A stretch of DNA of 64,000 bases from Candidatus Aminicenantes bacterium (GTDB lineage Bacteria; Acidobacteriota; Aminicenantia; JAMOAD01): positions 6,650 to 70,649 of the forward strand of contig JAMOVU010000172.1 of NCBI GenBank assembly GCA_027067555.1. The letters are read 5' to 3'. The notes under the pieces are model-generated. The model made no database searches. It had not been told where the DNA came from and saw only the letters and a list, made by a program, of their open reading frames with translations. The translations under genes and the position numbers were made by a program. This document shows positions 1 to 64,000 of the stretch, piece after piece. Numbering within the stretch: the stretch's first letter is position 1; each line of letters opens with the position of its first letter.

Positions 1-1
1 C

Positions 2-721
2 CTCAGCCGTCTTGGCTTTTTTGCACTTTATCAAATTTACCCGAATTCAAATTTTTTCAAAAAGATAGAGCCTTTTTATTGGAGTTATCACATATATGAT
101 AAAGAGTACAAGACATTTGAAACATTTAATCTTTTTGTATTAAGGTTTACCCTTCCTTCAAACACTCAGATAAGACTTGAAGGAAGTTTGGGAAATGAAG
201 TTTTCAAAGGAAAAAAGTTTGATGAATCGGGTGTTGGTATTAGAATCAACAGCCAGATTACAAAAAGGATATTTTTCTTCCTTTCTTTAAGAAGAAATGG
301 TAAGATTTTTTATGACCCCGAGTCTCCCTATCAGGGTTATGGAAATAGTGCCTCTCTTTACCTTCAATTTCAACCACTTGATCAGCTTGAAAGTGTATTC
401 ACTTTTGTGTATTCTGACTTTTACAGGAAAGCGACAGATGAAAAAATATATGATTACAGTATTTTGAGAAATAAAACCACTTTTCAGTTTAACAAATATT
501 TCTTTTTCAGAGGAATCTTAGAATATAATAATTATTGGAAAAAATTAAATATGGATATTTTAGCATCTTTTACTTACATTCCGGGTACGGTCTTTTATGT
601 AGGCTATGGTTCTATTTTCAGAAAGATAGAGTGGAAGGATGATGAGTATATTGCAAGTGATAGATTTTTAGAGACAAAGAGAGGCTTTTTCTTTAAAATC
701 TCGTATCTTTATAGATATTAA
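2..721 (+). CDS. 5'-truncated CDS (reading frame open from window edge); C-terminal part of a putative outer-membrane beta-barrel-like protein
   Basis: Frame 2 has no stop from nt 2 to 721; the listed ORF (188..721) is only the part after an internal Met. Alternating aromatic/hydrophobic beta-strand-like pattern, ends ...ISYLYRY. Confidence 0.4.
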   Translation, partial: LSRLGFFALYQIYPNSNFFKKIEPFYWSYHIYDKEYKTFETFNLFVLRFTLPSNTQIRLEGSLGNEVFKGKKFDESGVGIRINSQITKRIFFFLSLRRNGKIFYDPESPYQGYGNSASLYLQFQPLDQLESVFTFVYSDFYRKATDEKIYDYSILRNKTTFQFNKYFFFRGILEYNNYWKKLNMDILASFTYIPGTVFYVGYGSIFRKIEWKDDEYIASDRFLETKRGFFFKISYLYRY

Positions 722-1650
722 TCAAGCTCGGAAAATATTTGCAGGCTTTCATTCCTGACAAATTCATAATCTTTTGAAAGGAAAAGCTCTCTCTTAATTT
801 TTTTTGATATTCCCTTTCCCTTTGAAAAATATCTTAGAAATGCTTTTAGTCTCGGCAACCATTTTTCTTCAGGGTAAAAATCTTCCATCAACCTGATAAA
901 TCTTTCAAGGATTATGTAATCTTTTTCCCTTTTACCTGTTTTCAGCTCTTTGAAAAAAGAGGGGTTTATTACTATACCTCTTCCGAGCATTATCCCGTCA
1001 ACTTTTTTAAGCCTTTCTTTTGCGGTTTCAATATTAAAGATATCACCATTGCCTATAACCGGAAGATTTGTAAGTTCCTTTATTTTTTCAGCAAACTCCC
1101 ATCTGGCCGGGACAGAATAACCGTCTTTTTTGGTCCTGAAGTGAACAATTATTCCGTCAGCTCCTTCACTCTCTATTATTTTAATTGTTTCAGAGATATT
1201 CACTTTTTTAAAACCAAGCCTGATCTTAACGGTAAAAGCTTTTTCCGTATTTTTCCTTATACTCTTTACTATTTTTTTTAAGTTTTCAGTATCTTTAAGT
1301 AAGAATGAACCTGCACCTTTATTTACAACTTTTTTGACAGGACAGCCTGCATTAAGATCAATTCCGTCAAATGAGGTATTATCATTTATGTATTTGACTG
1401 ATTCTGCAAAACTATGAGGATTATTCCCGAAAAGCTGAACAAACTTTGGAGTGGGAGAGGAAAAGCTCTCTAACATTTTAAGTGTTTGAAGGTTTTTTCT
1501 TATCAAACCTTCGGTTGAAACCATCTCTGTAAAAAGAGCTCCTACATAGCCAATACTATCAAGCAGCTTTCTAAAAGGGAAATCCGTAAGCCCTGCCAGA
1601 GGAGATGGAAAATAGGGGTATTTTATTTTTATCTTTCCTATCCGAAGCAA
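718..1650 (-). CDS. dus: tRNA-dihydrouridine synthase
   Basis: N-terminal LAGLTDFPFRKL..., TIM-barrel FMN family motifs (NAGCP, KIRLG) typical of Dus enzymes. Confidence 0.85.
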   Translation of the reverse strand: MLRIGKIKIKYPYFPSPLAGLTDFPFRKLLDSIGYVGALFTEMVSTEGLIRKNLQTLKMLESFSSPTPKFVQLFGNNPHSFAESVKYINDNTSFDGIDLNAGCPVKKVVNKGAGSFLLKDTENLKKIVKSIRKNTEKAFTVKIRLGFKKVNISETIKIIESEGADGIIVHFRTKKDGYSVPARWEFAEKIKELTNLPVIGNGDIFNIETAKERLKKVDGIMLGRGIVINPSFFKELKTGKREKDYIILERFIRLMEDFYPEEKWLPRLKAFLRYFSKGKGISKKIKRELFLSKDYEFVRNESLQIFSELD

Positions 1651-1659
1651 TTTTTCACT

Positions 1660-2214
1660 CTAAAACAGTGTTTTATTAAGCTTAATTAATATCTTCCCTA
1701 AAAAAAGAGCAATCAAAAAACCGCTTATTATTCCTGATAATATACAGCTTTTTATAATGATTGCATGGAAAAATGAAAAAATCATAAAAAAAATTAAGAT
1801 AAAGCCTAATTTATCATTTTTCTCCTGGGAAAAGTAGAAAAAGGTAAAGAGAGTAAAACAGAGAGGGAAGAATTCTTTAAGTCCATAATTAAAATTTATG
1901 AATGAATTAATCTTTGTCAAAAGAAAATATATGAGCAAAGAAGTTAGGATAAAGATGGCAAAAATTGAGGTTCTCTTTTTCCCATAAAGCACACCCAAAA
2001 TAAAGAAGAAAACAGCTAAAAGTGAATATTTGCTTATGAGAGTGGAGGAAGCACTCTTTAGGTAGGGAACAGAAGAAAGAAATTTTCCTATTGTTTTGCT
2101 TAATGTGAATTCTGATTGAATACTAAAAAATTTTGTCGGAATGAAAAACAGAAAAATCAGATATGTAATAAAAACCAAAAATACTAATAAAAGTGCCACT
2201 CTCTTTTTTTTCAT
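1660..2214 (-). CDS. hypothetical integral membrane protein
   Basis: 184 aa, multiple hydrophobic helices, no recognisable motif. Confidence 0.35.
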   Translation of the reverse strand: MKKKRVALLLVFLVFITYLIFLFFIPTKFFSIQSEFTLSKTIGKFLSSVPYLKSASSTLISKYSLLAVFFFILGVLYGKKRTSIFAIFILTSLLIYFLLTKINSFINFNYGLKEFFPLCFTLFTFFYFSQEKNDKLGFILIFFMIFSFFHAIIIKSCILSGIISGFLIALFLGKILIKLNKTLF

Positions 2215-3569
2215 AGCTCAAAATAAAATGCAAACTCTGCAGGGTTTGGAAAGAGACTCAGCTCTCTGAATTCTTTGTACCTTTCTTTTATAAATTTGTC
2301 AAGCAGAGCTTTTTCAAATACATTGTCTCTTAACAAATATAAGTTATCCTTTTTCAGGTTTTCAAGTACTTTAAAGGGGTCAGCTTCTATCTCTTTGAAT
2401 TTTTTCTTTGTATGCTTATCAGCGGGCCCGTATCCCTTTTTTATAGGATCTATTTTGTTAAGGATTCCGTCAACTCCTGCCATCAACATTGCCGAAAGAG
2501 CTAAGTATGGATTGGCTGTTGCATCAGGTGTTCTGAATTCAATCCTCGTTTCTTGAGGATTGTTTACATACCCCGGAATTCTGATTGCAGAATTTCTGTT
2601 TCCTACTCCGAAGTTTATTCCTGTGGGGGCTTCAAAACCGGGGACAAGCCTTTTGTATGAGTTTGTTGAAGGATTTGTAATTGCAATTAAGGAATTTATA
2701 TGATAGAGAATGCCTCCTATATAGTAGTGAGCTGTTTGATTTAAATTCCCGTATTCTCCTTCTTTGTAAAAAGCATTTTTTCTATTTTTTATCAAAAATT
2801 GATGAACATGCCAGCCATTTCCCGCTTGGTTTTTTAGAGGTTTTGGCATAAAGGTAATTTTAAGCTCATTTTCAGCGGCAAGGTTTTTTAGAATATATTT
2901 TATAATAATAGCATCATCTGCTGCTTTTAAAAGGGTTTCAAATTTTGTCTCTATTTCCTGCTGCCCCCAGATTCCGACTTCATGGTGATGGTATTTTACA
3001 TCCACTCCAAGAGATTCCATGATTGCTACAGCTTCATCCCTAAACCAATAGTACAGATCTTCCGGGGGTGCTATGTGGTATGATTTAAAATTTGACTCTT
3101 CAATCGAATCTATTTCAATATAAGAGTTGCCATCCTCAGTGCTAAAGTGAGCATCATTAAAGATGAAAAATTCGTATTCAGGTCCCCAGAGAGAATAATC
3201 AGCTATTTTGTATTTTTTTAGAATTTTTTCTGCTTTCTCAGCTATATATCTCGGGTCTCCTTCGTATCTTGTTCTCTTTTTATCAGCATAATGAACAGTA
3301 GTAAGAAAGTTCAAGGTTTTTGCTTCTCTGAAAGGGTCTATAAAATAATTGTTTAAATCGGGAATAAGTACCATGTCACTGCTCTCTGTGGGGGCAAAAC
3401 CATAGGAAGATGCATCAAATCCAACTCCATTTTTTACAAATTCATCTGAAAACATTTTTGAAGGAAGAGTCAAAAGATGAATTCTTCCTCTAATATCAAC
3501 CGAAAGAAGAGCTATGTTTCTTACCTCCTCTTCTTTGATAATTTTCAGGATTTCTTCAAAATTATTCAT
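2211..3569 (-). CDS. glnA: glutamine synthetase family protein (type I-like)
   Basis: GS beta-grasp N-domain and catalytic-domain signature NPSTNSYKRL, length 452 aa. Confidence 0.8.
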   Translation of the reverse strand: MNNFEEILKIIKEEEVRNIALLSVDIRGRIHLLTLPSKMFSDEFVKNGVGFDASSYGFAPTESSDMVLIPDLNNYFIDPFREAKTLNFLTTVHYADKKRTRYEGDPRYIAEKAEKILKKYKIADYSLWGPEYEFFIFNDAHFSTEDGNSYIEIDSIEESNFKSYHIAPPEDLYYWFRDEAVAIMESLGVDVKYHHHEVGIWGQQEIETKFETLLKAADDAIIIKYILKNLAAENELKITFMPKPLKNQAGNGWHVHQFLIKNRKNAFYKEGEYGNLNQTAHYYIGGILYHINSLIAITNPSTNSYKRLVPGFEAPTGINFGVGNRNSAIRIPGYVNNPQETRIEFRTPDATANPYLALSAMLMAGVDGILNKIDPIKKGYGPADKHTKKKFKEIEADPFKVLENLKKDNLYLLRDNVFEKALLDKFIKERYKEFRELSLFPNPAEFAFYFEL

Positions 3570-4641
3570 AATTCATAACCTCCTCTTCTCCGTTTAGAAC
3601 TCTCAAAGCCCCTTCGTTCAAAGCCTGAAGCTCATCTTCGCCAGCATAAACCTTTATTTTATCGGTTAAATGGGAAACCCTATTTTTAATAAGGTTAACA
3701 AAGTATTTATCATGTGCCATCCCTCCTGTGAATATTATTACATCCACTTTACCTTTTAGAACGGTTGACATGGCTCCTATCTCTTTTGCTATTTGATATG
3801 CCATAGCTTCAACCACCTCTTTTGCCTTCTCATCTCCGTTGTTCACCATCTCCATAACTTTTGAAAAATCTTTTGTCCCAAGGTATGAGTAAACTCCGCC
3901 TTTTCTAAAAAGCATATTTATCACATCTTTTAATGAATACTTTCCACTGAAACACAATTTTGCTAATTTTACGCAGGGAACAGAGCCTGACCGTTCAGGA
4001 GAAAAAGCACCCTCTTCCATTGAATTTGTTACATCTATCATCTGTCCATCAGTGTGGGCTGACACAGAGATTCCACTTCCAAGATGGGCAACTATTAGAT
4101 TGAGTTTATTATAGTTTTTACCTATTTCCTTTGCATATCTTTTCGCAACAGCCTTTGTATTTAAAGCGTGAGATAGAGATTCTCTTTCAAGTCCTTTGAG
4201 GCCTGAATAATATGCTAATTTCCCGTATTCATCAACGGATACAGGGTCTACAATAAAAGCAGGAATATTTAATTCTGAGGCTATTTCATAAGCAATTAAT
4301 GCTCCTAAGTTTGAGGCATGCTCTCCCCTTTTTGCCTCTTCCAAATCCCTGAGCATTTTTTCATTTACTCTGTATGTCCCGCTTTTTAAAGGTTTTAAAA
4401 GTCCGCCTCTTCCAACTACTGAAGATAGCTTTTTTATATCAAAGTTTTTCTCTTTTATAAAATTAAGAATAACATTTTTCCTGAAATCCTTTTGAGATGC
4501 AATCGAATCAAATTTTGCAATTTCCTCATCACTGTGCCTTAAAGTCTCTTTGAACAAAAGCTTTTCATTTTCAAAGATAGCTGTTTTAGTAGAAGTGGAA
4601 CCGGGGTTTATAATTAGATTGTAGAATATTGTCATAGCCAC
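3562..4641 (-). CDS. buk: butyrate kinase
   Basis: ASKHG-family kinase with N-terminus MAMTIFYNLIINPGSTSTKTAIFE typical of Buk, length 359 aa; 8-bp overlap with glnA start. Confidence 0.85.
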   Translation of the reverse strand: MAMTIFYNLIINPGSTSTKTAIFENEKLLFKETLRHSDEEIAKFDSIASQKDFRKNVILNFIKEKNFDIKKLSSVVGRGGLLKPLKSGTYRVNEKMLRDLEEAKRGEHASNLGALIAYEIASELNIPAFIVDPVSVDEYGKLAYYSGLKGLERESLSHALNTKAVAKRYAKEIGKNYNKLNLIVAHLGSGISVSAHTDGQMIDVTNSMEEGAFSPERSGSVPCVKLAKLCFSGKYSLKDVINMLFRKGGVYSYLGTKDFSKVMEMVNNGDEKAKEVVEAMAYQIAKEIGAMSTVLKGKVDVIIFTGGMAHDKYFVNLIKNRVSHLTDKIKVYAGEDELQALNEGALRVLNGEEEVMNYE

Positions 4642-4770
4642 CTCCTAAAGAAATAAATTATATTATAGATAAAAGAGTTTAACAAGTACTTCCTTAAGCC
4701 GGCTCTTTTTTTAATTTGAAATAAGAAAAAATTATGGTATAATATCCGACTTTCAAAGGAGGAATTTGAA

Positions 4771-5052
4771 ATGGCTAATTATAAGAATGCGGAAAAAGCT
4801 TTAAGACAGTCTCAGAGAAGAAGAATGTATAATAAGAGAAATATCTCAATGATGAGAACCTATATAAAAAAGTTAAGAAAGAAAATAGAAGAAAGAGCAT
4901 CTGAGGAAGAATTAAAAGATATGCTGAGAAAAACTGTCGCTATAATAGATAGAACAGTAAAAAAAGGTGTTATTAAAGAAAATACAGGAAATAGATATAA
5001 GTCAAGGTTAAGTATTCAGGTTAATAAAGCTATTTCAGAAACAAAAAAATAA
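4771..5052 (+). CDS. rpsT: 30S ribosomal protein S20
   Basis: MANYKNAEKALRQSQRRR... basic 93-aa protein; extended -10 tatggtataat upstream. Confidence 0.9.
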   Translation: MANYKNAEKALRQSQRRRMYNKRNISMMRTYIKKLRKKIEERASEEELKDMLRKTVAIIDRTVKKGVIKENTGNRYKSRLSIQVNKAISETKK

Positions 5053-5065
5053 TTAATTTCAGTTA

Positions 5066-7399
5066 GTGGAGGGGAAAAAGCGTACCTATTGGGGCTTTTT
5101 GTTTTTTGTGTTCATCTATGTAATTGCTCTTGTTTCAATATTATTTAAAATAAAATCTTTTTACGTGGTTTTAACTTTTTCTATCCCTTTAATCTTTTAT
5201 GCTTTTCTTTCCAAATCCAAAAAGAATGCAGGTTTTTTTGTACTTTTGGTTATTTTTATTAGCATTGGATTCCATTTTTATGTTAAAAGTGAAAAAAAAT
5301 CGTATGAAAGGGCTAAAAGTGGCTATGAAAGAATCCTTAGACTTGGTAGGTACAGAGAGATAGAGGGTACGATTGTTTCGGATCCGGAAAAGTATAAATA
5401 TAACAGGGTCAGATTTGAGTTAAAAAATTCAGATAAAAGATATCCTGAAATAAAAGGCTATATTTTGAATGTTTATGTGAACACAGAAAGATTTCCCGTT
5501 TTTTACAGAGGAGAGAAAGTAAGGCTGTATGGAAGGCTGTATCCTCTCTCTGATTATTCAAACTTTCATAAAAATTTTCTAAACTATTATAATTTTTCAA
5601 AAAAGATTATTGGGAGCATATATGTAAAAAGCGATGGATTAATAAGAAGCGAGAGGGTTGACAATCCTGTCTTTTATTATCTTTCCAGATACAAATTAAT
5701 GTTTTCAAAATTTGTTTCAAATGTTAAGGTAGATGAAATTGAGAATCTTTCGATAATTAAGGCTATTACTATAGGAGAGAGAAAATCTATCCCGGAGAAT
5801 TTAAAATTTTTGTGGAAAGAGTCAGGTATTTACCATCTGCTTGCAATATCAGGGGCTCATATCGGGATAATAAGTTTTCTCTTATTTTATCTTTTCCGTT
5901 TTGTCGGTATTTCCAAAAGAAATATTTATAAGATTCAGATAATTCTGATTTTTACTTTTATGCTTTTCATAGGGAACAATCCCCCTGTTATAAGAGCATC
6001 TTTTATGGTATTACTTTTTTTTATTGGTAAGCTTCTGTGGAAGGACACCGATCTTCTTCATATTGTATCAATTTCGGGTATTCTCTATCTATTTTTTTCC
6101 CCTCTTTCGGTTGTTAATATTGGATTTATCCTTACTTATTTTATTACAATCTTCTTGATTCTTACGCTGAGAGAATTGAAGGGGGTTTTTGATATTTCAA
6201 CAAAGGTGGAGCAATCTTTATACATAGTCCTCCTTGCTTTCTTACTCTCTTTCCCGCTGAATCTTTATTTTTTCAATTATATCTCCTTTGGTTCCATAAT
6301 ATTAAACTTTTTATCCATGATTATAATCCCTGCTACACTTTTCTTTTCAATAAGTTCTCTTTTGCTATTTTGGATAACTCCTTCCACTGGAGCATTTTTA
6401 GTTAAAATATCATCTTATCTTATAGGTGTAATAAATTATTTAAGTGAGAAAATAGGGAAACCTATTTCATTAAGAAGTTTGACACCTCCCTTCTGGTTGG
6501 TTTGTGTCTATATTGTGCTATTTTTATTCCTCTTTTTTACCAGGAAAAAAAGAGGAATAATCGGTTTATTATGGTTTTTCTCCTTTTTTTCTTTAATCTT
6601 TTATCCAGAAAAAAGCATTAAAAAACCTGCTGTTTATTTTCTTGATGTTGGAGAAGGGGATGCTTCATATATTGAAATACCATCAAATTATAAAGTGTTA
6701 ATTGATTGCGGGGGAAGTTATAAAAAAGATAATTTCATAGGAGAATATATTGTTTCATCTTTTTTGTTTAAAAATAGAATCAGGACAATTGACGCTGTTT
6801 TCATATCGCATTTCCACCCGGACCACTATTATGGTTGTTTAAGAGTTATTAAAAACTTTAAGGTAAAGAAATTGTATTATTACAATACTATGAAGGAAGA
6901 AAACTTAAATGAGCTTTTTGATGCGGCAAAAGAAAAAGGGGTAGAAATTGTGAAATTGAACTATGGGGATAAAATTAGAATAGGAGAGGCTAATTTTAGA
7001 GTGATTCACCCTAAAAAAGAAATAATTAAAAAAGTAACCAATAATGATTCTATGGTCTTAAAGCTTTCTTTAAAAAAATATGGGATTCTTTACACCGGAG
7101 ATATTGAAAAAGAGGCCGAGGAAGAAATTGTGGGGCGGGAGAAAAATTTGAATTCATATGTTTTAAAGGTTGCTCACCATGGAAGCAGAACATCCTCTAC
7201 CATTGATTTTTTAAAAGCAGTTTCCCCTCGAATTGCCATAATTTCGGTCGGAAGGGGAAACAGGTATAATTTTCCATCAAAATTTACCCTGGAAAAATTG
7301 AAGAAAATAGGAACAACTGTTTTTAGGACGGATAGGGATGGCGCGGTAAAACTCTTATTGTTAAAAAATAAACTTGAAACGATTGTATCTAAAAAATAA
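5066..7399 (+). CDS. comEC: DNA internalization competence protein ComEC/Rec2
   Basis: Polytopic membrane N-half plus C-terminal metallo-beta-lactamase domain (HFHPDHY, VAHHGS). Confidence 0.85.
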   Translation: MEGKKRTYWGFLFFVFIYVIALVSILFKIKSFYVVLTFSIPLIFYAFLSKSKKNAGFFVLLVIFISIGFHFYVKSEKKSYERAKSGYERILRLGRYREIEGTIVSDPEKYKYNRVRFELKNSDKRYPEIKGYILNVYVNTERFPVFYRGEKVRLYGRLYPLSDYSNFHKNFLNYYNFSKKIIGSIYVKSDGLIRSERVDNPVFYYLSRYKLMFSKFVSNVKVDEIENLSIIKAITIGERKSIPENLKFLWKESGIYHLLAISGAHIGIISFLLFYLFRFVGISKRNIYKIQIILIFTFMLFIGNNPPVIRASFMVLLFFIGKLLWKDTDLLHIVSISGILYLFFSPLSVVNIGFILTYFITIFLILTLRELKGVFDISTKVEQSLYIVLLAFLLSFPLNLYFFNYISFGSIILNFLSMIIIPATLFFSISSLLLFWITPSTGAFLVKISSYLIGVINYLSEKIGKPISLRSLTPPFWLVCVYIVLFLFLFFTRKKRGIIGLLWFFSFFSLIFYPEKSIKKPAVYFLDVGEGDASYIEIPSNYKVLIDCGGSYKKDNFIGEYIVSSFLFKNRIRTIDAVFISHFHPDHYYGCLRVIKNFKVKKLYYYNTMKEENLNELFDAAKEKGVEIVKLNYGDKIRIGEANFRVIHPKKEIIKKVTNNDSMVLKLSLKKYGILYTGDIEKEAEEEIVGREKNLNSYVLKVAHHGSRTSSTIDFLKAVSPRIAIISVGRGNRYNFPSKFTLEKLKKIGTTVFRTDRDGAVKLLLLKNKLETIVSKK

Positions 7400-7469
7400 A
7401 TTCAGAAATTTGAAAAAATCTATTGACATTTGATTTTTATTTTGGTATATTAAAGCACGAGGTTTAAAG

Positions 7470-7760
7470 ATGCCGATATATGAGTATAAATGTAGTGAAT
7501 GTGGGTATGAATTTGAAGAGATTCAAAAGTTTAACGATCCCCCAATAACAGTTTGTCCTAAGTGTGGAGGAAAAGTTTGTAAAAAAATAAGCGCACCTGC
7601 ATTCAAGTTTAAAGGATCCGGTTGGTATGTGACAGATTATTCTAAAAAGAGCTATAAAGAGGCATCTGAGAAAAAAGAGGATAAAAAAGAACTTAAAAAG
7701 GAAGAAAATAAAAAAACAAAACCCGAAGAAACAAGGGCTGTTTCTTCGGCTAACACTTGA
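7470..7760 (+). CDS. FmdB-family zinc-ribbon protein with Lys/Glu-rich C-terminal tail
   Basis: MPIYEYKCSECGYEFE...CPKCGG two CxxC pairs (FmdB/TIGR02605-like); own TTGACA-17-TATATT promoter upstream. Confidence 0.7.
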   Translation: MPIYEYKCSECGYEFEEIQKFNDPPITVCPKCGGKVCKKISAPAFKFKGSGWYVTDYSKKSYKEASEKKEDKKELKKEENKKTKPEETRAVSSANT

Positions 7761-7803
7761 CCCCTTACCCCCCTTGATCAAATAAATAGCCCACTTCAAA
7801 CGG

Positions 7804-7835
7804 CCCCCTGGAAACAGGGGGCTCCCGCCTTTTAT
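7804..7835 (+). terminator. rho-independent terminator (7-bp GC stem CCCCCTG/CAGGGGG, GAAA loop, T-run)
   Basis: ccccctg-gaaa-caggggg followed by ctcccgcctttta, directly after the FmdB-family gene. Confidence 0.55.
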
Positions 7836-7923
7836 AAGGAAAATTTGAAAAGTTAATAGTATCTTTTTTCTGGTTTTTTTTCTTAAAAATATGATTTATG
7901 AAAAGCCTTGATATTATTAGATT

Positions 7924-7971
7924 CATACTATATGTAGTATGGTCTTGAAAAAAAATACGAAATATTGTATT
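7924..7971 (+). promoter_or_regulatory. two tandem NrdR-box-like imperfect palindromes upstream of nrdD promoter (-35 TTGACA 7979..7984, -10 TATATT 8002..8007)
   Basis: CATACTATATGTAGTATG (7924..7941) and AATACGAAATATTGTATT (7954..7971), centres 30 bp apart, 12-13/16 match to acaCwAtATaTwGtgt. Confidence 0.35.
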
Positions 7972-8029
7972 TTTTCTCTTGACATTCTCCTCTTTTTTTT
8001 TTATATTATTAAATCGCAAGGAGGAAAAA

Positions 8030-10174
8030 ATGGATTTTAATGAAAGAATGATTCAAAAGAGAGATGGTCGCTATGCAGCGTTTGACGAAACAAAAATTTT
8101 TAACGCACTTTATAAGGCTTTTAGGGCGGTAGGGAAAAAGGATGAAAATGTAGTCCTTTATATTTCTAAGGAAGTTGTTAAAAGATTGGAAGAAAGATTC
8201 TTTAATTATGGGATAGTTCCCAATGTCGAAGAGATTCAGGATATTGTTGAAAGTGTGCTTATTGAAAAGAATGAAGCTTCTGTTGCAAAAGCCTATATCC
8301 TTTACAGAGAGAAGAGATCAGAGCTTAGAGACATAAGGCAGAATTTTCTTGATGGTATTAAAGTAATTGATGAATATCTGAGTATGCGGGACTGGAGAGT
8401 TAAGGAAAATTCCAATATGTCTTATTCTCTTCAGGGGCTTAATCTTCACATTTCTTCCACCCTTGTTGCCAAATACTGGTTAAGAAAACTTTATCCCCTT
8501 GAGGTGAGAATGGCTCATCAGGAAGGAGACTTCCACATACACGATCTTGGTATTCTTGGCCCTTATTGTGTTGGATGGGATCTTGAAGATCTTTTGAAAG
8601 TAGGTTTCACAGGAGCAAGAGGGAAGGTTGAATCCAAGCCTGCAAAACACTTCAGAACCGCTCTTGGCCAGATAGTAAACTTTTTTTATACTCTTCAGGG
8701 GGAAGCTGCGGGAGCCCAAGCTTTCTCAAATTTTGACACACTTTTAGCTCCTTTTATAAGATATGACGGATTGTCCTATAAAGATGTTAAACAGGCAATG
8801 CAGGAATTTGTTTTTAATGTAAATGTTCCTACAAGAGCCGGATTTCAGACTCCATTTACAAATATAACAATGGATCTTGTTCCCCCATCCACTTTAAAGG
8901 ATAAAGCTGTTGTGATAGGTGGAAAGGAGATGCCGGAAACATACGGAGATTTTCAGGAAGAAATGGATATGATAAATTCTGCGTTTGCAGAAGTTATGAT
9001 GGAAGGTGATGCCAAGGGCAGAATTTTTACTTTTCCCATTCCTACTTATAATATTTCAAGGGATTTTGAGTGGGAAAATGATAATTTAAAACCTCTGTGG
9101 GAAATGACTGCTAAATACGGAATTCCGTATTTTGCAAATTTTGTCAATTCTGATATGAATCCTGAAGATGCAAGATCAATGTGTTGCAGACTCAGACTTG
9201 ATAACAGGGAGCTATGGAAAAGAGGAGGAGGACTTTTCGGAGCGAATCCTCTTACAGGTTCAATAGGAGTTGTGACTATAAATCTTCCGAGAATAGGTTA
9301 TCTTGCAAACAATGAAAGTGAGTTTTTTAATATGCTTGAAAGAATGATGGAACTTGCTGTTGAGGCCCTTGAAATAAAGAGAAAGAATGTTGAAAGATTT
9401 ACAGAAGCAGGCCTTTATCCATATACGAAATTTTATCTAAGAGAGATAAAAAAGACTCATGGTAAGTACTGGAATTTCCATTTCTCTACCATCGGACTTG
9501 TGGGAATGAATGAAGCAATGCTTAATTTTATGGGAAAACCGATTACTGACCCTGAAGCAAAAGCTTTCTCTATCAAAGTTTTGGATTACATGAGGGAGAG
9601 AATTCAGGATATACAGGAAGCAACGGGTAATATGTATAATCTTGAAGCTACTCCTGCAGAAAGTACAACATACAGACTTGCGAAACTGGATAAGGAAAAA
9701 TATCCTGATATTATTACTGCCGGTACAAGTGAGCCTTATTATACAAATTCAGTACATCCTCCTGTTGATGCTTATGATGATGCTTTTGAAATCTTGGAGC
9801 ATCAGGATGATTTGCAGATAAAATTCACAGGAGGAACGGTTGTTCATCTTTTCTTTGGAGAGAATATAAAAGATTGGAGGGTTGTAAGAGAACTTACAAA
9901 GAGAATTACCTCTAAATACAGACTTCCCTATTTCTCTTTCACGCCTACTTTCTCAATTTCCCCTGTTTCAGGGTATATTCCCGGTAAGCACGATTTTGAT
10001 CCTAATGTGAGAAGTAAAGAGGATATAGAGAAATTTGGAGTGGAGATTGAGCTTACGGAAGAGGAGCTTAAAAATCTTCCGGAAGGTTCATACATAATAG
10101 TAGAGGAAGAAGATAAAGATGAAGATAAAAAAGATGAAGATAAAAAACTTACGCTTAATCTTAAATTGAATTAA
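8030..10174 (+). CDS. nrdD: anaerobic ribonucleoside-triphosphate reductase (class III RNR) large protein with N-terminal ATP-cone; C-terminal zinc-ribbon cysteines replaced by Ser; acidic KD-repeat tail
   Basis: ATP-cone at MDFNERMIQKRDGRY...; NrdD core; strong SD AAGGAGG 8018..8024 so true start is ATG 8030 rather than ORF start 7979. C-terminus ...TPTFSISPVSGY where canonical NrdD has CxxCGY. Confidence 0.85.
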   Translation: MDFNERMIQKRDGRYAAFDETKIFNALYKAFRAVGKKDENVVLYISKEVVKRLEERFFNYGIVPNVEEIQDIVESVLIEKNEASVAKAYILYREKRSELRDIRQNFLDGIKVIDEYLSMRDWRVKENSNMSYSLQGLNLHISSTLVAKYWLRKLYPLEVRMAHQEGDFHIHDLGILGPYCVGWDLEDLLKVGFTGARGKVESKPAKHFRTALGQIVNFFYTLQGEAAGAQAFSNFDTLLAPFIRYDGLSYKDVKQAMQEFVFNVNVPTRAGFQTPFTNITMDLVPPSTLKDKAVVIGGKEMPETYGDFQEEMDMINSAFAEVMMEGDAKGRIFTFPIPTYNISRDFEWENDNLKPLWEMTAKYGIPYFANFVNSDMNPEDARSMCCRLRLDNRELWKRGGGLFGANPLTGSIGVVTINLPRIGYLANNESEFFNMLERMMELAVEALEIKRKNVERFTEAGLYPYTKFYLREIKKTHGKYWNFHFSTIGLVGMNEAMLNFMGKPITDPEAKAFSIKVLDYMRERIQDIQEATGNMYNLEATPAESTTYRLAKLDKEKYPDIITAGTSEPYYTNSVHPPVDAYDDAFEILEHQDDLQIKFTGGTVVHLFFGENIKDWRVVRELTKRITSKYRLPYFSFTPTFSISPVSGYIPGKHDFDPNVRSKEDIEKFGVEIELTEEELKNLPEGSYIIVEEEDKDEDKKDEDKKLTLNLKLN

Positions 10175-10194
10175 ATTTAATAAGGAGGAATAAA

Positions 10195-10401
10195 ATGGAA
10201 AGAATTGAGGAGACAAAAGAGGTTAAAACAACAACCTCAAAGAAAAAAGTTAGGGTTAAAGTAGTGCCTACAGAAATTTATTCAAGGGTAGTGGGGTATT
10301 ATAGGCCTGTTCAGAATTGGAACAAAGGAAAAGCGGAAGAGTTCAAGCACAGAGCAATCATAGATCCTAATCATCCTACAAAAAAGAGAATAGAAATTTA
10401 A
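10195..10401 (+). CDS. stand-alone glycyl-radical domain protein (NrdD C-terminal domain homologue), cysteine-free
   Basis: 68 aa with ...SRVVGYYRPVQNWNKGKAEEFKHR matching the NrdD glycyl-radical region (RxxGY...WNxGKxxExxxR); own SD AGGAGG 10183..10188, different frame from nrdD. Confidence 0.6.
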   Translation: MERIEETKEVKTTTSKKKVRVKVVPTEIYSRVVGYYRPVQNWNKGKAEEFKHRAIIDPNHPTKKRIEI

Positions 10402-10425
10402 TTAAATATTGAAAAACTTTAATCC

Positions 10426-10451
10426 GCGGGAAAAGGTTTTCCTTTTCCCGC
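10426..10451 (+). terminator. strong hairpin (11-bp perfect stem, TTTT loop) between glycyl-radical ORF and nrdG; possible partial terminator/attenuator
   Basis: gcgggaaaagg-tttt-ccttttcccgc followed by tctctctatttt. Confidence 0.4.
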
Positions 10452-10473
10452 TCTCTCTATTTTAAACAGGAAG

Positions 10474-11172
10474 ATGTTGATAAAGGGGTTTTTGGGAACG
10501 AGTTTAATAGATTTTCCTGGAAGAATTTCTTCAATAGTTTTTACGGGAGGGTGTAATTTCAGGTGCCCTTTTTGCCATAATGCGGATCTGGTTCTGGATT
10601 ACAAAAACCTTCCTACTTTAACAGAGAATGAAATTCTTGAAAAAATAAAAAAGAGAAAGGGCTTTATTGACGGAGTCGAAATTACGGGGGGAGAGCCACT
10701 ACTTTACAATGATACTCTTGATTTTATAAAAAAAGTTAAAGAGCTTGGCTATGAAGTAAAACTTGATACGAATGGGTATTTCCCCGAAAAACTTGAGGAA
10801 ATCCTTGATTCTGGAATGGTGGATTTTATTGCAATGGATATTAAATCATCTCCTGAAAAGTACAGCTATGCATGTGGAATTGAAATTGATTTGAATAAGA
10901 TAGAAGATTCTATTTCTTTGATAATGAACAAAGCAAAGGAGTATGAATTCAGAACCACAGTGGCACCTAAGATTGTGGAGGAAGAGGATATTATTCCTAT
11001 GGTAAAAATGATCGAAGGAGCCGAGATGTATGCTCTTCAGGAGTTCAGACCTGTTAAAACAATAGATCCTTCTTTTATGGAAATATCTCCTTATCCAAAA
11101 GAGGTTTTATTTCATTTTGCGGAAATAGCAAAGCCTTATGTTAAGAAGATAGAAGTCAGGACCGAAGGGTAG
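10474..11172 (+). CDS. nrdG: anaerobic ribonucleoside-triphosphate reductase activating protein (radical SAM)
   Basis: GGCNFRCPFCHN radical-SAM CxxxCxxC motif, 232 aa, adjacent to nrdD. Confidence 0.85.
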   Translation: MLIKGFLGTSLIDFPGRISSIVFTGGCNFRCPFCHNADLVLDYKNLPTLTENEILEKIKKRKGFIDGVEITGGEPLLYNDTLDFIKKVKELGYEVKLDTNGYFPEKLEEILDSGMVDFIAMDIKSSPEKYSYACGIEIDLNKIEDSISLIMNKAKEYEFRTTVAPKIVEEEDIIPMVKMIEGAEMYALQEFRPVKTIDPSFMEISPYPKEVLFHFAEIAKPYVKKIEVRTEG

Positions 11173-11174
11173 TT

Positions 11175-12002
11175 TTAACTGAAAGCAACATCTAAAATCA
11201 TCATAACAACAAAACCTAACATTAAGCTCATTGTAGCAAGATCAGTGTTGTCTCCTTTCTGAGATTCGGGTATAACTTCTTCCACAACTACATATATCAT
11301 AGCTCCTGCCGCAAAGCTTAATGCAAAAGGAAGGATTTTTTGAAAAGTTGTCACAAAAAGCACACCTGCTATTGCAGCAATAGGTTCAACTGCTCCGGAG
11401 AGCTGTCCGTAAAAAAAACTTTTAAACTTTGACATCCCACCTGTTCTCAGAGGAAGGGAGATTACAGTGCCTTCCGGGAAATTTTGAATTCCGATTCCTA
11501 TTGCAAGAGAAAGTGCGGCACTTAAAGCTGCGATAGAATTGTTTTTAATCAAAGCACCAAAAGCTACTCCGACGGCAAGCCCTTCTGGTATATTGTGCAA
11601 AGTTACGGCTAACAAAAGTAAGGTATTTGTTTTAAAGTTTGTTTGAATACCTTCCACTTTTCCCTCTTCCGCACCAAAGTGTTGATGGGGAATTATTGCG
11701 TCCATAATTCTTAAAAAGATTCCTCCCAGGAGGAAACCAATTGCCGGGGGAACCCATAGAGGAAGAGGTAAATTTTTTGACATTTCTATTGATGGTGCAA
11801 GAAGTGACCAGAAACTTGCGGCTATCATAACACCTGCTGCAAAACCTAACATTGTTTCCAGAAGTTTCTGATTTGCCTTTTTTACAAAGAATACAAGTGA
11901 TGCTCCTGCTGCTGTCATGGCCCATGTAAAGAGAGTTGCATAAAAAGTATTTAAAAGTGGAGAATTGTTTTTAAAAAGTTCTAAAAAATTACTTATATGC
12001 AA
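11175..12002 (-). CDS. ZIP-family zinc/metal transporter (ZupT-like)
   Basis: 8 TM helices, HNIPEGLAVG / His-rich motifs typical of ZIP. Confidence 0.8.
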   Translation of the reverse strand: MHISNFLELFKNNSPLLNTFYATLFTWAMTAAGASLVFFVKKANQKLLETMLGFAAGVMIAASFWSLLAPSIEMSKNLPLPLWVPPAIGFLLGGIFLRIMDAIIPHQHFGAEEGKVEGIQTNFKTNTLLLLAVTLHNIPEGLAVGVAFGALIKNNSIAALSAALSLAIGIGIQNFPEGTVISLPLRTGGMSKFKSFFYGQLSGAVEPIAAIAGVLFVTTFQKILPFALSFAAGAMIYVVVEEVIPESQKGDNTDLATMSLMLGFVVMMILDVAFS

Positions 12003-12639
12003 TTAATAACCTTACATACTTTTTGTAGAAAAAAGTTTCTTTAAAGGTTTTAAAGCCAAATTCTTTCAGTTTTGTTTTCCAATCTCTTTTTATAAAATCT
12101 TCAGCAAGAGGGCATTCAATATTTTTTATTGCATACCTTGCAATAAAGAATGCTCTGTCAGGGTCAAATTCATTGTAATCCAGTATCGCAAATTTCCCAC
12201 CATCTTTCAGAGCTTTATAAGCATTTTTAATTATAATTTCTCTTTTCTCCTGAACAAATCCGTGTAAAACAAAAGAGATGAAGACAGTGTCAAACTCTTT
12301 TTCAAAATCAAGAGGCTCATCAATCCTTTTATTTAATAGATTTACATTAGGGTAATTACAGTTTTTTCTAAACTTTTCTGACATCTCTTCTCCGATTTCA
12401 AGCCCTGTTATCTTTCCCTCTTGACCTATATATTTGAGCATTAAGCAATCATTTCTTCCTGTCCCAGCTCCAAAATCCAGAACTGATTCTCCTTTTTTTA
12501 AACCTATACTTTTAATAGCTTTTCTTATAAAAAAGGGATATGTTCCAAGTGTAATAATGTTCATCAACAAATCATAATACTTTGCCTCAAACCCTGTTAC
12601 TTCTACTTTTGATTGATCCTGTGTTAACTTTTTTTCCAT
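11989..12639 (-). CDS. class I SAM-dependent methyltransferase
   Basis: VLDFGAGTGRN motif I, 216 aa. Confidence 0.7.
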   Translation of the reverse strand: MEKKLTQDQSKVEVTGFEAKYYDLLMNIITLGTYPFFIRKAIKSIGLKKGESVLDFGAGTGRNDCLMLKYIGQEGKITGLEIGEEMSEKFRKNCNYPNVNLLNKRIDEPLDFEKEFDTVFISFVLHGFVQEKREIIIKNAYKALKDGGKFAILDYNEFDPDRAFFIARYAIKNIECPLAEDFIKRDWKTKLKEFGFKTFKETFFYKKYVRLLIAYK

Positions 12640-12669
12640 AAAGAAACTCCTCCTCCTGAATAAACTATT

Positions 12670-13767
12670 TTATTGGTTTTTTTGATTTTTTTCAACAGCC
12701 TCTTTATATTCTTCAAGCAGAGTGTTTATAAGTTCTTTTACACTTATTATCCTGTCAACCCTATAAGCATTGGCACCTGCGAAGGCGAATCCATACTTAA
12801 ACTTTCCTTTTTTGGCATTTGTTAATGCCAAAGAAATGCAGTAAGGAGAACTTTTATAATCACAATGGCTCAAACATTGCCAGGGACAGGAAAAAGGAGT
12901 TTTCATTCCCTTCTCAACTGCTTCTAAAAATTCATTCTTTATTGCTCTTCCGGGAAGCCCTACCGGACTTTTTATTATTATAATATCTTCTTTGCTTGCC
13001 TTTACATAAGCTAATTTAAAAGCTTCCGAGGCATCGCATTCGTGTGTTGCTACAAACCTTGTTGCCATTTGAACCCCGTCGGCTCCCATTTTTAGAAATT
13101 TGTAGATGTCCCTCCCGGTATATATTCCTCCTGCGACAACAACAGGTATTTTTTCTCCGTACTTATCTTCAAAAATCTTCACATTTTCAATAACTTCGGG
13201 AAGCAAGTTTTCAAGAGAGTATTTGGGATCATTTATTTGTTCTATTTTAAAGCCAAGATGTCCACCTGCAAGTGGTCCTTCTAAAACGACTGCATCGGGA
13301 ATTCTTCCGTAGTGTCTTTCCCAGTGTCTGAAAATAACTTTGACAGCTCTACCAGAAGAAACAATGGGAATTGTTTTGGTGTTTTCACTTTCTGTTAATT
13401 CTTTGGGCATCTTTAATGGTAAACCTGCTCCTAAAAAGACAAAATCAACCCCCTCTTCAACTGAGACCTTTATTAGATCACTGTAATCTGTAAGAGCCAT
13501 AAGTATGTTTACTCCTATTAATCCCTTTGTCTTCTCTCTTGCTTTTCTAATCTCTTTTCTTAAGGCGCGATTATTTGCTTCACTGTAGTTCTTGCCAAAA
13601 TCAGGTTCCATCATCCCGATACCTGCGGCACCTATTACCCCTATTCCACCTTCATTTGCAACAGCTGAGGATAAACCAGAAAGGGAAATACCAACACTCA
13701 TTCCTCCCTGAATTATGGGGATTTTCGCTATCTTTTCTCCAATTTTTAATTGAGGTATAAAACTCAT
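12670..13767 (-). CDS. nitronate monooxygenase / FabK-like FMN-dependent oxidoreductase
   Basis: NMO/2-nitropropane dioxygenase TIM-barrel pattern (GGMS/GIG, AGGI..GR), 365 aa. Confidence 0.7.
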   Translation of the reverse strand: MSFIPQLKIGEKIAKIPIIQGGMSVGISLSGLSSAVANEGGIGVIGAAGIGMMEPDFGKNYSEANNRALRKEIRKAREKTKGLIGVNILMALTDYSDLIKVSVEEGVDFVFLGAGLPLKMPKELTESENTKTIPIVSSGRAVKVIFRHWERHYGRIPDAVVLEGPLAGGHLGFKIEQINDPKYSLENLLPEVIENVKIFEDKYGEKIPVVVAGGIYTGRDIYKFLKMGADGVQMATRFVATHECDASEAFKLAYVKASKEDIIIIKSPVGLPGRAIKNEFLEAVEKGMKTPFSCPWQCLSHCDYKSSPYCISLALTNAKKGKFKYGFAFAGANAYRVDRIISVKELINTLLEEYKEAVEKNQKNQ

Positions 13768-13855
13768 CAGAACCTTCCAAAATAAATTATTTTTTTATAC
13801 CACAAAAACGGAGAAAAGTAAAAAAGAATTTAAAATCAATAAAATGTTTTATTAA

Positions 13856-15484
13856 TTAGAGCTCACCTTTACCTTTTCTCTCTTCTTTTAATTTGAATTT
13901 TTCAGGATGTTTTTTTATCTCTTCTTTGAGCCATGATTCAGGATAGCCTACTGAATGTGGTCTTCCCTTTTCATCCTGTATATATCCGTCATTGTATTTT
14001 GTAACAAGCTTATCAGCAAGGTTCCACCACTTTTTTATACCGGATTCTGCATTTTCAACACAATACCTCGTAAGGTACTTTTTCATGAGCTCCTTTTTCC
14101 CGGCTTTTAAAAGCTCCAGAGCTGTTTTTTCAATATAGGGTTGAAGCTCAAATTCTGTGTCTTCTATCTCTTTCTGGACTTTTTGAATATCCTTTATCAT
14201 ATAACTCCATCTGAGATTCGCGTAATTTGCCACAAAATTAAAGGCCCACCAGGCGGAATCTCGTGTAAATTTTCTTAATGTTCCCACTGTATAGCTTTTG
14301 GGTAGTTTAGTTATTGAAGTATAGAAAGGAGCAAAAAAGTTTGTATAAGGATTATCAAGCCCAAACCAGTAAACACCTCCGATTTCATCGGGAAGATAAT
14401 TTCTTGATTGGGATACAAATACAAAACAGGCTTGCTGGGTTGCTATTGGTCTTTCCCATGTATAGAGTTTTCCGTTTACTTTCCATTTAATCGGTCTCCA
14501 TCTGTCAGGGGCCCCGAAAGGTCCGGCTGTTAAGTCTTTGGTCATATCAAACTTTGTCCCTTCGTAATGGTCTCTGTGGAGATTTATTACATCCCTTACA
14601 CTGAGTTTTTTATCGGGTTTTATATAGAGAGGATAGGGGTTTGCCCCTTTTACGGAGGAGCTGTAGTCAGGGGAGAAATTTTTTGATGGAGCTGATCTTC
14701 TGAATATACTCCACACTCTTCTTAATGAATATCTTGTTTGTTCCTCTGTTGGGGGATTATAAACTTTTGAAAAATTAAAGGGACCGTCTTTCTTTGGATT
14801 ATAATAACCTTTTTTTATTGCGAAAGATACCACATTTTTTGAATGTAGAACTTCAGTATTATATTTGCTGAACACACCTATTCTTGACATATTTGCATGG
14901 GCTGAAATATAGCCATCAGGAATTTTTACTGCTACCCAGACAGCTCCTTTGCCCCCTTTACCAGTTCCGACCATTTCAAGTATCCAGACTTCATTTTTGT
15001 CAGCGATTGAGAAGGATTCCCCCGTGCTTCCGTATCCATATTTTTCTACCAAAGATGTCATAACCTTTATTGCTTCTCTTGCGGTCTTTGCTCTTTGAAG
15101 CGCTATTTTCATAAGAGTGAAATAATTAAACAGACCGTCTCTATTTAAAAGCTCTCTTCTACCATCAAAGGTTGTTTCACCTATCGCAAGTTGAAACTCA
15201 TTCATTAATCCGATTACTTTATAGGTATGATGAACCTGCGGGATTTTTGCTGATTTTCCATACCAATTTCTGATGAGTACAGTACTTCCTTCTTTGTAAT
15301 TAGCTGCCGGGGTGATTCTCAGGTGAGGGTGCATCTCTCCGTCACAGGAATATGAAATTATGGAAGAGCCATCCTTTGATGCTCCCTTTGTAACAAGAAT
15401 TGATGTGCACGGTAAAAGGTAATTTACGGCAAAAAACAAGAGTGTAGTAGTAGTAATTAAAAAAAGTTTTACTCTATTTTTCAT
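13856..15484 (-). CDS. C69-family dipeptidase (secreted)
   Basis: Signal peptide then Cys nucleophile at mature N-terminus (LLPCTSILV), C69 family length/pattern. Confidence 0.75.
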   Translation of the reverse strand: MKNRVKLFLITTTTLLFFAVNYLLPCTSILVTKGASKDGSSIISYSCDGEMHPHLRITPAANYKEGSTVLIRNWYGKSAKIPQVHHTYKVIGLMNEFQLAIGETTFDGRRELLNRDGLFNYFTLMKIALQRAKTAREAIKVMTSLVEKYGYGSTGESFSIADKNEVWILEMVGTGKGGKGAVWVAVKIPDGYISAHANMSRIGVFSKYNTEVLHSKNVVSFAIKKGYYNPKKDGPFNFSKVYNPPTEEQTRYSLRRVWSIFRRSAPSKNFSPDYSSSVKGANPYPLYIKPDKKLSVRDVINLHRDHYEGTKFDMTKDLTAGPFGAPDRWRPIKWKVNGKLYTWERPIATQQACFVFVSQSRNYLPDEIGGVYWFGLDNPYTNFFAPFYTSITKLPKSYTVGTLRKFTRDSAWWAFNFVANYANLRWSYMIKDIQKVQKEIEDTEFELQPYIEKTALELLKAGKKELMKKYLTRYCVENAESGIKKWWNLADKLVTKYNDGYIQDEKGRPHSVGYPESWLKEEIKKHPEKFKLKEERKGKGEL

Positions 15485-15523
15485 TTTGACCTCCTGATAT
15501 ATCTTTTACGAAAATAATTGAGT

Positions 15524-16075
15524 TTAGTTATGATTTTTTTGAAGTTCTGTCTTTGCTTTTTTTAATTTCTCAAAAAAATAATCTTTTAGCTCACTGTTTA
15601 CATTTTTACATGCTCTTACAACTTTCTCTGCCCATTCCAAATATTCTTCCTTTCTTTCATAAGACCACCCTATTGGAGGAGATATAGTGATATCTTCAAT
15701 ATTTTCTATTTTATCTGCAATCCTGATTATCGTAGCTTCTTTACTTAGAAAAGGAGCATTCTTTATTTGAATTTTTTTCCTTTTTTGTTTTTCAAAGTTT
15801 TGATTATCGGTAAGTTCTTCTACTATGGATGCTATGTTATTACCAAACTCTTTTTCTATTTCATCAGATGTTGTTTCAGTATCCTCAATGACATCATGTA
15901 GAATTGCCGAAGCAATAATTATCGGGTCATCTATTTTACCTACCTCTGAAATAATGAAAGCTACCTTTATAGGATGGTTTATGTAGGGAAGGTGCTCATC
16001 TCCCTTTCTCCTCTGGTATTTATGTTTTAGGGCTGCAAAATTAAGTGCTTTAAGTATTAAATTAATTCCTCTCAT
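15524..16075 (-). CDS. stand-alone RelA/SpoT-type HD-domain hydrolase (small alarmone hydrolase-like)
   Basis: INHPIKVAFIISEV...IIASAILHDVIEDT matches the RSH hydrolase HD motifs; 183 aa, no synthetase domain. Confidence 0.65.
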   Translation of the reverse strand: MRGINLILKALNFAALKHKYQRRKGDEHLPYINHPIKVAFIISEVGKIDDPIIIASAILHDVIEDTETTSDEIEKEFGNNIASIVEELTDNQNFEKQKRKKIQIKNAPFLSKEATIIRIADKIENIEDITISPPIGWSYERKEEYLEWAEKVVRACKNVNSELKDYFFEKLKKAKTELQKNHN

Positions 16076-16176
16076 TTTAATAAATTTATAATATTAAGGA
16101 ATAAAAATCAATAAGAGAAAAATTGATTTTAAGCCATAGTTGCTATATAATTTTTATTAATAAAAGGAGGTGTTTT

Positions 16177-17469
16177 ATGAAAAAGTCTTTATCTCTATTT
16201 ATTTCTTCCCTTTTAATTTTTGGCTTAATTACAAGTTTTGCGCTTGCGGGGCACCACAAGGACAAGGTCAAGTATGTAAAGTATGTTCCAGACAAAGTGA
16301 TTAAGGAGATGATTGATCAGGACAAAGCAAAAGCTAAGAAAGAGAGAGAGAAAACAGCTGCAATAATTAAGAAGATTAAAGAGCAGAAGAAGAAAGAGAG
16401 AGAGAACAGAAAAATTATAAGATTTGATGTTTCAAAGATTAAAAAACCTGCGTCTCCTAAAGTTTTTAAACAGGTATGGCACAATCCCCCCGTTGCGCAG
16501 TATTTAACCGGTACATGCTGGGATTTCTCTGCAACCTCTTTTATGGAGTCTGAAATTTACAGGATTACGGGACAGAAGATGAAACTTTCTGAAATGTTTA
16601 CTGCTTATTATGAGTATGTTGAAAAAGCCAAAGGTTTCGTAAGAACCCGGGGAAATTCTGTTTTTGGTCAGGGTTCTGAGTCAAATGCTTTGATAAGGAT
16701 CTGGAAAAAGTATGGAATTGTTCCTGAGAGTGTTTATAGGGGTGTTCTCAGAAAAGACGGAAGACACGATCATTCGCAAATGTATAAAGAAATGAAGAAT
16801 TTCTTGAATTTCGTAAAATCAAATGGATATTGGGATGAAAATGAAGTAGTAGCCCACATAAAAATAATTTTGAATAAGTATATGGGAGAACCTCCCAAAA
16901 CTTTTACATACAAAGGTAAAACATATACTCCGAAGAGTTTTCTTAAGGATGTTGTGAAGATAAACCTTGATGATTATGTTGGTTTTATGTCCACAGAATC
17001 CATCCCATTTTATACAAAAGGTGAGTTTAAAGTGGAAGATAATTGGTGGCATAGTAAGGATTATTATAATGTACCCCTTGATGTTTTTTATAAAATAATC
17101 AAAAGAGCTATAAAGAATGGATATTCTTTGACTATTGGCGGAGATGTTTCCGAACCCGGGTATTATGGAGAGGAAGATATAGCTGTTGTGCCAACATTTG
17201 ATATACCATATGAATACATTAACCAGGATTCCAGAGAGTTCAGAATATATAACCGTACAACAGGAGATGATCATGGTATTCATCTGATTGGCTATACAAG
17301 AGTTGGGGGGAGAGATTGGTTTCTTATTAAGGATTCTGCAAGAGCAGCAAGAAGGGGCAAGTTTAAAGGTTATCTTTTTTACAGAGAAGATTATGTTAAA
17401 TTAAAAATGCTAACTATAATGCTACACAAAGATGCAGTAAAAGATATATTGGCAAGATTTAAAAAGTAG
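16177..17469 (+). CDS. C1-family cysteine peptidase (aminopeptidase C / bleomycin hydrolase-like), secreted
   Basis: True start ATG 16177 after GGAGG; signal peptide; QYLTGTCWDFSA catalytic Cys region, His/Asn downstream. Confidence 0.8.
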   Translation: MKKSLSLFISSLLIFGLITSFALAGHHKDKVKYVKYVPDKVIKEMIDQDKAKAKKEREKTAAIIKKIKEQKKKERENRKIIRFDVSKIKKPASPKVFKQVWHNPPVAQYLTGTCWDFSATSFMESEIYRITGQKMKLSEMFTAYYEYVEKAKGFVRTRGNSVFGQGSESNALIRIWKKYGIVPESVYRGVLRKDGRHDHSQMYKEMKNFLNFVKSNGYWDENEVVAHIKIILNKYMGEPPKTFTYKGKTYTPKSFLKDVVKINLDDYVGFMSTESIPFYTKGEFKVEDNWWHSKDYYNVPLDVFYKIIKRAIKNGYSLTIGGDVSEPGYYGEEDIAVVPTFDIPYEYINQDSREFRIYNRTTGDDHGIHLIGYTRVGGRDWFLIKDSARAARRGKFKGYLFYREDYVKLKMLTIMLHKDAVKDILARFKK

Positions 17470-17515
17470 TCAATTTTAGATTGACTATTATGTAAAAATT
17501 TGATATAAAATATGC

Positions 17516-17589
17516 GGGCCTGTAGCTCAGTTGGCTAGAGCAGCCGGCTCATAACCGGCCGGTCACAGGTTCGAGTCCTGTCAGGCCCA
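17516..17589 (+). tRNA. tRNA-Met (anticodon CAU); elongator type, or tRNA-Ile2 if lysidinylated
   Basis: Cloverleaf by eye: acceptor GGGCCTG/CAGGCCC, D-arm GCTCAGTTGGCTAGAGC, anticodon stem GCCGG-CTCATAA-CCGGC, T-arm ACAGGTTCGAGTCCTGT, discriminator A; G1-C72 so not initiator. Confidence 0.85.
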
Positions 17590-17608
17590 TTTATCAAGGA
17601 GAGAAAAA

Positions 17609-18325
17609 TTGATCAGTCAAATCAGTGAGTTGATTAAGCTTCAAGATGTTGATAAGGAAATAATAAAGACCAAAAAAAAATTAAAAGAATTCCCGAAAAT
17701 TTTAAAAGAAATTAATGACAAAATAGAAAAAAGCATACAAATAGTGGAAGAGGCCAAAGAAAAATTAAAGAAAAACCAGATATTAAGAGATAAATTGGAG
17801 CTTGAAGTTGAAGATTTAAAGGGAAAAATTGATAAGAAAAAAACAGAGCTTAATTCAATAAAGACGAACAAAGAATATACTGCTATGATTAGTGAAATTG
17901 AACTTTTGGAGAAGAAAAAGGAAGAGGCTGAGGAGAAAGTAATTGCTTCTTTACTTGAGACAGATGAAATTCAGGAAGAAATAAAAAAAGCGGAAGAGGA
18001 AAGAGCCAAAGTAAAAGGCGTTTATGAAAAAGAAAAAGAAGAAGTTATCCAAAAACAAAAAGATGTGGAAGTTTACTTAAAGGAGTTGGAAGAAAAAAGA
18101 AAAAAGATTGCTTCTGAAATAGATGAAGAATACCTTAAACTTTATGAAGATCTGGGAAAAACCAAAGGCGGCATTCCTTTGTCTAAGGTTGTTGATGGTT
18201 TTTGCTCCGAATGTTATATGAAAGTAAGGCCCCATGTAATAGTTGAATTGAAGAAAGGTAAGGATATAGTTACCTGTGAGAATTGCGGAAGAATTCTCTA
18301 TCTTGAGGTAGAGGTAAAAGAATAG
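17609..18325 (+). CDS. coiled-coil protein with C-terminal C4 zinc ribbon (COG1579-like)
   Basis: Long KE-rich coiled coil then CSECYMKV...CENCGRIL; probable TTG start. Confidence 0.65.
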   Translation: MISQISELIKLQDVDKEIIKTKKKLKEFPKILKEINDKIEKSIQIVEEAKEKLKKNQILRDKLELEVEDLKGKIDKKKTELNSIKTNKEYTAMISEIELLEKKKEEAEEKVIASLLETDEIQEEIKKAEEERAKVKGVYEKEKEEVIQKQKDVEVYLKELEEKRKKIASEIDEEYLKLYEDLGKTKGGIPLSKVVDGFCSECYMKVRPHVIVELKKGKDIVTCENCGRILYLEVEVKE

Positions 18326-18326
18326 C

Positions 18327-20105
18327 TTAATCCAAAAGCATGGAAACAGAATCTTCAAGTTTTAAAATTTTTTCTCTCCTTGATTGTTCATTAAGGGAAT
18401 TATAATAATTACTTTTTTTGAATAAAAAATATAACTCCTGAAAGGCTGAGAGAAAATTTCTGTTTTTTATGTTTTCTATTATTTTATAATTTTTTTCAGG
18501 ATTAAAAGCCCCGGTAAGAGTTTCATCCTCGGGCCTTTCTATTTTTATCAGTGGATAATTATATTTATTGTTAATTTCTGATTTAAGAATGCCCCTTAAA
18601 ACCAATCCTTTAAAATTTTTCTTTTTTACTTTTAAGTAAGAGGGCGTATATGGATAGGGTATAAGATAAGAGCTTGTTGGCAAAATTTCAAATAGTTTGA
18701 ATTCCTTCACTAATTCCCACAGAATAAAAAACTCTTCAAAAAATTCATCCCATGTTGAATCTCTATCAAGAATTATCCAATAGTGATAGTTTAAAACTCC
18801 ATTTTCTTCGAATAATTTTACAATTTCTTTGAAATTTTTTGAGGATAATTTTTGTTTTCCCAATCTTTTTCTTCTCTTTTCCGAAAAAGCATCTGTCCCC
18901 AGCCAGAGAAGGGGAGAGCTAACATATAATGATTTGTCTCCTATTATTTTAATTAGAGATTCTTTTATTTCTCCGTTTTTTTCTACAAAACTGCTTAATG
19001 ATGTTTGAAACCCGTAAATTTTATAATTATTTTTTTTAATTGTATTTATAATCTCTTTTATTTTCTTATCAGCCAGAAGTATATCATCATCATTTATATT
19101 AATAAAAAAAGCAGAGGGTTCTTTTATTTTTTCTTTTTCTATTGTTTTTTTGTGTTTTTTTAATAATAAATCCAATCTTTGAGGAGATATAATCCTAAAA
19201 TTTCTTCCGTGAACATGGGAACAAAAAATACAGGAGCGGGGGCATCCCCTTGAAAGGTTAAGCTCCAATCCTCTTTTGAGCATTCCCTTTTCTATTAAAC
19301 TAAAATCTATTTCTATTGAGTTAATATTTGCTAATCTATTTGTTCTTTCTATATTTGATAGAATAAAATAATTATCATCATTATAAAAAAAACCTTCAAA
19401 TTCGGAAGCTTTGTTGAATATTGAGAGCAGAGTATTTTTGTCTATATTAACAATAAATCTTAATAGTTTGCTTATTTTTTCCTCTGCCTCTCCTCTGTAA
19501 AGGAAATTAATAAAGTCAAAATGTGCGATTGCCGGAATAGGGGAGAGAGTTGGGAAAGGGCCTCCGATTCCGATAATTCCTTTGTATGTTTTTCTTAGTT
19601 CTTTTAAATAATTTAAAGCTTTTGGAATAAGATCATCAAAAAGTGTAAATCCCCAGATTTTGTTATTATTTTGGGGAATGGATGATATTTCAAGGTCAAG
19701 AATTGATAGTTTTGTTGGTATTTTTGATTTTAAAGTTTTACTTCCAAGATAGAGAATTGAAGAGGGATAAGGCATATCTTTCCATCTTGAGTCAAAAATA
19801 GAGGAAAAAAAGGAAAAAGTTATGCTTGGTTTCTCAGTGCACTGAAAAATTTTTTCTTTTGTTTTATCAAAGCTTTCATAGATTTCTCTTTTTACTAAGA
19901 AAATACCATTTGAAGTATTTAATTTTAACTGCTTCCCCTCTGACAAGGGAGGTTCTATTATCCCGCCTTTTAAGTTATCTTTGTTTAATTCTTTTATAAT
20001 TTCAAGGTATTCTTCATTTTTTAATTTTATTTTTTTACTTTTTTTTATAACCCAGACTCCTCTGTAATCATACGGATTCGGTAATTGTGAGGGAATCTCT
20101 TTCAT
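18327..20105 (-). CDS. B12-binding-domain radical SAM protein with about 140-aa N-terminal extension
   Basis: LSRGCPRSCIFCS (CxxxCxxC) preceded by a Rossmann-like IIGIGGPFPTL...YRGEAEE segment typical of class B radical-SAM B12-binding domains. Confidence 0.65.
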   Translation of the reverse strand: MKEIPSQLPNPYDYRGVWVIKKSKKIKLKNEEYLEIIKELNKDNLKGGIIEPPLSEGKQLKLNTSNGIFLVKREIYESFDKTKEKIFQCTEKPSITFSFFSSIFDSRWKDMPYPSSILYLGSKTLKSKIPTKLSILDLEISSIPQNNNKIWGFTLFDDLIPKALNYLKELRKTYKGIIGIGGPFPTLSPIPAIAHFDFINFLYRGEAEEKISKLLRFIVNIDKNTLLSIFNKASEFEGFFYNDDNYFILSNIERTNRLANINSIEIDFSLIEKGMLKRGLELNLSRGCPRSCIFCSHVHGRNFRIISPQRLDLLLKKHKKTIEKEKIKEPSAFFININDDDILLADKKIKEIINTIKKNNYKIYGFQTSLSSFVEKNGEIKESLIKIIGDKSLYVSSPLLWLGTDAFSEKRRKRLGKQKLSSKNFKEIVKLFEENGVLNYHYWIILDRDSTWDEFFEEFFILWELVKEFKLFEILPTSSYLIPYPYTPSYLKVKKKNFKGLVLRGILKSEINNKYNYPLIKIERPEDETLTGAFNPEKNYKIIENIKNRNFLSAFQELYFLFKKSNYYNSLNEQSRREKILKLEDSVSMLLD

Positions 20106-20125
20106 AAAATGTTTTTAATTTTAAA

Positions 20126-20758
20126 TTAGTTAACCGATTTATTCTCTTCTATAACCTTTCTTATCTGTTCGAAAACATCGGAAAAGCTTTCAATTAAAGG
20201 TATTAATTCATACTCAATTATATCAGCTGCTTCCACATCATCTCTTCTTTGCTGGGCATTATTGAATGTTTCAAAAATTTTATTTAAATTTTGGAATTTT
20301 TCCGCAACAGTTGTTCCATCACTTAGTGTAAGTTTGTTTAGATCAAATTTGTAAAGATTGTGTAGGTTTATAAAAAGAGTAATAATTAACTTAATCCCTT
20401 CAAGTCCTCCGTTTATGGCTTGATTCTTTTTCTCTGTTTCCCCTGTTCTTAAAAATTCCGCTGCTCCGTTTAAGATTTTTATAAGATCCGGTATGAATTT
20501 TTTTACATTATCAATTCCGCTTTCCGCTATTTCTGAGATTTTTCTTGTTGTAATTTCTATTTTAGATATTTTATCAGGTGTTTTGTCAAATTGTGTTCCG
20601 GAAATAATAGATGTTATATCTTCCCCATCCGCAGTAATTTTTGCTATTCCTCGTAGGTGTTTCCCGGCTTCTGCGTAGATTGCTTGCAAAAGCTCATCCC
20701 ACTTTTCCAAATTGCCATTGAATTGAAAAGGCTCCCCATCCAGATAAATTTCGGGCAT
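20126..20758 (-). CDS. hypothetical soluble protein (no recognisable domain)
   Basis: 210 aa, no TM, no motif recognised; positioned between GT2 and radical-SAM genes on same strand with 20-bp and 10-bp gaps. Confidence 0.35.
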   Translation of the reverse strand: MPEIYLDGEPFQFNGNLEKWDELLQAIYAEAGKHLRGIAKITADGEDITSIISGTQFDKTPDKISKIEITTRKISEIAESGIDNVKKFIPDLIKILNGAAEFLRTGETEKKNQAINGGLEGIKLIITLFINLHNLYKFDLNKLTLSDGTTVAEKFQNLNKIFETFNNAQQRRDDVEAADIIEYELIPLIESFSDVFEQIRKVIEENKSVN

Positions 20759-20768
20759 AATACCTCCT

Positions 20769-22256
20769 TTATTTTGCTAATTTAAGGCTTTTCTTTCGTA
20801 ATAAATATAGCTTTATATCTTCTGAAAAAGACAAAAGTGCCATGTATAAATAACCAAATTGGAATATTAAAAGGAAAGGTATTGTAAGATAGATTCCTTT
20901 CTGAATTGAAACTATGACTGTTATTGTAAAATATATTCCAAAGAGAAGCTCTATGAATGGAAGGTAACCCATTTTGGATTTGTATTTTTTATTTGTAATG
21001 TCTTCTCCTGATTTTTTCACCCCGTATTTAGGTGTTCTCACGAATTCTGAATCTTTGCTGTCAAACAATCCCTGCCAAACTGCTATTGCATTATTAACAG
21101 ATAAGCCTATTCCTATTGCAGAAACAAATGGAAGGTACTTAATTTTTCTACTCCACTTTTTTAATACCTGCTTTTGAGCAAAAAAGTAGAAACTTGAAAA
21201 TGAAAATGTTGCAAGTAAGAGAAATGGAATATCTATTAGAATCATTTGGTCCCAGTTGAGATTTCTTCTGATTATTACGGTTGGGAAAATGGCTATTGAT
21301 AGGGGAATCATAAAAAGATAAGCTATATTTGCGCATAAATGAAAAAAAGCTTCCAATTTTATTTTTAATGGAAGATTTGATTTTATAATCCTGGGCATAA
21401 GTTTTTTACCTGTTTGGATAGCTCCTTTAGCCCAACGATGTTGTTGTGTTTTAAAAGCTTTTATGCTTACAGGAAGCTCTGCCGGTGAGATTAGATCAGG
21501 GATATAAACAAATTCCCAGCCTTTCATCTGAACCCTGTAACTTAGATCAAGATCCTCTGTTAGAGTATCATGCTGCCAGCCACCACCATCAATTATAGCC
21601 TGTTTCCTCCAGATCCCTCCGGTTCCGTTAAAATTAAAAAATCTTCCCGATCTGTTTCTTACTGTATGCTCAAGTACAAAATGTCCATCAAGAAGAATTG
21701 ATTGAACCTCTGTGAGAAGAGAGTAGTTTCTGTTTATATGTCCCCATCTTATTTGGACCATACCTACTTTGGGGTCTGTAAAATAGTGTATGGTTTTCTT
21801 CAAAAATTCCGGTGGGGGAATAAAATCAGCATCAAATATTGCAAAGAATTCATACTTTGCAATATTCATCCCATTTTCAAGGGCACCTGCCTTATAGCCT
21901 TTTCGATCCTCTCTGTGAATATGTTTTATGTCGAATCCCTCTTTTTTATATCTTTCTACAACCTTCGCAACTAAATCTTTTGTTTCATCCGTGGAATCAT
22001 CGAGGACTTGAATTTCTAATTTTTCTTTCGGATAATCAAATTTACATACCGCATCTATTAATCTTTCAGCAACATACATTTCATTGTAAAGCGGAAGTTG
22101 AACTGTAACTCCCGGAAGTTCTTTAAATTTACCTTTGGGTTCTTTCCTGTCATTACGGTGTTTCCAGTAAAGGTAGAGTAAATAGTATCTATGCGCACCA
22201 AATACAGATAAAATCAACAAGAGTATAAAATAAAAAACAAGTATTGCAATATCCAT
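20769..22256 (-). CDS. family 2 processive glycosyltransferase (cellulose/chitin synthase-like, membrane-integrated)
   Basis: D,D,D and QQHRW (QxxRW) motifs, N-terminal TM plus about 4 C-terminal TM helices. Confidence 0.8.
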   Translation of the reverse strand: MDIAILVFYFILLLILSVFGAHRYYLLYLYWKHRNDRKEPKGKFKELPGVTVQLPLYNEMYVAERLIDAVCKFDYPKEKLEIQVLDDSTDETKDLVAKVVERYKKEGFDIKHIHREDRKGYKAGALENGMNIAKYEFFAIFDADFIPPPEFLKKTIHYFTDPKVGMVQIRWGHINRNYSLLTEVQSILLDGHFVLEHTVRNRSGRFFNFNGTGGIWRKQAIIDGGGWQHDTLTEDLDLSYRVQMKGWEFVYIPDLISPAELPVSIKAFKTQQHRWAKGAIQTGKKLMPRIIKSNLPLKIKLEAFFHLCANIAYLFMIPLSIAIFPTVIIRRNLNWDQMILIDIPFLLLATFSFSSFYFFAQKQVLKKWSRKIKYLPFVSAIGIGLSVNNAIAVWQGLFDSKDSEFVRTPKYGVKKSGEDITNKKYKSKMGYLPFIELLFGIYFTITVIVSIQKGIYLTIPFLLIFQFGYLYMALLSFSEDIKLYLLRKKSLKLAK

Positions 22257-22330
22257 TAGCTAAGTATTTTAAACTTAATTAATGCTTTTGTCAATTTTTC
22301 TGCCTGTTTTATTGATATTTTGTGCTCTTT

Positions 22331-23683
22331 TCAGAAAACATATGTTAGCAAAATTACAAATAGAACTACAGGTACAAAGTATTTGATAAATATCTTCCAC
22401 AAACCGGCAAGTTTAAACTTTTTTCCGTTTTTGGTAATTTCTTTTATAGCTTTATCTGCTCCCCACACATATCCAACAAATATAGTTATTAGGAAACCTC
22501 CTAAAAGAAGTGAGATATTTCCCCATAAAAGATCCATTATTGAAAGAAAATCTTTCTTAAAGATGGGAAGGTTTGAAAAAAAGTTTCCCTTTACATTTGC
22601 CAATATTGATGGAACTCCAAAAATAAAGGAGAGAACTCCTACTGCAATGGCCGCTTTTTTTCTCTTCCACTTTTTTTCATCTATTAGATAAGCAACAGGT
22701 ACCTCCAGCAGAGAGATAGTTGATGTTAAAGCTGCTATTACCAGAAGTAAAAAGAAGAGGAAACCAAAAATAGCTCCCCCTGGAATTTTTGAAAAGACTA
22801 CAGGAAGAACAATGAAAACCAGAGCCGGACCCTGCTGAGGACTCATTCCAGGAATTGTGAATAAAGTAGGAAAAATTACAAGACCTGCTATAATGGCAAC
22901 AAATGTGTCCAATGAAACTACCCATAGAGCCGAGGATGGCAAATAATCTTCATCAGATATATAACTCCCATAAGTCATAATAGTTCCCATTCCAAGAGAG
23001 AGTGAAAAAAATGCCTGAGTGATTGCAAATAAAATAACCCTTGAATTTATTTTTGTGAAATCGGGTTTTAAGTAAAAGGCAAGTCCTTTTGAAGCTCCTT
23101 CAAAAAGTACAGCCCTTATTGAAAGATAAATAAGTATAATAAATAACATGGGCATTAGGATTTTTGTTAATTTCTCTATTCCCCCTTTTATTCCCAATGA
23201 TACGACAAGTACAGTTATTAAGATAAAAAGAGAAAATAGAATAAGATTTAGTCCTATATTGGAAGAAAAGTGAACAAACATATTTTGAACAAACTCTTCG
23301 GTTAATTTATGGGAGAAATCTCCTCTTATAGACTTTACTGCATATCCGAGAGTCCATCCCGCAATAACTCCGTAGTAAGAGAGAATCATGACTGCCGTAA
23401 AAACTCCAAGGATCCCCACCAAAAACCATGGGCCCTTAGGCTTAATTTGTTTAAAAGCTCCGACAGGATTCTTTTTTGTCATCCTTCCCATTGAGACTTC
23501 TGCTAAAAAAACCACAAGTCCGATTAAGAAAACCGCTATTAAATAAACAAAAACAAAGGCTGCTCCACCATTCATTCCTGTTTGATAGGGAAATCGCCAG
23601 ATATTTCCCAATCCAACAGCAGAACCAGCTGCTGCAAAAATAAAGGCTACCTTTGAGCCCCAGCCACCTCTTTCGTTTTTCAT
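22331..23683 (-). CDS. neurotransmitter:sodium symporter (NSS/SNF) family transporter
   Basis: GLGNIWRFPY signature, 12 TM. Confidence 0.85.
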   Translation of the reverse strand: MKNERGGWGSKVAFIFAAAGSAVGLGNIWRFPYQTGMNGGAAFVFVYLIAVFLIGLVVFLAEVSMGRMTKKNPVGAFKQIKPKGPWFLVGILGVFTAVMILSYYGVIAGWTLGYAVKSIRGDFSHKLTEEFVQNMFVHFSSNIGLNLILFSLFILITVLVVSLGIKGGIEKLTKILMPMLFIILIYLSIRAVLFEGASKGLAFYLKPDFTKINSRVILFAITQAFFSLSLGMGTIMTYGSYISDEDYLPSSALWVVSLDTFVAIIAGLVIFPTLFTIPGMSPQQGPALVFIVLPVVFSKIPGGAIFGFLFFLLLVIAALTSTISLLEVPVAYLIDEKKWKRKKAAIAVGVLSFIFGVPSILANVKGNFFSNLPIFKKDFLSIMDLLWGNISLLLGGFLITIFVGYVWGADKAIKEITKNGKKFKLAGLWKIFIKYFVPVVLFVILLTYVF

Positions 23684-23833
23684 CTTTTTCTCCCGAAATT
23701 AATTTGTTCATAATTGTAAAATATTATTGTAATTTTTTCAAAAACTTTTTTTCTCCTAATTTTACTAAAGAGAAGATTATTGACAAATTCTCTCTCTTTA
23801 AGTAAGATATAGGACTTTAATTGGAGAATTCAG

Positions 23834-24190
23834 ATGGGCCTTTCCCAGAGTTTTATTAAAAGAATGAAAAAAAAGTTGGAAAAAAGAAGAGAAGAAATTT
23901 TGGAAACATTGGAAGATCTTATTAAAAGGTCCAGTTCAGATAATGATATGGCAATGGATGAAGGGGATAAATCTCTTATTCATTACAGTCTTCACTATCT
24001 TTCCCAGCTTTCCGCAAGAGAGCTTAACACCTATAAGGCAATTGATGTAGCCCTTAAAAAAATTGAAAATGGGACTTACGGGGTGTGTGAGCACTGCGGG
24101 AAAGAGATAAATCCTAAGAGAATAGAAGCTATCCCTTGGGCCAAGTACTGTGTTGAATGTCAGGAAAAAATAGAAAAGGGCTATATCTGA
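23834..24190 (+). CDS. DksA/TraR-family C4 zinc-finger protein
   Basis: C-terminal CEHCGKEI...CVECQ four-Cys finger preceded by coiled-coil; TTGACA-17-TAAGAT promoter upstream. Confidence 0.65.
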   Translation: MGLSQSFIKRMKKKLEKRREEILETLEDLIKRSSSDNDMAMDEGDKSLIHYSLHYLSQLSARELNTYKAIDVALKKIENGTYGVCEHCGKEINPKRIEAIPWAKYCVECQEKIEKGYI

Positions 24191-24861
24191 TAAAAAGGAT
24201 TTTATCAACTCTTCTTAATCTTGTTTATCCTTCTTATTGTAAATTATGCGGAAAAAAGTTAAAATCAGAAGAGCGAATTGTTTGTGGTGATTGTATTGAA
24301 AAACTTAATCATTTCCGTTTTAGAGAGCCTTTAATTAAACTTGATGAGAACTCTGTTTTATATTCATTTTTTATTTTTGAGGACACTGTAAAAGATTTTA
24401 TTCATCTTTTCAAATACTATGGTTATATCCCTGTAGGTAAAAAGATGGTTGAACTGGTGGAAGAAAAGTATGAACTCTCTTTTTTAAAAAATTATGATTA
24501 TTATCTTCCCGTACCCCTTCATAAAAAAAGATTAAGAGATAGAGGGTTTAATCAGGCGGAGCTTATAGGTGAGTGGCTTTTTGAGAAGCGAAATGTTGAA
24601 AAATTGGCCTTTCTGGAAAGAATAAAAAGAGGGCTGCCCCAGGCTTCTTTGACAAAAGCGGAGAGAACCAGGAATATAAAAGGTAGTTTTGTTTTGAAAG
24701 ATGCTTTGAAAAACAGGGAAGTTTTTAAGGGTAGAAATGTTTTGGTGATTGATGATATTCTAACAAGCGGAGCAACTTTTTTTGAAATAAGAAAAACGCT
24801 TACTCCTTTGGAATTCAATAGGATTGATATCCTGACTTTATCAACACCTCGTAAATCTTAA
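24157..24861 (+). CDS. comF: ComF-family phosphoribosyltransferase (competence protein ComFC-like)
   Basis: N-terminal CxxC..CxxC zinc finger then PRTase motif VLVIDDILTSGATF. Confidence 0.75.
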   Translation: MSGKNRKGLYLIKRILSTLLNLVYPSYCKLCGKKLKSEERIVCGDCIEKLNHFRFREPLIKLDENSVLYSFFIFEDTVKDFIHLFKYYGYIPVGKKMVELVEEKYELSFLKNYDYYLPVPLHKKRLRDRGFNQAELIGEWLFEKRNVEKLAFLERIKRGLPQASLTKAERTRNIKGSFVLKDALKNREVFKGRNVLVIDDILTSGATFFEIRKTLTPLEFNRIDILTLSTPRKS

Positions 24862-24897
24862 ACTTTACTTATTTTCCTTTTTCTGTTATAAAATTCG

Positions 24898-27222
24898 ATG
24901 AAAAAAACATTGCTTGTTTTTCTATTATTCAGTTTTTTTTCTTTATCTTTTTTTTATGGAAATGAAGGAAATGGTAATGAAAATTATCAGATTGATAATT
25001 TATTACTTTCTCTGCTTCCCGGTGGAAATTTCCTGAACTCTTCGTTTGAAAATTTTTTCCCGACAACTACTTTTTTGATAGAGGAAAGCAATGGTTTCTC
25101 TTTGCTGGATTTAAGCAAGGTATACTTTGAAGGGGAATCCCCATTAAATTTTAAATTTTACATTGAAGATTTTTATGCAAGCTCTACTCTGAATCCAGGC
25201 ACAAATTCAATTTTGGCTCCTTTACTTAATATTTATGATTATCACTTGAGAACATCGGATAATTTAAAATCCGGCTTTGATTTGGATATAAGCAAAAATA
25301 TTGATTTGAACAGATTCTATTTTTCGTCTGTTTATACTGATCTTGGCTCATTTCCTGATTTTGCAACATCTCTTATGAATAAACATCCTTCCACGAGGGA
25401 TGATAAACTTTACTATACGAGAAGAAAACTACTTTCAAACAATATTATTGGATTTTCAAAAGACATTGATTTAAACAGCTCCAACCTTTTTGTTTCTTTT
25501 TCTTATGTTAATTTAAAAAGACAATTCAATGATTTCTCAAAAGAGAAAGATTCTGTTTTTAATGAAAGGGGGGAACTATTTTCCTTTCTCTCTCTTTATA
25601 AAAAATCCTTTGATAATTCTACTTTGAAAATTATTACAGCTTTAAACAAAAGATTCAGGGATCATCTGAATTCTGAGTTTGGAAGATTACCTTCGGAAAC
25701 TTTTGGAAATAGCTATTTTTCTTTTTTAACAGGTTTTCTTTACAAGGGAGAAAATTATTTTATTAAAAATTCATTTCTATATGAGAGTGAAAACAGGACT
25801 CCTGATTTTTCTTACTATGAAAAGGATATGATGGATAATGATGGTGATGCAATTTATCTTTTTGATAGGTTTGGTAAATTTGGGGCTTTTACAATTTCGG
25901 TTGATGGGGAAAAGAGATTTGATATTAGTAAAAATTTTGATTTCTATTTTTTCTCTATAAATAGATTAACTTTTATTAAGGGAGATGAAGGAGATTATGG
26001 GAACTCTTTGCTTTTGTTTGGTGGAACTCCTTTGTATAATGTAGTATGGAGAGCCGGAGAGAAATATTCTAATACAAAGACTCAATTATTATTGGGGACT
26101 GCTTTTAATTATATAATAACGGATTTTTTAACCCTTCAAGGCAGACTGTATATTAAATCATCCCTTTTGGGGTTTGAAAACAGGGAAAATAATCTGGTTC
26201 TTAGCGGGGGGGCTTTTGACCTTAAAGCTATACTGTTTAAAGGGAAAAGGGCAGAGTTTTTAATTTATTATGGGCGGAAACCTCAGGATATAAACGAGAC
26301 TCTAAACTTTTTTCTTGAGGCACGGAGACCCTCCGGAACCTTTTATGATTTAAAGGGAGAGACTATCTCATATACCGGCGGCTCTTACCATAGTGTTTCA
26401 AGTGATATAAAGACTCCGTACGAAAAAAGGTTTATTATTTCATCTATAATCAATTTATCAAAGGTTTTTAAATTAAAAATAAGAGGACTTTATGTTCAAT
26501 TTCTTAATAATCTCTGGGTTAATTATGAAGATTATGATGGTTATTATAAAAGAGTAGATGGTTTTAACCTCTATTTCCCTAAAAAAGCCTCGTATTATAA
26601 TTTTTCAAATTATGAATTTGATAAGAACCCGTTTTATGCTGAGTTTATGCTTCATCTTTTTGGTAGAAAAGAGAAAAAATGGTTTTTTTCATTTTCATTT
26701 ATGGCGCATATGGGGATGGGATACACTGCTTTTGGAAATGGGCCGGTTTACAATGATATAGGTTATATTGATGAAAGTATGGCAAATCCAAACACATGGA
26801 TAAATGGATATGGCAGAGTGGATGGGGATAGAGCTTTTGTCGGAAGAATACTGTTTGGAATCTATCTTACTAAAAATCTTAGTTTGGGAGCAAATATTAA
26901 GTACAGGGATGGTGAACCCTTTGCGTTTATAAAGTATTATATTGATAATGGAAGACTTGCTCTTTACTATCCTCACATACAGGCAGAGGATGAAAGAGGT
27001 GTAAAAGGGGGGCCTCGTGAGGATTGTATCTGGGATATGAGTTTTAAAATTAATTATTCTCTCGAATTTGGCAAAAGAAAAGCAAATGTTTTTATCTCCT
27101 TTTTTAATATTCTTGATGTTGGAGCAGAACTTTCGGAATATGTTTTTACTCCTGATAGAAGAGATGCTGTTGAGCTTCAAATACCGAGAAGTTTAAGATT
27201 TGGCCTGGAATATATCTTCTAA
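24898..27222 (+). CDS. large predicted outer-membrane protein (signal peptide, beta-rich, C-terminal ...RFGLEYIF)
   Basis: Signal peptide MKKTLLVFLLFSFFSLSFFYG; amphipathic beta-strand-like repeats with Tyr/Phe; terminal Phe as in OM beta-barrels. No specific family recognised. Confidence 0.5.
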   Translation: MKKTLLVFLLFSFFSLSFFYGNEGNGNENYQIDNLLLSLLPGGNFLNSSFENFFPTTTFLIEESNGFSLLDLSKVYFEGESPLNFKFYIEDFYASSTLNPGTNSILAPLLNIYDYHLRTSDNLKSGFDLDISKNIDLNRFYFSSVYTDLGSFPDFATSLMNKHPSTRDDKLYYTRRKLLSNNIIGFSKDIDLNSSNLFVSFSYVNLKRQFNDFSKEKDSVFNERGELFSFLSLYKKSFDNSTLKIITALNKRFRDHLNSEFGRLPSETFGNSYFSFLTGFLYKGENYFIKNSFLYESENRTPDFSYYEKDMMDNDGDAIYLFDRFGKFGAFTISVDGEKRFDISKNFDFYFFSINRLTFIKGDEGDYGNSLLLFGGTPLYNVVWRAGEKYSNTKTQLLLGTAFNYIITDFLTLQGRLYIKSSLLGFENRENNLVLSGGAFDLKAILFKGKRAEFLIYYGRKPQDINETLNFFLEARRPSGTFYDLKGETISYTGGSYHSVSSDIKTPYEKRFIISSIINLSKVFKLKIRGLYVQFLNNLWVNYEDYDGYYKRVDGFNLYFPKKASYYNFSNYEFDKNPFYAEFMLHLFGRKEKKWFFSFSFMAHMGMGYTAFGNGPVYNDIGYIDESMANPNTWINGYGRVDGDRAFVGRILFGIYLTKNLSLGANIKYRDGEPFAFIKYYIDNGRLALYYPHIQAEDERGVKGGPREDCIWDMSFKINYSLEFGKRKANVFISFFNILDVGAELSEYVFTPDRRDAVELQIPRSLRFGLEYIF

Positions 27223-27314
27223 CCCTCAAGTCATTTTTTTGCATAAAAAATTAAATTTTGTCAAAAAACAGACACCTCTTGGCAAAGAATCATTTTTTTA
27301 CCATACTATTATAG

Positions 27315-27330
27315 TGGCACGCTTTTTGAT
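27315..27330 (+). promoter_or_regulatory. candidate sigma54 (-24/-12) promoter upstream of flgB
   Basis: TGGCACGctttTTGA: GG and the -12 element spaced as in the TGGCACG-N4-TTGC consensus, but -12 GC is GA here. Confidence 0.3.
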
Positions 27331-27366
27331 ACTTTTTTATGTGAATAATAGTGTGAGAGGTAAAAG

Positions 27367-27777
27367 ATGAGTTTAATAAAGAGTGAAAGTTTAACGATAC
27401 TTGAAAAATTTTTGGACTTGAGTCTTAAAAAACACAGTGTAATAGCATCAAATATTGCAAATGCTAATACTCCGAACTATAAAGCGAGGGAAATGGATTT
27501 TGAAGAGGCTTTCAAACAAGCTCTCGGAGAGGGAGAAGACGGAGTTTCCTTAAAAACCACAAATCCCAAGCACCTTTCTGATGCCAATTCAGTGGAAAAT
27601 CTTTCACCTGCGGTGGAAATTTCTTCCGCTCCTGCAAGACCCGATGGTAATAATGTAAACATGGAAAAGGAGATGGTAAAATTAACGGAAAATAATATCA
27701 CTTATAACCTTGGGGTCCAGTTGATTAGTAAACGGCTTAAGGAAATAAGGCTTGCGATAACTTCGGATAGGAGGTAA
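27367..27777 (+). CDS. flgB: flagellar basal-body rod protein FlgB
   Basis: N-terminal rod-protein motif SNIANANTPNYKA, first gene of the rod operon. Confidence 0.9.
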   Translation: MSLIKSESLTILEKFLDLSLKKHSVIASNIANANTPNYKAREMDFEEAFKQALGEGEDGVSLKTTNPKHLSDANSVENLSPAVEISSAPARPDGNNVNMEKEMVKLTENNITYNLGVQLISKRLKEIRLAITSDRR

Positions 27778-27779
27778 AA

Positions 27780-28226
27780 ATGAGCGGACACTTTACTATT
27801 TTTGATATAGCTGCTTCCGGTCTTTCGGCTGAGTTGAAGAGAATTCAAGTTATTTCAACTAACATAGCAAATGTAAATTCAACCAGAACCCCGGAGGGAG
27901 GACCTTACCGAAGAAAGGATGTAATCTTTGAGGCAACAAATATAGATAAAGATAGTTTTGAAAATATTCTAAACTCTGCTGTTTCAGAAGAGGATGCCGT
28001 TGGGGTTGAAGTAAAGGAGATCTACAATGACCCTTCCCCTTTTATTAAAAAGTATGATCCTCAACACCCTGATGCTGACCAGAATGGATATGTTTCATAT
28101 CCCAATGTTAATGTTGTAACAGAGATGGTAAATTTAATGAATGCATCAAGAAGTTATGGTGCAAATGTAACTGTAATACAATCGCTTAAAAATATGATAT
28201 CAAAAGCATTTGATATCGGGAGGTAA
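27780..28226 (+). CDS. flgC: flagellar basal-body rod protein FlgC
   Basis: SGLSAELKRIQVISTNIANVNSTRT and C-terminal SYPNVNVVTEMVNLMNASRSYGAN. Confidence 0.9.
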   Translation: MSGHFTIFDIAASGLSAELKRIQVISTNIANVNSTRTPEGGPYRRKDVIFEATNIDKDSFENILNSAVSEEDAVGVEVKEIYNDPSPFIKKYDPQHPDADQNGYVSYPNVNVVTEMVNLMNASRSYGANVTVIQSLKNMISKAFDIGR

Positions 28227-28228
28227 TT

Positions 28229-28546
28229 ATGTCAGATCCTAAAATAACGGATTATTCTAAGATTATTCAACAAATAGAGAAGGGGATTTCCATTGACAAG
28301 GCACAAAAAGCTGATAAGGATAAAGAAGGTAATTTTGCAAACCTTCTAAAAGAGGCTATAAATGAAGTTTCAAAGGTTGAAAAAAATGCTGATGAAGAGA
28401 TAAAAAAGGTAGTTACCGGGGAAGAGAAAAACATTCACAAAACATTGATAGCGGTTGAAAAAGCAGATCTTTCTTTTCAACTTATGATGGAAATAAAAAA
28501 TAAGTTAATGGATGCATATAATGAATTAATGAGAACAAGGATATAG
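28229..28546 (+). CDS. fliE: flagellar hook-basal body complex protein FliE
   Basis: 105 aa, position between flgC and fliF, FliE-like C-terminus. Confidence 0.8.
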   Translation: MSDPKITDYSKIIQQIEKGISIDKAQKADKDKEGNFANLLKEAINEVSKVEKNADEEIKKVVTGEEKNIHKTLIAVEKADLSFQLMMEIKNKLMDAYNELMRTRI

Positions 28547-28554
28547 GGTGAAAA

Positions 28555-30189
28555 ATGCCAAACATACTAACTCAAATAAGAAGCCTGTTTAGTAATTTAT
28601 CAACATCTCAAAAAATATTTTTTGTTGCTGTTGTTTTGATTGTTTTCGGGGGGCTTGTTGGGCTTGTTATGTGGGCAAACACTCCTGAGTATGCTGTACT
28701 TTACTCTAACATCAGTGATGAGGATGCTTCTTTGATTATACAGAAGCTAAAGGATATGAAGGTAAAATATAAATTAAGCGGAAATGTCATTAAGGTTCCT
28801 CAGAATAAGGTAAATGAACTGAGAATAAACCTTGCTGCAATGGGATTACCCAAAGGAGGAGGAGTTGGGTTTGAAGTTTTTGATAAATCAAAGCTCGGAA
28901 TGACGGAATTTATGGAAAAAATAAATTATTTGAGAGCCCTTGAAGGGGAGCTTAGTAGAACCATATCATCCATTAAAGAGGTAAAATCTGCTAAAGTTCA
29001 CCTTGTCCTGCCAAAGAGATCAGTTTTTTTGGAAGAGAGAGAGCCTGCCAAAGCTTCTATAGTTCTAAATGTGTACCCGGGCGCAGCGCTTTCAAAATCC
29101 ACAATAGGGGCAATAGTTCATTTAGTCTCTTCAGCTGTTGAAGGCTTATCTCCTCAGAATGTAACTATAGTGGATGTTTACGGAAGACTGCTTGCTTCCT
29201 CTGAAACGGAAAGTGAGGATGCAAAGTTAAATTCCAGACAACTTGAAATTAAGGAAAAGGTTGGAAGAGAGATGGCAAAAAGAATAGTTGCTCTTCTTGA
29301 ACCGATTGTTGGAATCGGCAAGGTTAGGGCAAGTGTTGTTGCTGATCTTGATTTTACAAAAAAGGAAAAGGTGGATGAGATATATGACCCCAATGTGCAG
29401 ATTGAGAGAAGTGAGAAGAGCGAAATTCAAAAAACAACCGAAGGGACTCAGGGTGGAACACCGGGGGTTGGCTCCAATGTTGCTGGTAATACGACACAAA
29501 CAGCCGGGGGTACAACAAAAACAAGTGAAATAAAAAAAGAGGTAAAAAATTATGAGATAAATAAAACAGTTTTAAAAACAGTCTTTCCTTCCGGAGAAAT
29601 TAAAAGATTATCTGTCTCTGTTCTTGTTGATGATGCTGTGAAAATTGAAAAAAAAGGAAAGGAAATCATTGAAAAAAAAGTTCCCCGAACTCCCCAGGAA
29701 CTTGATAAAATAAAAAAGTTAGTTGCTGCTGCTGTAGGGATTGATGAGAAGAGAGGAGATTTGCTTGAGGTCGCAAATCTTTCTTTTGATGAGACATATA
29801 AGATAGAATCCGAAAGATATATGAAAGCTCAGGAGAGTAAAAAGTTTATGGCTACTGCCATTAAATATGGAGTTATTTTGATTCTTGCCCTTGCTCTTAT
29901 ATTTTTGATTCTAAAACCAATGATGAAAAAGGTTACAGTTGCTATAGAAAAGGGCAAGGCGCTTCCGGAAGGTGGGATTACTGTTGGTGAGATAGAGGGA
30001 AAAGAGATGCCTCCTCAATTGGGTGAAGCTGAGGAAAGAGAGCAGCTTGAAAAAGAAATTGAAAGCCAGTATAAGCCACCAAAGGAAGCAAAAAAGATTG
30101 AAATTATCAGGGAAAAGCTTCAACAGTTTGCAAGTGAAAATACGGATGATCTTGTAGCTATTATCAGAAGTATGCTTCTGGAGGAATAA
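28555..30189 (+). CDS. fliF: flagellar MS-ring protein FliF
   Basis: N-terminal TM, YscJ/FliF ring domain, second TM near C-terminus, 544 aa. Confidence 0.9.
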   Translation: MPNILTQIRSLFSNLSTSQKIFFVAVVLIVFGGLVGLVMWANTPEYAVLYSNISDEDASLIIQKLKDMKVKYKLSGNVIKVPQNKVNELRINLAAMGLPKGGGVGFEVFDKSKLGMTEFMEKINYLRALEGELSRTISSIKEVKSAKVHLVLPKRSVFLEEREPAKASIVLNVYPGAALSKSTIGAIVHLVSSAVEGLSPQNVTIVDVYGRLLASSETESEDAKLNSRQLEIKEKVGREMAKRIVALLEPIVGIGKVRASVVADLDFTKKEKVDEIYDPNVQIERSEKSEIQKTTEGTQGGTPGVGSNVAGNTTQTAGGTTKTSEIKKEVKNYEINKTVLKTVFPSGEIKRLSVSVLVDDAVKIEKKGKEIIEKKVPRTPQELDKIKKLVAAAVGIDEKRGDLLEVANLSFDETYKIESERYMKAQESKKFMATAIKYGVILILALALIFLILKPMMKKVTVAIEKGKALPEGGITVGEIEGKEMPPQLGEAEEREQLEKEIESQYKPPKEAKKIEIIREKLQQFASENTDDLVAIIRSMLLEE

Positions 30190-31208
30190 TGGGAAAGTTA
30201 AAATATGAAAATCTTACAAATTTGCAAAAAATTGCTATTTTAATGGTTATTTTGGGAGATGAGATAACATCCAAGGTTTTTAGTAGATTGGATGAAGAGG
30301 AAATAGCGGATATAAGCAGGGAAATTACCCTTTTGGGTCCCATTCCCGCTGAAGTATCTGAGAGAATAATGGAGGAGTTTTACAATATGGCAATCGCAAA
30401 GCAGTATATTGCCATAGGTGGGATTGAATATGCGAAAAGTGTTTTGATAAAGGCACTGGGTCCTGATCAGGCAAGGAAAATAATAGATAGATTGGTGAAA
30501 CTTCTCGAAAAATCCGTGGGATTTGCCTCTCTTGAAAAAGTCAATCCCCAGCAAATATCAAAATTTATCCAGAATGAGCATCCGCAAACAATAGCTCTCA
30601 TCCTTGCTCACCTTTCGGCATCAAGGGCAGCAGAGCTACTTGAATCTTTACCCGAAGATATTAGAGCTGAGATAGCTATAAGGATGGCAAATCTTGAGGA
30701 GATATCTCCGGATATAGTGAAAAAAATATCTTCTGTATTAGATCAAAGGCTTCAGTCGCTTGGCTCATATAAACTTGAAGAATACGGAGGAGTGAAGGCT
30801 GTAGCAGATCTTCTTAATAGAATGGAAAGAAGAGTTGCAAAACAAATTCTTGAGCAGATAGAGGTTAAAAATCCTGAACTTGCTGTTCAGGTTAGAGATA
30901 TGATGTTTGTTTTTGAAGATATACTTTTAATAGATGATCATGGTGTTGCTGAAATCTTAAAGAGAGTTGATAAAAAAAGCCTTGCAATTGCACTTAAAGG
31001 GGCTTCTGATGAGCTTAAGGAAAAATTCTTCAGAAATATGTCTCAAAGGGCTGTTGAGATGTTAAAGGAAGAAATGGAGTACATGGGACCGATAAGAGTT
31101 AAGGATGTTGAAAAAGCTCAGCATGAGATAGTTGAGGTTGTAAGAGAGCTTGAAGAGGAAGGAGTTGTTTCCATTGGAGGAGGTGGTGGTGAAGAGTATA
31201 TTGTATAA
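30189..31208 (+). CDS. fliG: flagellar motor switch protein FliG
   Basis: LQKIAILMVILGDE..., MFVFEDI and EHPQTIALILAHL motifs. Confidence 0.9.
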   Translation: MGKLKYENLTNLQKIAILMVILGDEITSKVFSRLDEEEIADISREITLLGPIPAEVSERIMEEFYNMAIAKQYIAIGGIEYAKSVLIKALGPDQARKIIDRLVKLLEKSVGFASLEKVNPQQISKFIQNEHPQTIALILAHLSASRAAELLESLPEDIRAEIAIRMANLEEISPDIVKKISSVLDQRLQSLGSYKLEEYGGVKAVADLLNRMERRVAKQILEQIEVKNPELAVQVRDMMFVFEDILLIDDHGVAEILKRVDKKSLAIALKGASDELKEKFFRNMSQRAVEMLKEEMEYMGPIRVKDVEKAQHEIVEVVRELEEEGVVSIGGGGGEEYIV

Positions 31209-31926
31209 AGTTATTAAAAAAGAAGAACAGGATAAGTTTAAAATAGAAGACTTTTCCTTTGAGAATTTTGTTAAAGAGCAGTTAAAGAAAAGCGATGAAG
31301 AGGAAAGGAATGTTAAAGAGGACTCTATAAAGAAAAAAATGGAGGTTGAAAGGGATGGTGGAGAGAGTGTTGAGAAATTTAGTGCTGGACCTGTAGTGAG
31401 TGAGCATGAAAAACAGGAGCTTTTAAAAAAAGCATATGAAGAGGGTAAGGAAAAAGGATACAGGGAGGGTTTTGAAAAGGGAATGAAAGAAGCGGAAGAT
31501 AAAATAAAAAGTCTGATTGAGGAATACAAAAAAAGCTTGAGTTCACTTAATAGTTTAAGAGAAAAGATATACGAAGAAGCTCAAAGTGAAATGATTTTGA
31601 TAGTTAAAGAGGCTCTTAAAAAAATAGTTGCTGCTGAAATCAAAAGTAGTGAAGAGTTTATCTTAAATGTTATAAAGGAAACCATAAAAAATGTTGTGGA
31701 AACAAAAAAGATAGTAATAAAAGTTAGCCCTGAAGATTACAGATATCTTACGGAGAACAGGGATAAGGTTGACTCTTCTCTTTCAGGTAAGGAGATTGAG
31801 CTTGTTGAAGATCCTGCTATTACGCGGGGTGGATGCATTATTCAAACCGATATGGGAGAAATTGATTCAACTGTTGAAACAAAACTTGAAGAAGTTTTGA
31901 ATATCTTGGAAGAGAAAAATGAGTGA
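31150..31926 (+). CDS. fliH: flagellar export protein FliH (true start probably TTG about 31201, overlapping fliG stop)
   Basis: Coiled-coil N-half plus FliH C-terminal domain (GGCIIQTDMGEIDSTVETKLEEV); SD GGAGGAGGTGG inside fliG 3' end. Confidence 0.75.
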   Translation: MKRKELFPLEEVVVKSILYKVIKKEEQDKFKIEDFSFENFVKEQLKKSDEEERNVKEDSIKKKMEVERDGGESVEKFSAGPVVSEHEKQELLKKAYEEGKEKGYREGFEKGMKEAEDKIKSLIEEYKKSLSSLNSLREKIYEEAQSEMILIVKEALKKIVAAEIKSSEEFILNVIKETIKNVVETKKIVIKVSPEDYRYLTENRDKVDSSLSGKEIELVEDPAITRGGCIIQTDMGEIDSTVETKLEEVLNILEEKNE

Positions 31927-33235
31927 AGGGGCATCTTTGATTGATAGGATAAGATTGAGCTCTCCTTACCGTTTTTACGGGAAAGTGGTGAGAGTGGCCG
32001 GTGTTATGGTTGAAAGCGAAGGTCCGCAATCTTCGGTAGGGGAACTTTTGGAAATAAAAACTACTACTGGTAGAAACCTTATTGCTGAAGTTGTTGGTTT
32101 TAGGGAAAATAATATAATATCAATGCCTCTGGATGAAATGACAGGCATTGGGGTGGGTGACAAAGTCATAGCGACCAGAAGATACCCGAAAATTAAAGTG
32201 GGAGAAAAGCTTTTGGGAAGGGTTATTGATTCTTTGGGAAATCCTATGGATGACAAAGGGAAAATTCCCAGTGAAGATTATTATCCAATATATAGGAGAG
32301 CTCCGAAAGCATTGAAAAGAGAGATTATAAGAGAAAAAGTTGAAACGGGCGTACGGGCCATAGATGGGTTTACAACAATAGGAATGGGGCAAAGAATAGG
32401 AATTTTTGCAGGTTCAGGAGTTGGTAAAAGTACTCTTTTGGGTATGATTGCAAGAAATACTTCGGCTGATATTAATGTGATTATATTGGTTGGTGAGAGA
32501 GGAAGGGAGGTAAAGGAATTTATAGAAAGAGATCTTGGAACAGGGATAAAAAGATCGGTAGTGATTGTTGCAACCTCGGATGAGCCTCCCCTTTTAAAAT
32601 TGAGAGCTGCATATGCCGGGACAGCTATTGCAGAGTACTTTATGGAAAAGGGATATAATGTTTTAATAATGCTTGATTCACTTACCAGATTTGCCTATGC
32701 TCAGAGGGAAATAGGTCTTGCTACCGGAGAACCTCCTTCGACAAAGGGTTATACTCCCTCTGTTTTTTCTGCTTTACCACGCCTTTTAGAAAGAGCTGGA
32801 AACTTTGAGAACAAAGGGAGTATTACCGGTATTTATACTGTTCTGGTTGAAGCTGATGATATTACAGAACCAGTTGCGGATATAAGCAGGTCCATTCTTG
32901 ACGGACACATAGTTCTTGACAGAAGGCTTGCCAATAGAAATCACTATCCTGCGATAGATATCCTTCAAAGTGTGAGCAGAGTTATGAATTCGGTTGTTGA
33001 GGAGGAGCACATAAATTATGCAGGCAGAGTTAGGGAACTTTTATCCGCTTACAATGATGCGGAGGATCTCATTAATATAGGAGCTTATGTAAGGGGGAGT
33101 AACCCTCTTATTGATGAGGCCCTGGAAAGAATAAAATCCATAAATGCATTCTTAAGACAGAAAGTTGACGAAAGCTCAAGCTATGATGAGACTTTACGGA
33201 AGTTAAAGGAGATATTTAAAGATGAAGAGGTTTAA
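31919..33235 (+). CDS. fliI: flagellum-specific ATP synthase FliI
   Basis: Walker A GSGVGKST, F1/T3SS ATPase family, 438 aa. Confidence 0.9.
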   Translation: MSEGASLIDRIRLSSPYRFYGKVVRVAGVMVESEGPQSSVGELLEIKTTTGRNLIAEVVGFRENNIISMPLDEMTGIGVGDKVIATRRYPKIKVGEKLLGRVIDSLGNPMDDKGKIPSEDYYPIYRRAPKALKREIIREKVETGVRAIDGFTTIGMGQRIGIFAGSGVGKSTLLGMIARNTSADINVIILVGERGREVKEFIERDLGTGIKRSVVIVATSDEPPLLKLRAAYAGTAIAEYFMEKGYNVLIMLDSLTRFAYAQREIGLATGEPPSTKGYTPSVFSALPRLLERAGNFENKGSITGIYTVLVEADDITEPVADISRSILDGHIVLDRRLANRNHYPAIDILQSVSRVMNSVVEEEHINYAGRVRELLSAYNDAEDLINIGAYVRGSNPLIDEALERIKSINAFLRQKVDESSSYDETLRKLKEIFKDEEV

Positions 33236-33671
33236 GTTTTCCCTTGATACTCTCCTGAAATACAGAATTAATATGGAAAAACAGAAAAAAGAAGAGTGGG
33301 CTAAGGCGAAGATGGAAAGAGTTAAGGCAGAGGAGAGACTTGAGCAAATTTACAGGGAGGAGCGGGAGAGAAGAGAGTATCTTGAAAGTTTAATGGAGGG
33401 AGAACTTGATTTGAGAATTTTTCAGCTTGTTCAAAGATACATAGGTCAGTTGATAAGACTTGAAAAAGTTCAGGCGAAGATTGTGGAAGAGAAAAAAAAG
33501 ATAGAATCTGAAAAACTTGAAGAATGGATAGAGGCTCGAAAAGCAAAAAAGGTTCTGGAAAATTACAGGGAAAAGAAATGGAAAGAGTATCTTTATGAAA
33601 TTGATAAAGAGGAACAGAAGATGGTTGATGATCTTTTTTTAAACTCCAAGAGGTTTGCCAATGAAAACTGA
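33222..33671 (+). CDS. fliJ: flagellar export chaperone FliJ
   Basis: 149-aa coiled-coil protein directly after fliI. Confidence 0.7.
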   Translation: MKRFKFSLDTLLKYRINMEKQKKEEWAKAKMERVKAEERLEQIYREERERREYLESLMEGELDLRIFQLVQRYIGQLIRLEKVQAKIVEEKKKIESEKLEEWIEARKAKKVLENYREKKWKEYLYEIDKEEQKMVDDLFLNSKRFANEN

Positions 33672-34245
33672 TTGCAGGATAAAGGTTTTAAAAGCGATGT
33701 TTATTTTTGCCCTTTTATTTTTTATCTTTCCTTTGAATTCGCAAAAAAATCAAGGAATAAATGGATCAACTGACATTGATAAAATAATAAAAGAGATAAA
33801 GAGTGAAAAAGAGTATTATTTGAGATGGTCAAAAATTTTAAAAAATAAAGAGGATGCTTTAAAACAGTGGGAAAACGAACTTGAAAGAAAGGCAAAAGAA
33901 CTGGAGAAGGAAAGAAAAAAGCTTAATGAGGAGTGGAAACAATTAGCCGAGGCGAGAAAAGCCAAAAAGGTTGATGTGAGAATTAAGAAAATCCTTGAAA
34001 CAGTTGAGCCTCAAGCGGCAATTGATAGTATTGTTCACTATTATAACACTGATAAAAAGATGTTTTATTCCATTGGTTTAAGTATCCTTACGATGAAAAA
34101 GGGAGTGAGAGTAAATATTCTACAAGGACTTTCAACTGCTCATAAACAGATTTTTATAGATTTAATAGATTTTTTAGCAAAACAGGCAGGATATAAAGAG
34201 AAAATGAAAGAATTAAAAAAGATAGGAGGTGGAGGAAATGGATAA
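33655..34245 (+). CDS. hypothetical flagellar-operon protein (YlxF/MotE-like position): N-terminal TM or signal segment plus coiled coil
   Basis: Occupies the fliJ-fliK slot as ylxF does in Bacillus-type fla operons; no motif recognised. Confidence 0.4.
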   Translation: MPMKTDCRIKVLKAMFIFALLFFIFPLNSQKNQGINGSTDIDKIIKEIKSEKEYYLRWSKILKNKEDALKQWENELERKAKELEKERKKLNEEWKQLAEARKAKKVDVRIKKILETVEPQAAIDSIVHYYNTDKKMFYSIGLSILTMKKGVRVNILQGLSTAHKQIFIDLIDFLAKQAGYKEKMKELKKIGGGGNG

Positions 34246-35332
34246 TCAGGTGATTCTTAACAATGGGGATTTTATTCAGAAAGGAATCGTTAATTCCAAT
34301 GATATTAAAGGAAAGAAAAGCTTGAAAAAAAATGGGAAAGAGATAAAAAAAGGGAAAGGGATAAGAGAAGATAAAGGAAGTAAAAAGAATGGAAAACTTG
34401 AAAAGGATGAAAAGAATTTTCTCGCCCTTCTTGTTCATCATTATCTTAAAAAAGAGACAATAAGTAAGGGGAAGAAGAGCGAAAAAGTGAAGAAAATAAA
34501 GAATGATATTGAAAAGAAAATTGGAGAGAGTAAAGTAAGAGTTAAAAAAGAGAATTTAAAAGGAAAAGAGATTAAGAAAGCTGAAAATAGTGAGGTAGCT
34601 CTTAAGCTTGTTAAAGGGAGAGGTAAAAAAGTTAAAGCGGATGTGGAAAAAATAGCTGTTGATAAAATAATGGGAGAAAAAAATGTGAAAAAGACTAAAA
34701 AGAAAGCCGGAAGTAAAAGAGAGGTAAAGGAGCTTGATAATATAAAGAGTGAAGAGAAGGTGGTTTCCAAAAAGAAGCTTGATCCTGAAAAAGCAAAAGT
34801 AGCAAAGGTAGAAGAGATAAAAATCTCTTCCGAAACAAGGGAGATTAAATTTGAAAATTTTAAAATAAACAAACCAAAAACCGAAGGTACAAAGATAAAT
34901 AGGGCTAATTTGGTTGAAGAAGTTGCTAAAATAATTCAGAATACAACACCCAAGGGAAACAGAATTTTTAGAATCCATCTTGAGCCTCCGGAGTTAGGGA
35001 AGATTTATATTCAGCTTTCTTTCAGTAATGATAAAAAGATGGATATGAAAATTTATGTCCAGAAGCCGGAAGTTCAACACTATCTGAATTCAGGTATTGA
35101 AACACTTAAAACAAATATTGAAAATCTCGGTTTAAAATTTGATTTGCCCATTATCCAGACTTTAAGTGAGTTTAACTCCGGTGAAAAAGGGGATGGAAAT
35201 GGAAAGGAAGAGGGAAATCAAAAGAAAATAAAATTTAAACTATATACTGAAGGAAAAGAAAGCCCTGAATACTATGAGGAATATATCGGAGTTATGGATT
35301 ATTTAAGCGGAAGAGTTGATATTAAAGCCTGA
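34229..35332 (+). CDS. fliK: flagellar hook-length control protein FliK-like
   Basis: Lys-rich low-complexity N-part; C-terminal Flg_hook-like domain ...RIHLEPPELGKIYIQLSFSNDKKMDMKIYVQKPEV... Confidence 0.6.
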   Translation: MEEMDNQVILNNGDFIQKGIVNSNDIKGKKSLKKNGKEIKKGKGIREDKGSKKNGKLEKDEKNFLALLVHHYLKKETISKGKKSEKVKKIKNDIEKKIGESKVRVKKENLKGKEIKKAENSEVALKLVKGRGKKVKADVEKIAVDKIMGEKNVKKTKKKAGSKREVKELDNIKSEEKVVSKKKLDPEKAKVAKVEEIKISSETREIKFENFKINKPKTEGTKINRANLVEEVAKIIQNTTPKGNRIFRIHLEPPELGKIYIQLSFSNDKKMDMKIYVQKPEVQHYLNSGIETLKTNIENLGLKFDLPIIQTLSEFNSGEKGDGNGKEEGNQKKIKFKLYTEGKESPEYYEEYIGVMDYLSGRVDIKA

Positions 35333-35336
35333 TGTT

Positions 35337-37028
35337 TTAATCTAACAGGGAAAACATTTTCACATAATATTTAGGGGTAAGCTCTTCACCTGTGGCTTTT
35401 AATATTAATTTATCCCATCTGTATTTTGCTCCCTCTTTAAAAATATTATCTATGAGGAATTTTCCTATCTTTTTCTCACCATAGTAGGTGACAAAAGTTT
35501 TGTCTCTTTCTTTGTAAATTTTTGAAACAATATAGTTGTTTAATTGAGAAGCCAATATTTCTCCGAGCATATAATTATGATAATAAACCGGATCAGAGAT
35601 AATGTGTATCTTTGCAGCATAATCCGGTTTGTTCCTTCCTTCCGGCTTTTTGATGAATTGATATTTTTCTTTGAGTTTCCACCATAGTTCATTGAGATCT
35701 TGATCCGGATTATAGTAAAGCTCCCTTTCAAATCTCATCATTACCTGTGCCCATCTTGAGAAAATAAGCTGAGATTCAAAAAATTCTTTTATAAGAGCTA
35801 TCTTTATTTTGTTGATTTCATCTTCATTAATATTCAAGGCTTTTTGTAGCCAGTATGGGTTTTTTGCTAATCTTCCAAAAAGCATTGCAATTGCTTCTGT
35901 TACAAAAATATGTGCTTCTTCTCTTAAGAAATAGGGTAGCTTTTTGTCAATATACTTTGAATATGCTGCATGGCCAAATTCATGAAGCGTGGTTTCAAGC
36001 CATTGACTATTATCTTTTATATTCATCAATACCCTGACATCTCCGGACCTTCCAATCATTATCTCAAAAGCATGGGGGTTCTTTCCTTTTTTTTCGTAAA
36101 AATCACTTCTCTTTATTACATCCGAAAGATCTATTCCTATGCTTTTATAAAAATTATCCGCTATTTTAATTATATCTTTTCCTTTTACAAAAGAGTCAAT
36201 GTTTGTTTCATTAATGGAAATACCCTCTTGAAAGTATGGGTCTTCGTAGTGCCAGGGCATAAGTTCATCAGGAGAGATTCCGTATCTTTGAGATAGTTTA
36301 AAATCTATTTCTGATTTTATTTTTTTAAAAGGTTCTTCAGTGTTTTTTGCCAGATTATCAAAAATCTCAAGAATATCCTCCTCTGTTTGCTCTGAAAGTT
36401 CAAGAGACATTACATAATAATTTTTAAAACCCAGTATACGGGCAGCTTTGTTTCTGAGTTTGACCAATTTGAGAAAATCTTTGGAAAGAAGCTCTCCCAC
36501 ACTTTTTGATGCTTCCCAATACTTTCTTCTCTCTTCGGAATTCTTTGATTTTTTTAAAATTTCCGATATTTCATTGGCACTTACCTCTTTCCCATCTACC
36601 TTTCCACGATAAGTGGAAAATTCTTTTTCTAACTTTGTCTCTAAAATTATTATTTCATCTCTTAAATCTTTTGGAATTTGATTTCTTTTAAAGTTTAAAA
36701 GGAGTAATTCTATCTCTCTTTTTAATTCAGGTTCTGTTATTTTCCCGCTGTCATAGATTTCTTTTAGTTTTTCATACTCATTCTTGTCAGAATAAATATC
36801 AGCAATTTTTTTATTTAATTCTTCATATTTTCTAAAATATTCATCTTTGCCTGTTACCATTGCATTCCAGTAAGAGAGACTCGTGTCCCTTTCAATTTTT
36901 TTGATTTTTTTTTCTATGGAATGCACCAGCTCTTCTCCCTTTTTATCATAATCAGTTTTTCCGCATGATAAATTGCCCATTATTAAACCTCCGATTAAAA
37001 TCAGAGATAAAAAATTCCAGGGTTTCAT
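35337..37028 (-). CDS. M32-like (carboxypeptidase Taq family) zinc metallopeptidase with N-terminal signal peptide
   Basis: HAF...GDVRVLMN...HEFGHAAY matches the M32 HPF / DxRxT / HExxHAxY motif order. Confidence 0.5.
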   Translation of the reverse strand: MKPWNFLSLILIGGLIMGNLSCGKTDYDKKGEELVHSIEKKIKKIERDTSLSYWNAMVTGKDEYFRKYEELNKKIADIYSDKNEYEKLKEIYDSGKITEPELKREIELLLLNFKRNQIPKDLRDEIIILETKLEKEFSTYRGKVDGKEVSANEISEILKKSKNSEERRKYWEASKSVGELLSKDFLKLVKLRNKAARILGFKNYYVMSLELSEQTEEDILEIFDNLAKNTEEPFKKIKSEIDFKLSQRYGISPDELMPWHYEDPYFQEGISINETNIDSFVKGKDIIKIADNFYKSIGIDLSDVIKRSDFYEKKGKNPHAFEIMIGRSGDVRVLMNIKDNSQWLETTLHEFGHAAYSKYIDKKLPYFLREEAHIFVTEAIAMLFGRLAKNPYWLQKALNINEDEINKIKIALIKEFFESQLIFSRWAQVMMRFERELYYNPDQDLNELWWKLKEKYQFIKKPEGRNKPDYAAKIHIISDPVYYHNYMLGEILASQLNNYIVSKIYKERDKTFVTYYGEKKIGKFLIDNIFKEGAKYRWDKLILKATGEELTPKYYVKMFSLLD

Positions 37029-37029
37029 A

Positions 37030-37605
37030 TTAAGTATTTTTTCCTATTGCTTCAAGGAGAGAATCCAAAAAATTATGTAATTCTTTAAGGGTTGAATCAT
37101 TCATTACAAAAAAATCAGCTTCTCCCATACAGGCACCGACCTGTTGGCCGTCGGGGGGCTCATCTATTCCCCATTCTCTCATAAGTTTTTTCTCTATTTC
37201 TTCTTCTGACAAGGGATCAGAGCTTCTTTTTCTATTCTTTACTCTCTCAATCAAGGTCTCTTTTGGTGCAGCAACAGCAAGGAGAAAAAAGTTTTCCATT
37301 TTTCTTAACTCTTCTATTTCTGCCGGATTTCTGATTCCATCTATCACCCAATTTAACTCTTTATCTCCATTTTCTATTTTTTCCCTAACTCTTTTACCAA
37401 AAACTCCAGCTCCCTCTTCTTTTCTAAGGCTGTTTCCAATCATCATAAGATTATCCCTTGTCTCTTCAAGATCTCTTTTTCTGAGCTCTTCTCTTACCAT
37501 ATCCGAAAGGGAAATATATTTGAAACCCTTTGATTTTAGGTATTTTGAAACTTCTCCCTTCCCTGAAGCGAGAGGACCTGTTAAACCTATCTTTATTCCT
37601 TTCAT
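37030..37605 (-). CDS. P-loop nucleotide kinase (dephospho-CoA kinase / NMP kinase-like)
   Basis: GLTGPLASGKG Walker A at N-terminus, 191 aa. Confidence 0.5.
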   Translation of the reverse strand: MKGIKIGLTGPLASGKGEVSKYLKSKGFKYISLSDMVREELRKRDLEETRDNLMMIGNSLRKEEGAGVFGKRVREKIENGDKELNWVIDGIRNPAEIEELRKMENFFLLAVAAPKETLIERVKNRKRSSDPLSEEEIEKKLMREWGIDEPPDGQQVGACMGEADFFVMNDSTLKELHNFLDSLLEAIGKNT

Positions 37606-39251
37606 TATTTACCTGGACACTGTTTTACGATTTTTTCAGGGAGATTTTTATTTCCGTAAGCTTTGTCAAAGTGTTTGCTAAAATCTTCTGCTAATTTGTT
37701 AGCTCTTCTTTCAAACTCATCTTTATCCTTCCATGTAAGTTTGGGGTCAAGAATTTCAGAAGGAACATCTCCTATGCATTTTTTTGGTATGTTAATGTGG
37801 AATCTTTTATCTTCATAGTATTCTATATCTCTTAATTTCCCGGTTACGGCTGCTTCAACTATCTTTCTTGTGATATTTATGTCAAACCTTTTTCCCACTC
37901 CATATGGACCTCCTGTCCATCCTGTGTTTATGAGATACACATCTGTGTTGTGTTTTCTCATCTTTTCCCCTAACATTTCCGCATAATCATTGGGATTTCT
38001 TGGCATAAAAGGTTCGCCGAAAAATCTTGAGAATGTTGATACTGGATCAACTATTCCTGTTTCTGTCCCGGCAAGTTTACTTGTATAGCCCATTAAAAAC
38101 CAGAGCATAGCTTGCTCTTCATTTAATTTTGCCACAGGTGGAAGCACTCCATTTGCATCTGCAGTCAGGAAAATTATTGTTTTGGGATGTCCTGATGTGG
38201 AGGACATTTTAATATTTGAAAGATAGACAAGAGGATATGATGATCTTGAATTTTCTGTGAGCCGCGCATCATAAAAGTCAAATTCTCCATTTGGATAAAT
38301 CATAGCATTTTCTACTATTGCTCCATGATTAAGATAATCATCTTTATGCATCACTGCATTGTAAATCTCCGGCTCCTTTTCTGCGCTCAATCTTATCATT
38401 TTTGCATAGCAGCCATTTTCAAAATTGGCAATTCCATCATCACTCCATCCATGCTCATCATCGCCCAAAAGCGCCCTTGAAGGATCAGCTGAAAGTGTGG
38501 TTTTACCTGTACCTGAAAGTCCTAAAAATAGAGCAGAGCTTCCATCTTTTCCTTCATTTGCAGATGCATGTAGAGGTAGAATACCATTCTCGGGTAAATA
38601 ATAGTTCATAACTGTAAACATGAGTTTTTTCACTGAGCCAAGATAAGCTGAGCCAATAACTATTCCTGCCCTTCTGTCATAATCTATTGCTATTGCCATA
38701 TTTGTTGTTTTACCATCAGGTAATTTTCTCAGCCTTCCTTCGTATCTCTCTCTTTTCAATTTATCATAAGGTAAGACGAAAAGTGTGAAAGGCTTATCGT
38801 AAAAAATACTTTTTGAGATATCTTCAGGCACAGGTCTGAACATATTGTCCGTAAAGAGAGCCGTAAGAGCTTTGTCTGTTATTGTTTTTACGGGCAAAGC
38901 ATACTTGCTGTCAGCCCCTATTACTCTATTAGTTACAAAAATTTCATTTTTATTTTTTAATAAGGCCAATGCATCTTCAAGAAGCATATCAAAGGTATCT
39001 TCTGAAATTGGAATATTGTAAGGGGAATCCCAATCTATATTACCCTCACTTTCCTTTCTTTTTACGGTAACTGTATCTTTGGGACTTCTTCCGGTTGACT
39101 CGGGTGGAGTCCAGGTAGCAAGAGCTCCATTTTTACTGACTACTGCTTCCTTTTTTTCAACACTTGCTTTAATTAATTCTTTTCTGGATAAATCCTCTTT
39201 TACATTTTTATGGCTCTTTAAAAGATTTAGAGCCATATCTTTTATTTCCAT
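37605..39251 (-). CDS. pckA: phosphoenolpyruvate carboxykinase (ATP)
   Basis: GLSGTGKTT kinase-1a motif and PEPCK-ATP family length 548 aa. Confidence 0.9.
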   Translation of the reverse strand: MEIKDMALNLLKSHKNVKEDLSRKELIKASVEKKEAVVSKNGALATWTPPESTGRSPKDTVTVKRKESEGNIDWDSPYNIPISEDTFDMLLEDALALLKNKNEIFVTNRVIGADSKYALPVKTITDKALTALFTDNMFRPVPEDISKSIFYDKPFTLFVLPYDKLKRERYEGRLRKLPDGKTTNMAIAIDYDRRAGIVIGSAYLGSVKKLMFTVMNYYLPENGILPLHASANEGKDGSSALFLGLSGTGKTTLSADPSRALLGDDEHGWSDDGIANFENGCYAKMIRLSAEKEPEIYNAVMHKDDYLNHGAIVENAMIYPNGEFDFYDARLTENSRSSYPLVYLSNIKMSSTSGHPKTIIFLTADANGVLPPVAKLNEEQAMLWFLMGYTSKLAGTETGIVDPVSTFSRFFGEPFMPRNPNDYAEMLGEKMRKHNTDVYLINTGWTGGPYGVGKRFDINITRKIVEAAVTGKLRDIEYYEDKRFHINIPKKCIGDVPSEILDPKLTWKDKDEFERRANKLAEDFSKHFDKAYGNKNLPEKIVKQCPGK

Positions 39252-39349
39252 ATCAGACCTCCTCCAAAAAAATAATAAATTATAGGGATTATAAAATAAA
39301 AAAAATTAATTATCAAACATATTATAGTTTTATTTTTATTTTAAATTTA

Positions 39350-40381
39350 TTATAATTTAATCCCTTTTACTGCAAAGTTCGTTTCAGCAAAAAGGTGTTT
39401 GTTAATGAGATCGATATTGTAATTTATTATTGGGTTATCAGTTTCTTTTAATTTTATATCCGGTGGTTGAGAAAATATTATTTCAACTTCAGAAAAACCG
39501 CTTTTTTCAAAGAGAAATCTCATAAGTTCCGGATGGACAGCAAATCTGTGGGTGGGGTCAAGTAAAAAAATTTGAGAAAATGAAAACCATGAGAGAGGAT
39601 TAATTGTTTCTAAAATTAGAACCCCTCCTTTTTTTAATTTTTTTAATGCAATGGAGATGAGTTCCTTTACTATCGAGAAATCAAGATGTTCTATTACCTG
39701 AGAGGAGAATATTCCATCAAATGACTCATCCTCTTTCTTTTTTAAGAAGTCAATAAGATCTCCGTGAAAAACTTTCAAACCTTTTCTTTTTGCAATTTTT
39801 AACATTCCTTCGTCAATATCAACTCCAATACCAAATCTACCTGTACTTTCAACGAGTTCCAAAAATTCTCCTCTTCCGCAACCAAGGTCAAGGATCAGTC
39901 CTTTTTCAGGGAAAAGATTAAGATAATTCTCAAAAGAGCTTTTTACATCTTCCTCTTTTCTGAATCTTCTTTCAAAAGATGGGTATCCTGCGAGTTCTAT
40001 GATTGATTTGATTTCTTTTTGCTCTTCCTCTGTAAGATTTTCTTTCCCCTTTTTAAGCTTGTCAAGGATTTCTCCTATTTCATTGAATTCTAAAAGAAGG
40101 GTTCTAACATCATTATAAATTGATGAAAGTCTATCCAGCTGCCATATTATGCTTTTAAAGTGTAATGTTGAATGATTATTAGAAAGAGCATCCCATTTTT
40201 TATCTTTTATATCTGTTAGTTTTAATAAAAGTTCTTCTTTTTCTTTAAAAAGTTGAATAATGGCTGGAATTGAAAAAAACGCCTTTATCCCTTTAAATTT
40301 TTCTAATTCTTTATCTATCTCTTTTATCTTCTTCTCTAATTCTCTTTCTTCTTTCTCAAGGCCTTCTATGTATCTTTGCAT
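39350..40381 (-). CDS. class I SAM-dependent methyltransferase with N-terminal coiled-coil
   Basis: LDLGCGRGEF motif I. Confidence 0.6.
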   Translation of the reverse strand: MQRYIEGLEKEERELEKKIKEIDKELEKFKGIKAFFSIPAIIQLFKEKEELLLKLTDIKDKKWDALSNNHSTLHFKSIIWQLDRLSSIYNDVRTLLLEFNEIGEILDKLKKGKENLTEEEQKEIKSIIELAGYPSFERRFRKEEDVKSSFENYLNLFPEKGLILDLGCGRGEFLELVESTGRFGIGVDIDEGMLKIAKRKGLKVFHGDLIDFLKKKEDESFDGIFSSQVIEHLDFSIVKELISIALKKLKKGGVLILETINPLSWFSFSQIFLLDPTHRFAVHPELMRFLFEKSGFSEVEIIFSQPPDIKLKETDNPIINYNIDLINKHLFAETNFAVKGIKL

Positions 40382-40608
40382 TAATCCTCAAGTTTTTTGT
40401 CCTCTTTTTTCTCCTCAGTACTATCCTTTTTCATCTCTTCTTTAAAACTCTTTATACCCTTTCCAAGACCCCTGAAAACCTCAGGTATTTTGTTAGCTCC
40501 AAAAAGAAGAACGATTATAAAAGCGATTAACAATAATTCCGGTAAACCTAATGATCCAAACATCTTAACCTCCAAAAAAATTATATACCAAATACTTTTC
40601 AAGAGCAA
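40381..40608 (-). CDS. tatA: twin-arginine translocase protein TatA/E
   Basis: MFGSLGLPELLLIAFIIVLLFG... 75 aa. Confidence 0.8.
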   Translation of the reverse strand: MLLKSIWYIIFLEVKMFGSLGLPELLLIAFIIVLLFGANKIPEVFRGLGKGIKSFKEEMKKDSTEEKKEDKKLED

Positions 40609-40622
40609 GAAAAAGCTTTTTC

Positions 40623-42023
40623 CTACCTTTCATATTTGACAATAAAGTAGAAGAGGGGGTTCCTTTTAAGTTTAGCTTCTATCTTGTAAAATCTCCCTTT
40701 TCCTTCCAAAGAGAAGTTCTTTTGAAGTTCACCATACTTTATTTTAACATTTCTATCATCCCCTCTGTTTATTCTATTTTTTAGGGCAAATCCTTTGAAA
40801 TCAATCGAAAGTTCTTTTCCATTAAATTTGGCCTCTTTAAGAATAATAATATCTTTTTCCTTTAGCTTTAAAATCTCTCCTGCAGGAATTTTTTTCTCCT
40901 CTCCATTAATCTTTATAATAAACCGGGGAATCTTTTTTGAAGGATAAATTTTAAAACTTGTTATTTTATGATAATCGTGTCTTATGAGAACTGTTGTTTT
41001 TTTCGTGATAAGATATCTTTTGTTTCTGTCATTTTCACCTCCCCAACCGAGGATATCAGCAGCCCAACCAAATTTTCTGCTTCCGTGAATACTTTTGAGG
41101 GTAATTGTTTCATCTTGTTTTAATAGCAAAACAGATTTTTCAGGAACTATGAATTCCTTTCCCTCTTTATTAAAAATTTTTACATAATAGAAAACCGGTT
41201 TTTTTAGGTTAGGTCTAATCTTGTTTTCTGGAATTATTCCAAAAACTTTAAAAAGTTCGTTTAATACTAAGAGGTGATATTTTACCTTTAATTCGTCTGA
41301 TTTAATATTTTTGGATGTTTCAACCCCAAAAGCAGGGATCCCGTAAACTTTATAAGCATAGAAAGTTGCCGTGAATTTCATTTGCTCAAGATTCTTTTCC
41401 TTGTGGGTTTTTTCTGTTTCTGTATTCCAGAAAGCAAAGAGGTGATTCGGGTTCTTTATCTTTTTATTCACTTTCTCAACAACCTCTTTCCCTATTTTTT
41501 CAAGGTCTATCTCTTTTTTTGTTTTTTTTGAGATAACCTTTGCTGCATCCACAATTATGCATTGTCCGAAATTTTTATGATACTTTCTATGAAATCCCCA
41601 GGCATCGTGAAGGTTTATGAAAATATCTGCTTGTGCCATAAGTTTTTTAAGAATCTTAACTATTCTTGTATCAGGGTCTTTCTTTTTTGATTTCCAGTTT
41701 TTAAATTTTCTGTTCATATCTCCAAAATAACCGCGAACATTTTTCATTATGGAATAAAAATTAACCCTTGGAACGATTATCACAGTACCCTTTTTTAGTT
41801 TTAATTCGGTTAGCTTTTCGGCTGTAAGGTATGCTCCGGGTTCATTACCATGAATTCCTCCGAAAATCAGCATAACAGGAGATTTATCCTTTTCCGCCTC
41901 TATCTTTACTACAGGAAATTGAAAATCAGTGCTAATGAGAAACATTTTTTCATAGTAAAGAGTGGAGAAGGAAAAAGAATGAAAAAAGATTAAAAGCAGA
42001 GTGAAAATGAAAATTCTTTTCAT
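40623..42023 (-). CDS. secreted M14-like / succinylglutamate desuccinylase-aspartoacylase (AstE/AspA) family zinc hydrolase with C-terminal extension
   Basis: Signal peptide; FGGIHGNEPGAY motif characteristic of AstE/AspA-M14 fold. Confidence 0.55.
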   Translation of the reverse strand: MKRIFIFTLLLIFFHSFSFSTLYYEKMFLISTDFQFPVVKIEAEKDKSPVMLIFGGIHGNEPGAYLTAEKLTELKLKKGTVIIVPRVNFYSIMKNVRGYFGDMNRKFKNWKSKKKDPDTRIVKILKKLMAQADIFINLHDAWGFHRKYHKNFGQCIIVDAAKVISKKTKKEIDLEKIGKEVVEKVNKKIKNPNHLFAFWNTETEKTHKEKNLEQMKFTATFYAYKVYGIPAFGVETSKNIKSDELKVKYHLLVLNELFKVFGIIPENKIRPNLKKPVFYYVKIFNKEGKEFIVPEKSVLLLKQDETITLKSIHGSRKFGWAADILGWGGENDRNKRYLITKKTTVLIRHDYHKITSFKIYPSKKIPRFIIKINGEEKKIPAGEILKLKEKDIIILKEAKFNGKELSIDFKGFALKNRINRGDDRNVKIKYGELQKNFSLEGKGRFYKIEAKLKRNPLFYFIVKYER

Positions 42024-43309
42024 AGGTTTATTCTTTCTGAATAAACTAAGACTCCTGTCAAATCATAAATTTCCACTGAGACTGCTTTGGGGAAAAAGTT
42101 TTTCCCGTATTTAAAGCTTAGTTTTATATTTTTGCTTTTTAAAATTTTGAAAAATTTTCCCTGTTTTTTTGGATTAAACTTTATTTTTTCATCAAAATAT
42201 TTTACTCTGTTTCTCAGAAAAGCAAAGCCTGAATTATCTTCATTTAGGATTTTAACGAGAAGGTATCCTGCTGTTGGGGTGGTAAGTCCATTTGTTATTC
42301 TAAAGCTTAGTTTAAAGTTTGCGTTGAGAGGATCATTTTCCCAGGAGAAATTTTCTATTTTTAAAATCTTTTTCCCTTTAATTACAATTTTCTTATCTTC
42401 CCATTTTTTGTTAGCAAGGGCTTTTTCCCTTATGATTTTCCATGAATTTTCCTCTTTTATCCAGTAAAGTCTCTTTATTCCTCTGAATTTCATCCTATCA
42501 GATCTGTATTTTTGATAAAATGCTGTTACAACATATTTATCTGTTTTGAAAATTTCAAGATCTTCAATATCTATTTTTATAAATTTGTATATTTTGTTGA
42601 GTCTATCTTTAAAATTTTTATAGGCATAATAATCCATATTTCCATTTCTGAACTTTTTAGAGTAGAATCTTATATATCTGTCTATATCTCTACTTTCCCA
42701 TCCTTTTTTCCATGAGTAAACCAAATCTTTAAAAAAATCTCTCATCTCTCTAACTTTGTTAACTTTTAGAAATCTGATTTCTTCCACATTAATAATCGGT
42801 GTTTTTTCAAGAATAATAAGTGGGGAAACCTTAATGAGATCTGCATTTCTCATAGCAACGCAACCTTTTGTGGAAAATGGAGTGAGTGGTTTGAATGGGT
42901 CTTCTGTACCATGAAGCCAGATACCTGAGCCGCTTTTTCCCTCATAAAGGTCAAAAGGATTGGGATAATTCATTACAAAGGCTCTAATCCCGTAAAGAGG
43001 CGGGAGCTTTTTCCCTTCTAAAATTTTTGTAAAAAAATAAACACCTTCAGGGGTTTTTTCATCCCCTTCATTTATCTTGTCTCCATTATTTTTCCCTGTC
43101 GTTATTGTGAAAATCATTATAGGGTCAATATCCTCACCTCTGTAAACATACATTTTCTGACTCTTTTTCTCAACTAAAAAAGCATAATTTGTTTTACTCA
43201 AAAGAAGAATATTGTCAGGGTATAAATTCTCCCTATATGAAAAAGAAAAAGATGTGCTTATTATCAAAAGCACTGTTAAAAGATTAAATTGTTTGAAGAA
43301 ACTCTTCAT
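42020..43309 (-). CDS. L,D-transpeptidase (YkuD-domain) protein
   Basis: Signal peptide; catalytic region IWLHGT...STKGCVAMRNAD. Confidence 0.7.
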   Translation of the reverse strand: MKSFFKQFNLLTVLLIISTSFSFSYRENLYPDNILLLSKTNYAFLVEKKSQKMYVYRGEDIDPIMIFTITTGKNNGDKINEGDEKTPEGVYFFTKILEGKKLPPLYGIRAFVMNYPNPFDLYEGKSGSGIWLHGTEDPFKPLTPFSTKGCVAMRNADLIKVSPLIILEKTPIINVEEIRFLKVNKVREMRDFFKDLVYSWKKGWESRDIDRYIRFYSKKFRNGNMDYYAYKNFKDRLNKIYKFIKIDIEDLEIFKTDKYVVTAFYQKYRSDRMKFRGIKRLYWIKEENSWKIIREKALANKKWEDKKIVIKGKKILKIENFSWENDPLNANFKLSFRITNGLTTPTAGYLLVKILNEDNSGFAFLRNRVKYFDEKIKFNPKKQGKFFKILKSKNIKLSFKYGKNFFPKAVSVEIYDLTGVLVYSERINL

Positions 43310-44030
43310 AACCTTTTTCGATTGCCTCCTTTTGAAGTTTTAAGATTTTTTCAATTCCCTTTTCAGCAAGTAGAATTAAATCATAGAGCTCTCTCATTGT
43401 AAAAGCTCTTTTTTCTCCTGCTCCCTGTATCTCAATAAGCTCCTTTTTCTCATTTTCAACAATATTGAGGTCCACTTCAGCCTCAGAATCCTCTTCAAAA
43501 TCAAGATCAAGCATGGGAACACCATTTATAATTCCTACTGAAATAGCACTTACGAGTCCCGTTAATGGTTCCTTTGCAAATTGATTTCTAAATGTAAGTT
43601 TTTTAAGAGCTATTGCAAGTGCAACTGCTCCTGCGTTTATGGAAGCGGTTCTTGTTCCCCCATCTGCCTGGATTACATCGCAGTCTATATAAAGTGTGAT
43701 TTCCCCAATCTCATCAAGGTTAATCATATATCTTAAAGCTCTGCCTATTAATCTCTGAATCTCCTGGGATCTTCCGGATATCCTCCCATTTGTTCTTTCT
43801 CTGATATTTCTTTTTTTTGTTGCACGGGGGAGCATTCCATATTCTGCGGTTAGCCATCCTGTTCCACTTCCTTTAAGGAAAAAAGGCACTTTTTTTTCGA
43901 CTGAAACAGAGCACACTACCTTTGTATCTCCATCCTCCACAAGGCATGAGCCCTCCGCATATTTTAGATAATTTGGGGTAAATCTTATCTCTCTTAGTTC
44001 ATTATTTTTTCTATTGTCTTTTCTTTTCAA
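43284..44030 (-). CDS. rph: ribonuclease PH
   Basis: RNase PH family pattern (TNGRISGRSQEIQRLIGRALR), 248 aa. Confidence 0.9.
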   Translation of the reverse strand: MKRKDNRKNNELREIRFTPNYLKYAEGSCLVEDGDTKVVCSVSVEKKVPFFLKGSGTGWLTAEYGMLPRATKKRNIRERTNGRISGRSQEIQRLIGRALRYMINLDEIGEITLYIDCDVIQADGGTRTASINAGAVALAIALKKLTFRNQFAKEPLTGLVSAISVGIINGVPMLDLDFEEDSEAEVDLNIVENEKKELIEIQGAGEKRAFTMRELYDLILLAEKGIEKILKLQKEAIEKGYEEFLQTI

Positions 44031-44054
44031 AAAACCTCCGTTTTCTAACTTTTA

Positions 44055-45140
44055 TTATTTTATGTCAAAGTTCACGCCAACTTCCCTGGCAATTTCTTCC
44101 ATTGTTGCATAAACTTTGTCCTGCACAGGAACTCTATCTTTATACTTTAATTCAAGTTCATATTCCTTTTCTCCTGCGATGTAAATTCTATTCTTACCTG
44201 CTGCTTTTTCAGAGTTTTTCATTGTATCCTGCAATTTGTCCATTCCCTCTTTTATCTTATCAAGCCCTATAAAAGCATCCGGATTAATTATTCCGACGAA
44301 GTGACAAACATCTGCAGGTTGTCCCTTCTTACCATAAACAAAAGGTCCGAAAGAACCGCCTGAAAAAATTCCCGTAAATATTTCTACTATCATTCCGAGT
44401 CCATACCCTTTGTGTCCGCCGGTAAGTTCTTCACCTCCTCCCAATGGAAGAAGTCCGCCACCTCTTCTTTCTTTTAAATTATCAAGGACTCTTTGTGGAT
44501 CATCTGTGGGAACCCCATTTTCATCGGTTGCCCAGACCTTTGGAATCTTTTCTCCTTTTCTTGCATATACCTCGAGTTTTCCTCTTGGGACGGTTGAAGT
44601 TGCCATATCAAGAAGGAAGTCAGGGTTTTTATCTGCTGGAACTCCGACTGCAATAGGATTTGTACCAATTAAGGCATTTTTACCAAAGGTCGGAACCACA
44701 AGAGGAAATGTGTTTGTCATTGAAATTCCAATGAGTCCCTCTTTTAAAGCCATGAGAGGATAATAACCAGCTATACCGTAGTGATTGGAGTTTCTGATAA
44801 CAGCAAAGCACATATAATTTTTTTTGGCTTTTTCAATACACTTTTTAGTAATTTCATAGGTTATAACCTGCCCAAGTCCTCCATTCCCATTAGCCACTAT
44901 GGAAACAGGTGTTTCCTTCTCAATTGTTGGCTTTGCATCCGGAATCATAACTCCATTTTTGATTCCATCGACATATCTTTTAAGTCTTGCAACTCCGTGG
45001 GACTCAACTCCTCTTTTGTCAGCTTCGATAAGTACATCCGCAATTACTCTTGCCCCTTCTTCATCAACATTGAGCTTTTTAAAAACCTCTGTTACAAAAT
45101 CACCCAACTTTTTTACATCAACTTCTATGTATGAAGCCAT
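44055..45140 (-). CDS. Ldh_2-family (malate/L-lactate/sulfolactate dehydrogenase-like) NAD(P)H oxidoreductase
   Basis: Ldh_2 family length and motifs (HGVARLKRY, GGHKGYGL). Confidence 0.75.
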   Translation of the reverse strand: MASYIEVDVKKLGDFVTEVFKKLNVDEEGARVIADVLIEADKRGVESHGVARLKRYVDGIKNGVMIPDAKPTIEKETPVSIVANGNGGLGQVITYEITKKCIEKAKKNYMCFAVIRNSNHYGIAGYYPLMALKEGLIGISMTNTFPLVVPTFGKNALIGTNPIAVGVPADKNPDFLLDMATSTVPRGKLEVYARKGEKIPKVWATDENGVPTDDPQRVLDNLKERRGGGLLPLGGGEELTGGHKGYGLGMIVEIFTGIFSGGSFGPFVYGKKGQPADVCHFVGIINPDAFIGLDKIKEGMDKLQDTMKNSEKAAGKNRIYIAGEKEYELELKYKDRVPVQDKVYATMEEIAREVGVNFDIK

Positions 45141-45289
45141 AAAAAACCTCCTAAATAATTTAATATTAAATTAGTACAAATTTTATTTTAAGGAGATGAT
45201 TTTGTCAACATAGAATTTTTAAAAGTTAATGGTTAATTTTGAAGATCTCCTGTTTGTTAATAAAATCTTCTGCTTTTATGTTTTAAGAA

Positions 45290-47002
45290 TTACCAGTATT
45301 TCTTTTTGTAAAGTTTTTCTGTTGTCTCTTTGGCAATGATTGGGGAAAGAAGAAGTAGTGCTATAAGATTGGGTAATGCCATGATTGCATTTGCCGAATC
45401 ACCTGTATACCAAATTATATTAAGATGAGCTCCCTGAACTATTGCTCCTACAAAAAGAAGTAAGATAAAAATGACTCTGTATGGATAAATTATTTTGCTC
45501 CCGAAAACAAACTCTACACATTTTTCTCCATAATAGCTCCAGCCAAGAAGAGTTGAGTATCCAAAAAGAAAAGAAGAAAAAGCTATGATTGCTCCTCCGT
45601 AAGGGATTACGCGATTAAAGGCTTCCATCGTAAGAGCGGTGGATGTTAATCCCGCTGAAGAGCCATAGGCGGCTGTTTGCAAATAAGCTCCTGTCAAAAC
45701 TATACTTAAAGTTGTGAGTGTGTTAACCACAATTGTGTCAATAAAAGTTCCGGTCATTGCTATTAGTCCATTGTAAGCTGGCTCCGGTGATCTTGATGCC
45801 GCCTGCGCAATAGCTGCTGAACCAAGACCCGATTCATTTGATAAAACTCCTCTTCTTACACCTATTGAAATTGCCTGTTTTACTGAGGTCCCGATAAGTG
45901 CTCCTCCAACCGCTTTTACGGAAAATGCAGCTTTAAAAATTAGTGCAAAAGCAGCAGGTATTGCTGTGAATTTTGCTATTAAGATAATAAGTGCTCCTCC
46001 GAAGTAAAGGATTATCATTGCCGGTACCAATTTTTCCGATACACTTCCTATTTTTTTAATACCTCCTATTGTAACAATTCCCGTAAGAACAGCGATTAAA
46101 AGCCCGCTTATCCAGAAGGGAACACCAAATTGGGTCTTAAAAGCGAGTGCCATCGAGTTTGATTGCGCCATGTTTCCTGTGCCAAAAAGAGCAGTAATGG
46201 CTCCTGCTCCGGCGAAAAGGAATCCCAAAAATTTTGCCACAGGTTTCCACTTTATTCCGTATCTTGCATAGTACATGGGACCACCAGCCATCTCTCCAAG
46301 CTCATTCTTTTTTCTGAACTTAACTCCTAAGAAACCTTCCGCATACTTTGTAGCCATACCAAAGAAACCTGCAACCCACATCCAGAAAGGAGCGCCGGGT
46401 CCTCCTGTTGCAATCGCGGTGGCAACTCCAGCAATGTTTCCATTACCAACAGTTGCCGCAAGTGCGGTCATTAAGGCAGCGTATGGCGATATATCACCCT
46501 CCTCCTTTTCTGTTTTGTCCTTTTTAAAAGCTCCTTTTAAAACGAGTTTGAGAGAGGCTATTATTCTTCTGAGCTGAACGAATCTTGTAACAAGTGTGAG
46601 TATTATCCCTGTTCCGACAAGGAGAATTACCATCCATGAACCCCATAGGATATCTGAAATATTTCTTATTATAATTAAAACTCTATCTAAAAACGAAAGA
46701 TTAACAGTAAACTTTTTATCAAGATCTTTATTTATTTCAATTTTTTGCTCTAATTTTTCAACGCTGTATATATCAAGTTTAAATTCATAAGCCCCCTCTT
46801 TTAAGTCTCTGAAAATAAACTCACCCTTTTTATTTAAAGGTGCTTTTATATAATTTTTCTCACCCTGTTTTTTTAATAAAACATAACCATCTTTCAACGG
46901 TTTTCCGTTTTGGTCATTTATTTTTCCTAAGAAATTATAGGAAAATAAGGGGGGTAATAGTATGGAAAAAAGCAAAAAAAGAACCATTACTCTTTTTTTC
47001 AT
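45290..47002 (-). CDS. alanine/glycine:cation symporter (AGCS) fused to N-terminal signal peptide plus CarboxypepD_reg-like beta-sandwich domain
   Basis: AGCS core from about residue 110; N-terminal about 100 aa resembles carboxypeptidase regulatory-like domain. Confidence 0.75.
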   Translation of the reverse strand: MKKRVMVLFLLFSILLPPLFSYNFLGKINDQNGKPLKDGYVLLKKQGEKNYIKAPLNKKGEFIFRDLKEGAYEFKLDIYSVEKLEQKIEINKDLDKKFTVNLSFLDRVLIIIRNISDILWGSWMVILLVGTGIILTLVTRFVQLRRIIASLKLVLKGAFKKDKTEKEEGDISPYAALMTALAATVGNGNIAGVATAIATGGPGAPFWMWVAGFFGMATKYAEGFLGVKFRKKNELGEMAGGPMYYARYGIKWKPVAKFLGFLFAGAGAITALFGTGNMAQSNSMALAFKTQFGVPFWISGLLIAVLTGIVTIGGIKKIGSVSEKLVPAMIILYFGGALIILIAKFTAIPAAFALIFKAAFSVKAVGGALIGTSVKQAISIGVRRGVLSNESGLGSAAIAQAASRSPEPAYNGLIAMTGTFIDTIVVNTLTTLSIVLTGAYLQTAAYGSSAGLTSTALTMEAFNRVIPYGGAIIAFSSFLFGYSTLLGWSYYGEKCVEFVFGSKIIYPYRVIFILLLFVGAIVQGAHLNIIWYTGDSANAIMALPNLIALLLLSPIIAKETTEKLYKKKYW

Positions 47003-47140
47003 TTGATCCTCCGTGAACTATAGTTCCTTTATTAAAACATATTTTTTGATTTTGTTAAAGTATAAGAGAATACGAAAAAAAAATGCAAATGTTTTGAATT
47101 ATATTAGGGAACAGGCAGAGTTATAATGTTAAAAAAATAA

Positions 47141-47407
47141 CTAATTGGTTTTAAGTGTTAATGTCAAAGCTTTCGCATCAACTCCTTTTATTAAGTTTAA
47201 CTTTCTTACAAACTCATTTATCTTTTCATCTTCCCCGACTATCTCAAGGATTAGAAGTCCTGTTTGGGTGCAATTATCAAGAACCCCATCGTGAATTCCA
47301 AGTCTTGTTTTAATCATACAGCCCCAGGCAGTCAACAATTTTTGGACTTTAACTGCAACATCATCCCTATTTAAAATTATGAGTGCTACAATCGTTCTTT
47401 TTTCCAT
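47141..47407 (-). CDS. small hypothetical protein (88 aa)
   Basis: ORF with plausible spacing; no motif recognised. Confidence 0.3.
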   Translation of the reverse strand: MEKRTIVALIILNRDDVAVKVQKLLTAWGCMIKTRLGIHDGVLDNCTQTGLLILEIVGEDEKINEFVRKLNLIKGVDAKALTLTLKTN

Positions 47408-47577
47408 TTCTTATCCTCCTTATATTGTTAAAAAACTAACATAATAAAATAGTGTATTTTTTAGTTTATGTCAAGGACAAAAGAAATAATAAATTATAAT
47501 GGTAATATTATCACCAAATATATTGTGTTAATCATTAAAAAAATTTGACAAAAGATACTATATCTGCTACTATTTAG

Positions 47578-48258
47578 TTGATGAGTTTTAATATAGTAAA
47601 GATTATTATAGATATTGTGGTTTTGCTTTTTGCTGTATCAATTCACGAAGCCTCCCATGGTTATGTTGCCTATAAATTCGGAGATCCTACTCCTGAGGTG
47701 GACGGAAGACTTACTTTAAACCCGATAGCCCACCTTGATCTTGTAGGCTCAATTATTGTTCCCGCTTTTTTGATAATTTTCAAAATGCCGGTTTTCGGTT
47801 GGGCAAAACCTGTTATGATAGATCCGAGAAATTTTGATGGGGATTACAATAGTGTAAGAAAAAAAATGGCTGCAGTTGCTTTTGCAGGCCCAGGTTCAAA
47901 CTTTTCTGTTGCAATACTTTCTGCAATACTTTTAAGAATTATTTTTCACTTTGATCCTGCAGTAAAACTTCTTATTTTTACAAATACTCCGATGCCTTCA
48001 AGTCTTTTGGCTGGTATTGCATTTATATTGTTTGAACTTTTTATAATAAATGTTTTTTTGGGACTCTTTAATTTAATCCCTATTCCTCCCCTTGACGGAG
48101 GAAATATTTTAATAGGTATTCTTCCTCCTAAGGCTGCAATTAAATATGAAAAGCTTCAGCCTTACGGGTTTTTTATTTTGCTGTTTTTGATTTATACAGG
48201 TGTTTATTCTTTTTTTATAATGCCTTTTTTTAGATTATTTTTAAAATTATTGGGGTAA
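47578..48258 (+). CDS. site-2 protease (M50) family membrane metalloprotease
   Basis: HEASHG (HExxH) in TM helix and FNLIPIPPLDGG (LDG) motif. Confidence 0.7.
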   Translation: MMSFNIVKIIIDIVVLLFAVSIHEASHGYVAYKFGDPTPEVDGRLTLNPIAHLDLVGSIIVPAFLIIFKMPVFGWAKPVMIDPRNFDGDYNSVRKKMAAVAFAGPGSNFSVAILSAILLRIIFHFDPAVKLLIFTNTPMPSSLLAGIAFILFELFIINVFLGLFNLIPIPPLDGGNILIGILPPKAAIKYEKLQPYGFFILLFLIYTGVYSFFIMPFFRLFLKLLG

Positions 48259-48261
48259 AAA

Positions 48262-49257
48262 ATGGAGAAAAAGAAAATAGTTTTGAGTGGAATGAGGCCG
48301 ACAGGTCCTCTTCACATAGGGCATCTTGTTGGAGCTTTGAACAACTGGGTTTCTCTTCAGGAAAAGTATAATACCTATTTTTTAATAGCTTCTTTACATG
48401 CTTTAACATCAGAGTATGCAAATTCTGAGAGGATTCCCGAATATACAAAAGAGATAGTGCTTGATTGGCTCAGTGTTGGAATAGATCCTGAAAAATCCGT
48501 TATATTTGATCACTCTAAATTTGAACATCACTATCAGCTCCATCTTATTCTTTCAATGATAACTCCACTTGGCTGGCTTGAAAGAGTCCCGACTTACAAG
48601 GAACAGATAAAGCAGTTAAAGGCTAAGAATATAGATACCTATGGATTTCTGGGATACCCTGTTCTTCAAACTGTGGACATTATTTTATACAAAGGGGAGC
48701 TTGTACCGGTAGGAGAGGATCAGGTATCTCACATTGAATTATCAAGGGAGATAGTTAGAAGGTTTAATTATCTTTATACAGAGGTTTTTCCTGAACCTCA
48801 ACCTCTTTTAACAAAAGTTCCGAGGCTCCCTGGTCTTGATGGAAGAAAGATGAGTAAAAGTTATAATAATGCTATTTACCTGAAAGAGGATTTTGATGAG
48901 GTGAAAAAAAAGATTTTCCCTATGATGACAGATACAAGAAGAAAAAGGAGAACTGATCCCGGTGTTCCTGAAGATTGTCCTGTTTTTTATTATCACAAAG
49001 CTTTCTCAACGCAGGAGGAAGTGGATGAGATAGTAAAAGGGTGTACAACTGCCACTATAGGTTGCCTTGACTGTAAAAAAATCCTGATAAAAAATCTTGA
49101 AAAGGTTTTGGTTCCAATTAAAGAAAAAAGGGACAAACTTGAGAAGGATAAATCATTTGTTGATGATGTTTTAAGAGAAGGTAATAAAAAGGCAAAAGAG
49201 GTGGCTGAAAAAACAATGGATGAAGTTTTTACTGCGATAGGGTTTAAAAATGAATAG
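48262..49257 (+). CDS. trpS: tryptophan--tRNA ligase
   Basis: Class I aaRS HIGH (PTGPLHIGH) and KMSKS motifs, 331 aa. Confidence 0.9.
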   Translation: MEKKKIVLSGMRPTGPLHIGHLVGALNNWVSLQEKYNTYFLIASLHALTSEYANSERIPEYTKEIVLDWLSVGIDPEKSVIFDHSKFEHHYQLHLILSMITPLGWLERVPTYKEQIKQLKAKNIDTYGFLGYPVLQTVDIILYKGELVPVGEDQVSHIELSREIVRRFNYLYTEVFPEPQPLLTKVPRLPGLDGRKMSKSYNNAIYLKEDFDEVKKKIFPMMTDTRRKRRTDPGVPEDCPVFYYHKAFSTQEEVDEIVKGCTTATIGCLDCKKILIKNLEKVLVPIKEKRDKLEKDKSFVDDVLREGNKKAKEVAEKTMDEVFTAIGFKNE

Positions 49258-49993
49258 AGATGAGTTTGTAATATCAACAGAGTATTTTGAAGGCCCCTTT
49301 GATCTTCTGCTTTTTTTGGTAAAGAGACAGGAGCTTGAGATTGAAGAGATCAGCCTTACCAAAATCATTGGGGATTATCTTAGCTTTTTAAAATCAAGAG
49401 AAAGTATAAATCTTGACAGAGAAGCTGATTTTATTGCAGTTGCGGCAACTTTAATACTTTTAAAGTCAAAAGCGATTCTACCTTATACAAAAACAGAGGA
49501 AGAGGAAGAGCAGAGGCAGGATGAGTTTAATATTCTGGATCAATTAAAGCAATTTGAAAGAGTAAAAGAGATTATGAAGATTTTGGAAAATAATTATAGA
49601 GAAGAAACAAAGGGCCTTAAAGTAAATTTCCCTTACACGGGAGAGAGAGAGTATGAAATATATCCGGTTAGCACATTCCTTTTAGCTGAAACCTTTTTTA
49701 AACTGATTAAAGTAAGGGAAAGGGATGAAAATTTCAAGTTAAAAGAGAGAAAATATAATCTTAAAGAGGTTATGGATAGTATTCTGAAAATTGTGAGAAA
49801 AGAAAGATTTTTGAATTTTAATAAATATTTTGAATCATTCGATAGTATTGATGATGCTTTTTTCTCCTTTTTTGCACTCCTTGAGCTTATAAAAAGAAGA
49901 AAGGTGATAGCTGTGCAGGAAACCTTTTTCGGAGATATTTTAGTATTTCCTGCGAGAATGAAAGAGGAAGAGAGAGCGCTTTATGTCAACTGA
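49250..49993 (+). CDS. scpA: segregation and condensation protein A
   Basis: ScpA family pattern, directly upstream of scpB. Confidence 0.8.
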   Translation: MNRDEFVISTEYFEGPFDLLLFLVKRQELEIEEISLTKIIGDYLSFLKSRESINLDREADFIAVAATLILLKSKAILPYTKTEEEEEQRQDEFNILDQLKQFERVKEIMKILENNYREETKGLKVNFPYTGEREYEIYPVSTFLLAETFFKLIKVRERDENFKLKERKYNLKEVMDSILKIVRKERFLNFNKYFESFDSIDDAFFSFFALLELIKRRKVIAVQETFFGDILVFPARMKEEERALYVN

Positions 49994-50525
49994 AGTTAGG
50001 GAAAATCTAAAATCAATAATAGAGGCCATAATATTCTCAGCAAGAACAGTGGTAAAAAAAGAGGAGCTTTATTCATATTTTTCAGATATCGAAAAAGAGA
50101 GAATAGACTCTATCATTAATGAGATAAAGGATTTTTATGAAAAAAATAGCTCTCTTTATCTTGAGGAAGTTGCCGGAGGTTTTGTTTTTAAAACCAAAAA
50201 AGAATTTTATTCTTATATAAAGGATTTTTTTGGATTTAAAAAGGAACTTAGATTTTCAAAAGCAGCTCTTGAAACCCTTTCACTGATTGCTTATAAACAG
50301 CCTATTACCTTAAAGGAAATTTCCTATTACAGGGGGACCCAATCTTCATACATGGTAAAACAGCTTTTGGAATCGGGCCTTATTAAAATTTCAGGAAGAA
50401 AGGAGATTCCGGGACATCCCCTTTTGTATGAGACGACGGATAAATTTCTTGAAATTTTTGGTCTTAAAAGTCTTGAAGATTTACCCTCTGTGGAAGAACT
50501 TAAAGATCTTCTAAAAGATGAATAA
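49983..50525 (+). CDS. scpB: segregation and condensation protein B
   Basis: Tandem winged-helix ScpB motifs (SKAALETLSLIAYKQPIT). Confidence 0.85.
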   Translation: MSTEVRENLKSIIEAIIFSARTVVKKEELYSYFSDIEKERIDSIINEIKDFYEKNSSLYLEEVAGGFVFKTKKEFYSYIKDFFGFKKELRFSKAALETLSLIAYKQPITLKEISYYRGTQSSYMVKQLLESGLIKISGRKEIPGHPLLYETTDKFLEIFGLKSLEDLPSVEELKDLLKDE

Positions 50526-50530
50526 AAAAA

Positions 50531-50556
50531 GGCGGAAGATATTATCTTCCGCCTTT
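50531..50556. terminator. bidirectional intrinsic terminator (10-bp perfect stem) between convergent scpB and OMP gene
   Basis: ggcggaagat-att-atcttccgcc flanked by A-run and T-run. Confidence 0.6.
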
Positions 50557-50571
50557 AATGTTTATTTGCTC

Positions 50572-51276
50572 TTAAAGAATAAAACCAATCATAAAGGAAA
50601 AGGATGCTCCTGACATATCAAGAGGTTCGAATCCTTCAAACTCACTTGAAAGAGTCGTTTTTATCATCTGATATCTTCCCTCAACTCCCAACAAGAATCT
50701 TGCAGTTGGTCTTATAATTATTCCTACAGCGCCATTTACGCCCATTGAAGTGGTTTTTGATAGAAAATCTCCATCATAAACATATCCTCCATCAAAATCA
50801 ATAAACTCTCCCCATTGATTATATTCAACAGAGTAAAAACCTGCACCTATCTGTAAATAAGGAGCTATCATCTCTCTTTTTTTCATAGGATAAAATTTTG
50901 CATTGATTTCGAAGATTCCCATTTTGTAGCTAATAGCTTGATTTATAGTTGTTCCATCTTCATAAACATAATCCCTATATTCTGAATCCACCTCTTTCTT
51001 TTCAATGCTTCCAAAGTCAAGAGATATTCCGAAATGTCTGTTTATGGGCATTTCATAGGTTAGAAATACCTGGGAAGTATTAAAGTCTGATTTCTGAAGC
51101 AGTAAATTGTTAAAATTTGTTTCCCACAGATCACTATTACAATTTGGATAAAAAAGCCCGTACTTTATCCAGAAAATACCGGATTGAGCTGGTATTGATA
51201 GTATAAACATTAAGATTAATGTGAAAAGAAACACTCTTTTTTTCATTTTATCCTCCTTTTCTTTAAAGTAAAACAA
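50572..51276 (-). CDS. small outer-membrane beta-barrel protein
   Basis: Signal peptide, alternating beta-strand pattern, 234 aa. Confidence 0.55.
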   Translation of the reverse strand: MFYFKEKEDKMKKRVFLFTLILMFILSIPAQSGIFWIKYGLFYPNCNSDLWETNFNNLLLQKSDFNTSQVFLTYEMPINRHFGISLDFGSIEKKEVDSEYRDYVYEDGTTINQAISYKMGIFEINAKFYPMKKREMIAPYLQIGAGFYSVEYNQWGEFIDFDGGYVYDGDFLSKTTSMGVNGAVGIIIRPTARFLLGVEGRYQMIKTTLSSEFEGFEPLDMSGASFSFMIGFIL

Positions 51277-51396
51277 ATAATCAAATATTATGCCAAAAAG
51301 GGGAAGGCTGTAATTCCGATGTTTTTATTATGTAAGCTTCTTAAAAAATGATAGAAAAATAATACACTTGATAATTGAAAAAACATTTTTTTGGTC

Positions 51397-52359
51397 TTAA
51401 GGCTCATATCTTCCGAAAATCATTTTACCGGCTACTGTTTGCAATACTGATGTTACCGTAATATCTATTGTTTGTCCTATCATCTTTCTCGCATTATCCA
51501 CAACTACCATTGTTCCATCTTCAAGATAAGCAACCCCCTGATCCTTTTCCTTACCCTCTTTTAAAATATACGCTTTTATCTTTTCTCCAGGTAATACTAT
51601 TGGTTTGAGAGCATTTGCAAGTTCATTTATATTTAAAATTTTTATACCTTGAATTTTAGCAAGTTTATTAAGATTAAAATCAGTGGTGATAACCTTTGCT
51701 CTTAGATCTTTTGCAAGCTGAAGAAGTTTGTGATCCACTTCTTTTACATCAGGATAATCTCTTTCTATTATTTTAAAATCAATATTTGAACACTTTTTAA
51801 GCTGTTCCAAAAAATCAAACCCTCTTCTTCCTCTCTGTCTTTTTAGTGAATCAGAAGAGTCAGCTACCTGCTGTAATTCATTCATTATAAAAGAAGGTAA
51901 AAGAACTTTTCCTTCCAAAAAGCCTGTCTCACATAGATCAGCTATTCTTCCGTCTATTACTGCTGATGTGTCAAGGATTTTAACAGCTATTGTTTCTTTT
52001 CTCTCTTTAAATATTGATTTTATTGTTGATGGCCTGAACCATTCACTTTTGTCTATCCCAAAGTACAATCCGGTAAGTGGAAGTATCACTGATATGAAAT
52101 TCTTAATCCACAATTTGTTTATAGGGCAGATTTTTATAAGCAGATATGATATGAAAACACCTAATATGAATCCTATTAATCCCCCCCAGAAGTGTTGAAA
52201 TTCAGTTTTTTCTATTTTTTTGATTAGGAATAGAAGTATAACTGAAATTAGAAAGGTTATAATTGCATATAGGATTCTTTGCTCCTGAGAGGGAGCATAA
52301 AAATAGCCTACTGCTGCCCCTGTTAAAGTAATTATTACTCCGAATATTAAGCCTAACAT
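51397..52359 (-). CDS. PIN/TRAM-domain membrane protein (YacL-like)
   Basis: N-terminal TM helices, PIN domain, C-terminal TRAM-like segment; conserved radA neighbour. Confidence 0.7.
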   Translation of the reverse strand: MLGLIFGVIITLTGAAVGYFYAPSQEQRILYAIITFLISVILLFLIKKIEKTEFQHFWGGLIGFILGVFISYLLIKICPINKLWIKNFISVILPLTGLYFGIDKSEWFRPSTIKSIFKERKETIAVKILDTSAVIDGRIADLCETGFLEGKVLLPSFIMNELQQVADSSDSLKRQRGRRGFDFLEQLKKCSNIDFKIIERDYPDVKEVDHKLLQLAKDLRAKVITTDFNLNKLAKIQGIKILNINELANALKPIVLPGEKIKAYILKEGKEKDQGVAYLEDGTMVVVDNARKMIGQTIDITVTSVLQTVAGKMIFGRYEP

Positions 52360-52361
52360 TT

Positions 52362-53726
52362 TTAACCTCTTTTATTATTAATATTAAAAATAATTTTTAA
52401 TTGATTTATATTTCCAACCTTATGTATGTTAATGCCTTTTTTTTCAATCCCCTTTATCATATCAGATGTATAAATATTTTTAAAGCCAAATTTCTTGGCT
52501 TCACTTACCCTTGCTTCAAGCATAAAAGGTGGCATCACTTTTCCTCCGAGAGAAATTTCCCCGATGAAGATACTATCTTTATCAATTTTTATACCTGTTT
52601 TTGAGGAAATTAGTGAACTGGCAAGGGCAAGATCTATTGCAGGATCCTGTATGGTGAGCCCTCCGGAGACTTTAACAAAAACATCATCCTCATAAAATTT
52701 TATACCTATCTTTTTCTCCATGACTGCTATAAGCATGGTGGCTCTGTTTCTGTCAACTCCTGCAAACATTCTCCTCGGATTTCCCATAAAAGGGGATTTT
52801 GTTACCAGAGATTGAATTTCAACAAGCAAGGGCCTTGAACCCTCTATTGCTGCAAAGATGGAAATTCCGCTTTCTCTTTCTTTGCTTTCTCCATTCCACA
52901 AATTAAAAGGATCATCGAGGGGAATTAATCCTTTTGATGTTATTTCAAAAAGACCTATTTCAAAGGATGCTCCGAATCTGTTTTTTATTGCTCTTAGGAT
53001 TCTTCCCTGGTGAAAACGGTCTCCCTCGAAGTATAAAACTGCATCCACAAGGTGTTCAAGAATTTTTGGGCCTGCAATTTCCCCTCCCTTTGTTATATGT
53101 CCTATTATAAATGTTGTGATTTCATTTTTTTTGGATATCTCGATTAATTTTGAAGCAACCTCTCTTATTTGAGCCACTGAGCCAGCAGAAAAATTCATGC
53201 TCTCAAAGAAAATGGTCTGAATTGAATCCACTATCAAAAGTTCCGGCTCTGTTTTTTCCACTATTGCTAAAATCTCCTCCACAGAGTTTGTTGAAAGGAT
53301 TAGAATGTTTTCTCCCTTCAGACCAAGTCTTTCTGCTCTCAGTTTTATCTGTCCGATGGATTCTTCACCGGATACATAAAGTACCTTTTTTGTTGAAGAT
53401 ACTTTTTCAGCTACCTGCAAAAGTATTGTTGATTTGCCGATTCCGGGCTCTCCTCCCAAAAGGATTACCTCTCCTCTCACAAGACCTCCTCCGAGAACCC
53501 TATCAAATTCTGAAATACCCGAAGAAAACCTAATTTCCTTTTTGTGCTTTACACTGAAAAGTGATGAAATTTCAATCTCTTCTATGTCCCTTTTCAAAAT
53601 TTTATTAGTTTTTTCTTCTTTTTTTTCCACAAACGAATTCCATGCTCCGCACTGGGGGCACCTTCCTGCCCATTTTGTTGTCTTAAATCCGCATTCAGAG
53701 CAAACAAAGTATTTTTTTTCTTTCAT
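52362..53726 (-). CDS. radA: DNA repair protein RadA/Sms
   Basis: N-terminal C4 zinc finger (CSECGFKTTKWAGRCPQCGAW), RecA-like Walker A GEPGIGKST, C-terminal Lon-like domain; start taken at MKEKKYF rather than upstream Met. Confidence 0.9.
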   Translation of the reverse strand: MKEKKYFVCSECGFKTTKWAGRCPQCGAWNSFVEKKEEKTNKILKRDIEEIEISSLFSVKHKKEIRFSSGISEFDRVLGGGLVRGEVILLGGEPGIGKSTILLQVAEKVSSTKKVLYVSGEESIGQIKLRAERLGLKGENILILSTNSVEEILAIVEKTEPELLIVDSIQTIFFESMNFSAGSVAQIREVASKLIEISKKNEITTFIIGHITKGGEIAGPKILEHLVDAVLYFEGDRFHQGRILRAIKNRFGASFEIGLFEITSKGLIPLDDPFNLWNGESKERESGISIFAAIEGSRPLLVEIQSLVTKSPFMGNPRRMFAGVDRNRATMLIAVMEKKIGIKFYEDDVFVKVSGGLTIQDPAIDLALASSLISSKTGIKIDKDSIFIGEISLGGKVMPPFMLEARVSEAKKFGFKNIYTSDMIKGIEKKGINIHKVGNINQLKIIFNINNKRG

Positions 53727-53727
53727 C

Positions 53728-55044
53728 TTAATCAATATAGCTAATTCCGAAAAAGAATTTCTTCCCTTCTCTTCTATCTTCATACCCCCCGCTTAAACTG
53801 AAGCCATAATAAACTTTGTAAAATCCTGTGATTCGCCAGTATGGAAAGGAGCCTTTGTTAAAATCTTTTAATGTGAAATCAAGGGTAAAATGTTTTTCAG
53901 GAGAAATTCCAAGCCCCACTCCAAAACTTGAATCTATTATTCCCACTTTTGGAGTAAATACCCCCATTCTCTTTGCTCCGTAAATGGAGTATAAAAAATC
54001 TTCATTATAAGGATCCTGGGTTAGGGCCATTCCGATGAAATTATCATCTTTTTTTATCCCCATTTTCAAAAGATTTCTGAATTTTGAATCTCCATAATAG
54101 TAAGAGCTAAATCCATAATAAAATTTTACGGAATCCTTTGTGTTAACAATCCCTTTTAATCTCTCAACACTGTCTTTTAGTGATATTACTGTTTTTTTTA
54201 TGTCTTTATATAGCTTATCGTCTTTCAAAAGTTTTCCTGCTGTTCCTTCGCCAGAGTTTATTAGTTTTGCCATTTTTGAAACTTCGGCGGCAATTTCTTC
54301 AAGGTCATTGCTCAGTTTTTTAAATGATTTTAAGCCACCCTTCACACTATCCTGATTGTTATTAACAATGGTCTCAAGAGATTTTGTTAACCTGTCTATT
54401 CTCTTTGCTATGTCAAAAACTATTTGATTAAGATCATTCATACTGCTTTTTGTATCATTTAGCATTTCGGGGATTGCTTCTTTTATCTGTTGGGCAGCAA
54501 TATTAACCTGTTTTGATGTTTCGGCCATATTTTTAAGAATTGTTTTTAGTCTGTATTCTCCTTCTTCAGAGGTAAAAATGTTTTTTATAGTATCTCCTAC
54601 CTGTTTTAAATTTTGTCCTATTGAATAAAAGAGTGAACCTATCTGGTCAAGAGAAAGAGGAGGGATTCCCTCAATTCTGTCTCCGTCTTTTAAAAAACTT
54701 TCCGCATTTTTACCGGGAATTATTTCCAAGTACTTTTCTCCCATTATTCCAAAGGAGGATACGGTGGCTTTTGAATCTTTTCTTATCTTAATATCGTGAG
54801 TAATGAACATTTCAACCTCTGCCTTACCTTCCTTTAGATAGATATCTAGAACCTTTCCTATCTTAACTCCTGCGAGCCTTACAGGAGCACCTTTTAAAAG
54901 AGCAGCTGTTTGATCAAATGTAGTGTAGATAGTGTAGCCTTTTTTCTTAAAACTTAAGTTTATCTGCCCGACTCTGACAATCATATAAAAGAATAGTATT
55001 AAACCGATTATAATGAATAAACCAACTTTTGATTCTTTTCTCAT
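53728..55044 (-). CDS. MlaD/MCE-family protein
   Basis: N-terminal TM plus MCE domain (VRLAGVKIGKV), extended coiled-coil C-region. Confidence 0.7.
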   Translation of the reverse strand: MRKESKVGLFIIIGLILFFYMIVRVGQINLSFKKKGYTIYTTFDQTAALLKGAPVRLAGVKIGKVLDIYLKEGKAEVEMFITHDIKIRKDSKATVSSFGIMGEKYLEIIPGKNAESFLKDGDRIEGIPPLSLDQIGSLFYSIGQNLKQVGDTIKNIFTSEEGEYRLKTILKNMAETSKQVNIAAQQIKEAIPEMLNDTKSSMNDLNQIVFDIAKRIDRLTKSLETIVNNNQDSVKGGLKSFKKLSNDLEEIAAEVSKMAKLINSGEGTAGKLLKDDKLYKDIKKTVISLKDSVERLKGIVNTKDSVKFYYGFSSYYYGDSKFRNLLKMGIKKDDNFIGMALTQDPYNEDFLYSIYGAKRMGVFTPKVGIIDSSFGVGLGISPEKHFTLDFTLKDFNKGSFPYWRITGFYKVYYGFSLSGGYEDRREGKKFFFGISYID

Positions 55045-55122
55045 ATCAAACTCCCAACAAATAATATAGCAAATAAAAATTGATTTGGCAAAATAAAAGA
55101 TGGTTTAATTTGTGAGATTTAC

Positions 55123-56286
55123 TTAATTTTTGTTCAAAAAATCAAGGGCGTATTTAATATGAAGTGAAGCTCCCACAAAAAGTGCATCCTCATCAATATC
55201 AAATTTAGGATGGTGATGGGGGAAATCCGTGCCTTTTTCTTTGTTCCCCGAGCCTACAAATACGAAAATGCCGGAAACCTCTTTAAGGTAATACGCAAAA
55301 TCCTCTGCGGCCATTATTTTTCCAATCGGATTGTTTATGGAATCTCCTCCGAAGAGCGATTTTGCACATTTTTTGGCTCTTTCCGCTGATTCAGTATCAT
55401 TTTTCAAAGGAGGAGGTCCCCATATATATTCTAATTCTGCCTCAGCTCTGTGGGCTTTTGCAATATTTTCCGAGATTCTCTTTATTCTTTCGGGTATGGT
55501 TTGTCTGATTTCATCATTAAAACTTCTTACTGTTCCCTCTATTAAAGCTTCGTGGGCTATTATATTGTATCTTGTTCCTGAGACTATCTTACCCACACTT
55601 ACCACTGTTGGCTCAAGAGGGCTTATCTCTCTGCTGACTATTGTTTGCAAATTAAGTACAACAGATGCGCCTATAACAGCAGCATCAACTCCCTGATGGG
55701 GCATTGAACCATGTCCTCCCTTTCCTTTGATTTTTATTGAAAATAAATCAGCGGATGCCATTATCTCTCCCGGAATAATTGAAATCTTACCTGTCTCTAG
55801 TCCGCTCCAGAGATGAATGCCAAAGATATTATCAACTCCTTCAAGGCCTCCATCTTTTATAATTTCCTTTGCTCCGTCTCCAAGCTCTTCGGCAGGCTGG
55901 AAAATTAGTCTTACCTCACCTTTAAGCTCACTTTCATACTTTTTGAGTATTTTTCCGGCTCCAAGGAGCATAGCAATATGCCCATCATGCCCGCACGCAT
56001 GCATAAGTCCCTTTTTCTCTGATTTATACTCTTTATCATTAAGCTCTTCTATTTCAAGGGCATCTATATCAGCTCTCAGTGCAATTTTCCTGTTTCCTTT
56101 TCCTATTTTTGCTATGATTCCGGTTTTTGCAATTTTTTCAAAAGGGATTTTCAGTTTTTTTAATTCCCTTTTTATAAACTCCGAAGTTTCAAACTCTTTC
56201 CAGCTTGGCTCCGGGTTTTTGTGAAAATGCCTTCTTAGTTCAATTATATAATCTTTTATAGAGCTCACTTCTTTTTTAATATCCAT
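55123..56286 (-). CDS. M20-family amidohydrolase/peptidase (N-acyl-L-amino-acid amidohydrolase-like)
   Basis: MHACGHDGH and M20D pattern, 387 aa. Confidence 0.8.
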   Translation of the reverse strand: MDIKKEVSSIKDYIIELRRHFHKNPEPSWKEFETSEFIKRELKKLKIPFEKIAKTGIIAKIGKGNRKIALRADIDALEIEELNDKEYKSEKKGLMHACGHDGHIAMLLGAGKILKKYESELKGEVRLIFQPAEELGDGAKEIIKDGGLEGVDNIFGIHLWSGLETGKISIIPGEIMASADLFSIKIKGKGGHGSMPHQGVDAAVIGASVVLNLQTIVSREISPLEPTVVSVGKIVSGTRYNIIAHEALIEGTVRSFNDEIRQTIPERIKRISENIAKAHRAEAELEYIWGPPPLKNDTESAERAKKCAKSLFGGDSINNPIGKIMAAEDFAYYLKEVSGIFVFVGSGNKEKGTDFPHHHPKFDIDEDALFVGASLHIKYALDFLNKN

Positions 56287-56296
56287 TTCTTACCTC

Positions 56297-57472
56297 CTAT
56301 AATAATTTAGAGAAAATTCCCGCTAATATTACGGATACTATGGTTACAGTTGTAAAGCCTCCGACTAACATTTGGGGAAGCATTATATCCATAAGGTATT
56401 CTTTTTCATCTTCATTTTTTGCCAGAGCCTTAGCTGCTTCTTCCGTAAGAATATAGTTAGGGGGAAATCCGTAAAGGGCTGTCAATGAGACTGAAAATGC
56501 CATCTCTTTGGTAAGGCCCAAAAGTTTTCCTGTGATTGTTGAAAATATCCACATCCCTATAACACCGAAGGCAATTATCCCAAAAAGCGGAATAAGAAGT
56601 TTTCCAATCATCGCCGGAGTTGATTTTGAAAGCTGAGAGAAGATATATGCCATTATAACAGTGATTATAAATCCGAAAGAGGATGAAGCATTTAAAACCT
56701 TTCTTTCAATAAATCCTATTTCAGCTGCAATTACTCCGAATACAAGGCATACAACATAACTTGATATGAATTCATTTGTGATGGAAGCAAAGCCTATTGA
56801 GAGAAGGGCAACAAAGCCGGTTTTTGTCAAAAGCACATAAACTGTTTGATACTTTTGGGGAAGTGGTGGGAAAATTTTTAATTTTGAGGCTCTTGAACTT
56901 TCCTCTTTTACCTTTTTTTTATCATTCCTGTTTTTTCTGTATTCTTTAAGTAATCTTTTTCCCTCCTTTTTTAACATGATAGCTGTAAGTGGGTAACCGG
57001 CAAAACCCTGCATTATGTATATTATAATTGCAAGAAGGGCAAGGGATTCAAGCCCCTTTGAAGCAGCTGCTTCTGACATTATAAAGGAAGCCACTATTCC
57101 GCCCGTAAGGGGAGGGGTCGCAACTATGGAAAGCTCTTTTCCAAAAAGTAATATCCCAAAGCTCATTGTCATCACAATCACTCCTAAAATACCGGCAAGT
57201 GAAATCACCACCACTTTCCACTGCTCAAAAAGCTCCTTTAAACTCATTAATGTTCCCATGTGAACCAGAATCAAATATATGCTCAACTTAATAAGAGCTT
57301 TTGAAAAGCCGGCTATTTCCATCAGGTCCTTTGGAAATATTGTCCAGAAGCCGATTAAAAATATAAGAGCTGAGATAAATACGGAAGGTATATAGGCTTT
57401 TGTTTTAATTGATACTATGTCTCCCACTGCCATTATAAAGAGAATAACAGTGAAAGCCGCTAAAATTTGCAT
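56297..57472 (-). CDS. polytopic membrane protein, putative transporter
   Basis: About 10 TM helices, no motif recognised. Confidence 0.4.
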   Translation of the reverse strand: MQILAAFTVILFIMAVGDIVSIKTKAYIPSVFISALIFLIGFWTIFPKDLMEIAGFSKALIKLSIYLILVHMGTLMSLKELFEQWKVVVISLAGILGVIVMTMSFGILLFGKELSIVATPPLTGGIVASFIMSEAAASKGLESLALLAIIIYIMQGFAGYPLTAIMLKKEGKRLLKEYRKNRNDKKKVKEESSRASKLKIFPPLPQKYQTVYVLLTKTGFVALLSIGFASITNEFISSYVVCLVFGVIAAEIGFIERKVLNASSSFGFIITVIMAYIFSQLSKSTPAMIGKLLIPLFGIIAFGVIGMWIFSTITGKLLGLTKEMAFSVSLTALYGFPPNYILTEEAAKALAKNEDEKEYLMDIMLPQMLVGGFTTVTIVSVILAGIFSKLL

Positions 57473-59143
57473 TTAAAATGAGACCCCGTAACCAACCTTT
57501 TTCCTGTCGGGTTTTGTGTATGTTTTATCTTTCTTTATTAAAATAGAGTTTGCCACTGCAATTGAATTTCTCCTTTTAACTTTATAACCGATTTTTTCCA
57601 GTTCCTTTACATAATTTTCAGGCATATTTTTATCCACAAACAGAATATCAGGAAGATATTGATGATGAATTCGGGGATATTCAGCCGCTTTTTTTAGTCC
57701 CATTCCTCTTTCCACTATATTTAATATTATCTGAATGGTTGCACTTATGATTTTAGGCCCTCCGGCTGCTCCGGAAATTATGTAGGGTATTCCATCTTTT
57801 AAAACTATTGCCGGGCTCATTGAACTCAGCATTCTTTTCCCCGGACCTGCAAGATTGTACTTTGATGTGATAAGACCGAACTGATTGGCATTTTTTTCAC
57901 CGAATCCAAAATCATCTATTTCATTGTTCATTATAATTCCTGTGCCTTTTGCAATTACTCCCGAGCCAAAGATAGAGTTAAGTGTATATGTGTTTGATAC
58001 AGCATTCCCCTCTCTGTCCACAACTGAAAAGTGGGTGGTATTATTTTTTTCAAAGTTGAAAGGTGTTGGCATTTTCTCTTTTTCTATTTTTAAAACTTTT
58101 CCTATTTTAATTAATTTTGCCTTTTCATTTGCATAATTAGGATTTAAAAATGCTTTGGATGGCAAATCCTTATGAAAATCCGAATCTCCCATATAGTATG
58201 ATCTATCGAAAAATGAAACTTTCATGGCTTCGGCAAGCAAATTATAATAAGAAACATCATCTTTTGGTATTTTGAAATTTTTAAATATATTTAAAATTTC
58301 GGCAATAACCGGACCTCCGGAAGATGGTAAAGATGGTAAAATGATTTTGTAACCTTTGTAGTTAACAATCACCGGTTTTCTTATGATTGCCTTATAATTT
58401 TGAAGGTCCTTTTTTGTAATCCATCCGCCGTGTGAGGTAAAATCCTTTTCTATCTTATCAGCTGTTTCTCCCTTGTAAAACCCATCAGGCCCCTTTTCCG
58501 CTATTAGTTTTAAAGTGTGTGCAAGTTCAGGCTGGATAAGAATATCACCGGCTATATAACCTTTTCCATTATTCAGAAAAATTTTCTCAGAATCAGGAAA
58601 GTATCTGAATAGTTTTTCATATCTTTTAAATGATTTTGCAAGGTACGGCCTAATAATAAATCCGTTTTCAGCTAACTCTATTGCTGGTTGTATCAGGGTT
58701 TTCCACTCAAGTTTCCCGTACATTTTCCATGCTTTGTAAAGGCCTTTTACAGTTCCTGGAACTCCCGATGCAAGGTATCCATAGAGGGACCTTGTCCTTA
58801 CAAAGTTTCCCTTTTCATCAAAAAAGGCTTTCAAATCAAATTTTGAGGGGGCTGTTTCCCTGTAATCTATGAAAACCGGCTCTTTATCTTTCATCTTAAT
58901 TATCATAAACCCTCCGCCTCCTATGTTTCCGGCCTGAGGATAGGTTACAGCCATTACAAATCCTATGGTGACAGCTGCATCCACAGCATTTCCGCCTTTC
59001 TCTATTATTCTCTTTCCTGCCAAAACAGATAGAGGCTCATCAGCGCTTATCCCCGCTTCATAAGAGAATAAGGGGGAGGTAAAAGCAATAATTAATAATA
59101 AAATAAAAAATTGTTTAGACTTTTGATAAAAATATTTTTTCAA
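57473..59143 (-). CDS. ggt: gamma-glutamyltranspeptidase
   Basis: Signal peptide; Ntn-hydrolase T-nucleophile region (NNTTHFSVVD) and GGT family length. Confidence 0.9.
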   Translation of the reverse strand: MKKYFYQKSKQFFILLLIIAFTSPLFSYEAGISADEPLSVLAGKRIIEKGGNAVDAAVTIGFVMAVTYPQAGNIGGGGFMIIKMKDKEPVFIDYRETAPSKFDLKAFFDEKGNFVRTRSLYGYLASGVPGTVKGLYKAWKMYGKLEWKTLIQPAIELAENGFIIRPYLAKSFKRYEKLFRYFPDSEKIFLNNGKGYIAGDILIQPELAHTLKLIAEKGPDGFYKGETADKIEKDFTSHGGWITKKDLQNYKAIIRKPVIVNYKGYKIILPSLPSSGGPVIAEILNIFKNFKIPKDDVSYYNLLAEAMKVSFFDRSYYMGDSDFHKDLPSKAFLNPNYANEKAKLIKIGKVLKIEKEKMPTPFNFEKNNTTHFSVVDREGNAVSNTYTLNSIFGSGVIAKGTGIIMNNEIDDFGFGEKNANQFGLITSKYNLAGPGKRMLSSMSPAIVLKDGIPYIISGAAGGPKIISATIQIILNIVERGMGLKKAAEYPRIHHQYLPDILFVDKNMPENYVKELEKIGYKVKRRNSIAVANSILIKKDKTYTKPDRKKVGYGVSF

Positions 59144-59900
59144 AATTAACCTCCAATTGTTTTTTTATCTTTTCTTCATCAATGCTTAAAAGCTCCGAAG
59201 CTTTTTTGTATGTATATATTACAAAGGATGGTTCATTTCTCTTTCCTCTCATTGGTACCGGAGCAAGGTAGGGAGCATCTGTTTCCAGAAGAAGCCTTTC
59301 AAGGGGAGTTTCCATAAAAGATTCTCTTATATTATCCGCTTTTTTAAATGTAATCATGCCTGAAAAGGAAACATAATATCCGAATTTCAAACCTTCCATT
59401 AAAAAGTCAGGATTTCCAGTGTAGCTGTGCAAAACACCTTTTATACCTTCTTCAAAAAGTATTTTTGCAGCATCATCAAAGGCATCTCTTAAATGAATTA
59501 TAATTGGAAGATCAAAATCCTTTGCAATTTCTATTTGGGCTTTAAATGCGGAAATTTGCTCTTCTTTAGGGGAAAAATTATAATAATAATCGAGTCCTAT
59601 TTCCCCGACCGCTTTTACTTTGCTGTCTTTGAGATAGATAAAAAGTTCTTTTTCTGTTTCCGAATTCCAATACTTTGCATTGTGAGGATGAACGCCAAAT
59701 GCAAGATAATAATCTTCTGTTTTCTTAACTATAGCTTTTACGGGCTCAATCTCTGCATCTTCATCGGTAAAATCTATGGGAGATAAAAGATACTTTAATC
59801 CTGAGTTCTTTGCTCTCTTTATTATTTCTTCTCTATCCTCTGAAAACTTCTTGCTTTCAAGATGAAAATGAGGGTCTATATAGTATTCTTTATTTTTCAT
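59115..59900 (-). CDS. tatD: TatD-family metal-dependent hydrolase
   Basis: YIDPHFHL N-terminus and TatD His/Asp pattern. Confidence 0.85.
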   Translation of the reverse strand: MKNKEYYIDPHFHLESKKFSEDREEIIKRAKNSGLKYLLSPIDFTDEDAEIEPVKAIVKKTEDYYLAFGVHPHNAKYWNSETEKELFIYLKDSKVKAVGEIGLDYYYNFSPKEEQISAFKAQIEIAKDFDLPIIIHLRDAFDDAAKILFEEGIKGVLHSYTGNPDFLMEGLKFGYYVSFSGMITFKKADNIRESFMETPLERLLLETDAPYLAPVPMRGKRNEPSFVIYTYKKASELLSIDEEKIKKQLEVNFEKIFLSKV

Positions 59901-59983
59901 TTTTAATTATAACATTTTTTTATTTCTTGGAAAGTGAGTAAACAAAAGTTTTTTCATTCCGTAAAAATTAAAAGGAGGTTATT

Positions 59984-60433
59984 ATGGGTAAAACAATAAA
60001 AATCGGAATATTTATCTGTGATCGTTACAAAAGCTGTGCTGGTGGAAAGTGTTTCAGAGCACTGGAGAATAGAGAGGGCGCATTTAAAATCTATGACAAA
60101 AGTGATAATGTTATTGTAGCAGGGTTTACAAGCTGTGGAGGATGTCCCGGAGGAAATATTGAGTATGCTCCCGAAGAGATGAAAAAAAATGGTGTTTCCG
60201 TAATTCACCTTGCAACAGGTTTTATAGTGGGTTATCCTCCATGTCCCTATATAAGATGCTTTAAAAAATTTATTGAAGAGAAATATGGGATTAAGGTTAT
60301 TTATGGTACCCATCCGATTCCCGAAAAATATTATAAAACCCACAAAAATTTGGGCACTTGGGAGGAGGATTGGTGGAAAGAAATATTGGAACCGGTCCTC
60401 GATAATGAGGAAATTAGAAAGGCATACGATTAA
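59984..60433 (+). CDS. CGGC-domain protein
   Basis: FTSCGGCPGG motif plus additional conserved Cys (CDRYKSCAGGKC). Confidence 0.7.
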   Translation: MGKTIKIGIFICDRYKSCAGGKCFRALENREGAFKIYDKSDNVIVAGFTSCGGCPGGNIEYAPEEMKKNGVSVIHLATGFIVGYPPCPYIRCFKKFIEEKYGIKVIYGTHPIPEKYYKTHKNLGTWEEDWWKEILEPVLDNEEIRKAYD

Positions 60434-60565
60434 ATTTTTTAATAATTAAAAAAATAACGAATCAAAAATCTCTGGTATAAATTATTAAATTAAATTCAGT
60501 TAAAATATTTGATATTTTATCTTTAATTTGTTAAAATTTTATCTAATTAAAAGAGGAGGTTTGCC

Positions 60566-60877
60566 ATGCCTGAGAAAAAGTTCGGGAATTTTACAGTGGA
60601 AGTTGATGAAAATGGTTATCTTGTAAATATGGATGATTGGAGTGAAGAACTTGCGAAGGAAATTGCCAAAGAGGTTGGAATTGAACTTACTGACAAACAT
60701 TTTAAAGTTATTAAATTTATCAGGGAAAAAATTAAAAATGGAGAAGCCCTCTCTATCAGGAAAATAGGAAAATCCGGAATAGTTTCCATTAAGGAATTTT
60801 ATCAATTATTTCCTGATGGCCCTTTAAAAAAGGCTTCTTTAATTGCCGGTGTGCCTAAACCGGCAGGTTGTGTGTGA
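60566..60877 (+). CDS. TusE/DsrC-family sulfur-carrier protein (single C-terminal Cys, TusE-type)
   Basis: C-terminus ...IAGVPKPAGCV as in TusE/DsrC; the second (CysB) Cys of true DsrC is absent. Confidence 0.8.
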   Translation: MPEKKFGNFTVEVDENGYLVNMDDWSEELAKEIAKEVGIELTDKHFKVIKFIREKIKNGEALSIRKIGKSGIVSIKEFYQLFPDGPLKKASLIAGVPKPAGCV

Positions 60878-60886
60878 GGTTTTACA

Positions 60887-61372
60887 ATGAGTGAAAAACT
60901 TAAGAAAGTATCTATTATATGCTCAAAAGGGACTATTGACAGTGTTTATGCTGCTCTTATACTTGCAAATGGGGCAAGGATGGAGGGAATAGAGGTTGAT
61001 ATGTTTTTCACCTTTTTCGGACTTGATGCTATTACAAAAAAGAAAATGGATAAACTCCATGTTGCCACAGTTGGAAATCCTGCTCTTTCTATGCCCGGTG
61101 GAATTCCCTTTCCGACAATAATCGGAATGCTTCCGGGGATTGAGGCAATTGTCTCCGCTATGATGAAAAAGGAGATGGAAAAGTTAGACATTCCTCCTGT
61201 AAGTGAATTTTTGGAGATGATAACAGCTTCCGGAGGGAAAATATTTGCATGTAAATTGGCGGTTGAAATGTTTAAGTTAAAAAAAGAGGATCTTTATGAT
61301 GATCTTGATGGTATTTTGACTGTTGGAGAATTTTACGAGAGAGCAGCAGGTTCTCAGATAATTTTTATTTAA
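60887..61372 (+). CDS. DsrE/DsrF-like (COG2210) protein
   Basis: KVSIICSKGT...FFTFFGLD pattern of DsrE/YchN fold with conserved Cys. Confidence 0.65.
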   Translation: MSEKLKKVSIICSKGTIDSVYAALILANGARMEGIEVDMFFTFFGLDAITKKKMDKLHVATVGNPALSMPGGIPFPTIIGMLPGIEAIVSAMMKKEMEKLDIPPVSEFLEMITASGGKIFACKLAVEMFKLKKEDLYDDLDGILTVGEFYERAAGSQIIFI

Positions 61373-61574
61373 GTTTTTTATAATAAAAGAAAAAATTTAA
61401 TAATTTGAACTATTTATAATAAGTTCGCAACTTTTAAAAGGATTCTTTGTTTTTTACTGTTCAATTGATCAGCTTTAAATCTATTGCTAAACTTTTAGGC
61501 TGAATATGAAAGTATTGACTTTTATTTAATTTTAGGGTATAAATATTCACAATTTTAAAAAAGAGGTGAGATGA

Positions 61575-61775
61575 GTGGCATATGTGCAGGTAAAAGAAAA
61601 TGAAAAATTTGAGTATGCTTTAAAAAGGTTTAAAAGAAAAGTACAGCAAGAAGCTATTATTAAGGAAATTAAAAAGCATTCTGTCTATTTAAAGCCGGGA
61701 GAAAGAAGAAGATTAAGAAAGCTTCAGGCACTTAAAAGAATTCACAAAAAAATCAGAAGGCTTTCAAACGATTAA
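61575..61775 (+). CDS. rpsU: 30S ribosomal protein S21
   Basis: MAYVQVKENE...ERRRLRKLQALKR...; promoter TTGACT-17-TATAAA upstream. Confidence 0.9.
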   Translation: MAYVQVKENEKFEYALKRFKRKVQQEAIIKEIKKHSVYLKPGERRRLRKLQALKRIHKKIRRLSND

Positions 61776-61849
61776 TAAAATATATTTTATTTAAAACTCT
61801 TAAATCTCAGCTTAATTGACATATTTTATTATTTTAATTATATTATTTT

Positions 61850-63562
61850 ATGGCTGATGATATCGTAAATAAGGAAGGGAAAAAGAAAAGAAAACCATTG
61901 GGACAGCGTCTCATTGAGGGTGGATTCATAACAAAAGAGCAGCTTAATCTTGCCTTAAAAGAGCAGGAAAGAACGGGAGCTATGTTGGGGGAGACACTGA
62001 TAAACCTTGGCTTTATAACTCCCGATGTTCTCTCAACCACACTTGCAGCTCAATCAGGGGTTGAATTTATTGATCTTAAAAGAACAGCTATTGAAGAAGA
62101 GGCAATAAAAAAAGTGCCCGAGGATATTTGTAAAAAGTATAATGTTATTCCTATTGATTATGATGAAGAGAAGAATGTTTTAACTGTTGCAGCAGAAAAT
62201 ATCTTTGATGTTGATGCTATTTCTGAGATAGAGGAGATTTCGGGAGCAAGGGTAAGGTTTGTATCAGCAGTTCCCGATGAAATAACTAATGCTATTGAGA
62301 TATATTACAGAGGCGGAAGATCCCTTGATGAACTTATAGAGGAGAGTATAAATCTTGCAAGCAGACCGGGAATAATGGCTCAGGAGCTTACTCTTGCAGA
62401 GGAAGCTCCTATTGTAAGGCTTGTTGATCAGCTTATAATAAAGGGGATCAAAGACAGAGCCACTGATATTCACATTGAGCCCGATGAGAAGGTTTTGAGA
62501 ATCAGGTATAGGATTGATGGAATAATGCAAATGGGTCCAACCATACCAAAAGCCATACAACCTCCTGTTATTGCAAGGCTGAAAATTCTTTCGGATGTTA
62601 ATATTGCAGAAGCAAGAATCCCTATGGACGGACGGGTTAAATTCAGAATAGGAAAAAAGGTAATAGACATAAGATCTTCTTTTTATCCGACGATTTTTGG
62701 ATACAATGTTGTTTTAAGGCTTTTGGATAAATCAAGAGTTGTTTTAGGACTTGAGAATCTTGGATTTAATGAAAAAAATCTTGAGAAGTTTAAAGATGTA
62801 ATAAGAAGACCTCACGGAATTGTTCTCGTAACAGGGCCTACCGGCTCTGGAAAAACCACAACCCTTTATTCTGCTCTGGCTTTTTTGAATTCTATTGAAA
62901 AAAATATAATAACAATTGAAGATCCCATTGAATATGAGTTCCCCATAATAAGACAATCTCAGGTAAATGAAAAAGCGGGTTTCACATTTGCAACAGGTTT
63001 GAGATCAATATTAAGACAGGACCCGGATATAATAATGGTTGGAGAAATGAGAGATAGAGAAACCATTGATATGGCCATAAGAGCTGCTTTAACAGGGCAT
63101 CTTGTATTCTCAACCCTTCATACGAATGATGCTGTTTCAGCTATTCCGAGATTGCTTGATATGGGAGTGGAGAGGTTTCTTTTGGCTTCCACTATAAATG
63201 CTATTATTGCTCAAAGGCTTGTAAGAACCATTTGTGAAAATTGCAAAGTGGAATATACTCCCGATCCTCTTATTTTAAAAAGGGTAGGTTGGGTAGGAGA
63301 GGAAAGGCCCAAGTTTTACAAAGGTGCAGGCTGCCCTGCGTGCAATAATACCGGCTATAAGGGAAGAATTGCTATCTTTGAAATGTTAGTTATTACTCCT
63401 CGTTTAAGGGAGTTAATATCTTCAGGGGCTAATTTTACAGAGATAAAGAATGCGGCTCTTGAAGAGGGCCTTGTTACTCTCTTTGAGGATGGAATGGAAA
63501 AAGCAAGAGAGGGAAAAACCACCCTTGAAGAGGTAGTAAGGGTTAGTTACGGGGAAGTGTAA
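61850..63562 (+). CDS. type IV pilus assembly / type II secretion ATPase (GspE/PilB family) with N-terminal MshEN-like domain
   Basis: Walker A GPTGSGKTT, Asp box, His box, C-terminal CxxC...CxxC; N-terminal MshEN-like domain (motif matches given in the finding at 61850..63562). Confidence 0.9.
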   Translation: MADDIVNKEGKKKRKPLGQRLIEGGFITKEQLNLALKEQERTGAMLGETLINLGFITPDVLSTTLAAQSGVEFIDLKRTAIEEEAIKKVPEDICKKYNVIPIDYDEEKNVLTVAAENIFDVDAISEIEEISGARVRFVSAVPDEITNAIEIYYRGGRSLDELIEESINLASRPGIMAQELTLAEEAPIVRLVDQLIIKGIKDRATDIHIEPDEKVLRIRYRIDGIMQMGPTIPKAIQPPVIARLKILSDVNIAEARIPMDGRVKFRIGKKVIDIRSSFYPTIFGYNVVLRLLDKSRVVLGLENLGFNEKNLEKFKDVIRRPHGIVLVTGPTGSGKTTTLYSALAFLNSIEKNIITIEDPIEYEFPIIRQSQVNEKAGFTFATGLRSILRQDPDIIMVGEMRDRETIDMAIRAALTGHLVFSTLHTNDAVSAIPRLLDMGVERFLLASTINAIIAQRLVRTICENCKVEYTPDPLILKRVGWVGEERPKFYKGAGCPACNNTGYKGRIAIFEMLVITPRLRELISSGANFTEIKNAALEEGLVTLFEDGMEKAREGKTTLEEVVRVSYGEV

Positions 63563-64000
63563 TGCCGGCATTTTCATACAAAGCAAGAAATTATGCAGGA
63601 GAAAGTATTGAAGGCGTTATGAATGCGAGAACCCTTGAAGAGTTGGAGCAGCAGCTGTTAAATATGGATCTTGTTCTGATTAATGCATCTCAACTTAAAG
63701 AGAGTAAAAAAACTTCAAGAGGTAAAATTAAAAGGAGAGAACTTATACTCTTTAGTATTCACATAGCAACCTCTCTTGAAGCGGGCGTACCCATTATAGT
63801 TGCACTCTCTGATTTTGCAGAAAGTACGGATAATCCCACTTTTAAAAATATTTTAGCAGGAATTATCAGGCAAATTGAATCGGGAAGCTCTTTTTCGGAT
63901 GCTCTTGAAACTTACCCGAATGCTTTTCCTGAAATATATGTGAGTATAATAAGAGCCGGAGAAGCCACCGGAAACCTTGATTCTGTTTTAAGAGAATTGA
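63562..64000 (+). CDS. type IV pilus / T2SS inner-membrane platform protein (PilC/GspF), 3'-truncated by window edge
   Basis: GspF N-terminal domain pattern (LSDFAESTDNP...LETYPNAFPEIYVSIIRAGEATGNLD); ATG overlaps upstream TAA (TAATG). Confidence 0.8.
   Translation, partial: MPAFSYKARNYAGESIEGVMNARTLEELEQQLLNMDLVLINASQLKESKKTSRGKIKRRELILFSIHIATSLEAGVPIIVALSDFAESTDNPTFKNILAGIIRQIESGSSFSDALETYPNAFPEIYVSIIRAGEATGNLDSVLREL

Follow-up and report, generated by a model that had tools for sequence, protein, structure and literature searches.

Organisation of the nrdD locus

The window, by which we mean the whole 64-kb stretch of metagenomic DNA from a Candidatus Aminicenantes bacterium analysed here, contains three consecutive genes on the same strand, nrdD, a small open reading frame (ORF) and nrdG (Table 1). 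nrdD ends with a TAA at 10172..10174, leaving a gap of 20 nt (10175..10194) to the small ORF, which lies in a different frame. ATG 8030 is the best choice for the nrdD start, since an AGGAGG lies 6 nt upstream of it and the alternative TTG at 7979 falls within a promoter-like element; promoter-like sites in the region are no more numerous than expected from shuffled sequence. The hairpin downstream of the small ORF may terminate part of the transcription and so reduce nrdG expression. nrdG begins 72 nt 3′ of the small ORF, and its product matches TIGR02495 (E 1.6e-63, 213.5 bits, cutoff 131) and carries Radical_SAM and Fer4_12 domains, providing the dedicated activase of a class III ribonucleotide reductase (RNR), the anaerobic enzyme that makes DNA precursors.

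We re-derived from the window every coordinate and sequence statement of the initial annotation, and all were confirmed. These included serines at both positions of the first metal-binding knuckle (Ser644, codon 9959..9961; Ser647, codon 9968..9970), an acidic tail followed by a stop at the end of NrdD, and a cysteine-free ORF downstream with its own Shine-Dalgarno sequence and a candidate radical glycine, Gly34.

Table 1 Features of the nrdD locus in the window
Feature	Position	Strand	Basis or remark
Promoter-like TTGACA-17-TATATT	7979..8007	+	Upstream of nrdD; 11/12 consensus positions; consensus match only
nrdD, predicted large catalytic subunit, 714 aa	8030..10174	+	ATP-cone and barrel, without glycyl-radical domain (GRD)
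ATP-cone (allosteric) domain, aa 8-99	8051..8326	+	PF03477, E 9.5e-22
Degenerate metal-binding site S644, S647, D657, R661	9959..10012	+	Comparison of C-terminal tails
Large-subunit C-terminal tail, aa 662-714	10013..10171	+	Helix, strand, helix, strand, acidic disordered stretch, terminal LTLNLKLN
15-nt tandem repeat, 2.2 copies	10115..10147	+	Encodes KDEDK repeats of the acidic tail
Shine-Dalgarno AGGAGG of small ORF	10183..10188	+	6 nt before ATG 10195
Predicted small glycyl-radical subunit, 68 aa, no Cys	10195..10401	+	Pfam NRDD match
Gly34 codon GGG, predicted radical site	10294..10296	+	Invariant G of RVVGY in homologues
Terminator-like hairpin, 11-bp stem, 7 GC pairs, T-rich tail	10426..10461	+	Between small ORF and nrdG
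nrdG, radical-SAM activase (NrdG2 type), 232 aa	10474..11172	+	TIGR02495 match

One NrdD domain architecture on two ORFs

By curated cutoffs the large ORF belongs to the class III RNR NrdD family, scoring 599.7 bits against Pfam NRDD (PF13597; E 8e-180, cutoff 26.2), 509.6 bits against TIGR02487 (cutoff 326) and 1022.8 bits against NF006126 (cutoff 548). Models of B12-dependent RNRs match it far under their cutoffs and through the ATP-cone only (aa 7-125), which is also the full extent of its homology to adenosylcobalamin-dependent NrdJ. The PF13597 match covers model positions 1-522 of 562 and ends there; the GRD loop (RVxGY) is not on this polypeptide. The small ORF matches positions 533-560 of the same model (E 2.5e-8, 33.5 bits, again above the cutoff), and the 684 positions of NCBIfam NF006126 are distributed in a similar manner, 4-653 on the large and 650-681 on the small ORF. 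Since the Pfam and NCBIfam coordinates are complementary, the domain is divided between two ORFs.

The large chain retains what a catalytic subunit requires. Y179-C180 and S383-M384-C385-C386-R387-L388 are invariant among 85 aligned relatives, and we take the roles of these barrel and finger-loop cysteines from published NrdD structures. Given this invariance, the large subunit appears to be a working enzyme in need of a radical source, and its dN of 0.027-0.095 against relatives indicates strong constraint. The 36 best PDB matches of its AlphaFold2 (AF2) model, which was taken from a run on the concatenated large and small chains of the window, are all class III RNRs. The C-terminus reads ...TPTFSISPVSGYIPGKHDFDPNVR...EEEDKDEDKKDEDKKLTLNLKLN, and the model places in the tail two helices (663-669 and 677-681) and two strands (671-676 and 688-690), with pLDDT below 50 for 694-729. 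Compared with L003, a related Aminicenantes metagenome-assembled genome, the tail has evolved faster (dN 0.31) than the remaining protein (0.095). A helix-strand element of the tail, SEE[ED]L..[FY]G, is found in split and in some fused relatives.

The small protein consists of a basic N-terminus, a KVRVKVVP strand, and a hairpin plus helix in which EIYSRVVG34YYRPVQ is followed directly by NWNKGKAEEFKHR; the motif RVVGYYRPVQNWNKGKAEEFKHR contains Gly34. In Pfam it matches PF13597 only and shows no match to Gly_radical (PF01228), both at E up to 1, and the NCBIfam models that align to it are exclusively NrdD models, at their C-terminal ends. A phmmer search of the PDB with the small ORF alone returned no NrdD match; with a profile of the small family, the best match was the radical loop of Thermotoga maritima NrdD (residues 612-645, E 0.08). 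The glycine of RVVGY is invariant in 32 of 32 aligned small proteins and in all 110 rows of alignment A8, the workable mix; MAFFT alignments in which numerous rows of the large chain alone stood beside rows of small proteins or fragments (A2, A6 and A7) misplaced the radical loop. AF2 predicts a hairpin of canonical shape (741-746 and 749-752) with Gly34 at its tip and a helix after it, and the N-terminal strand of the small chain is fairly confident (pLDDT ~84). The docking of the hairpin is not confident, with a pLDDT of ~58-61 for the GRD and below 50 for the finger loop.

Distribution of split and fused forms

Homologues of the small protein form 141 clusters, and the 120 listed are all 44-100 aa long. 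A profile search with the small family gave 4972 matches, and among these the 150 best representatives all measure 49-133 aa. Standalone GRD proteins of 49-133 aa make up at least 150 clusters at 50% identity and are spread over at least eight bacterial groups. Conversely, the GRD is missing in 117 of the 120 closest NrdD clusters. The split is seen in Aminicenantes, Hydrothermota, WOR-3, TA06, Fermentibacteria, Thermodesulfobacteriota, Aquificota, Brevinema, Anaerolineae and Spirochaetota, and cultured carriers include Thermodesulfatator autotrophicus, Thermodesulfobacterium thermophilum and T. hveragerdense; in Thermodesulfatator indicus, too, the large subunit (P0177, on a contig of 2.32 Mb) has no GRD. 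The usual gene order is nrdD, small gene, nrdG, and in most split loci an nrdG homologue directly follows the small gene. Annotation pipelines have labelled the small genes as hypothetical or as full 'anaerobic ribonucleoside-triphosphate reductase'. In two loci, L007 and L024, no nrdD lies within several kb of the small gene. A homologue of the Zn_ribbon_8 protein encoded upstream of nrdD in the window (7470..7760) adjoins the unlinked small gene of L007.

Fused relatives exist as well. P0233, P0237, L052 and L081 carry both halves on one chain together with the same C-x3-H insertion, which implies that the two halves function together as one domain. These fused forms turn up at scattered positions in the split clade, and P0233 is nested among split Thermodesulfobacterium sequences, which shows that the fused or split state flips easily. 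When a fused C-terminus was used for a protein search, every match was a short fragment or a small protein, and none was a fused enzyme of full length.

The initial annotation had proposed that a class III RNR is split here, with a catalytic chain that lacks the GRD and the glycyl radical on a separate small polypeptide. Both the model coordinates and the conserved loci bear this out: the small ORF aligns with NrdD glycyl-radical domains, it is conserved as a separate gene in L003, in L004 (a second Aminicenantes metagenome-assembled genome) and in many further lineages, and orthologous loci have the same split instead of a continuous nrdD with four cysteines. As an architecture the split is widespread and conserved, and it is not peculiar to the genome of the window.

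Fate of the metal-binding site

The four-ligand (Cys/His) site that precedes the radical loop in known enzymes is absent from the window enzyme, judging from sequence positions. Relatives have the motif TPTFS[IV]CPVHGY..G.H..CP[YH].H, whose counterpart in the window is TPTFSISPVSGYIPGKHDFDPNVR, so that S644, S647, D657 and R661 take the places of Cys, His, Cys and His (or Cys). Among the 120 closest large subunits, 85 keep C-x2-H...C-P-x-x-H on the large chain, and all four ligands are gone in 32, which belong only to the window subclade. Since most retain the ligands, the split and the loss of the metal site appear to be separate events. The small chain carries the fourth canonical cysteine in one sister lineage (P0114/L083), in which a metal ion may bridge both subunits. 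The loss of the zinc ribbon described in the initial annotation consequently holds for the window subclade and does not extend to most split enzymes; likewise, the serine substitutions are real, but the nearest unsplit relatives have CxxHGY instead of the CxxCGY assumed there, and Ser647 replaces a histidine.

We considered whether the Zn_ribbon_8 protein might substitute for the zinc ribbon in trans and rejected this as coincidence, because such a neighbour occurs in only 2 of 81 loci and in neither of the closest relatives, L003 and L004. The metal site had been viewed as stabilising the radical domain (PMC9669993). Within the split clade it seems to be dispensable, being present with four ligands on one chain, with its fourth cysteine on the small chain, or not at all.

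Alternative explanations

Could nrdD be truly continuous, with the stop and the frame change produced by a sequencing or assembly indel or by recent pseudogene decay? The DNA is metagenomic, homopolymer-rich and AT-rich (34% GC), and a low-complexity 15-nt repeat lies just 5′ of the nrdD stop, all of which would favour an error. However, an independent Logan assembly (SRR7968104) contains the identical split arrangement, and L003 and L004 keep the TAA, the AGGAGG and the ATG, although synonymous sites of the small ORF are saturated in the comparison with L003. Against L004 the small ORF has a dN of 0.032 and a dS of 0.97 (dN/dS ~0.03), a sign of strong purifying selection. Moreover, dozens of independent genomes, isolates included, are split with differing junction sequences, a recurrence far beyond chance. 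The split is no artefact, and a reading as error or decay is effectively refuted. It is also conceivable that programmed frameshifting, read-through of the stop or protein trans-splicing still yields a single polypeptide, given that the two ORFs are adjacent on the same strand and that the small frame remains open over the 10 codons before its own ATG, overlapping the end of nrdD. Yet the spacing between stop and ATG lies anywhere between -14 and +82 nt across split loci, with all three relative frames and ATGA-type overlaps, and such variation among lineages makes a conserved slippery sequence impossible. Every small ORF has its own ATG, mostly with a Shine-Dalgarno sequence, and the unlinked small genes of L007 and L024 have no nrdD nearby to be joined to. 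The junction segments (~50 and ~25 aa) are too short for trans-splicing and lack split-intein terminal residues. We rejected frameshifting, read-through and split inteins on this junction variability and the absent motifs, and regard a joined product as highly improbable; since spacing and relative frame vary between lineages, the two chains are most probably translated separately.

Two further readings accept separate chains and differ in what they mean. The small protein could be a spare for a complete NrdD encoded elsewhere, with the large ORF of the window inactive or otherwise employed. The unlinked small genes would suit such a role, and a complete nrdD could lie beyond the 64 kb of one metagenomic contig in view; there is no second nrdD or GRD within the window. 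Against this, the large subunit retains its ATP-cone and all invariant catalytic residues under the constraint described above, the clade offers no pool of complete partners given that 117 of the 120 closest clusters lack a GRD, and linkage of nrdD, small gene and nrdG is the rule. We consider a spare for a distant enzyme very unlikely. Alternatively, the split may be real and yet selectively neutral: such a fission would be tolerated in a flexible surface linker and would help neither repair nor activation. This linker is disordered and evolves fast, and the scattering of P0233, P0237, L052 and L081 in the split clade, with P0233 inside split Thermodesulfobacterium, would fit such tolerance. 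On the other hand, the split state dominates and persists over deep divergence in at least eight bacterial groups, and the tail and the small-chain N-terminus hold conserved elements beyond a mere linker. Neutrality is the most serious of these competitors, though on balance we think it unlikely.

A proposed two-polypeptide class III reductase

We propose that the locus encodes an obligate two-polypeptide class III RNR that arose by gene fission inside the C-terminal domain (probability roughly 0.85). The best reading is that the small subunit supplies the radical-bearing hairpin in trans. The small protein would dock on the large subunit, where its KVRVKVVP strand probably extends a sheet with the large-subunit tail, and its basic N-terminus (+4) may face the acidic large-chain tail (-4) and so aid docking. 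Docking would place the Gly34 hairpin in the barrel beside the finger-loop cysteines Cys385/Cys386. NrdG would take the C-alpha hydrogen of Gly34 with S-adenosylmethionine, and the radical would then pass to cysteine and onward to the substrate, as in single-chain NrdD. Such an arrangement may be advantageous in two respects: the domain that must exit the barrel for activation would be untethered, and oxygen cleavage would cost only a 7.9-kDa chain, which, by analogy with the GrcA protein discussed below, could be replaced without remaking the 714-aa catalytic subunit. To our knowledge, every glycyl radical enzyme has to swing its radical domain out of the barrel for activation and is cleaved at the glycine by oxygen.

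The proposed enzyme resembles the single-chain NrdD/NrdG systems of phage T4, E. coli, Thermotoga maritima, Prevotella copri and Streptococcus thermophilus in its homologous barrel and ATP-cone, in the homologous glycyl-radical loop (RVxGY...N.GK..E) and in the radical-SAM activase encoded alongside, and the chemistry is presumably the same. It differs in that the radical loop resides on a separate chain and the preceding four-ligand site is absent; relative to the canonical fused NrdDs in our comparison (e.g. L060), the large chain also has an extra tail of ~50 aa. As a small standalone GRD protein, the 68-aa chain recalls GrcA/YfiD (and T4 Y06I), the autonomous glycyl radical cofactor of pyruvate formate-lyase (PFL). 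This likeness, drawn in the initial annotation, stands as a functional analogy and fails as ancestry: GrcA derives from the PFL C-terminus (Pfam Gly_radical), whereas the small protein is NrdD-derived and matches NRDD only. PFL also retains its own GRD, for which GrcA substitutes only after oxygen cleavage, whereas the adjacent NrdD here has none; the small protein would accordingly be obligatory, a subunit rather than a spare.

Other enzymes divide their chains differently. In the split class II RNR NrdJa/NrdJb the C-terminal module is likewise a second polypeptide, consisting of a zinc finger and a redox cysteine pair (PMC9669993). That enzyme belongs to another class, using adenosylcobalamin and no glycyl radical, and its detached piece bears reducing cysteines and not the radical cofactor. 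HPAD, benzylsuccinate synthase and methylalkylsuccinate synthase are glycyl radical enzymes that form complexes with additional small polypeptides (PMC13450708). The latter are Fe-S or rubredoxin-like accessories and the glycine stays on the large chain, whereas the small chain here has no cysteine and bears the glycine itself. We found no description of a split NrdD in the open-access literature or in curated family models, although such an absence is no proof.

More speculatively, the radical cofactor could be a free, exchangeable 6-8-kDa protein that is activated by NrdG off the enzyme, docks, and is swapped after oxygen damage or for regulation. We hold this as a tentative possibility, one that we would sooner doubt than accept. 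If true, it would represent a glycyl radical enzyme whose radical-bearing subunit can dissociate, a principle that we otherwise know only from class I RNR, where a separate subunit generates the radical. Such a system would also be the first of the spare-part type beyond formate-lyases: as of 2026 spare-part proteins are known only for those enzymes (PMC13450708), and their existence beyond PFL has been explicitly speculated on (PMC8683613).

Since annotation pipelines label the small genes as hypothetical or as complete reductases, surveys that demand a GRD on the catalytic chain could miss or misclassify split enzymes. For work on how glycyl radical enzymes are activated and repaired, an NrdD whose radical domain is naturally separate would offer a ready system of two separable components in which to follow activation, docking, transfer of the radical and exchange of subunits.

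Organisation of the window locus

The nrdD locus comprises a large-subunit gene whose product lacks the glycyl-radical domain (GRD) and ends in ...TPTFSISPVSGYIPGKHDFDPNVRSKEDIEKFGVEIELTEEELKNLPEGSYIIVEEEDKDEDKKDEDKKLTLNLKLN, a small ORF containing EIYSRVVGYYRPVQNWNKGKAEEFKHR, and nrdG, so that the radical-SAM activase is co-encoded with both chains (Table). The initial annotation had described the two ORFs accurately to the single base, including the serine pair near the NrdD C-terminus and the separate, cysteine-free 68-aa ORF behind its AGGAGG. An AGGAGG also lies 6 nt upstream of the nrdD ATG; the TTG at 7979 listed by the ORF finder sits within a promoter-like TTGACA-17-TATATT. The 15-nt repeat in the large-subunit tail suggests that slippage has lengthened an unconstrained linker, and the hairpin preceding nrdG could reduce activase expression relative to both structural chains. 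Among the neighbours, Zn_ribbon_8 genes adjoin split-type genes in only 2 of 81 loci, probably by coincidence, and the ZIP transporter is an odd neighbour for a reductase lacking zinc ligands, with no evidence of a link.

Features of the window and of compared loci (L003 to L083, from species-representative genomes)
Feature	Coordinates	Strand	Remarks
Zn_ribbon_8 (FmdB-type) small protein	7470-7760	+	Directly upstream of zinc-less nrdD
nrdD large subunit	ATG 8030 to TAA 10172..10174	+	714 aa; best start ATG 8030
Ser644 codon	9959..9961		Large chain
Ser647 codon	9968..9970		Large chain
Perfect 15-nt tandem repeat	10115-10147	+	2.2 copies; codes KDEDK repeats of large-subunit tail
Gap, nrdD to small ORF			20 nt, with AGGAGG at 10183..10188
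Small ORF	start 10195		68 aa; no cysteine; frame differs from nrdD
Gly34 codon of small ORF	10294..10296
Terminator-like hairpin	10426..10451		Between small gene and nrdG
nrdG	10474..11172		Downstream of small ORF; NrdG2 type, TIGR02495, E 1.6e-63
ZIP-family zinc transporter	11175-12002	-	Convergent with nrdG end
774-aa ORF	24898-27222	+	No Pfam match at E up to 0.001; upstream ORF of 234 aa has a double zinc ribbon and a weak phosphoribosyltransferase match
L083, end of large and start of small subunit	2790-3198
L007 (WOR-3), unlinked small glycyl-radical gene	3081-3242		Adjoins SPFH/band-7-like gene
L007, Zn_ribbon_8 homologue	3247-3639		Directly downstream of unlinked small gene
L024 (Spirochaetes), unlinked small gene	2765-2938		Adjoins ORF with leucyl-tRNA synthetase-like C-terminus (by eye)

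Two complementary chains

The split is real, on four independent grounds. An assembly indel, the artefact considered in the initial annotation, does not explain it: besides the window's ENA contig, a second, independent assembly (Logan SRR7968104) holds the exact small protein with the same neighbours. Two Aminicenantes MAGs, L003 and L004, which are closest to the window among the species-representative genomes, both keep the stop codon, the Shine-Dalgarno sequence and the ATG. For the small ORF, dN = 0.032 and dS = 0.97 against L004 and dN = 0.117 against L003, with synonymous sites near or at saturation. With the small protein as query, 141 clusters were found, and the 120 among the matches listed are all 44-100 aa long; when 1.84 billion representatives were searched by profile, 4972 hits were obtained, and the best 150 all have lengths of 49-133 aa. 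The large subunit's 120 closest clusters include 117 with a GRD-less end and only two fused ones (P0233, P0237), with both halves on one chain.

Homology of both ORFs to NrdD, as first proposed, is borne out by profile searches. Pfam NRDD matches the large ORF at model positions 1-522 of 562 (E 8e-180) and the small ORF at 533-560 (E 2.5e-8, which exceeds the curated cutoff), and NCBIfam NF006126 (684 positions) is matched at 4-653 and 650-681, respectively; judged by these alignments, the ORFs complement each other along a single family profile. The small protein matched full-length NrdD models alone, and neither Pfam nor NCBIfam returned a model specific to it. Against solved structures, its family profile finds the glycyl-radical loop of Thermotoga maritima NrdD best (residues 612-645, KVDEYMRIVGYLVPV..., E only 0.08), and when the two window proteins are modelled by AF2 as one concatenated chain, the top 36 PDB matches are class III ribonucleotide reductases (RNRs).

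A programmed frameshift or a split intein could in principle yield one protein from two ORFs. The spacing between the nrdD stop and the small-gene ATG varies across lineages between -14 nt (an overlap) and +82 nt, all three relative frames occur, and some loci show ATGA-type overlaps, typical of translational coupling. In two genomes (L007, L024) no nrdD or nrdG lies within several kilobases of the small gene. Given such varied junctions and unlinked genes, a conserved frameshift signal could not persist, and the junction segments are far too short for a split intein and lack its terminal residues. The small gene has its own ribosome-binding site at the junctions read (window, L003, L004, L083), and separate translation of the two chains is, on the sequences, the only consistent reading. 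We favour an obligate two-subunit class III RNR (probability about 0.85); an exchangeable radical protein activated while free seems rather unlikely.

The large subunit of this two-subunit enzyme keeps the ATP-cone and the invariant Y179-C180 and S-M-C385-C386-R-L motifs, and the small subunit has the invariant residues Y29, R31, V32, V33, G34, Y35, R37, P38, W42, N43, G45, K46, E49 and R53. In the AF2 model, the large-subunit tail is predicted to form helices (663-669, 677-681) and strands (671-676, 688-690) before a disordered acidic stretch (694-729 of the joined model), and the small chain a strand at RVKVVP (pLDDT about 84) and a beta-hairpin (IYSRVV / YYRP) with Gly34 at its tip, then a helix, which we take to be the arrangement of the glycyl-radical loop in solved NrdD structures. 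Because confidence is low for the hairpin (about 60) and finger loop (below 50), we only infer that the hairpin would dock beside Cys385/386 and that the strand would pair with the large-subunit tail. The charges of this tail (-4) and of the small N-terminus (+4) are consistent with association.

The metal site

The first knuckle, taken as CxxC in the initial annotation, is Cys/His instead, since the nearest unsplit relatives (e.g. Desulfurella acetivorans, L060) read TPTFSIC-x2-H-GY...C-P-x-C-G. In 85 of the 120 closest large subunits, C-P-V-H-G-Y...C-P-[YH]-x-H places four potential ligands on the large chain, followed in this type by a conserved SEE[ED]L..[FY]G helix-strand element; a few fused proteins (L052, L081, P0233, P0237) share the C-x3-H insertion. 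All four positions are replaced in the window's subclade (32/120; Aminicenantes-like, Hydrothermota and L005) by Ser for Cys, Ser/Thr/Arg/Asn for His, Asp for Cys and Arg/Gln for His. The proposed loss of the metal site thus holds for this subclade but not for most split enzymes. In a sister lineage comprising P0114 (seen on 21 contigs), L083 and L065, the large chain ends ...CPVHGY...CPHH; that of L083 ends ...CPVHGYIAGEHHTCPHHVSEETTKTDMPIQQ, and its small subunit begins MKKNDICGERTEVYSR 13 nt later, a type of start also seen in L065 and in P0084/P0106-P0109/P0114-type small proteins. The fourth canonical Cys therefore lies on the small subunit, so a metal ion may bridge both subunits in this lineage.

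Distribution and history

The small ORF is conserved as a separate gene beyond close relatives of the window. Across 80 loci from species-representative genomes, many groups have a GRD-less nrdD immediately followed by a short standalone ORF with the radical loop: Aminicenantes, Hydrothermota, WOR-3, TA06, Fermentibacteria, Thermodesulfobacteriota, Aquificota, Thermosulfidibacter, Brevinema, Anaerolineae and Spirochaetota. Isolates are among the carriers, namely Thermodesulfatator autotrophicus S606, Thermodesulfobacterium thermophilum DSM 1276 and T. hveragerdense DSM 12571. In Thermodesulfatator indicus DSM 15286 the large subunit (P0177, on a 2.32-Mb contig) likewise lacks a GRD. Some large subunits reach about 1000-1180 aa through inserts of about 300-380 aa near residue 274 (L018, L032 and L045 of Thermodesulfobacterium; P0150, P0190, P0214, P0226, P0234); that of P0214 has LAGLIDADG and intein-splicing Pfam domains, which points to inteins in the split nrdD of several lineages. 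In the unsplit NrdDs of Lachnospiraceae, Oscillospiraceae and other Clostridia (L027-L078), the radical loop is followed by an additional C-terminal domain of about 100 aa. With its ...LFTTKTCPNCK... motif this domain looks, by eye, like a thioredoxin/glutaredoxin fold, and it could act as a fused reductant.

A rough neighbour-joining tree groups the C-x3-H sequences in a single clade that excludes the canonical enzyme. Fused forms are scattered inside this clade, P0233 nesting among split Thermodesulfobacterium. The most economical history on this crude tree would be conversion of the second CxxC knuckle to C-x3-H with a helical insertion, then fission with occasional re-fusion, then loss of the metal ligands in the window's subclade. 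In P0233 (712 aa), the junction (...YGIEVNSRKQIPCEVYSR) looks as if a deletion had brought the large-subunit tail and the small subunit together; this protein, known from a single contig, represents a natural re-fusion or else an artefact of assembly or gene calling.

Discussion

Both window chains are NrdD by ancestry, but in architecture the window enzyme departs from described NrdD enzymes in two respects: its catalytic chain has no radical loop, and it lacks the four-ligand metal site. The suggested likeness to GrcA/YfiD stands as an analogy but not as family membership: Pfam Gly_radical does not match the small protein, and GrcA replaces its partner's GRD, whereas the partner here has none to replace. 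A review lists small subunits for HPAD, BSS and MASS alone, and in no case does the small subunit bear the glycine (PMC13450708); large RNR phylogenies describe the split class II enzyme NrdJa/NrdJb but not a split NrdD (PMC9669993, PMC9531940, PMC4390871). We found no description of a split NrdD in the full text of the open-access papers searched, and an earlier mention elsewhere is possible; databases name the small proteins 'hypothetical', 'uncharacterized' or 'anaerobic ribonucleoside-triphosphate reductase'.

In glycyl radical enzymes, oxygen cuts the chain at the glycine that bears the radical; for pyruvate formate-lyase, activity is restored by a small autonomous radical domain (PMC8683613). 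By analogy with GrcA/YfiD, we propose that the split benefits repair and activation: loss after oxygen cleavage would be limited to the 7.9-kDa chain, and the domain that leaves the barrel to meet NrdG would be untethered. It is also possible that fission is neutral and merely tolerated; the re-fused forms argue that the state flips readily. Split NrdD is real, conserved and widespread. As a two-component system found in nature, it lends itself to studies of how a glycyl radical enzyme is activated, transfers its radical and is repaired after oxygen damage.

Follow-up and report, generated by a model that had tools for sequence, protein, structure and literature searches.

With about even confidence, the locus described here is explained as an envelope-glycan module, in which a membrane glycosyltransferase of family GT2 is paired with a DUF8042 protein, together with a co-transcribed and probably independent gene for a radical SAM protein (rSAM). 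The locus would form a single unit of transcription, confined to one clade (probably of Aminicenantes), with the GT2 and DUF8042 genes as its core, and rSAM would lie downstream in the operon by chance in the clade that carries all three genes (the triad), probably acting independently of the GT2 product. We infer the partnership of DUF8042 and GT2 from sequence comparison; a functional link of rSAM to the pair may exist in addition. If the paired model is true, glycosyltransferases would have in DUF8042 a soluble accessory subunit of a new kind, and a function would be assigned to a family that comprises at least 230 sequence clusters and characterises many flagellin-glycosylation islands.

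Locus layout and predicted expression signals

The window, i.e. the whole stretch of 64,000 nucleotides that was analysed, carries the three genes on its minus strand in the order GT2 (20769..22256, 495 aa), DUF8042 (20126..20758, 210 aa) and rSAM (18327..20105, 592 aa), with gaps of 10 and 20 bp in the ORF listing. Positions, gaps and sequence motifs were all confirmed as an earlier note on this DNA had reported them. The ORFs are genuine genes and did not arise by chance: they have homologs, and comparison with the closest relative gives a low dN/dS (0.025 for GT2, 0.028 for DUF8042 and 0.12 for rSAM). Their operon-like spacing is without significance by itself because such spacing is ordinary in bacteria.

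A scan of positions 17400-24300 (6.9 kb) gave TTGACA-17-TAAAAT (22266..22294, minus strand) as the best sigma-70-like site, a consensus match only, with 11/12 positions agreeing. This promoter-like site lies within the 74 bp that separate GT2 from the gene upstream, ending 9 nt before the GT2 ATG, a distance at which the GT2 transcript is possibly leaderless. The sequence itself reveals a Shine-Dalgarno AGGAGG (20763..20768, minus strand) that follows the stop codon of GT2 immediately and is separated by 4 nt from the ATG of DUF8042, whereas the rSAM start, read in the same way, has no Shine-Dalgarno like that of DUF8042. A terminator-like hairpin with a T-run (18163..18181, minus strand), again a consensus match only, is found within a convergent Zn-ribbon gene, some 146 nt past the stop codon of rSAM, and the same scan returned no promoter- or terminator-like site internal to the triad.

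The triad is present in 8 of the 74 rSAM loci compared (70 from a genome scan and four near-identical copies) as well as in L162 and L163, which came from two further look-ups. Six lineages, with rSAM identities as low as 47%, have it intact while both flanks vary, and the DUF8042-to-rSAM spacing stays at 16-21 bp across them. Since the triad is intact in six lineages, is tightly spaced and has no internal promoter- or terminator-like site, the three genes are likely co-expressed, and the proposal that they make up one operon-like unit, with synteny in related genomes, has held. Synteny at the level of a clade and tight spacing are nevertheless insufficient to infer a shared pathway.

The composition of the GT2-DUF8042 pair, with GC and GC3 within 1 sd, gives no support to a foreign origin, while the GC of rSAM is the lowest among the 38 window genes. 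A flgB-to-fliK operon begins divergently about 1.6-5 kb from the pair.

The glycosyltransferase and its probable soluble partner

Matches of the first protein to Pfam GT2 families range from 1e-22 to 1e-12, with Glyco_tranf_2_3 at 1e-22 and Glyco_trans_2_3 at 1e-21. All catalytic motifs are present (DDS86, DAD142, TED233 and QQHRW271), followed by a gating-loop-like FVRTPK405 that is similar, not identical, to the FxVTxK of BcsA, and hydropathy alone outlines six hydrophobic TM-like segments (1-24, 303-330, 338-358, 375-393, 430-452 and 455-473). The best curated-profile match in NCBIfam is PgaC_IcaA (TIGR03937) with 128.6 bits, below the cut-off of 422.3; cellulose synthase CelA (TIGR03030) follows with 112 bits, below 699.1, and the best PDB match is BcsA with 72 bits. 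By its sequence the protein is thus a membrane synthase of the BcsA/PgaC type (BcsA/PgaC/CslA-like) that falls under every curated equivalog cut-off, and motifs, Pfam, NCBIfam, PDB and TM-like segments agree on the QxxRW membrane synthase proposed previously. Its closest annotated relatives, at 39-41% identity, sit in EPS-type clusters with deacetylases, other glycosyltransferases and a lyase, and have neither DUF8042 nor rSAM beside them; proteobacterial proteins are among these relatives. GT2 is pictured as a synthase-type beta-glycosyltransferase whose product is most likely an envelope polysaccharide, which it would polymerise and export; a glycolipid is less likely.

The second protein, previously taken for an orphan without a recognisable domain, turns out to belong to the Pfam family DUF8042 (PF26154), which has at least 230 cluster representatives and elsewhere is a family of flagellar-filament loci. 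PF26154.2 is precomputed on its relatives P0001 (97% identical) and P0002-P0004, which together span 66-97% identity; an HMM built from an alignment of 50 DUF8042 members, the protein itself among them, gives it 229 bits, and the near-invariant residues R104, D173, D179 and E182-Y183-E184 are all present. A local Pfam scan of this protein and four relatives with E up to 10 returned noise alone (GrpE, DnaJ), NCBIfam matched neither it nor ten distant members, and a word-indexed search with the family alignment added merely 3 more distant members. The literature search found nothing relevant on DUF8042. The AF2 model (pLDDT 96) predicts an N-terminal alpha/beta, beta-grasp-like domain and a C-terminal helical bundle. 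Foldseek gave no PDB fold match at E<0.01, the family profile matched designed helical bundles only among PDB sequences, and hydropathy indicated no TM segment; the product would be a cytosolic two-domain protein whose gene is translationally coupled to that of GT2. At rank 45 of the Foldseek comparison with the PDB, the helical bundle weakly resembles FliS.

Gene neighbourhoods suggest what such a protein might do. Downstream sequence of 3 kb or more is available for 29 distant DUF8042 loci, and 25 of these have flagellin, FliD or FliS; all flagellar-type examples are metagenome contigs. Each upstream gene examined encodes a cytoplasmic GT9 and/or CgeB-like glycosyltransferase, in some loci overlapping DUF8042 by 4 nt. 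None of 70 distant loci has this GT2 or this rSAM. The GT2-linked members form one exclusive clade (9/9 tips), and every member of this monophyletic clade keeps the GT2-DUF8042 adjacency, down to 38% DUF8042 identity; in one sister lineage (L076/L077) the order is GT2-DUF8042-MatE, and rSAM is missing. It appears that a family otherwise found behind the GT9/CgeB-like genes of flagellin-FliD-FliS loci would have been recruited once to this GT2. As the family is typically encoded directly behind glycosyltransferase genes, DUF8042 would most likely serve the transferase as adaptor or as regulatory subunit, and the suggestion that the middle gene provides an accessory factor is to this extent consistent with the family-wide position. 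A general link between DUF8042 and rSAM was rejected, as only about 3 distinct loci of the 70 have a radical SAM gene nearby and these are of unrelated types.

A small partner gene directly after a membrane GT2 with the D, DxD, TED, QxxRW and gating-loop-like motifs recalls the systems PgaC-PgaD, IcaA-IcaD and BcsA-BcsB. The differences are that this GT2 is far under the equivalog cut-offs and has no PilZ domain, that no export or modification genes like PgaA/B are found near the locus, and that the partner is a soluble 210-aa protein of beta-grasp-like and helical-bundle parts, in place of a small membrane protein such as PgaD or IcaD or a periplasmic one such as BcsB. A second comparison is offered by modular flagellin glycosyltransferases such as FlmG, which has a TPR flagellin-binding module and a glycosyltransferase module (PMC7591256). 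The shared idea is a separate substrate-recruiting module next to a transferase, with DUF8042 typically encoded directly behind flagellar-locus glycosyltransferases; the differences are that DUF8042 is a separate protein of another fold and that in the window it stands next to a membrane GT2 instead of a flagellin glycosyltransferase of the cytosol.

The radical SAM family

The third protein carries LSRGCPRSCIFC at residues 284-295, and within it the CxxxCxxC of residues 288-295, whose three cysteines (C288, C292, C295) do not vary among 26 homologs and are the sole conserved cysteines. Its AF2 model (pLDDT 90.9) matches OxsB best in Foldseek (1e-18), then TsrM, TokK, CysS, MgmA and AprD4, the range being 1e-18 to 1e-10; full-length matches to the first five place an N-terminal Rossmann-like B12-binding domain before the radical SAM barrel, and the alignment with OxsB, a protein of similar overall extent, spans 722 columns. 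Unlike these proteins, to which it is only 10-16% identical, rSAM has invariant family motifs of its own (DxRW, NxNDDD and WLGTD). PF02310 is precomputed on many homologs while rSAM itself is under the Pfam thresholds, and all NCBIfam equivalog scores lie far below their cut-offs: 49.3 for BchE (481), 29.2 for HpnR (650), 23.9 for the ladderane-type TIGR04072 (360), 20.4 for PhpK (600) and 16.1 for HpnJ (577.6). According to the model, rSAM is a protein of class B (cobalamin-type) fold outside all characterised families, so that the earlier assignment to class B is borne out by Foldseek. Cobalamin use is only putative, as the fold gives no guarantee of it: AprD4 shares the class B fold and works without cobalamin. 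The window contains no cobalamin riboswitch. Identity as a methylthiotransferase (MiaB/RimO) was rejected on the three conserved radical SAM cysteines and the lack of UPF0004/TRAM matches, and SPASM identity on the same three cysteines. A literature search combining Aminicenantes and radical SAM gave nothing relevant.

The 70 loci of the genome scan are mostly from Aminicenantes, a group known here solely from MAGs and metagenome contigs, and hold the gene once per genome, except where it is split across contigs. rSAM adjoins GT2 and DUF8042 only at or above 47-49% rSAM identity; in other clades its neighbour is tmk, lepB or Sua5, at identities that fall to 35-45%. In one of the clades a CDP-alcohol phosphatidyltransferase, DXS and IspA are found nearby, a hint at lipids that was judged to be clade-specific synteny.

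In every clade, with or without the triad, rSAM evolves faster than any of the genes around it. At L007, identity to the window is 91% for GT2, 77% for DUF8042, 57% for rSAM and 80-86% for the flanking genes, and the rSAM dN/dS of 0.12 compares with 0.025-0.035 for its neighbours. Neofunctionalisation within the triad clade was rejected as the reason for this fast evolution because the same rate excess recurs in other clades. The gene defines a class-B-fold family, present once per genome and almost entirely in Aminicenantes, whose substrate is worth finding, though this locus offers little leverage on it.

Competing explanations

The chemical coupling of GT2 and rSAM advanced in the earlier note takes its fullest form in a three-component pathway, in which GT2 makes a glycan or glycolipid, rSAM tailors it by C-methylation, ring contraction or dehydration, and the substrate is presented by DUF8042 to either of these enzymes or to both. 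This pathway is unlikely, even though the triad block with its differing flanks in six lineages, the tight spacing behind one upstream promoter-like site with nothing terminator-like inside, and the presence of OxsB and AprD4 among the best structural matches of rSAM speak for it; OxsB and AprD4 act on sugar-derived substrates. At the distant flagellar locus L099, a GT9 + CgeB-like glycosyltransferase, fused to a radical SAM domain, stands directly before DUF8042, but this domain is of the SPASM type and unrelated to the present family. Precedents are the HpnI (GT2)/HpnK/HpnJ (radical SAM) pathway for hopanoid head groups and calditol synthase (Cds), where the radical SAM enzyme is proposed to rearrange a transferred sugar (PMC13459092). 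The likeness consists of weak profile matches, 52.6 bits between GT2 and HpnI and 16.1 between rSAM and HpnJ, far under the cut-offs of 310 for HpnI and 577.6 for HpnJ; this locus has no deacetylase, squalene-hopene cyclase or other hpn gene nearby, and the comparative data give no tie of this rSAM to GT2. About 66 other loci of the rSAM family have neither GT2 nor DUF8042 nearby, and therefore the GT2 product cannot be the ancestral substrate of the family. GT2-DUF8042 in turn occurs without rSAM in L076/L077, the EPS-cluster relatives of GT2 lack both partners, and among the 70 distant DUF8042 loci only about 3 distinct ones have any radical SAM gene nearby. The triad synteny is no deeper than that of rSAM with tmk or lepB, which spans equal or greater divergence, and fast evolution as a family trait gives no sign of a new role in the clade. 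These findings speak against the coupling. The triad block in six lineages and the sugar precedents that combine a glycosyltransferase with a radical SAM enzyme (HpnI/HpnJ, Cds) remain as points against a view limited to the pair.

That the pair belongs to the flagellar system of the clade, for example by making a glycan for the filament or flagellar assembly, has a slim chance: DUF8042 genes belong overwhelmingly to flagellar filament loci, the helical bundle of the protein faintly recalls FliS and the flgB-to-fliK operon lies close by, but L008, L162, L163 and L076 have no flagellar gene within about 6 kb of the pair, and flagellin, FliD and FliS are all missing from the window. The known flagellin glycosyltransferases are cytosolic, and none is known to be a membrane synthase with QxxRW and a gating loop as GT2 appears to be, while its proteobacterial relatives are found in EPS clusters. 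Equally slim is the chance that all three genes are independent and DUF8042 just travels with GT2. DUF8042 does partner structurally unrelated glycosyltransferases, GT-B at flagellar loci and GT-A here, so that its real partner could differ; against this stand the adjacency throughout a monophyletic clade, the Shine-Dalgarno of DUF8042 that abuts or overlaps the end of the GT2 gene, and the glycosyltransferase gene that typically precedes DUF8042 across the family, as each upstream gene examined did. Improbable as well is a reading of DUF8042 as a previously unrecognised, widespread adaptor that couples glycosyltransferases, normally for flagellin glycosylation, and that in one Aminicenantes clade was exapted to a membrane synthase. 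There it would link GT2 to rSAM, which would radically rearrange or C-methylate the nascent glycan or glycolipid head group. If DUF8042 does link GT2 to rSAM, the locus would represent a new type of envelope glycoconjugate pathway.

Gene layout and signals of the triad

In the best-supported reading of the locus, the membrane glycosyltransferase (GT2, 495 aa) and the middle protein (DUF8042, 210 aa) form a two-gene module making an envelope glycoconjugate, and the radical SAM protein (rSAM, 592 aa) is a phylum-wide enzyme, probably independent of the GT2 product, which is predicted from sequence to be co-transcribed with the pair in the triad clade, that is, in the lineages where all three genes are adjacent. 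The ORF listing confirms the arrangement described in the earlier note, with rSAM at 18327-20105, the middle gene at 20126-20758 and GT2 at 20769-22256, all on the minus strand and separated by gaps of 20 and 10 bp. Purifying selection acts on all three genes, with dN/dS against the closest relative at 0.025 (GT2), 0.028 (middle gene) and 0.12 (rSAM).

A promoter and terminator scan of 6.9 kb placed its best-scoring site, the sigma-70-like TTGACA-17-TAAAAT, in the 74-bp gap 5' of GT2, with its 3' edge 9 nt from the ATG; terminator-like sites were absent from the triad itself, and one was predicted about 146 nt beyond the rSAM stop. The sequence AGGAGG abuts the GT2 stop codon, 4 nt 5' of the ATG of the middle gene. 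Reading the sequence before the rSAM start revealed no Shine-Dalgarno motif there, its place being taken by 20 A/T-rich bases. The sole Rfam match in the window is a plus-strand tRNA-Met (CAT) at 17516-17589, between genes for a C1-like peptidase and a CT398-like zinc-ribbon protein, and no riboswitch was detected by Rfam.

The zinc-ribbon gene is convergent with rSAM and ends 1 bp from its stop, while a gene for an SNF-family transporter lies 5' of the triad on the same strand. A divergent block at 23834-35332 carries three genes followed by the flagellar genes flgB, flgC, fliE, fliF, fliG, fliH, fliI, fliJ, an unassigned gene and fliK. The three leading genes (23834-27222, plus strand), immediately 5' of flgB, encode a DksA/TraR-type zinc finger of 118 aa, a double-zinc-ribbon (DZR_2) protein of 234 aa and a protein of 774 aa without Pfam match; they may head a flagellar operon reaching fliK (~35332). 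Flagellin, FliD and FliS are not encoded in the window.

The GT2-DUF8042 pair

The middle protein is not the orphan without recognisable domain for which it had been taken but a member of Pfam PF26154 (DUF8042), an annotation that is precomputed on its relatives at 66-97% identity. Our local Pfam-A copy gave no PF26154 match at E up to 10, even for proteins with precomputed PF26154.2, and it apparently lacks this model. No NCBIfam model covers DUF8042, and no paper mentioning the family was found in the literature. phmmer, run exhaustively against 1.84 billion cluster representatives, returned 230 members at E<=1e-3, nearly all of about 200 aa, sharing the conserved core [LI][AS]D[LIV][LI]EYE[LM]xP and R104. 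The very confident AlphaFold model (pLDDT 96) consists of a small alpha/beta domain (residues 1-73) and a helical bundle (74-209). Foldseek gave no match with E<0.01 in the PDB; the helical part is similar to generic four-helix bundles (FliS ranks 45th), and the N-terminal part shows a weak likeness to beta-grasp folds of the ThiS/ubiquitin type.

A metagenome scan for DUF8042 yielded 80 loci with 70 distinct distant members, whose usual gene order is one or more GT genes, DUF8042, a FliT/FlgN-like helical protein of ~125 aa, flagellin, FliD and FliS. Filament genes (flagellin, FliD or FliS) occur in 25 of the 29 distant loci with at least 3 kb downstream, and a filament or GT9-like gene in 31 of the 33 with a length of 6 kb or more, assignments that Pfam bore out. 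All eight genes 5' of DUF8042 that were checked by Pfam encode GT9 and/or CgeB-like (DUF3880 + Glyco_trans_1_2) enzymes, and in three loci the GT gene and the start of DUF8042 share 4 nt. Gene order and GT neighbours thus mark DUF8042 as a flagellar filament/glycosylation-locus family that typically lies behind a GT gene, an association for which no describing paper was found. Loci of the flagellar type are found among L081-L157 (for example L106:6001-8051, L096 and L105). One distant flagellar locus, L099 (1425-5591), encodes immediately 5' of DUF8042 a 1388-aa fusion of GT9, a DUF3880/CgeB-like GT and a SPASM-type radical SAM domain, part of which is also present in L150.

GT2 has the marks of a synthase-type membrane enzyme of the QxxRW kind, with the motifs DDS86, DAD142, TED233 and QQHRW271, a gating-loop-like FVRTPK405 and six hydrophobic segments. 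Pfam assigns it to GT2 families. Among curated profiles, PgaC_IcaA (128.6 bits) and CelA (112 bits) score highest, though far under their cut-offs. Among solved proteins it comes closest to BcsA (72 bits), followed by 6yv7, a minimal cellulose-synthase-like GT2 from archaea (60 bits), and ceramide glucosyltransferase (39 bits). A search covering plasmid and chromid records found the closest annotated relatives on pPBSW1 of Pseudoalteromonas (41% identity across 93% of the length) and on p2 of Caballeronia insecticola (39%). These relatives sit in clusters of exopolysaccharide type, alongside further GTs, two polysaccharide deacetylases, an acetyltransferase and a heparinase II/III-like protein, and DUF8042 and an rSAM of the window's type are absent from both loci. 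We read GT2 as a probable synthase for an envelope polysaccharide, with a glycolipid as a conceivable alternative product. It is the most conserved gene of the triad (91% identity to the related locus L007, versus 80-86% for flanking genes).

In a neighbour-joining tree, the GT2-linked DUF8042 proteins form one exclusive clade (9 of 9 tips) whose nearest relatives are flagellar-locus members, which points to a single recruitment of DUF8042 to GT2. Judged from family-wide gene order and translational coupling, DUF8042 may serve GT2 as a cytosolic adaptor or as a regulatory subunit. A membrane GT2 with a DUF8042 partner is undescribed, the kinds of component being already known. The most divergent pair (DUF8042 38% and GT2 66% identical to the window's) lies in the order GT2-DUF8042-MatE-ThyX and lacks rSAM at that locus. 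Here (L076:96-4996), an IS110-family transposase lies 5' of the pair, and a MatE (MOP-superfamily) transporter starts 7 bp past DUF8042, where rSAM otherwise sits. Three independent assemblies (L159, L160, L161) of a lineage with DUF8042 66% and GT2 ~96% identical to the window's stop 58 bp past DUF8042, where rSAM would start, suggestive of heterogeneity between strains or of a repeat there.

Fold and distribution of rSAM

rSAM carries the sequence LSRGCPRSCIFC at residues 284-295 and is barely seen by Pfam (Radical_SAM 20 bits, under cut-off); NCBIfam gives weak partial matches to B12-type models (BchE at 49 bits, HpnR, ladderane B12-rSAM, PhpK and HpnJ). Its AlphaFold model (pLDDT 90.9) aligns over both domains with all solved cobalamin-dependent radical SAM enzymes, with OxsB first (1e-18), followed by TsrM, TokK, CysS and MgmA, and it also matches AprD4, a cobalamin-free radical SAM enzyme; identity is 10-16% throughout. 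Methylthiotransferase (named in the earlier note as the refuting case), SPASM and Tes-like architectures are ruled out, as the family conserves no cysteines other than the three of the cluster. Family-specific invariants include D105-x-R107-W108, N336-x-x-D339-D340-D341 and W401-x-G403-T404-D405. The class B fold named in the earlier note is thus upheld by the model, and cobalamin would be a putative cofactor. None of the three triad proteins is in a characterised equivalog.

Across one genome per species, the rSAM family comprises 70 loci, mostly in Aminicenantes, with a few in Chrysiogenia, Deferrimicrobium, Omnitrophota and CSSED10-310, and there is one locus per genome except where genes are split over two contigs. 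Adjacency of rSAM to GT2 and DUF8042 is confined to the closest relatives (L001-L008, with rSAM identity of 49% or more); the intermediate homologs L162 (52%) and L163 (47%) carry the triad too, and it is absent at 39-40% (L164, L009). The synteny on which the earlier reading depended therefore holds within the triad clade (rSAM identity at least 47%) and is absent from other loci of the family. The triad block itself is stable, since it stays intact while its flanks change from SNF and zinc-ribbon genes in the window to a Tricorn-like protease with TolB-like, AAA-ATPase or M14-peptidase genes elsewhere.

rSAM is 84.6% identical to its L001 counterpart, versus ~96% for its neighbours, and 57% to that of L007, versus 77-91%. 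In every clade examined (including L019-L067), rSAM likewise evolves faster than any of its neighbours, so this excess is a property of the family, and we rejected it as a sign of new function in the triad clade. rSAM also has the lowest GC content of the 38 window genes (0.284, z = -2.1; GC3 0.231).

Alternative readings and other rSAM neighbourhoods

The earlier note had proposed a three-enzyme pathway in which rSAM tailors the GT2 product. This is possible, as the remodelling of a sugar head group by a GT and a radical SAM enzyme has real precedents in HpnI/HpnJ and calditol synthase (PMC13459092). The L099 fusion places a radical SAM domain with GTs directly before DUF8042. That domain is of the unrelated SPASM type, and a radical SAM gene of any kind lies near DUF8042 in no more than about 3 of the 70 distinct distant loci. 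OxsB and AprD4, which are among the closest structural matches of rSAM, act on sugar-derived substrates. In other clades, rSAM lies equally stably beside thymidylate kinase, signal peptidase I or Sua5 (neighbours assigned by eye from representative sequences), down to 35-45% rSAM identity, so the depth of synteny is no evidence for a shared pathway. Radical tailoring of the GT2 product is thus left without comparative support. A flagellum-related role for the GT2-DUF8042 pair is suggested by the usual context of DUF8042 and by the flagellar operon adjoining the triad in the window; in the remaining triad lineages, however, flagellar genes are absent within ~6 kb.

Further neighbours of rSAM were seen outside the triad clade. 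In L164, an upstream 243-aa gene (5273-6004) overlaps rSAM (39% identity) and matches PF04060 (putative Fe-S cluster) and, weakly, MobB; it is possibly a dedicated rSAM partner in this lineage. In L019, L030, L032, L036 and L067, genes for a 272-aa protein, a CDP-alcohol phosphatidyltransferase and an ABC exporter lie on the opposite strand 5' of rSAM, with DXS and IspA downstream. The 272-aa protein of this Aminicenantes clade has no Pfam match and is highly conserved (69-95% identical between genomes). These neighbours give a faint hint of a lipid/isoprenoid context.

Follow-up and report, generated by a model that had tools for sequence, protein, structure and literature searches.

The closest described systems join a protein of the DsrE family to one of the DsrC/TusE family. 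The TusBCD-TusE relay is an established pathway of Escherichia coli. In the DsrEFH system of Allochromatium vinosum, transfer of sulfur from Cys78 of DsrE to DsrC has been documented (PMC3397948, PMC11094781). The sole member of the DsrE2B class to have been studied is that of M. cuprina, which proved inert towards every sulfur compound tried and did not bind TusA or DsrE3A (PMC4175335); persulfide carriage by DsrE2B-type proteins therefore stays putative. A literature search returned nothing new on DsrE2B or DsrE4, no link of DUF1641 to DsrE or DsrC, and no use of "CGGC domain" as the name of the PF08821 family, the sole match being an unrelated plant COI1 paper.

Here we describe a locus in which a DsrC-like and a DsrE-like gene stand directly behind a gene for a CGGC-domain protein. 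Our analysis favours a reading in which the locus consists of two independent units, a gene for a putative CGGC metalloprotein and an orphan, putative two-gene persulfide relay, that became neighbours through lineage-specific rearrangement, and we hold this reading to be moderately probable.

Layout of the locus

The three plus-strand genes in a row that the first-pass annotation had reported are open reading frames exactly as described, with their coordinates confirmed (Table 1), and each is preceded by a Shine-Dalgarno-like GGAGG or GAGG. The gap between the DsrC-like and the DsrE2B-like gene is 9 nt. The spacer ahead of the pair bears a promoter-like consensus match at 60509-60537 (TTGATA-17-TAAAAT with TG) and, 5' of the DsrC-like gene, the Shine-Dalgarno motif GAGGAGG, and by these motifs it is probably the separate start of a two-gene operon. 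The spacer is kept in the two loci that share the three-gene arrangement (L003 and L090), at a column identity of 93% that is too close to be informative. A consensus scan found no terminator-like hairpin in it, so that read-through or co-transcription of the CGGC gene with the pair is possible in this lineage. The hairpin listed in Table 1 overlaps the 3' end of the DsrE2B-like gene and probably marks the end of the two-gene operon.

Table 1. Features of the locus, in positions of the window
Feature	Position	Strand	Length	Remarks
CGGC-domain protein gene	59984-60433	+	149 aa	PF08821 match; stand-alone unit, outside the conserved sulfur-carrier pair
Spacer, AT-rich	60434-60565	+	132 nt	Sigma-70-like promoter match and Shine-Dalgarno motif; probable operon start
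DsrC/TusE-family gene, single-cysteine	60566-60877	+	103 aa	PF04358, TIGR03342
DsrE2B-like (DrsE_2 family) gene	60887-61372	+	161 aa	PF13686
Terminator-like hairpin (61339-61355) with T-rich tail	61339-61380	+		Probable operon end; consensus scan and sequence only

On the far side of the pair, rpsU begins at 61575, beyond a spacer of 202 nt, and on the other side the CGGC gene is flanked by tatD. The pair sits among housekeeping genes, and the CGGC gene lies apart from its usual cluster. An Rfam scan found no RNA elements in the spacers, one tRNA being its only match in the window, by which we mean the whole 64,000-nucleotide stretch of DNA that was analysed. The Pfam listings for window positions of about 2700 to 64000 contain no dsrAB, hdr, tusA, sqr or rhodanese gene, and tblastn found no homologues of SQR (sulfide:quinone reductase), DUF1641 or Crp in the window. 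A phmmer search with an E. coli TusA query gave no match in the window's ORFs or in 90 loci carrying the pair. These results agree with the earlier statement that the window lacks dsrAB and tusA.

The three predicted proteins

The HMM scans that had been called for, with PF08821, PF04358 and PF02635, all gave scores above the curated cut-offs (99 bits against 27, 101 against 24.9 and 25.6 against 22.7, respectively), and the two motifs that had been noted, FTSCGGCPGG in the CGGC protein and KPAGCV at the C-terminus of the DsrC-like protein, are both present.

The DsrC-like protein also matches the NCBIfam model TIGR03342 (TusE/DsrC/DsvC) at 87.1 bits (cut-off 53.5), and its Cys102 (CysA) is penultimate; HMM score and penultimate cysteine together place it in the TusE/DsrC/DsvC superfamily. 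It is not a DsrC in the strict sense, which has CysB 11 residues upstream of a penultimate CysA: in the alignment to the DsrC structures 2xsj and 2v4j, the CysB position is occupied by Ser91. Across 80 partner homologues the penultimate cysteine is kept in every one and CysB is missing in 79. Without CysB, the protein could not form the CysA-S-CysB trisulfide used by DsrAB and could only be a carrier; no dsrAB turned up in the window or among five other annotated contexts of the pair (L083, L085/L086, L087, L173 and L175). The label "TusE-type" given to it in the first-pass annotation holds for the cysteine pattern but not for the sequence, which is closer to DsrC of sulfate reducers (2xsj, 73 bits) than to a TusE-like structure (7syb, 47 bits) and which scores 64.3 bits on the TusE equivalog NF008562, under the cut-off of 191. 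The partners that go with TusE, TusBCD together with TusA or MnmA, were not found here, and there is a single DsrE-family gene.

The product of that gene matches the DrsE_2 family (PF13686) at 115.9 bits (cut-off 25), and its best solved relative is the DsrE2B protein SSO1126 of S. solfataricus (2QS7, 75 bits; PMC4175335). The N-terminal cysteine that had been singled out as conserved, Cys12, is indeed kept in 78 of 80 sequences, but the invariant cysteine is the C-terminal Cys122 (81/81), which aligns with the conserved cysteine of 2QS7 and with the first cysteine of the C-X7-C motif of DsrE3A, the DsrE active-site position (PMC4175335). Membership in the DrsE_2/DsrE superfamily is thus borne out by HMM score and by an active-site-equivalent cysteine. 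On the DsrE2 equivalog NF047629 the protein reaches 113.7 bits, under the cut-off of 210, and the genes to which DsrE2 is linked (tusA with dsr or hdr genes) are missing from both the window and the related loci that were annotated.

The CGGC protein covers the PF08821 profile in full (positions 1-106 of 106), with FTSCGGCPGG at residues 48-57 and CGGCPGG at 51-57. It belongs to a very highly conserved orthologous group of 149-aa proteins from anaerobic bacteria and archaea, whose members are 63-73% identical across phyla; an identity of about 70% between Bacteroidales, Thermococcus and methanogens marks a strongly constrained protein. Six cysteines and two histidines (C12, C18, C23, C51, C54, C87, H110 and H120) are invariant among orthologues (n=19, bacteria and archaea). 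The AF2 model (pLDDT 93) has a four-stranded, flavodoxin-like alpha/beta fold, for which we found no relative in the PDB, and the invariant residues lie in loops or at helix starts after the strands. This placement suggests a metal or Fe-S centre with Cys/His ligands, and the model would thus make the protein a putative metal or Fe-S protein.

Genomic neighbourhoods of the CGGC gene and of the pair

For the CGGC gene, we assembled 80 loci from species-representative genomes, with 8 kb on either side, and searched them for DsrC-like and DsrE-like genes both with BLASTP and with profile HMMs made from 80 partner proteins. Such a gene was found in one locus (L003), which comes from the window's own lineage (95% identity), and in none of the other 79. 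The recurrent neighbours are different ones: genes for radical SAM proteins (29 loci), MinD-Fer4 (15), MBL (14), NifX-like (14+7+5), PNDR (12), DUF89 (11), Mrp (8) and TrmO-like proteins (7). Most are co-directional with the CGGC gene, and they include MinD-ferredoxin and Mrp ATPases as well as MBL-fold and DUF89 proteins. With radical SAM, NifX-like, MinD-ferredoxin and Mrp proteins as its usual partners, the CGGC protein most likely acts in the handling of metal clusters or redox cofactors and not in sulfur-carrier relays, a role that we infer from context. One marginal DsrC/DsrE-type match near a CGGC gene (L066; 14 bits, in a 56-aa ORF) was dismissed. The one cultured strain in the retrieved loci is Labilibaculum filiforme (L056), in which the CGGC orthologue was observed.

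For the pair, we used a DsrE-anchored set of 90 loci, 74 of which had enough upstream sequence for adjacency to be scored. The DsrC-like gene lies immediately 5' of the DsrE2B-like gene in all 74, the gap ranging from -35 to 110 nt, which upholds the earlier idea that these two proteins work together. An orthologue of the window's CGGC protein occurs in one of the 90 loci (L090), again in the window's own lineage; close relatives with DsrE identities of 88% and 85% have the pair and no CGGC gene. When the same test was run in reverse, family HMMs for radical SAM, MinD-Fer4, MBL, NifX-like, DUF89 and Mrp proteins found none of these around the pair (90 loci, 754 kb); TrmO-like genes occur in two loci, and the PNDR profile matches only SQR, distantly. 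In L175 the gene directly 5' of the pair encodes a TrmO_N protein, a weak link between the two neighbourhoods, as it is only 42% identical to the TrmO-like neighbours of CGGC genes elsewhere. Both the CGGC orthogroup and the pair are, each for itself, common in Bacteroidales and Aminicenantes.

The pair has a recurrent neighbourhood of its own. In 45 of 51 loci (46 if one locus interrupted by an insertion element is included) a type III SQR gene precedes it, the flavoprotein scoring 609 bits on the NCBIfam model "type III SQR, selenoprotein subtype" (cut-off 525), and the aligned SQR copies keep Cys161 and Cys333. Between SQR and the pair, 34 loci encode a protein of about 225 aa, with a C-terminal DUF1641 domain in 21 of 24 members. 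A divergently oriented gene for a Crp/Fnr regulator is common, and 23 pair loci encode a regulator of this family. In several lineages the pair is found without SQR.

Interpretation of the locus

The proposal under which this locus came to attention was a single sulfur or redox relay of three components, in which the CGGC protein would give electrons or sulfur to the DsrC-like and DsrE-like proteins. Its appeal is plain: the three genes are adjacent on one strand with no terminator-like hairpin between the first and the pair, L003 and L090 share the arrangement, the CGGC protein is rich in cysteines and plausible as a redox protein, and the TrmO_N gene is a type of neighbour common to CGGC and pair. 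However, the three genes stand together in those two loci alone, at identities of at least 93%. Co-conservation, on which the proposal had been staked beforehand, is absent from the 79 other CGGC loci and from the other DsrE-anchored loci, relatives at 85-88% included; the CGGC orthologue is tied consistently to radical SAM, NifX-like, MinD-ferredoxin, Mrp, MBL-fold and DUF89 proteins, a neighbourhood that does not appear around the pair, and a steady link to other functions had likewise been named beforehand as a ground for refutation; and the spacer within the locus bears a promoter-like site of its own. On the evidence of synteny, the three-component relay is largely refuted, and we regard it as very unlikely. 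Much the same low weight falls on a broader version, in which a portable two-protein persulfide relay is coupled to SQR on a DUF1641 quinone-channel scaffold in most genomes, to rhodaneses in L173 and to the CGGC metalloprotein in the window's lineage. If true, it would provide the first functional link for the CGGC family, to the reduction or delivery of protein persulfides.

Three other readings concern the pair itself. It might be a minimal relay of the TusD/TusE type that serves biosynthesis (tRNA 2-thiouridine or another thio-cofactor) and not sulfide-derived sulfane sulfur, as could be suggested by the TusE cysteine pattern of the single-cysteine protein, by a DsrE-family partner as in TusBCD-TusE, by the TrmO_N gene (a tRNA methyltransferase-type domain) directly upstream in L175, and by the housekeeping genes that surround the window's pair. 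We consider this unlikely, given the failure at the TusE equivalog cut-off (64 against 191 bits), a search that found no tusA, tusBC or mnmA close by, whether in the window or in the annotated loci, and a position behind type III SQR in about 90% of loci, with a Crp/Fnr-type regulator, that fits sulfide or redox physiology and not tRNA modification. The DsrC fold holds a helix-turn-helix-like motif, which opens the way to a reading in which the DsrC-like protein would sense or regulate sulfane sulfur in the manner of regulatory DsrC relatives and would be modulated by its DsrE2B-like partner, with the pair signalling and carrying no sulfur in bulk. The persistence of the pair without SQR in several lineages would agree with this, as would the failure of the studied DsrE2B to react with sulfur compounds in vitro (PMC4175335). 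It is nonetheless a highly improbable reading: a dedicated Crp/Fnr regulator already belongs to these operons, and the invariant penultimate cysteine (80/80) together with Cys122 of the partner (81/81) is the signature of a carrier. Non-carrier relatives of DsrC are not known to have such cysteines. Finally, DsrE-like selenoproteins are known, and the partner SQR matches the "selenoprotein subtype" model and, weakly, one for a SelD-linked oxidoreductase, which together would allow the pair to carry selenium, as perselenide, in place of sulfur. To this we give scarcely any credence, as no aligned SQR copy has an in-frame TGA, positions 161 and 333 are cysteine wherever they align, every DsrC-like and DsrE2B-like copy has cysteine, and selD, selA and selB are absent from the window's Pfam listings.

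Returning to the reading of two independent units, we infer the following course for the pair. The DsrE2B-like protein, probably a trimer, would be loaded with sulfane sulfur at Cys122, and from there the sulfur would move to the single-cysteine DsrC-like protein, whose Cys102 sits on a flexible C-terminal arm, in a cytoplasmic relay; the direction is proposed by analogy with the transfers from DsrE Cys78 to DsrC in Allochromatium vinosum and from TusD to TusE in E. coli. Elsewhere, in the majority of genomes, it forms the distal half of an operon of type III SQR, DUF1641 protein, DsrC-like and DsrE2B-like genes, and from this context its normal job may be to accept or handle sulfane sulfur from sulfide oxidation by SQR. 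In the window's lineage and its nearest relatives the pair has become separated from SQR, and it presumably takes sulfane sulfur from another source, for example from rhodaneses, as in L173, or from the breakdown of cysteine in this peptide fermenter.

For the CGGC domain, this outcome removes a tempting but unsupported functional link, and the protein is worth biochemical study within its own cluster context. For the DsrE2B class, which has had no function, the strict pairing of a homomeric DsrE2B-type protein with a single-cysteine DsrC-like protein provides a candidate partner. The operon of SQR, DUF1641 protein and pair found in the relatives is a more noteworthy lead than the window locus itself, and it suggests a way in which anaerobes, Bacteroidales and Aminicenantes among them, might oxidise sulfide and get rid of the sulfane sulfur that results.

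Comparison with known systems

The window protein matches the CGGC family known from the NifX-like (Nitro_FeMo-Co) and MinD-ferredoxin clusters of anaerobes in being full-length and high-scoring with all conserved cysteines and histidines, and differs in that its gene is isolated from such a cluster. The pair resembles the DsrEFH-to-DsrC relay of Allochromatium vinosum and the TusBCD-to-TusE relay of E. coli in that a DsrE-family gene adjoins a gene for a DsrC/TusE-family protein with a penultimate cysteine. Those relays, however, have three paralogous subunits where the window has one DsrE2B-like gene, of the homo-oligomer type; the pair lacks any DsrAB, TusA or MnmA context, and its DsrC-like protein lacks CysB and stays under the TusE equivalog cut-off. 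With the DsrE2B of Sulfolobales (Mcup_0682/SSO1126, 2QS7) the window protein shares the aligned conserved cysteine and a small, soluble, single-domain build, but the archaeal genes lie in dsrE3A-dsrE2B-tusA clusters near hdr-like genes, and the window gene has a DsrC-like partner and neither tusA nor hdr.

DsrE4, compared here by its description, is encoded downstream of SQR, a position that the pair occupies behind type III SQR in 45 of the 51 related loci and not in the window, where there is no SQR; the published account of DsrE4 includes neither a DsrC-like partner nor a DUF1641 protein. The last comparison concerns the DUF1641 quinone-transport scaffolds Ndh-Ncp, Huc-HucM and ForC-ForE. 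As in ndh-ncp (PMC13524794), the flavoprotein gene in the related loci, of the NDH-2/SQR superfamily, has behind it a gene whose product carries a DUF1641 domain at its C-terminus. They differ in that type III SQR stands where the scaffold systems have an NDH-2, a hydrogenase or a formate dehydrogenase, that the taxa are not Bacillota, and that two sulfur-carrier genes follow; the window itself has no such arrangement. In the relatives that do have it, this arrangement could extend the newly described principle of the DUF1641 quinone scaffold to SQR.

Gene arrangement in the window

The DsrC-like and DsrE-like genes of the window are genuinely coupled, whereas the CGGC-domain gene beside them is not linked to either, so the sulfur-carrier relay that the first-pass annotation had proposed for all three is partly supported. 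The three plus-strand ORFs lie exactly where that annotation placed them, its family calls were borne out by an HMM scan, and each ORF is preceded by a GGAGG/GAGG ribosome-binding site. The trio is flanked by tatD (minus strand) on one side and by rpsU, followed by type II secretion/type IV pilus genes, on the other. Only 9 nt separate the DsrC-like and DsrE-like genes, and a promoter-like site and a terminator-like hairpin, both consensus matches only, make the CGGC gene and the pair look like two transcriptionally distinct units.

Features of the window, with the signals and side observations discussed in the text
Feature	Position	Strand	Details
CGGC-domain gene	59984-60433	+	149 aa; PF08821 99 bits
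Spacer, CGGC gene to DsrC-like gene			132 nt; AT-rich
Promoter-like TTGATA-17-TAAAAT in spacer	60509-60537		consensus match only
DsrC-like gene	60566-60877	+	103 aa; PF04358 101 bits
DsrE-like gene	60887-61372	+	161 aa; DrsE_2 PF13686 116 bits, DsrE match weaker
Terminator-like hairpin	61339-61355		consensus match only
Anaerobic ribonucleotide reductase, apparently split	7979-11172		NrdD ORF (731 aa, acidic/lysine-rich tail at end), 68-aa ORF, then NrdG activase
68-aa ORF after NrdD	10195-10401		glycyl-radical-type motif RVVGYY; NRDD Pfam match
Gamma-glutamyltranspeptidase, 391-aa membrane protein (no Pfam match), M20 peptidase	55123-59143	-	just upstream of tatD

As the first-pass annotation had stated, no dsrAB or tusA was found in the window, and neither were hdr, sqr or rhodanese genes. 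Flagellar genes, peptidases, amino-acid symporters, PEP carboxykinase and the anaerobic ribonucleotide reductase lie elsewhere in it, suggesting an anaerobic, motile organism that ferments peptides and is recorded only in metagenomes; the contig is k141_504607 of ERZ27262658. The row of genes containing the gamma-glutamyltranspeptidase may be a salvage cluster for glutathione or gamma-glutamyl peptides.

Conservation of the three-gene arrangement

We gathered 80 loci around CGGC orthologues from one-genome-per-species GTDB contigs, taking as much as 8 kb either side; they span Bacteroidales, Calditrichaeota, Spirochaetes, Caldiserica, Desulfuromusa, Thermoplasmata, Thermococcus and Methanomicrobia. 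In all but one the CGGC protein was 63-73% identical to that of the window. DsrC-like and DsrE-like genes lay nearby only in L003 (95% identity), which belongs to the window's own lineage, and the outcome was the same with BLASTP and with profile HMMs built from 80 partner sequences. Conversely, among 87 loci anchored on the pair (80 metagenome loci and 7 from context look-ups), a CGGC orthologue was present only in L090, again of the window's lineage; in L124 a CGGC paralogue (30% identical) lies 6 kb from the pair on the opposite strand. The nearest relatives beyond the lineage, L175 and L173 (DsrE-like proteins 88% and 85% identical), carry the pair without CGGC. The three-gene arrangement is thus not conserved, the very outcome that the first-pass annotation had named as refuting its proposal.

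In L175 (6074-7486), a TrmO_N-domain gene sits directly upstream of the pair, in the place taken by CGGC in the window, and TrmO-like genes adjoin CGGC directly in several loci from Bacteroidales. Identity between the two TrmO-like proteins is only 42%, and we give this weak association no weight.

The DsrC-like/DsrE2B-like pair and its usual operon

All 74 loci with 400 nt or more of upstream sequence carry the DsrC-like gene immediately before the DsrE-like gene, in the same orientation and with gaps of -35 to 110 nt. The closest solved relative of the DsrE-like protein (75 bits) is Sulfolobus solfataricus SSO1126 (2QS7), which is of the DsrE2B type (PMC4175335); the score of the window's DsrE-like protein on the NCBIfam DsrE2 equivalog falls below the cut-off (114 vs 210). 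The N-terminal cysteine singled out by the first-pass annotation, Cys12, is kept in 78/80 sequences, but the fully invariant residue is Cys122 (81/81), which aligns with the conserved cysteine of 2QS7 and with the first cysteine of the DsrE3A C-X7-C motif, the DsrE active-site position.

The DsrC-like protein matches the NCBIfam TusE/DsrC/DsvC family (87 bits, cut-off 53.5) and has its nearest sequence match in the true DsrC of sulfate-reducing organisms (73 bits). It carries Ser91 at the position of CysB, one of the two C-terminal cysteines of DsrC; in a set of 80 such partner proteins the penultimate cysteine never varies and CysB is missing from 79. The single-Cys pattern behind the earlier "TusE-type" label therefore holds, although the protein falls well short of the TusE equivalog cut-off (64 vs 191, NCBIfam). 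Judged by these sequence features, the pair is a distinct subfamily combination of a homomeric-type DsrE2B-like protein with a putative single-Cys DsrC-like carrier.

Where 2.2 kb or more of sequence precedes the pair (51 loci), 45 loci encode a flavoprotein of ~410 aa upstream of it, 34 of them with a protein of ~225 aa in between. A 46th locus (L083) has both, in an arrangement broken by an insertion element (HTH_Tnp_1 and rve transposase genes, 4201-5564) that splits the four-gene operon between the DUF1641 and DsrC-like genes. The flavoprotein scores 609 bits (cut-off 525) on the NCBIfam model NF049943, "type III sulfide quinone reductase, selenoprotein subtype"; aligned SQR copies keep Cys161 and Cys333, and no in-frame TGA was found in them. 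The ~225-aa protein has a C-terminal DUF1641 domain in 21/24 members. Recent work showed that NDH-2, Huc hydrogenase and formate dehydrogenase use DUF1641 proteins as quinone-transport scaffolds; an SQR partner is not mentioned there (PMC13524794), and we found no paper linking DUF1641 with DsrE or DsrC.

The operon of type III SQR (Cys form), DUF1641 protein, single-Cys DsrC-like and DsrE2B-like genes is exemplified by L087 (3679-6501) and occurs also in L091, L094, L114, L126, L139 and ~40 other loci, often alongside a divergent Crp/Fnr-type regulator (23 loci). The literature that could be searched yielded no account of it. An analogy with Ndh-Ncp suggests that its SQR may sit on a quinone-channel scaffold and have persulfide acceptors of its own, and the operon is a better lead than the window itself. 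The SQR and DUF1641 genes do not adjoin the pair in the window, L003, L090, L175, L173 or L085/L086. In L173 (2832-8652), two rhodanese-domain genes precede the pair instead; the genes upstream there encode a rhodanese, a Crp-type regulator, a peroxiredoxin, a rhodanese-SOR/ABM-like fusion, a DUF3783 protein and an opposite-strand 292-aa protein. Beyond the pair, L173 has a convergent LutB-like (LUD_dom/Fer4_8) gene, and L085/L086 also have this LutB-like neighbour.

The CGGC protein

Close homologues of the CGGC protein number in the thousands, and 19 orthologues from both domains show a mean column identity of 80%, with C12, C18, C23, C51, C54, C87, H110 and H120 invariant. When 1.84 billion representatives of 50%-identity clusters were searched exhaustively, only 451 clusters matched at E ≤ 0.001, with one full-length close representative (66% identity); most other matches listed cover only a portion of the query, so that many appear to be fragments. 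Together, column conservation and the few clusters indicate an unusually constrained orthogroup. The 149-aa orthologues (window; L004-L082), 63-73% identical across Bacteroidales, Thermococcus, Thermoplasmata, methanogens, Caldiserica and others, fall into essentially one 50%-identity cluster, which reflects either unusually strong constraint or recent horizontal spread.

The AlphaFold2 model (pLDDT 93) is a four-stranded alpha/beta fold with the conserved Cys and His residues in loops or at helix starts after strands, an arrangement that most naturally predicts a metal or Fe-S site with Cys/His ligands. No related solved structure was found by sequence, and none convincing by fold (Foldseek best E 0.008, TM at most 0.49).

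A 312-aa radical-SAM protein recurs beside CGGC in 29 loci. The other recurrent neighbours, like it mostly co-directional with CGGC, are MinD-like ATPases that contain ferredoxin inserts (15), an MBL-fold protein (14), NifX-like Nitro_FeMo-Co proteins (14+7+5), a CoA-disulfide-reductase-like flavoprotein (12), a DUF89/ARMT1 protein (11), Mrp/NBP35 (8) and TrmO-like proteins (7). A co-directional set of two MinD-ferredoxin genes followed by NifX-like, CoADR-like flavoprotein, MBL-fold, DUF89, CGGC, radical-SAM and Mrp genes recurs in anaerobes (L039, L047, L051, L055, L072, L081, around position 8000). Across 90 pair-anchored loci (754 kb) there was no member of the radical-SAM, MinD-Fer4, MBL, NifX-like, DUF89 or Mrp families. 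The neighbours of CGGC thus consistently place it in another functional setting, probably the handling of metal clusters or cofactors, and its proposed place in the sulfur relay is not upheld. The CGGC gene next to the pair is unrelated to it, very highly conserved and of putative metalloprotein type.

Proposed mechanism and alternatives

A three-component relay including CGGC is contradicted by synteny and is very unlikely. That the pair serves a TusD/TusE-like biosynthetic relay would fit the cysteine pattern and the TrmO_N neighbour in L175, but it does not suit the SQR/Crp context and the TusE cut-off was failed, leaving it unlikely. Two further roles are less likely because the carrier cysteines are invariant and Sec is absent: a sensor or regulator function is highly improbable, and selenium handling extremely so.

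We prefer a two-protein relay in which sulfane sulfur would be taken up on Cys122 of the DsrE2B-like protein and then passed to Cys102 of the DsrC-like protein, with SQR as the presumed sulfur source in most genomes. Because the trisulfide used by DsrAB could not form without CysB, the DsrC-like protein would act only as a carrier. The main caveat on the Cys122 relay is that the sole biochemically studied DsrE2B was inert towards all sulfur compounds tried (PMC4175335). In the window the pair stands as an "orphan" form of a DsrE-to-DsrC/TusE relay variant that is widespread but uncharacterised, and the proposed Cys122-to-Cys102 step is modelled on the documented transfers from DsrE to DsrC and from TusD to TusE (PMC3397948, PMC11094781).
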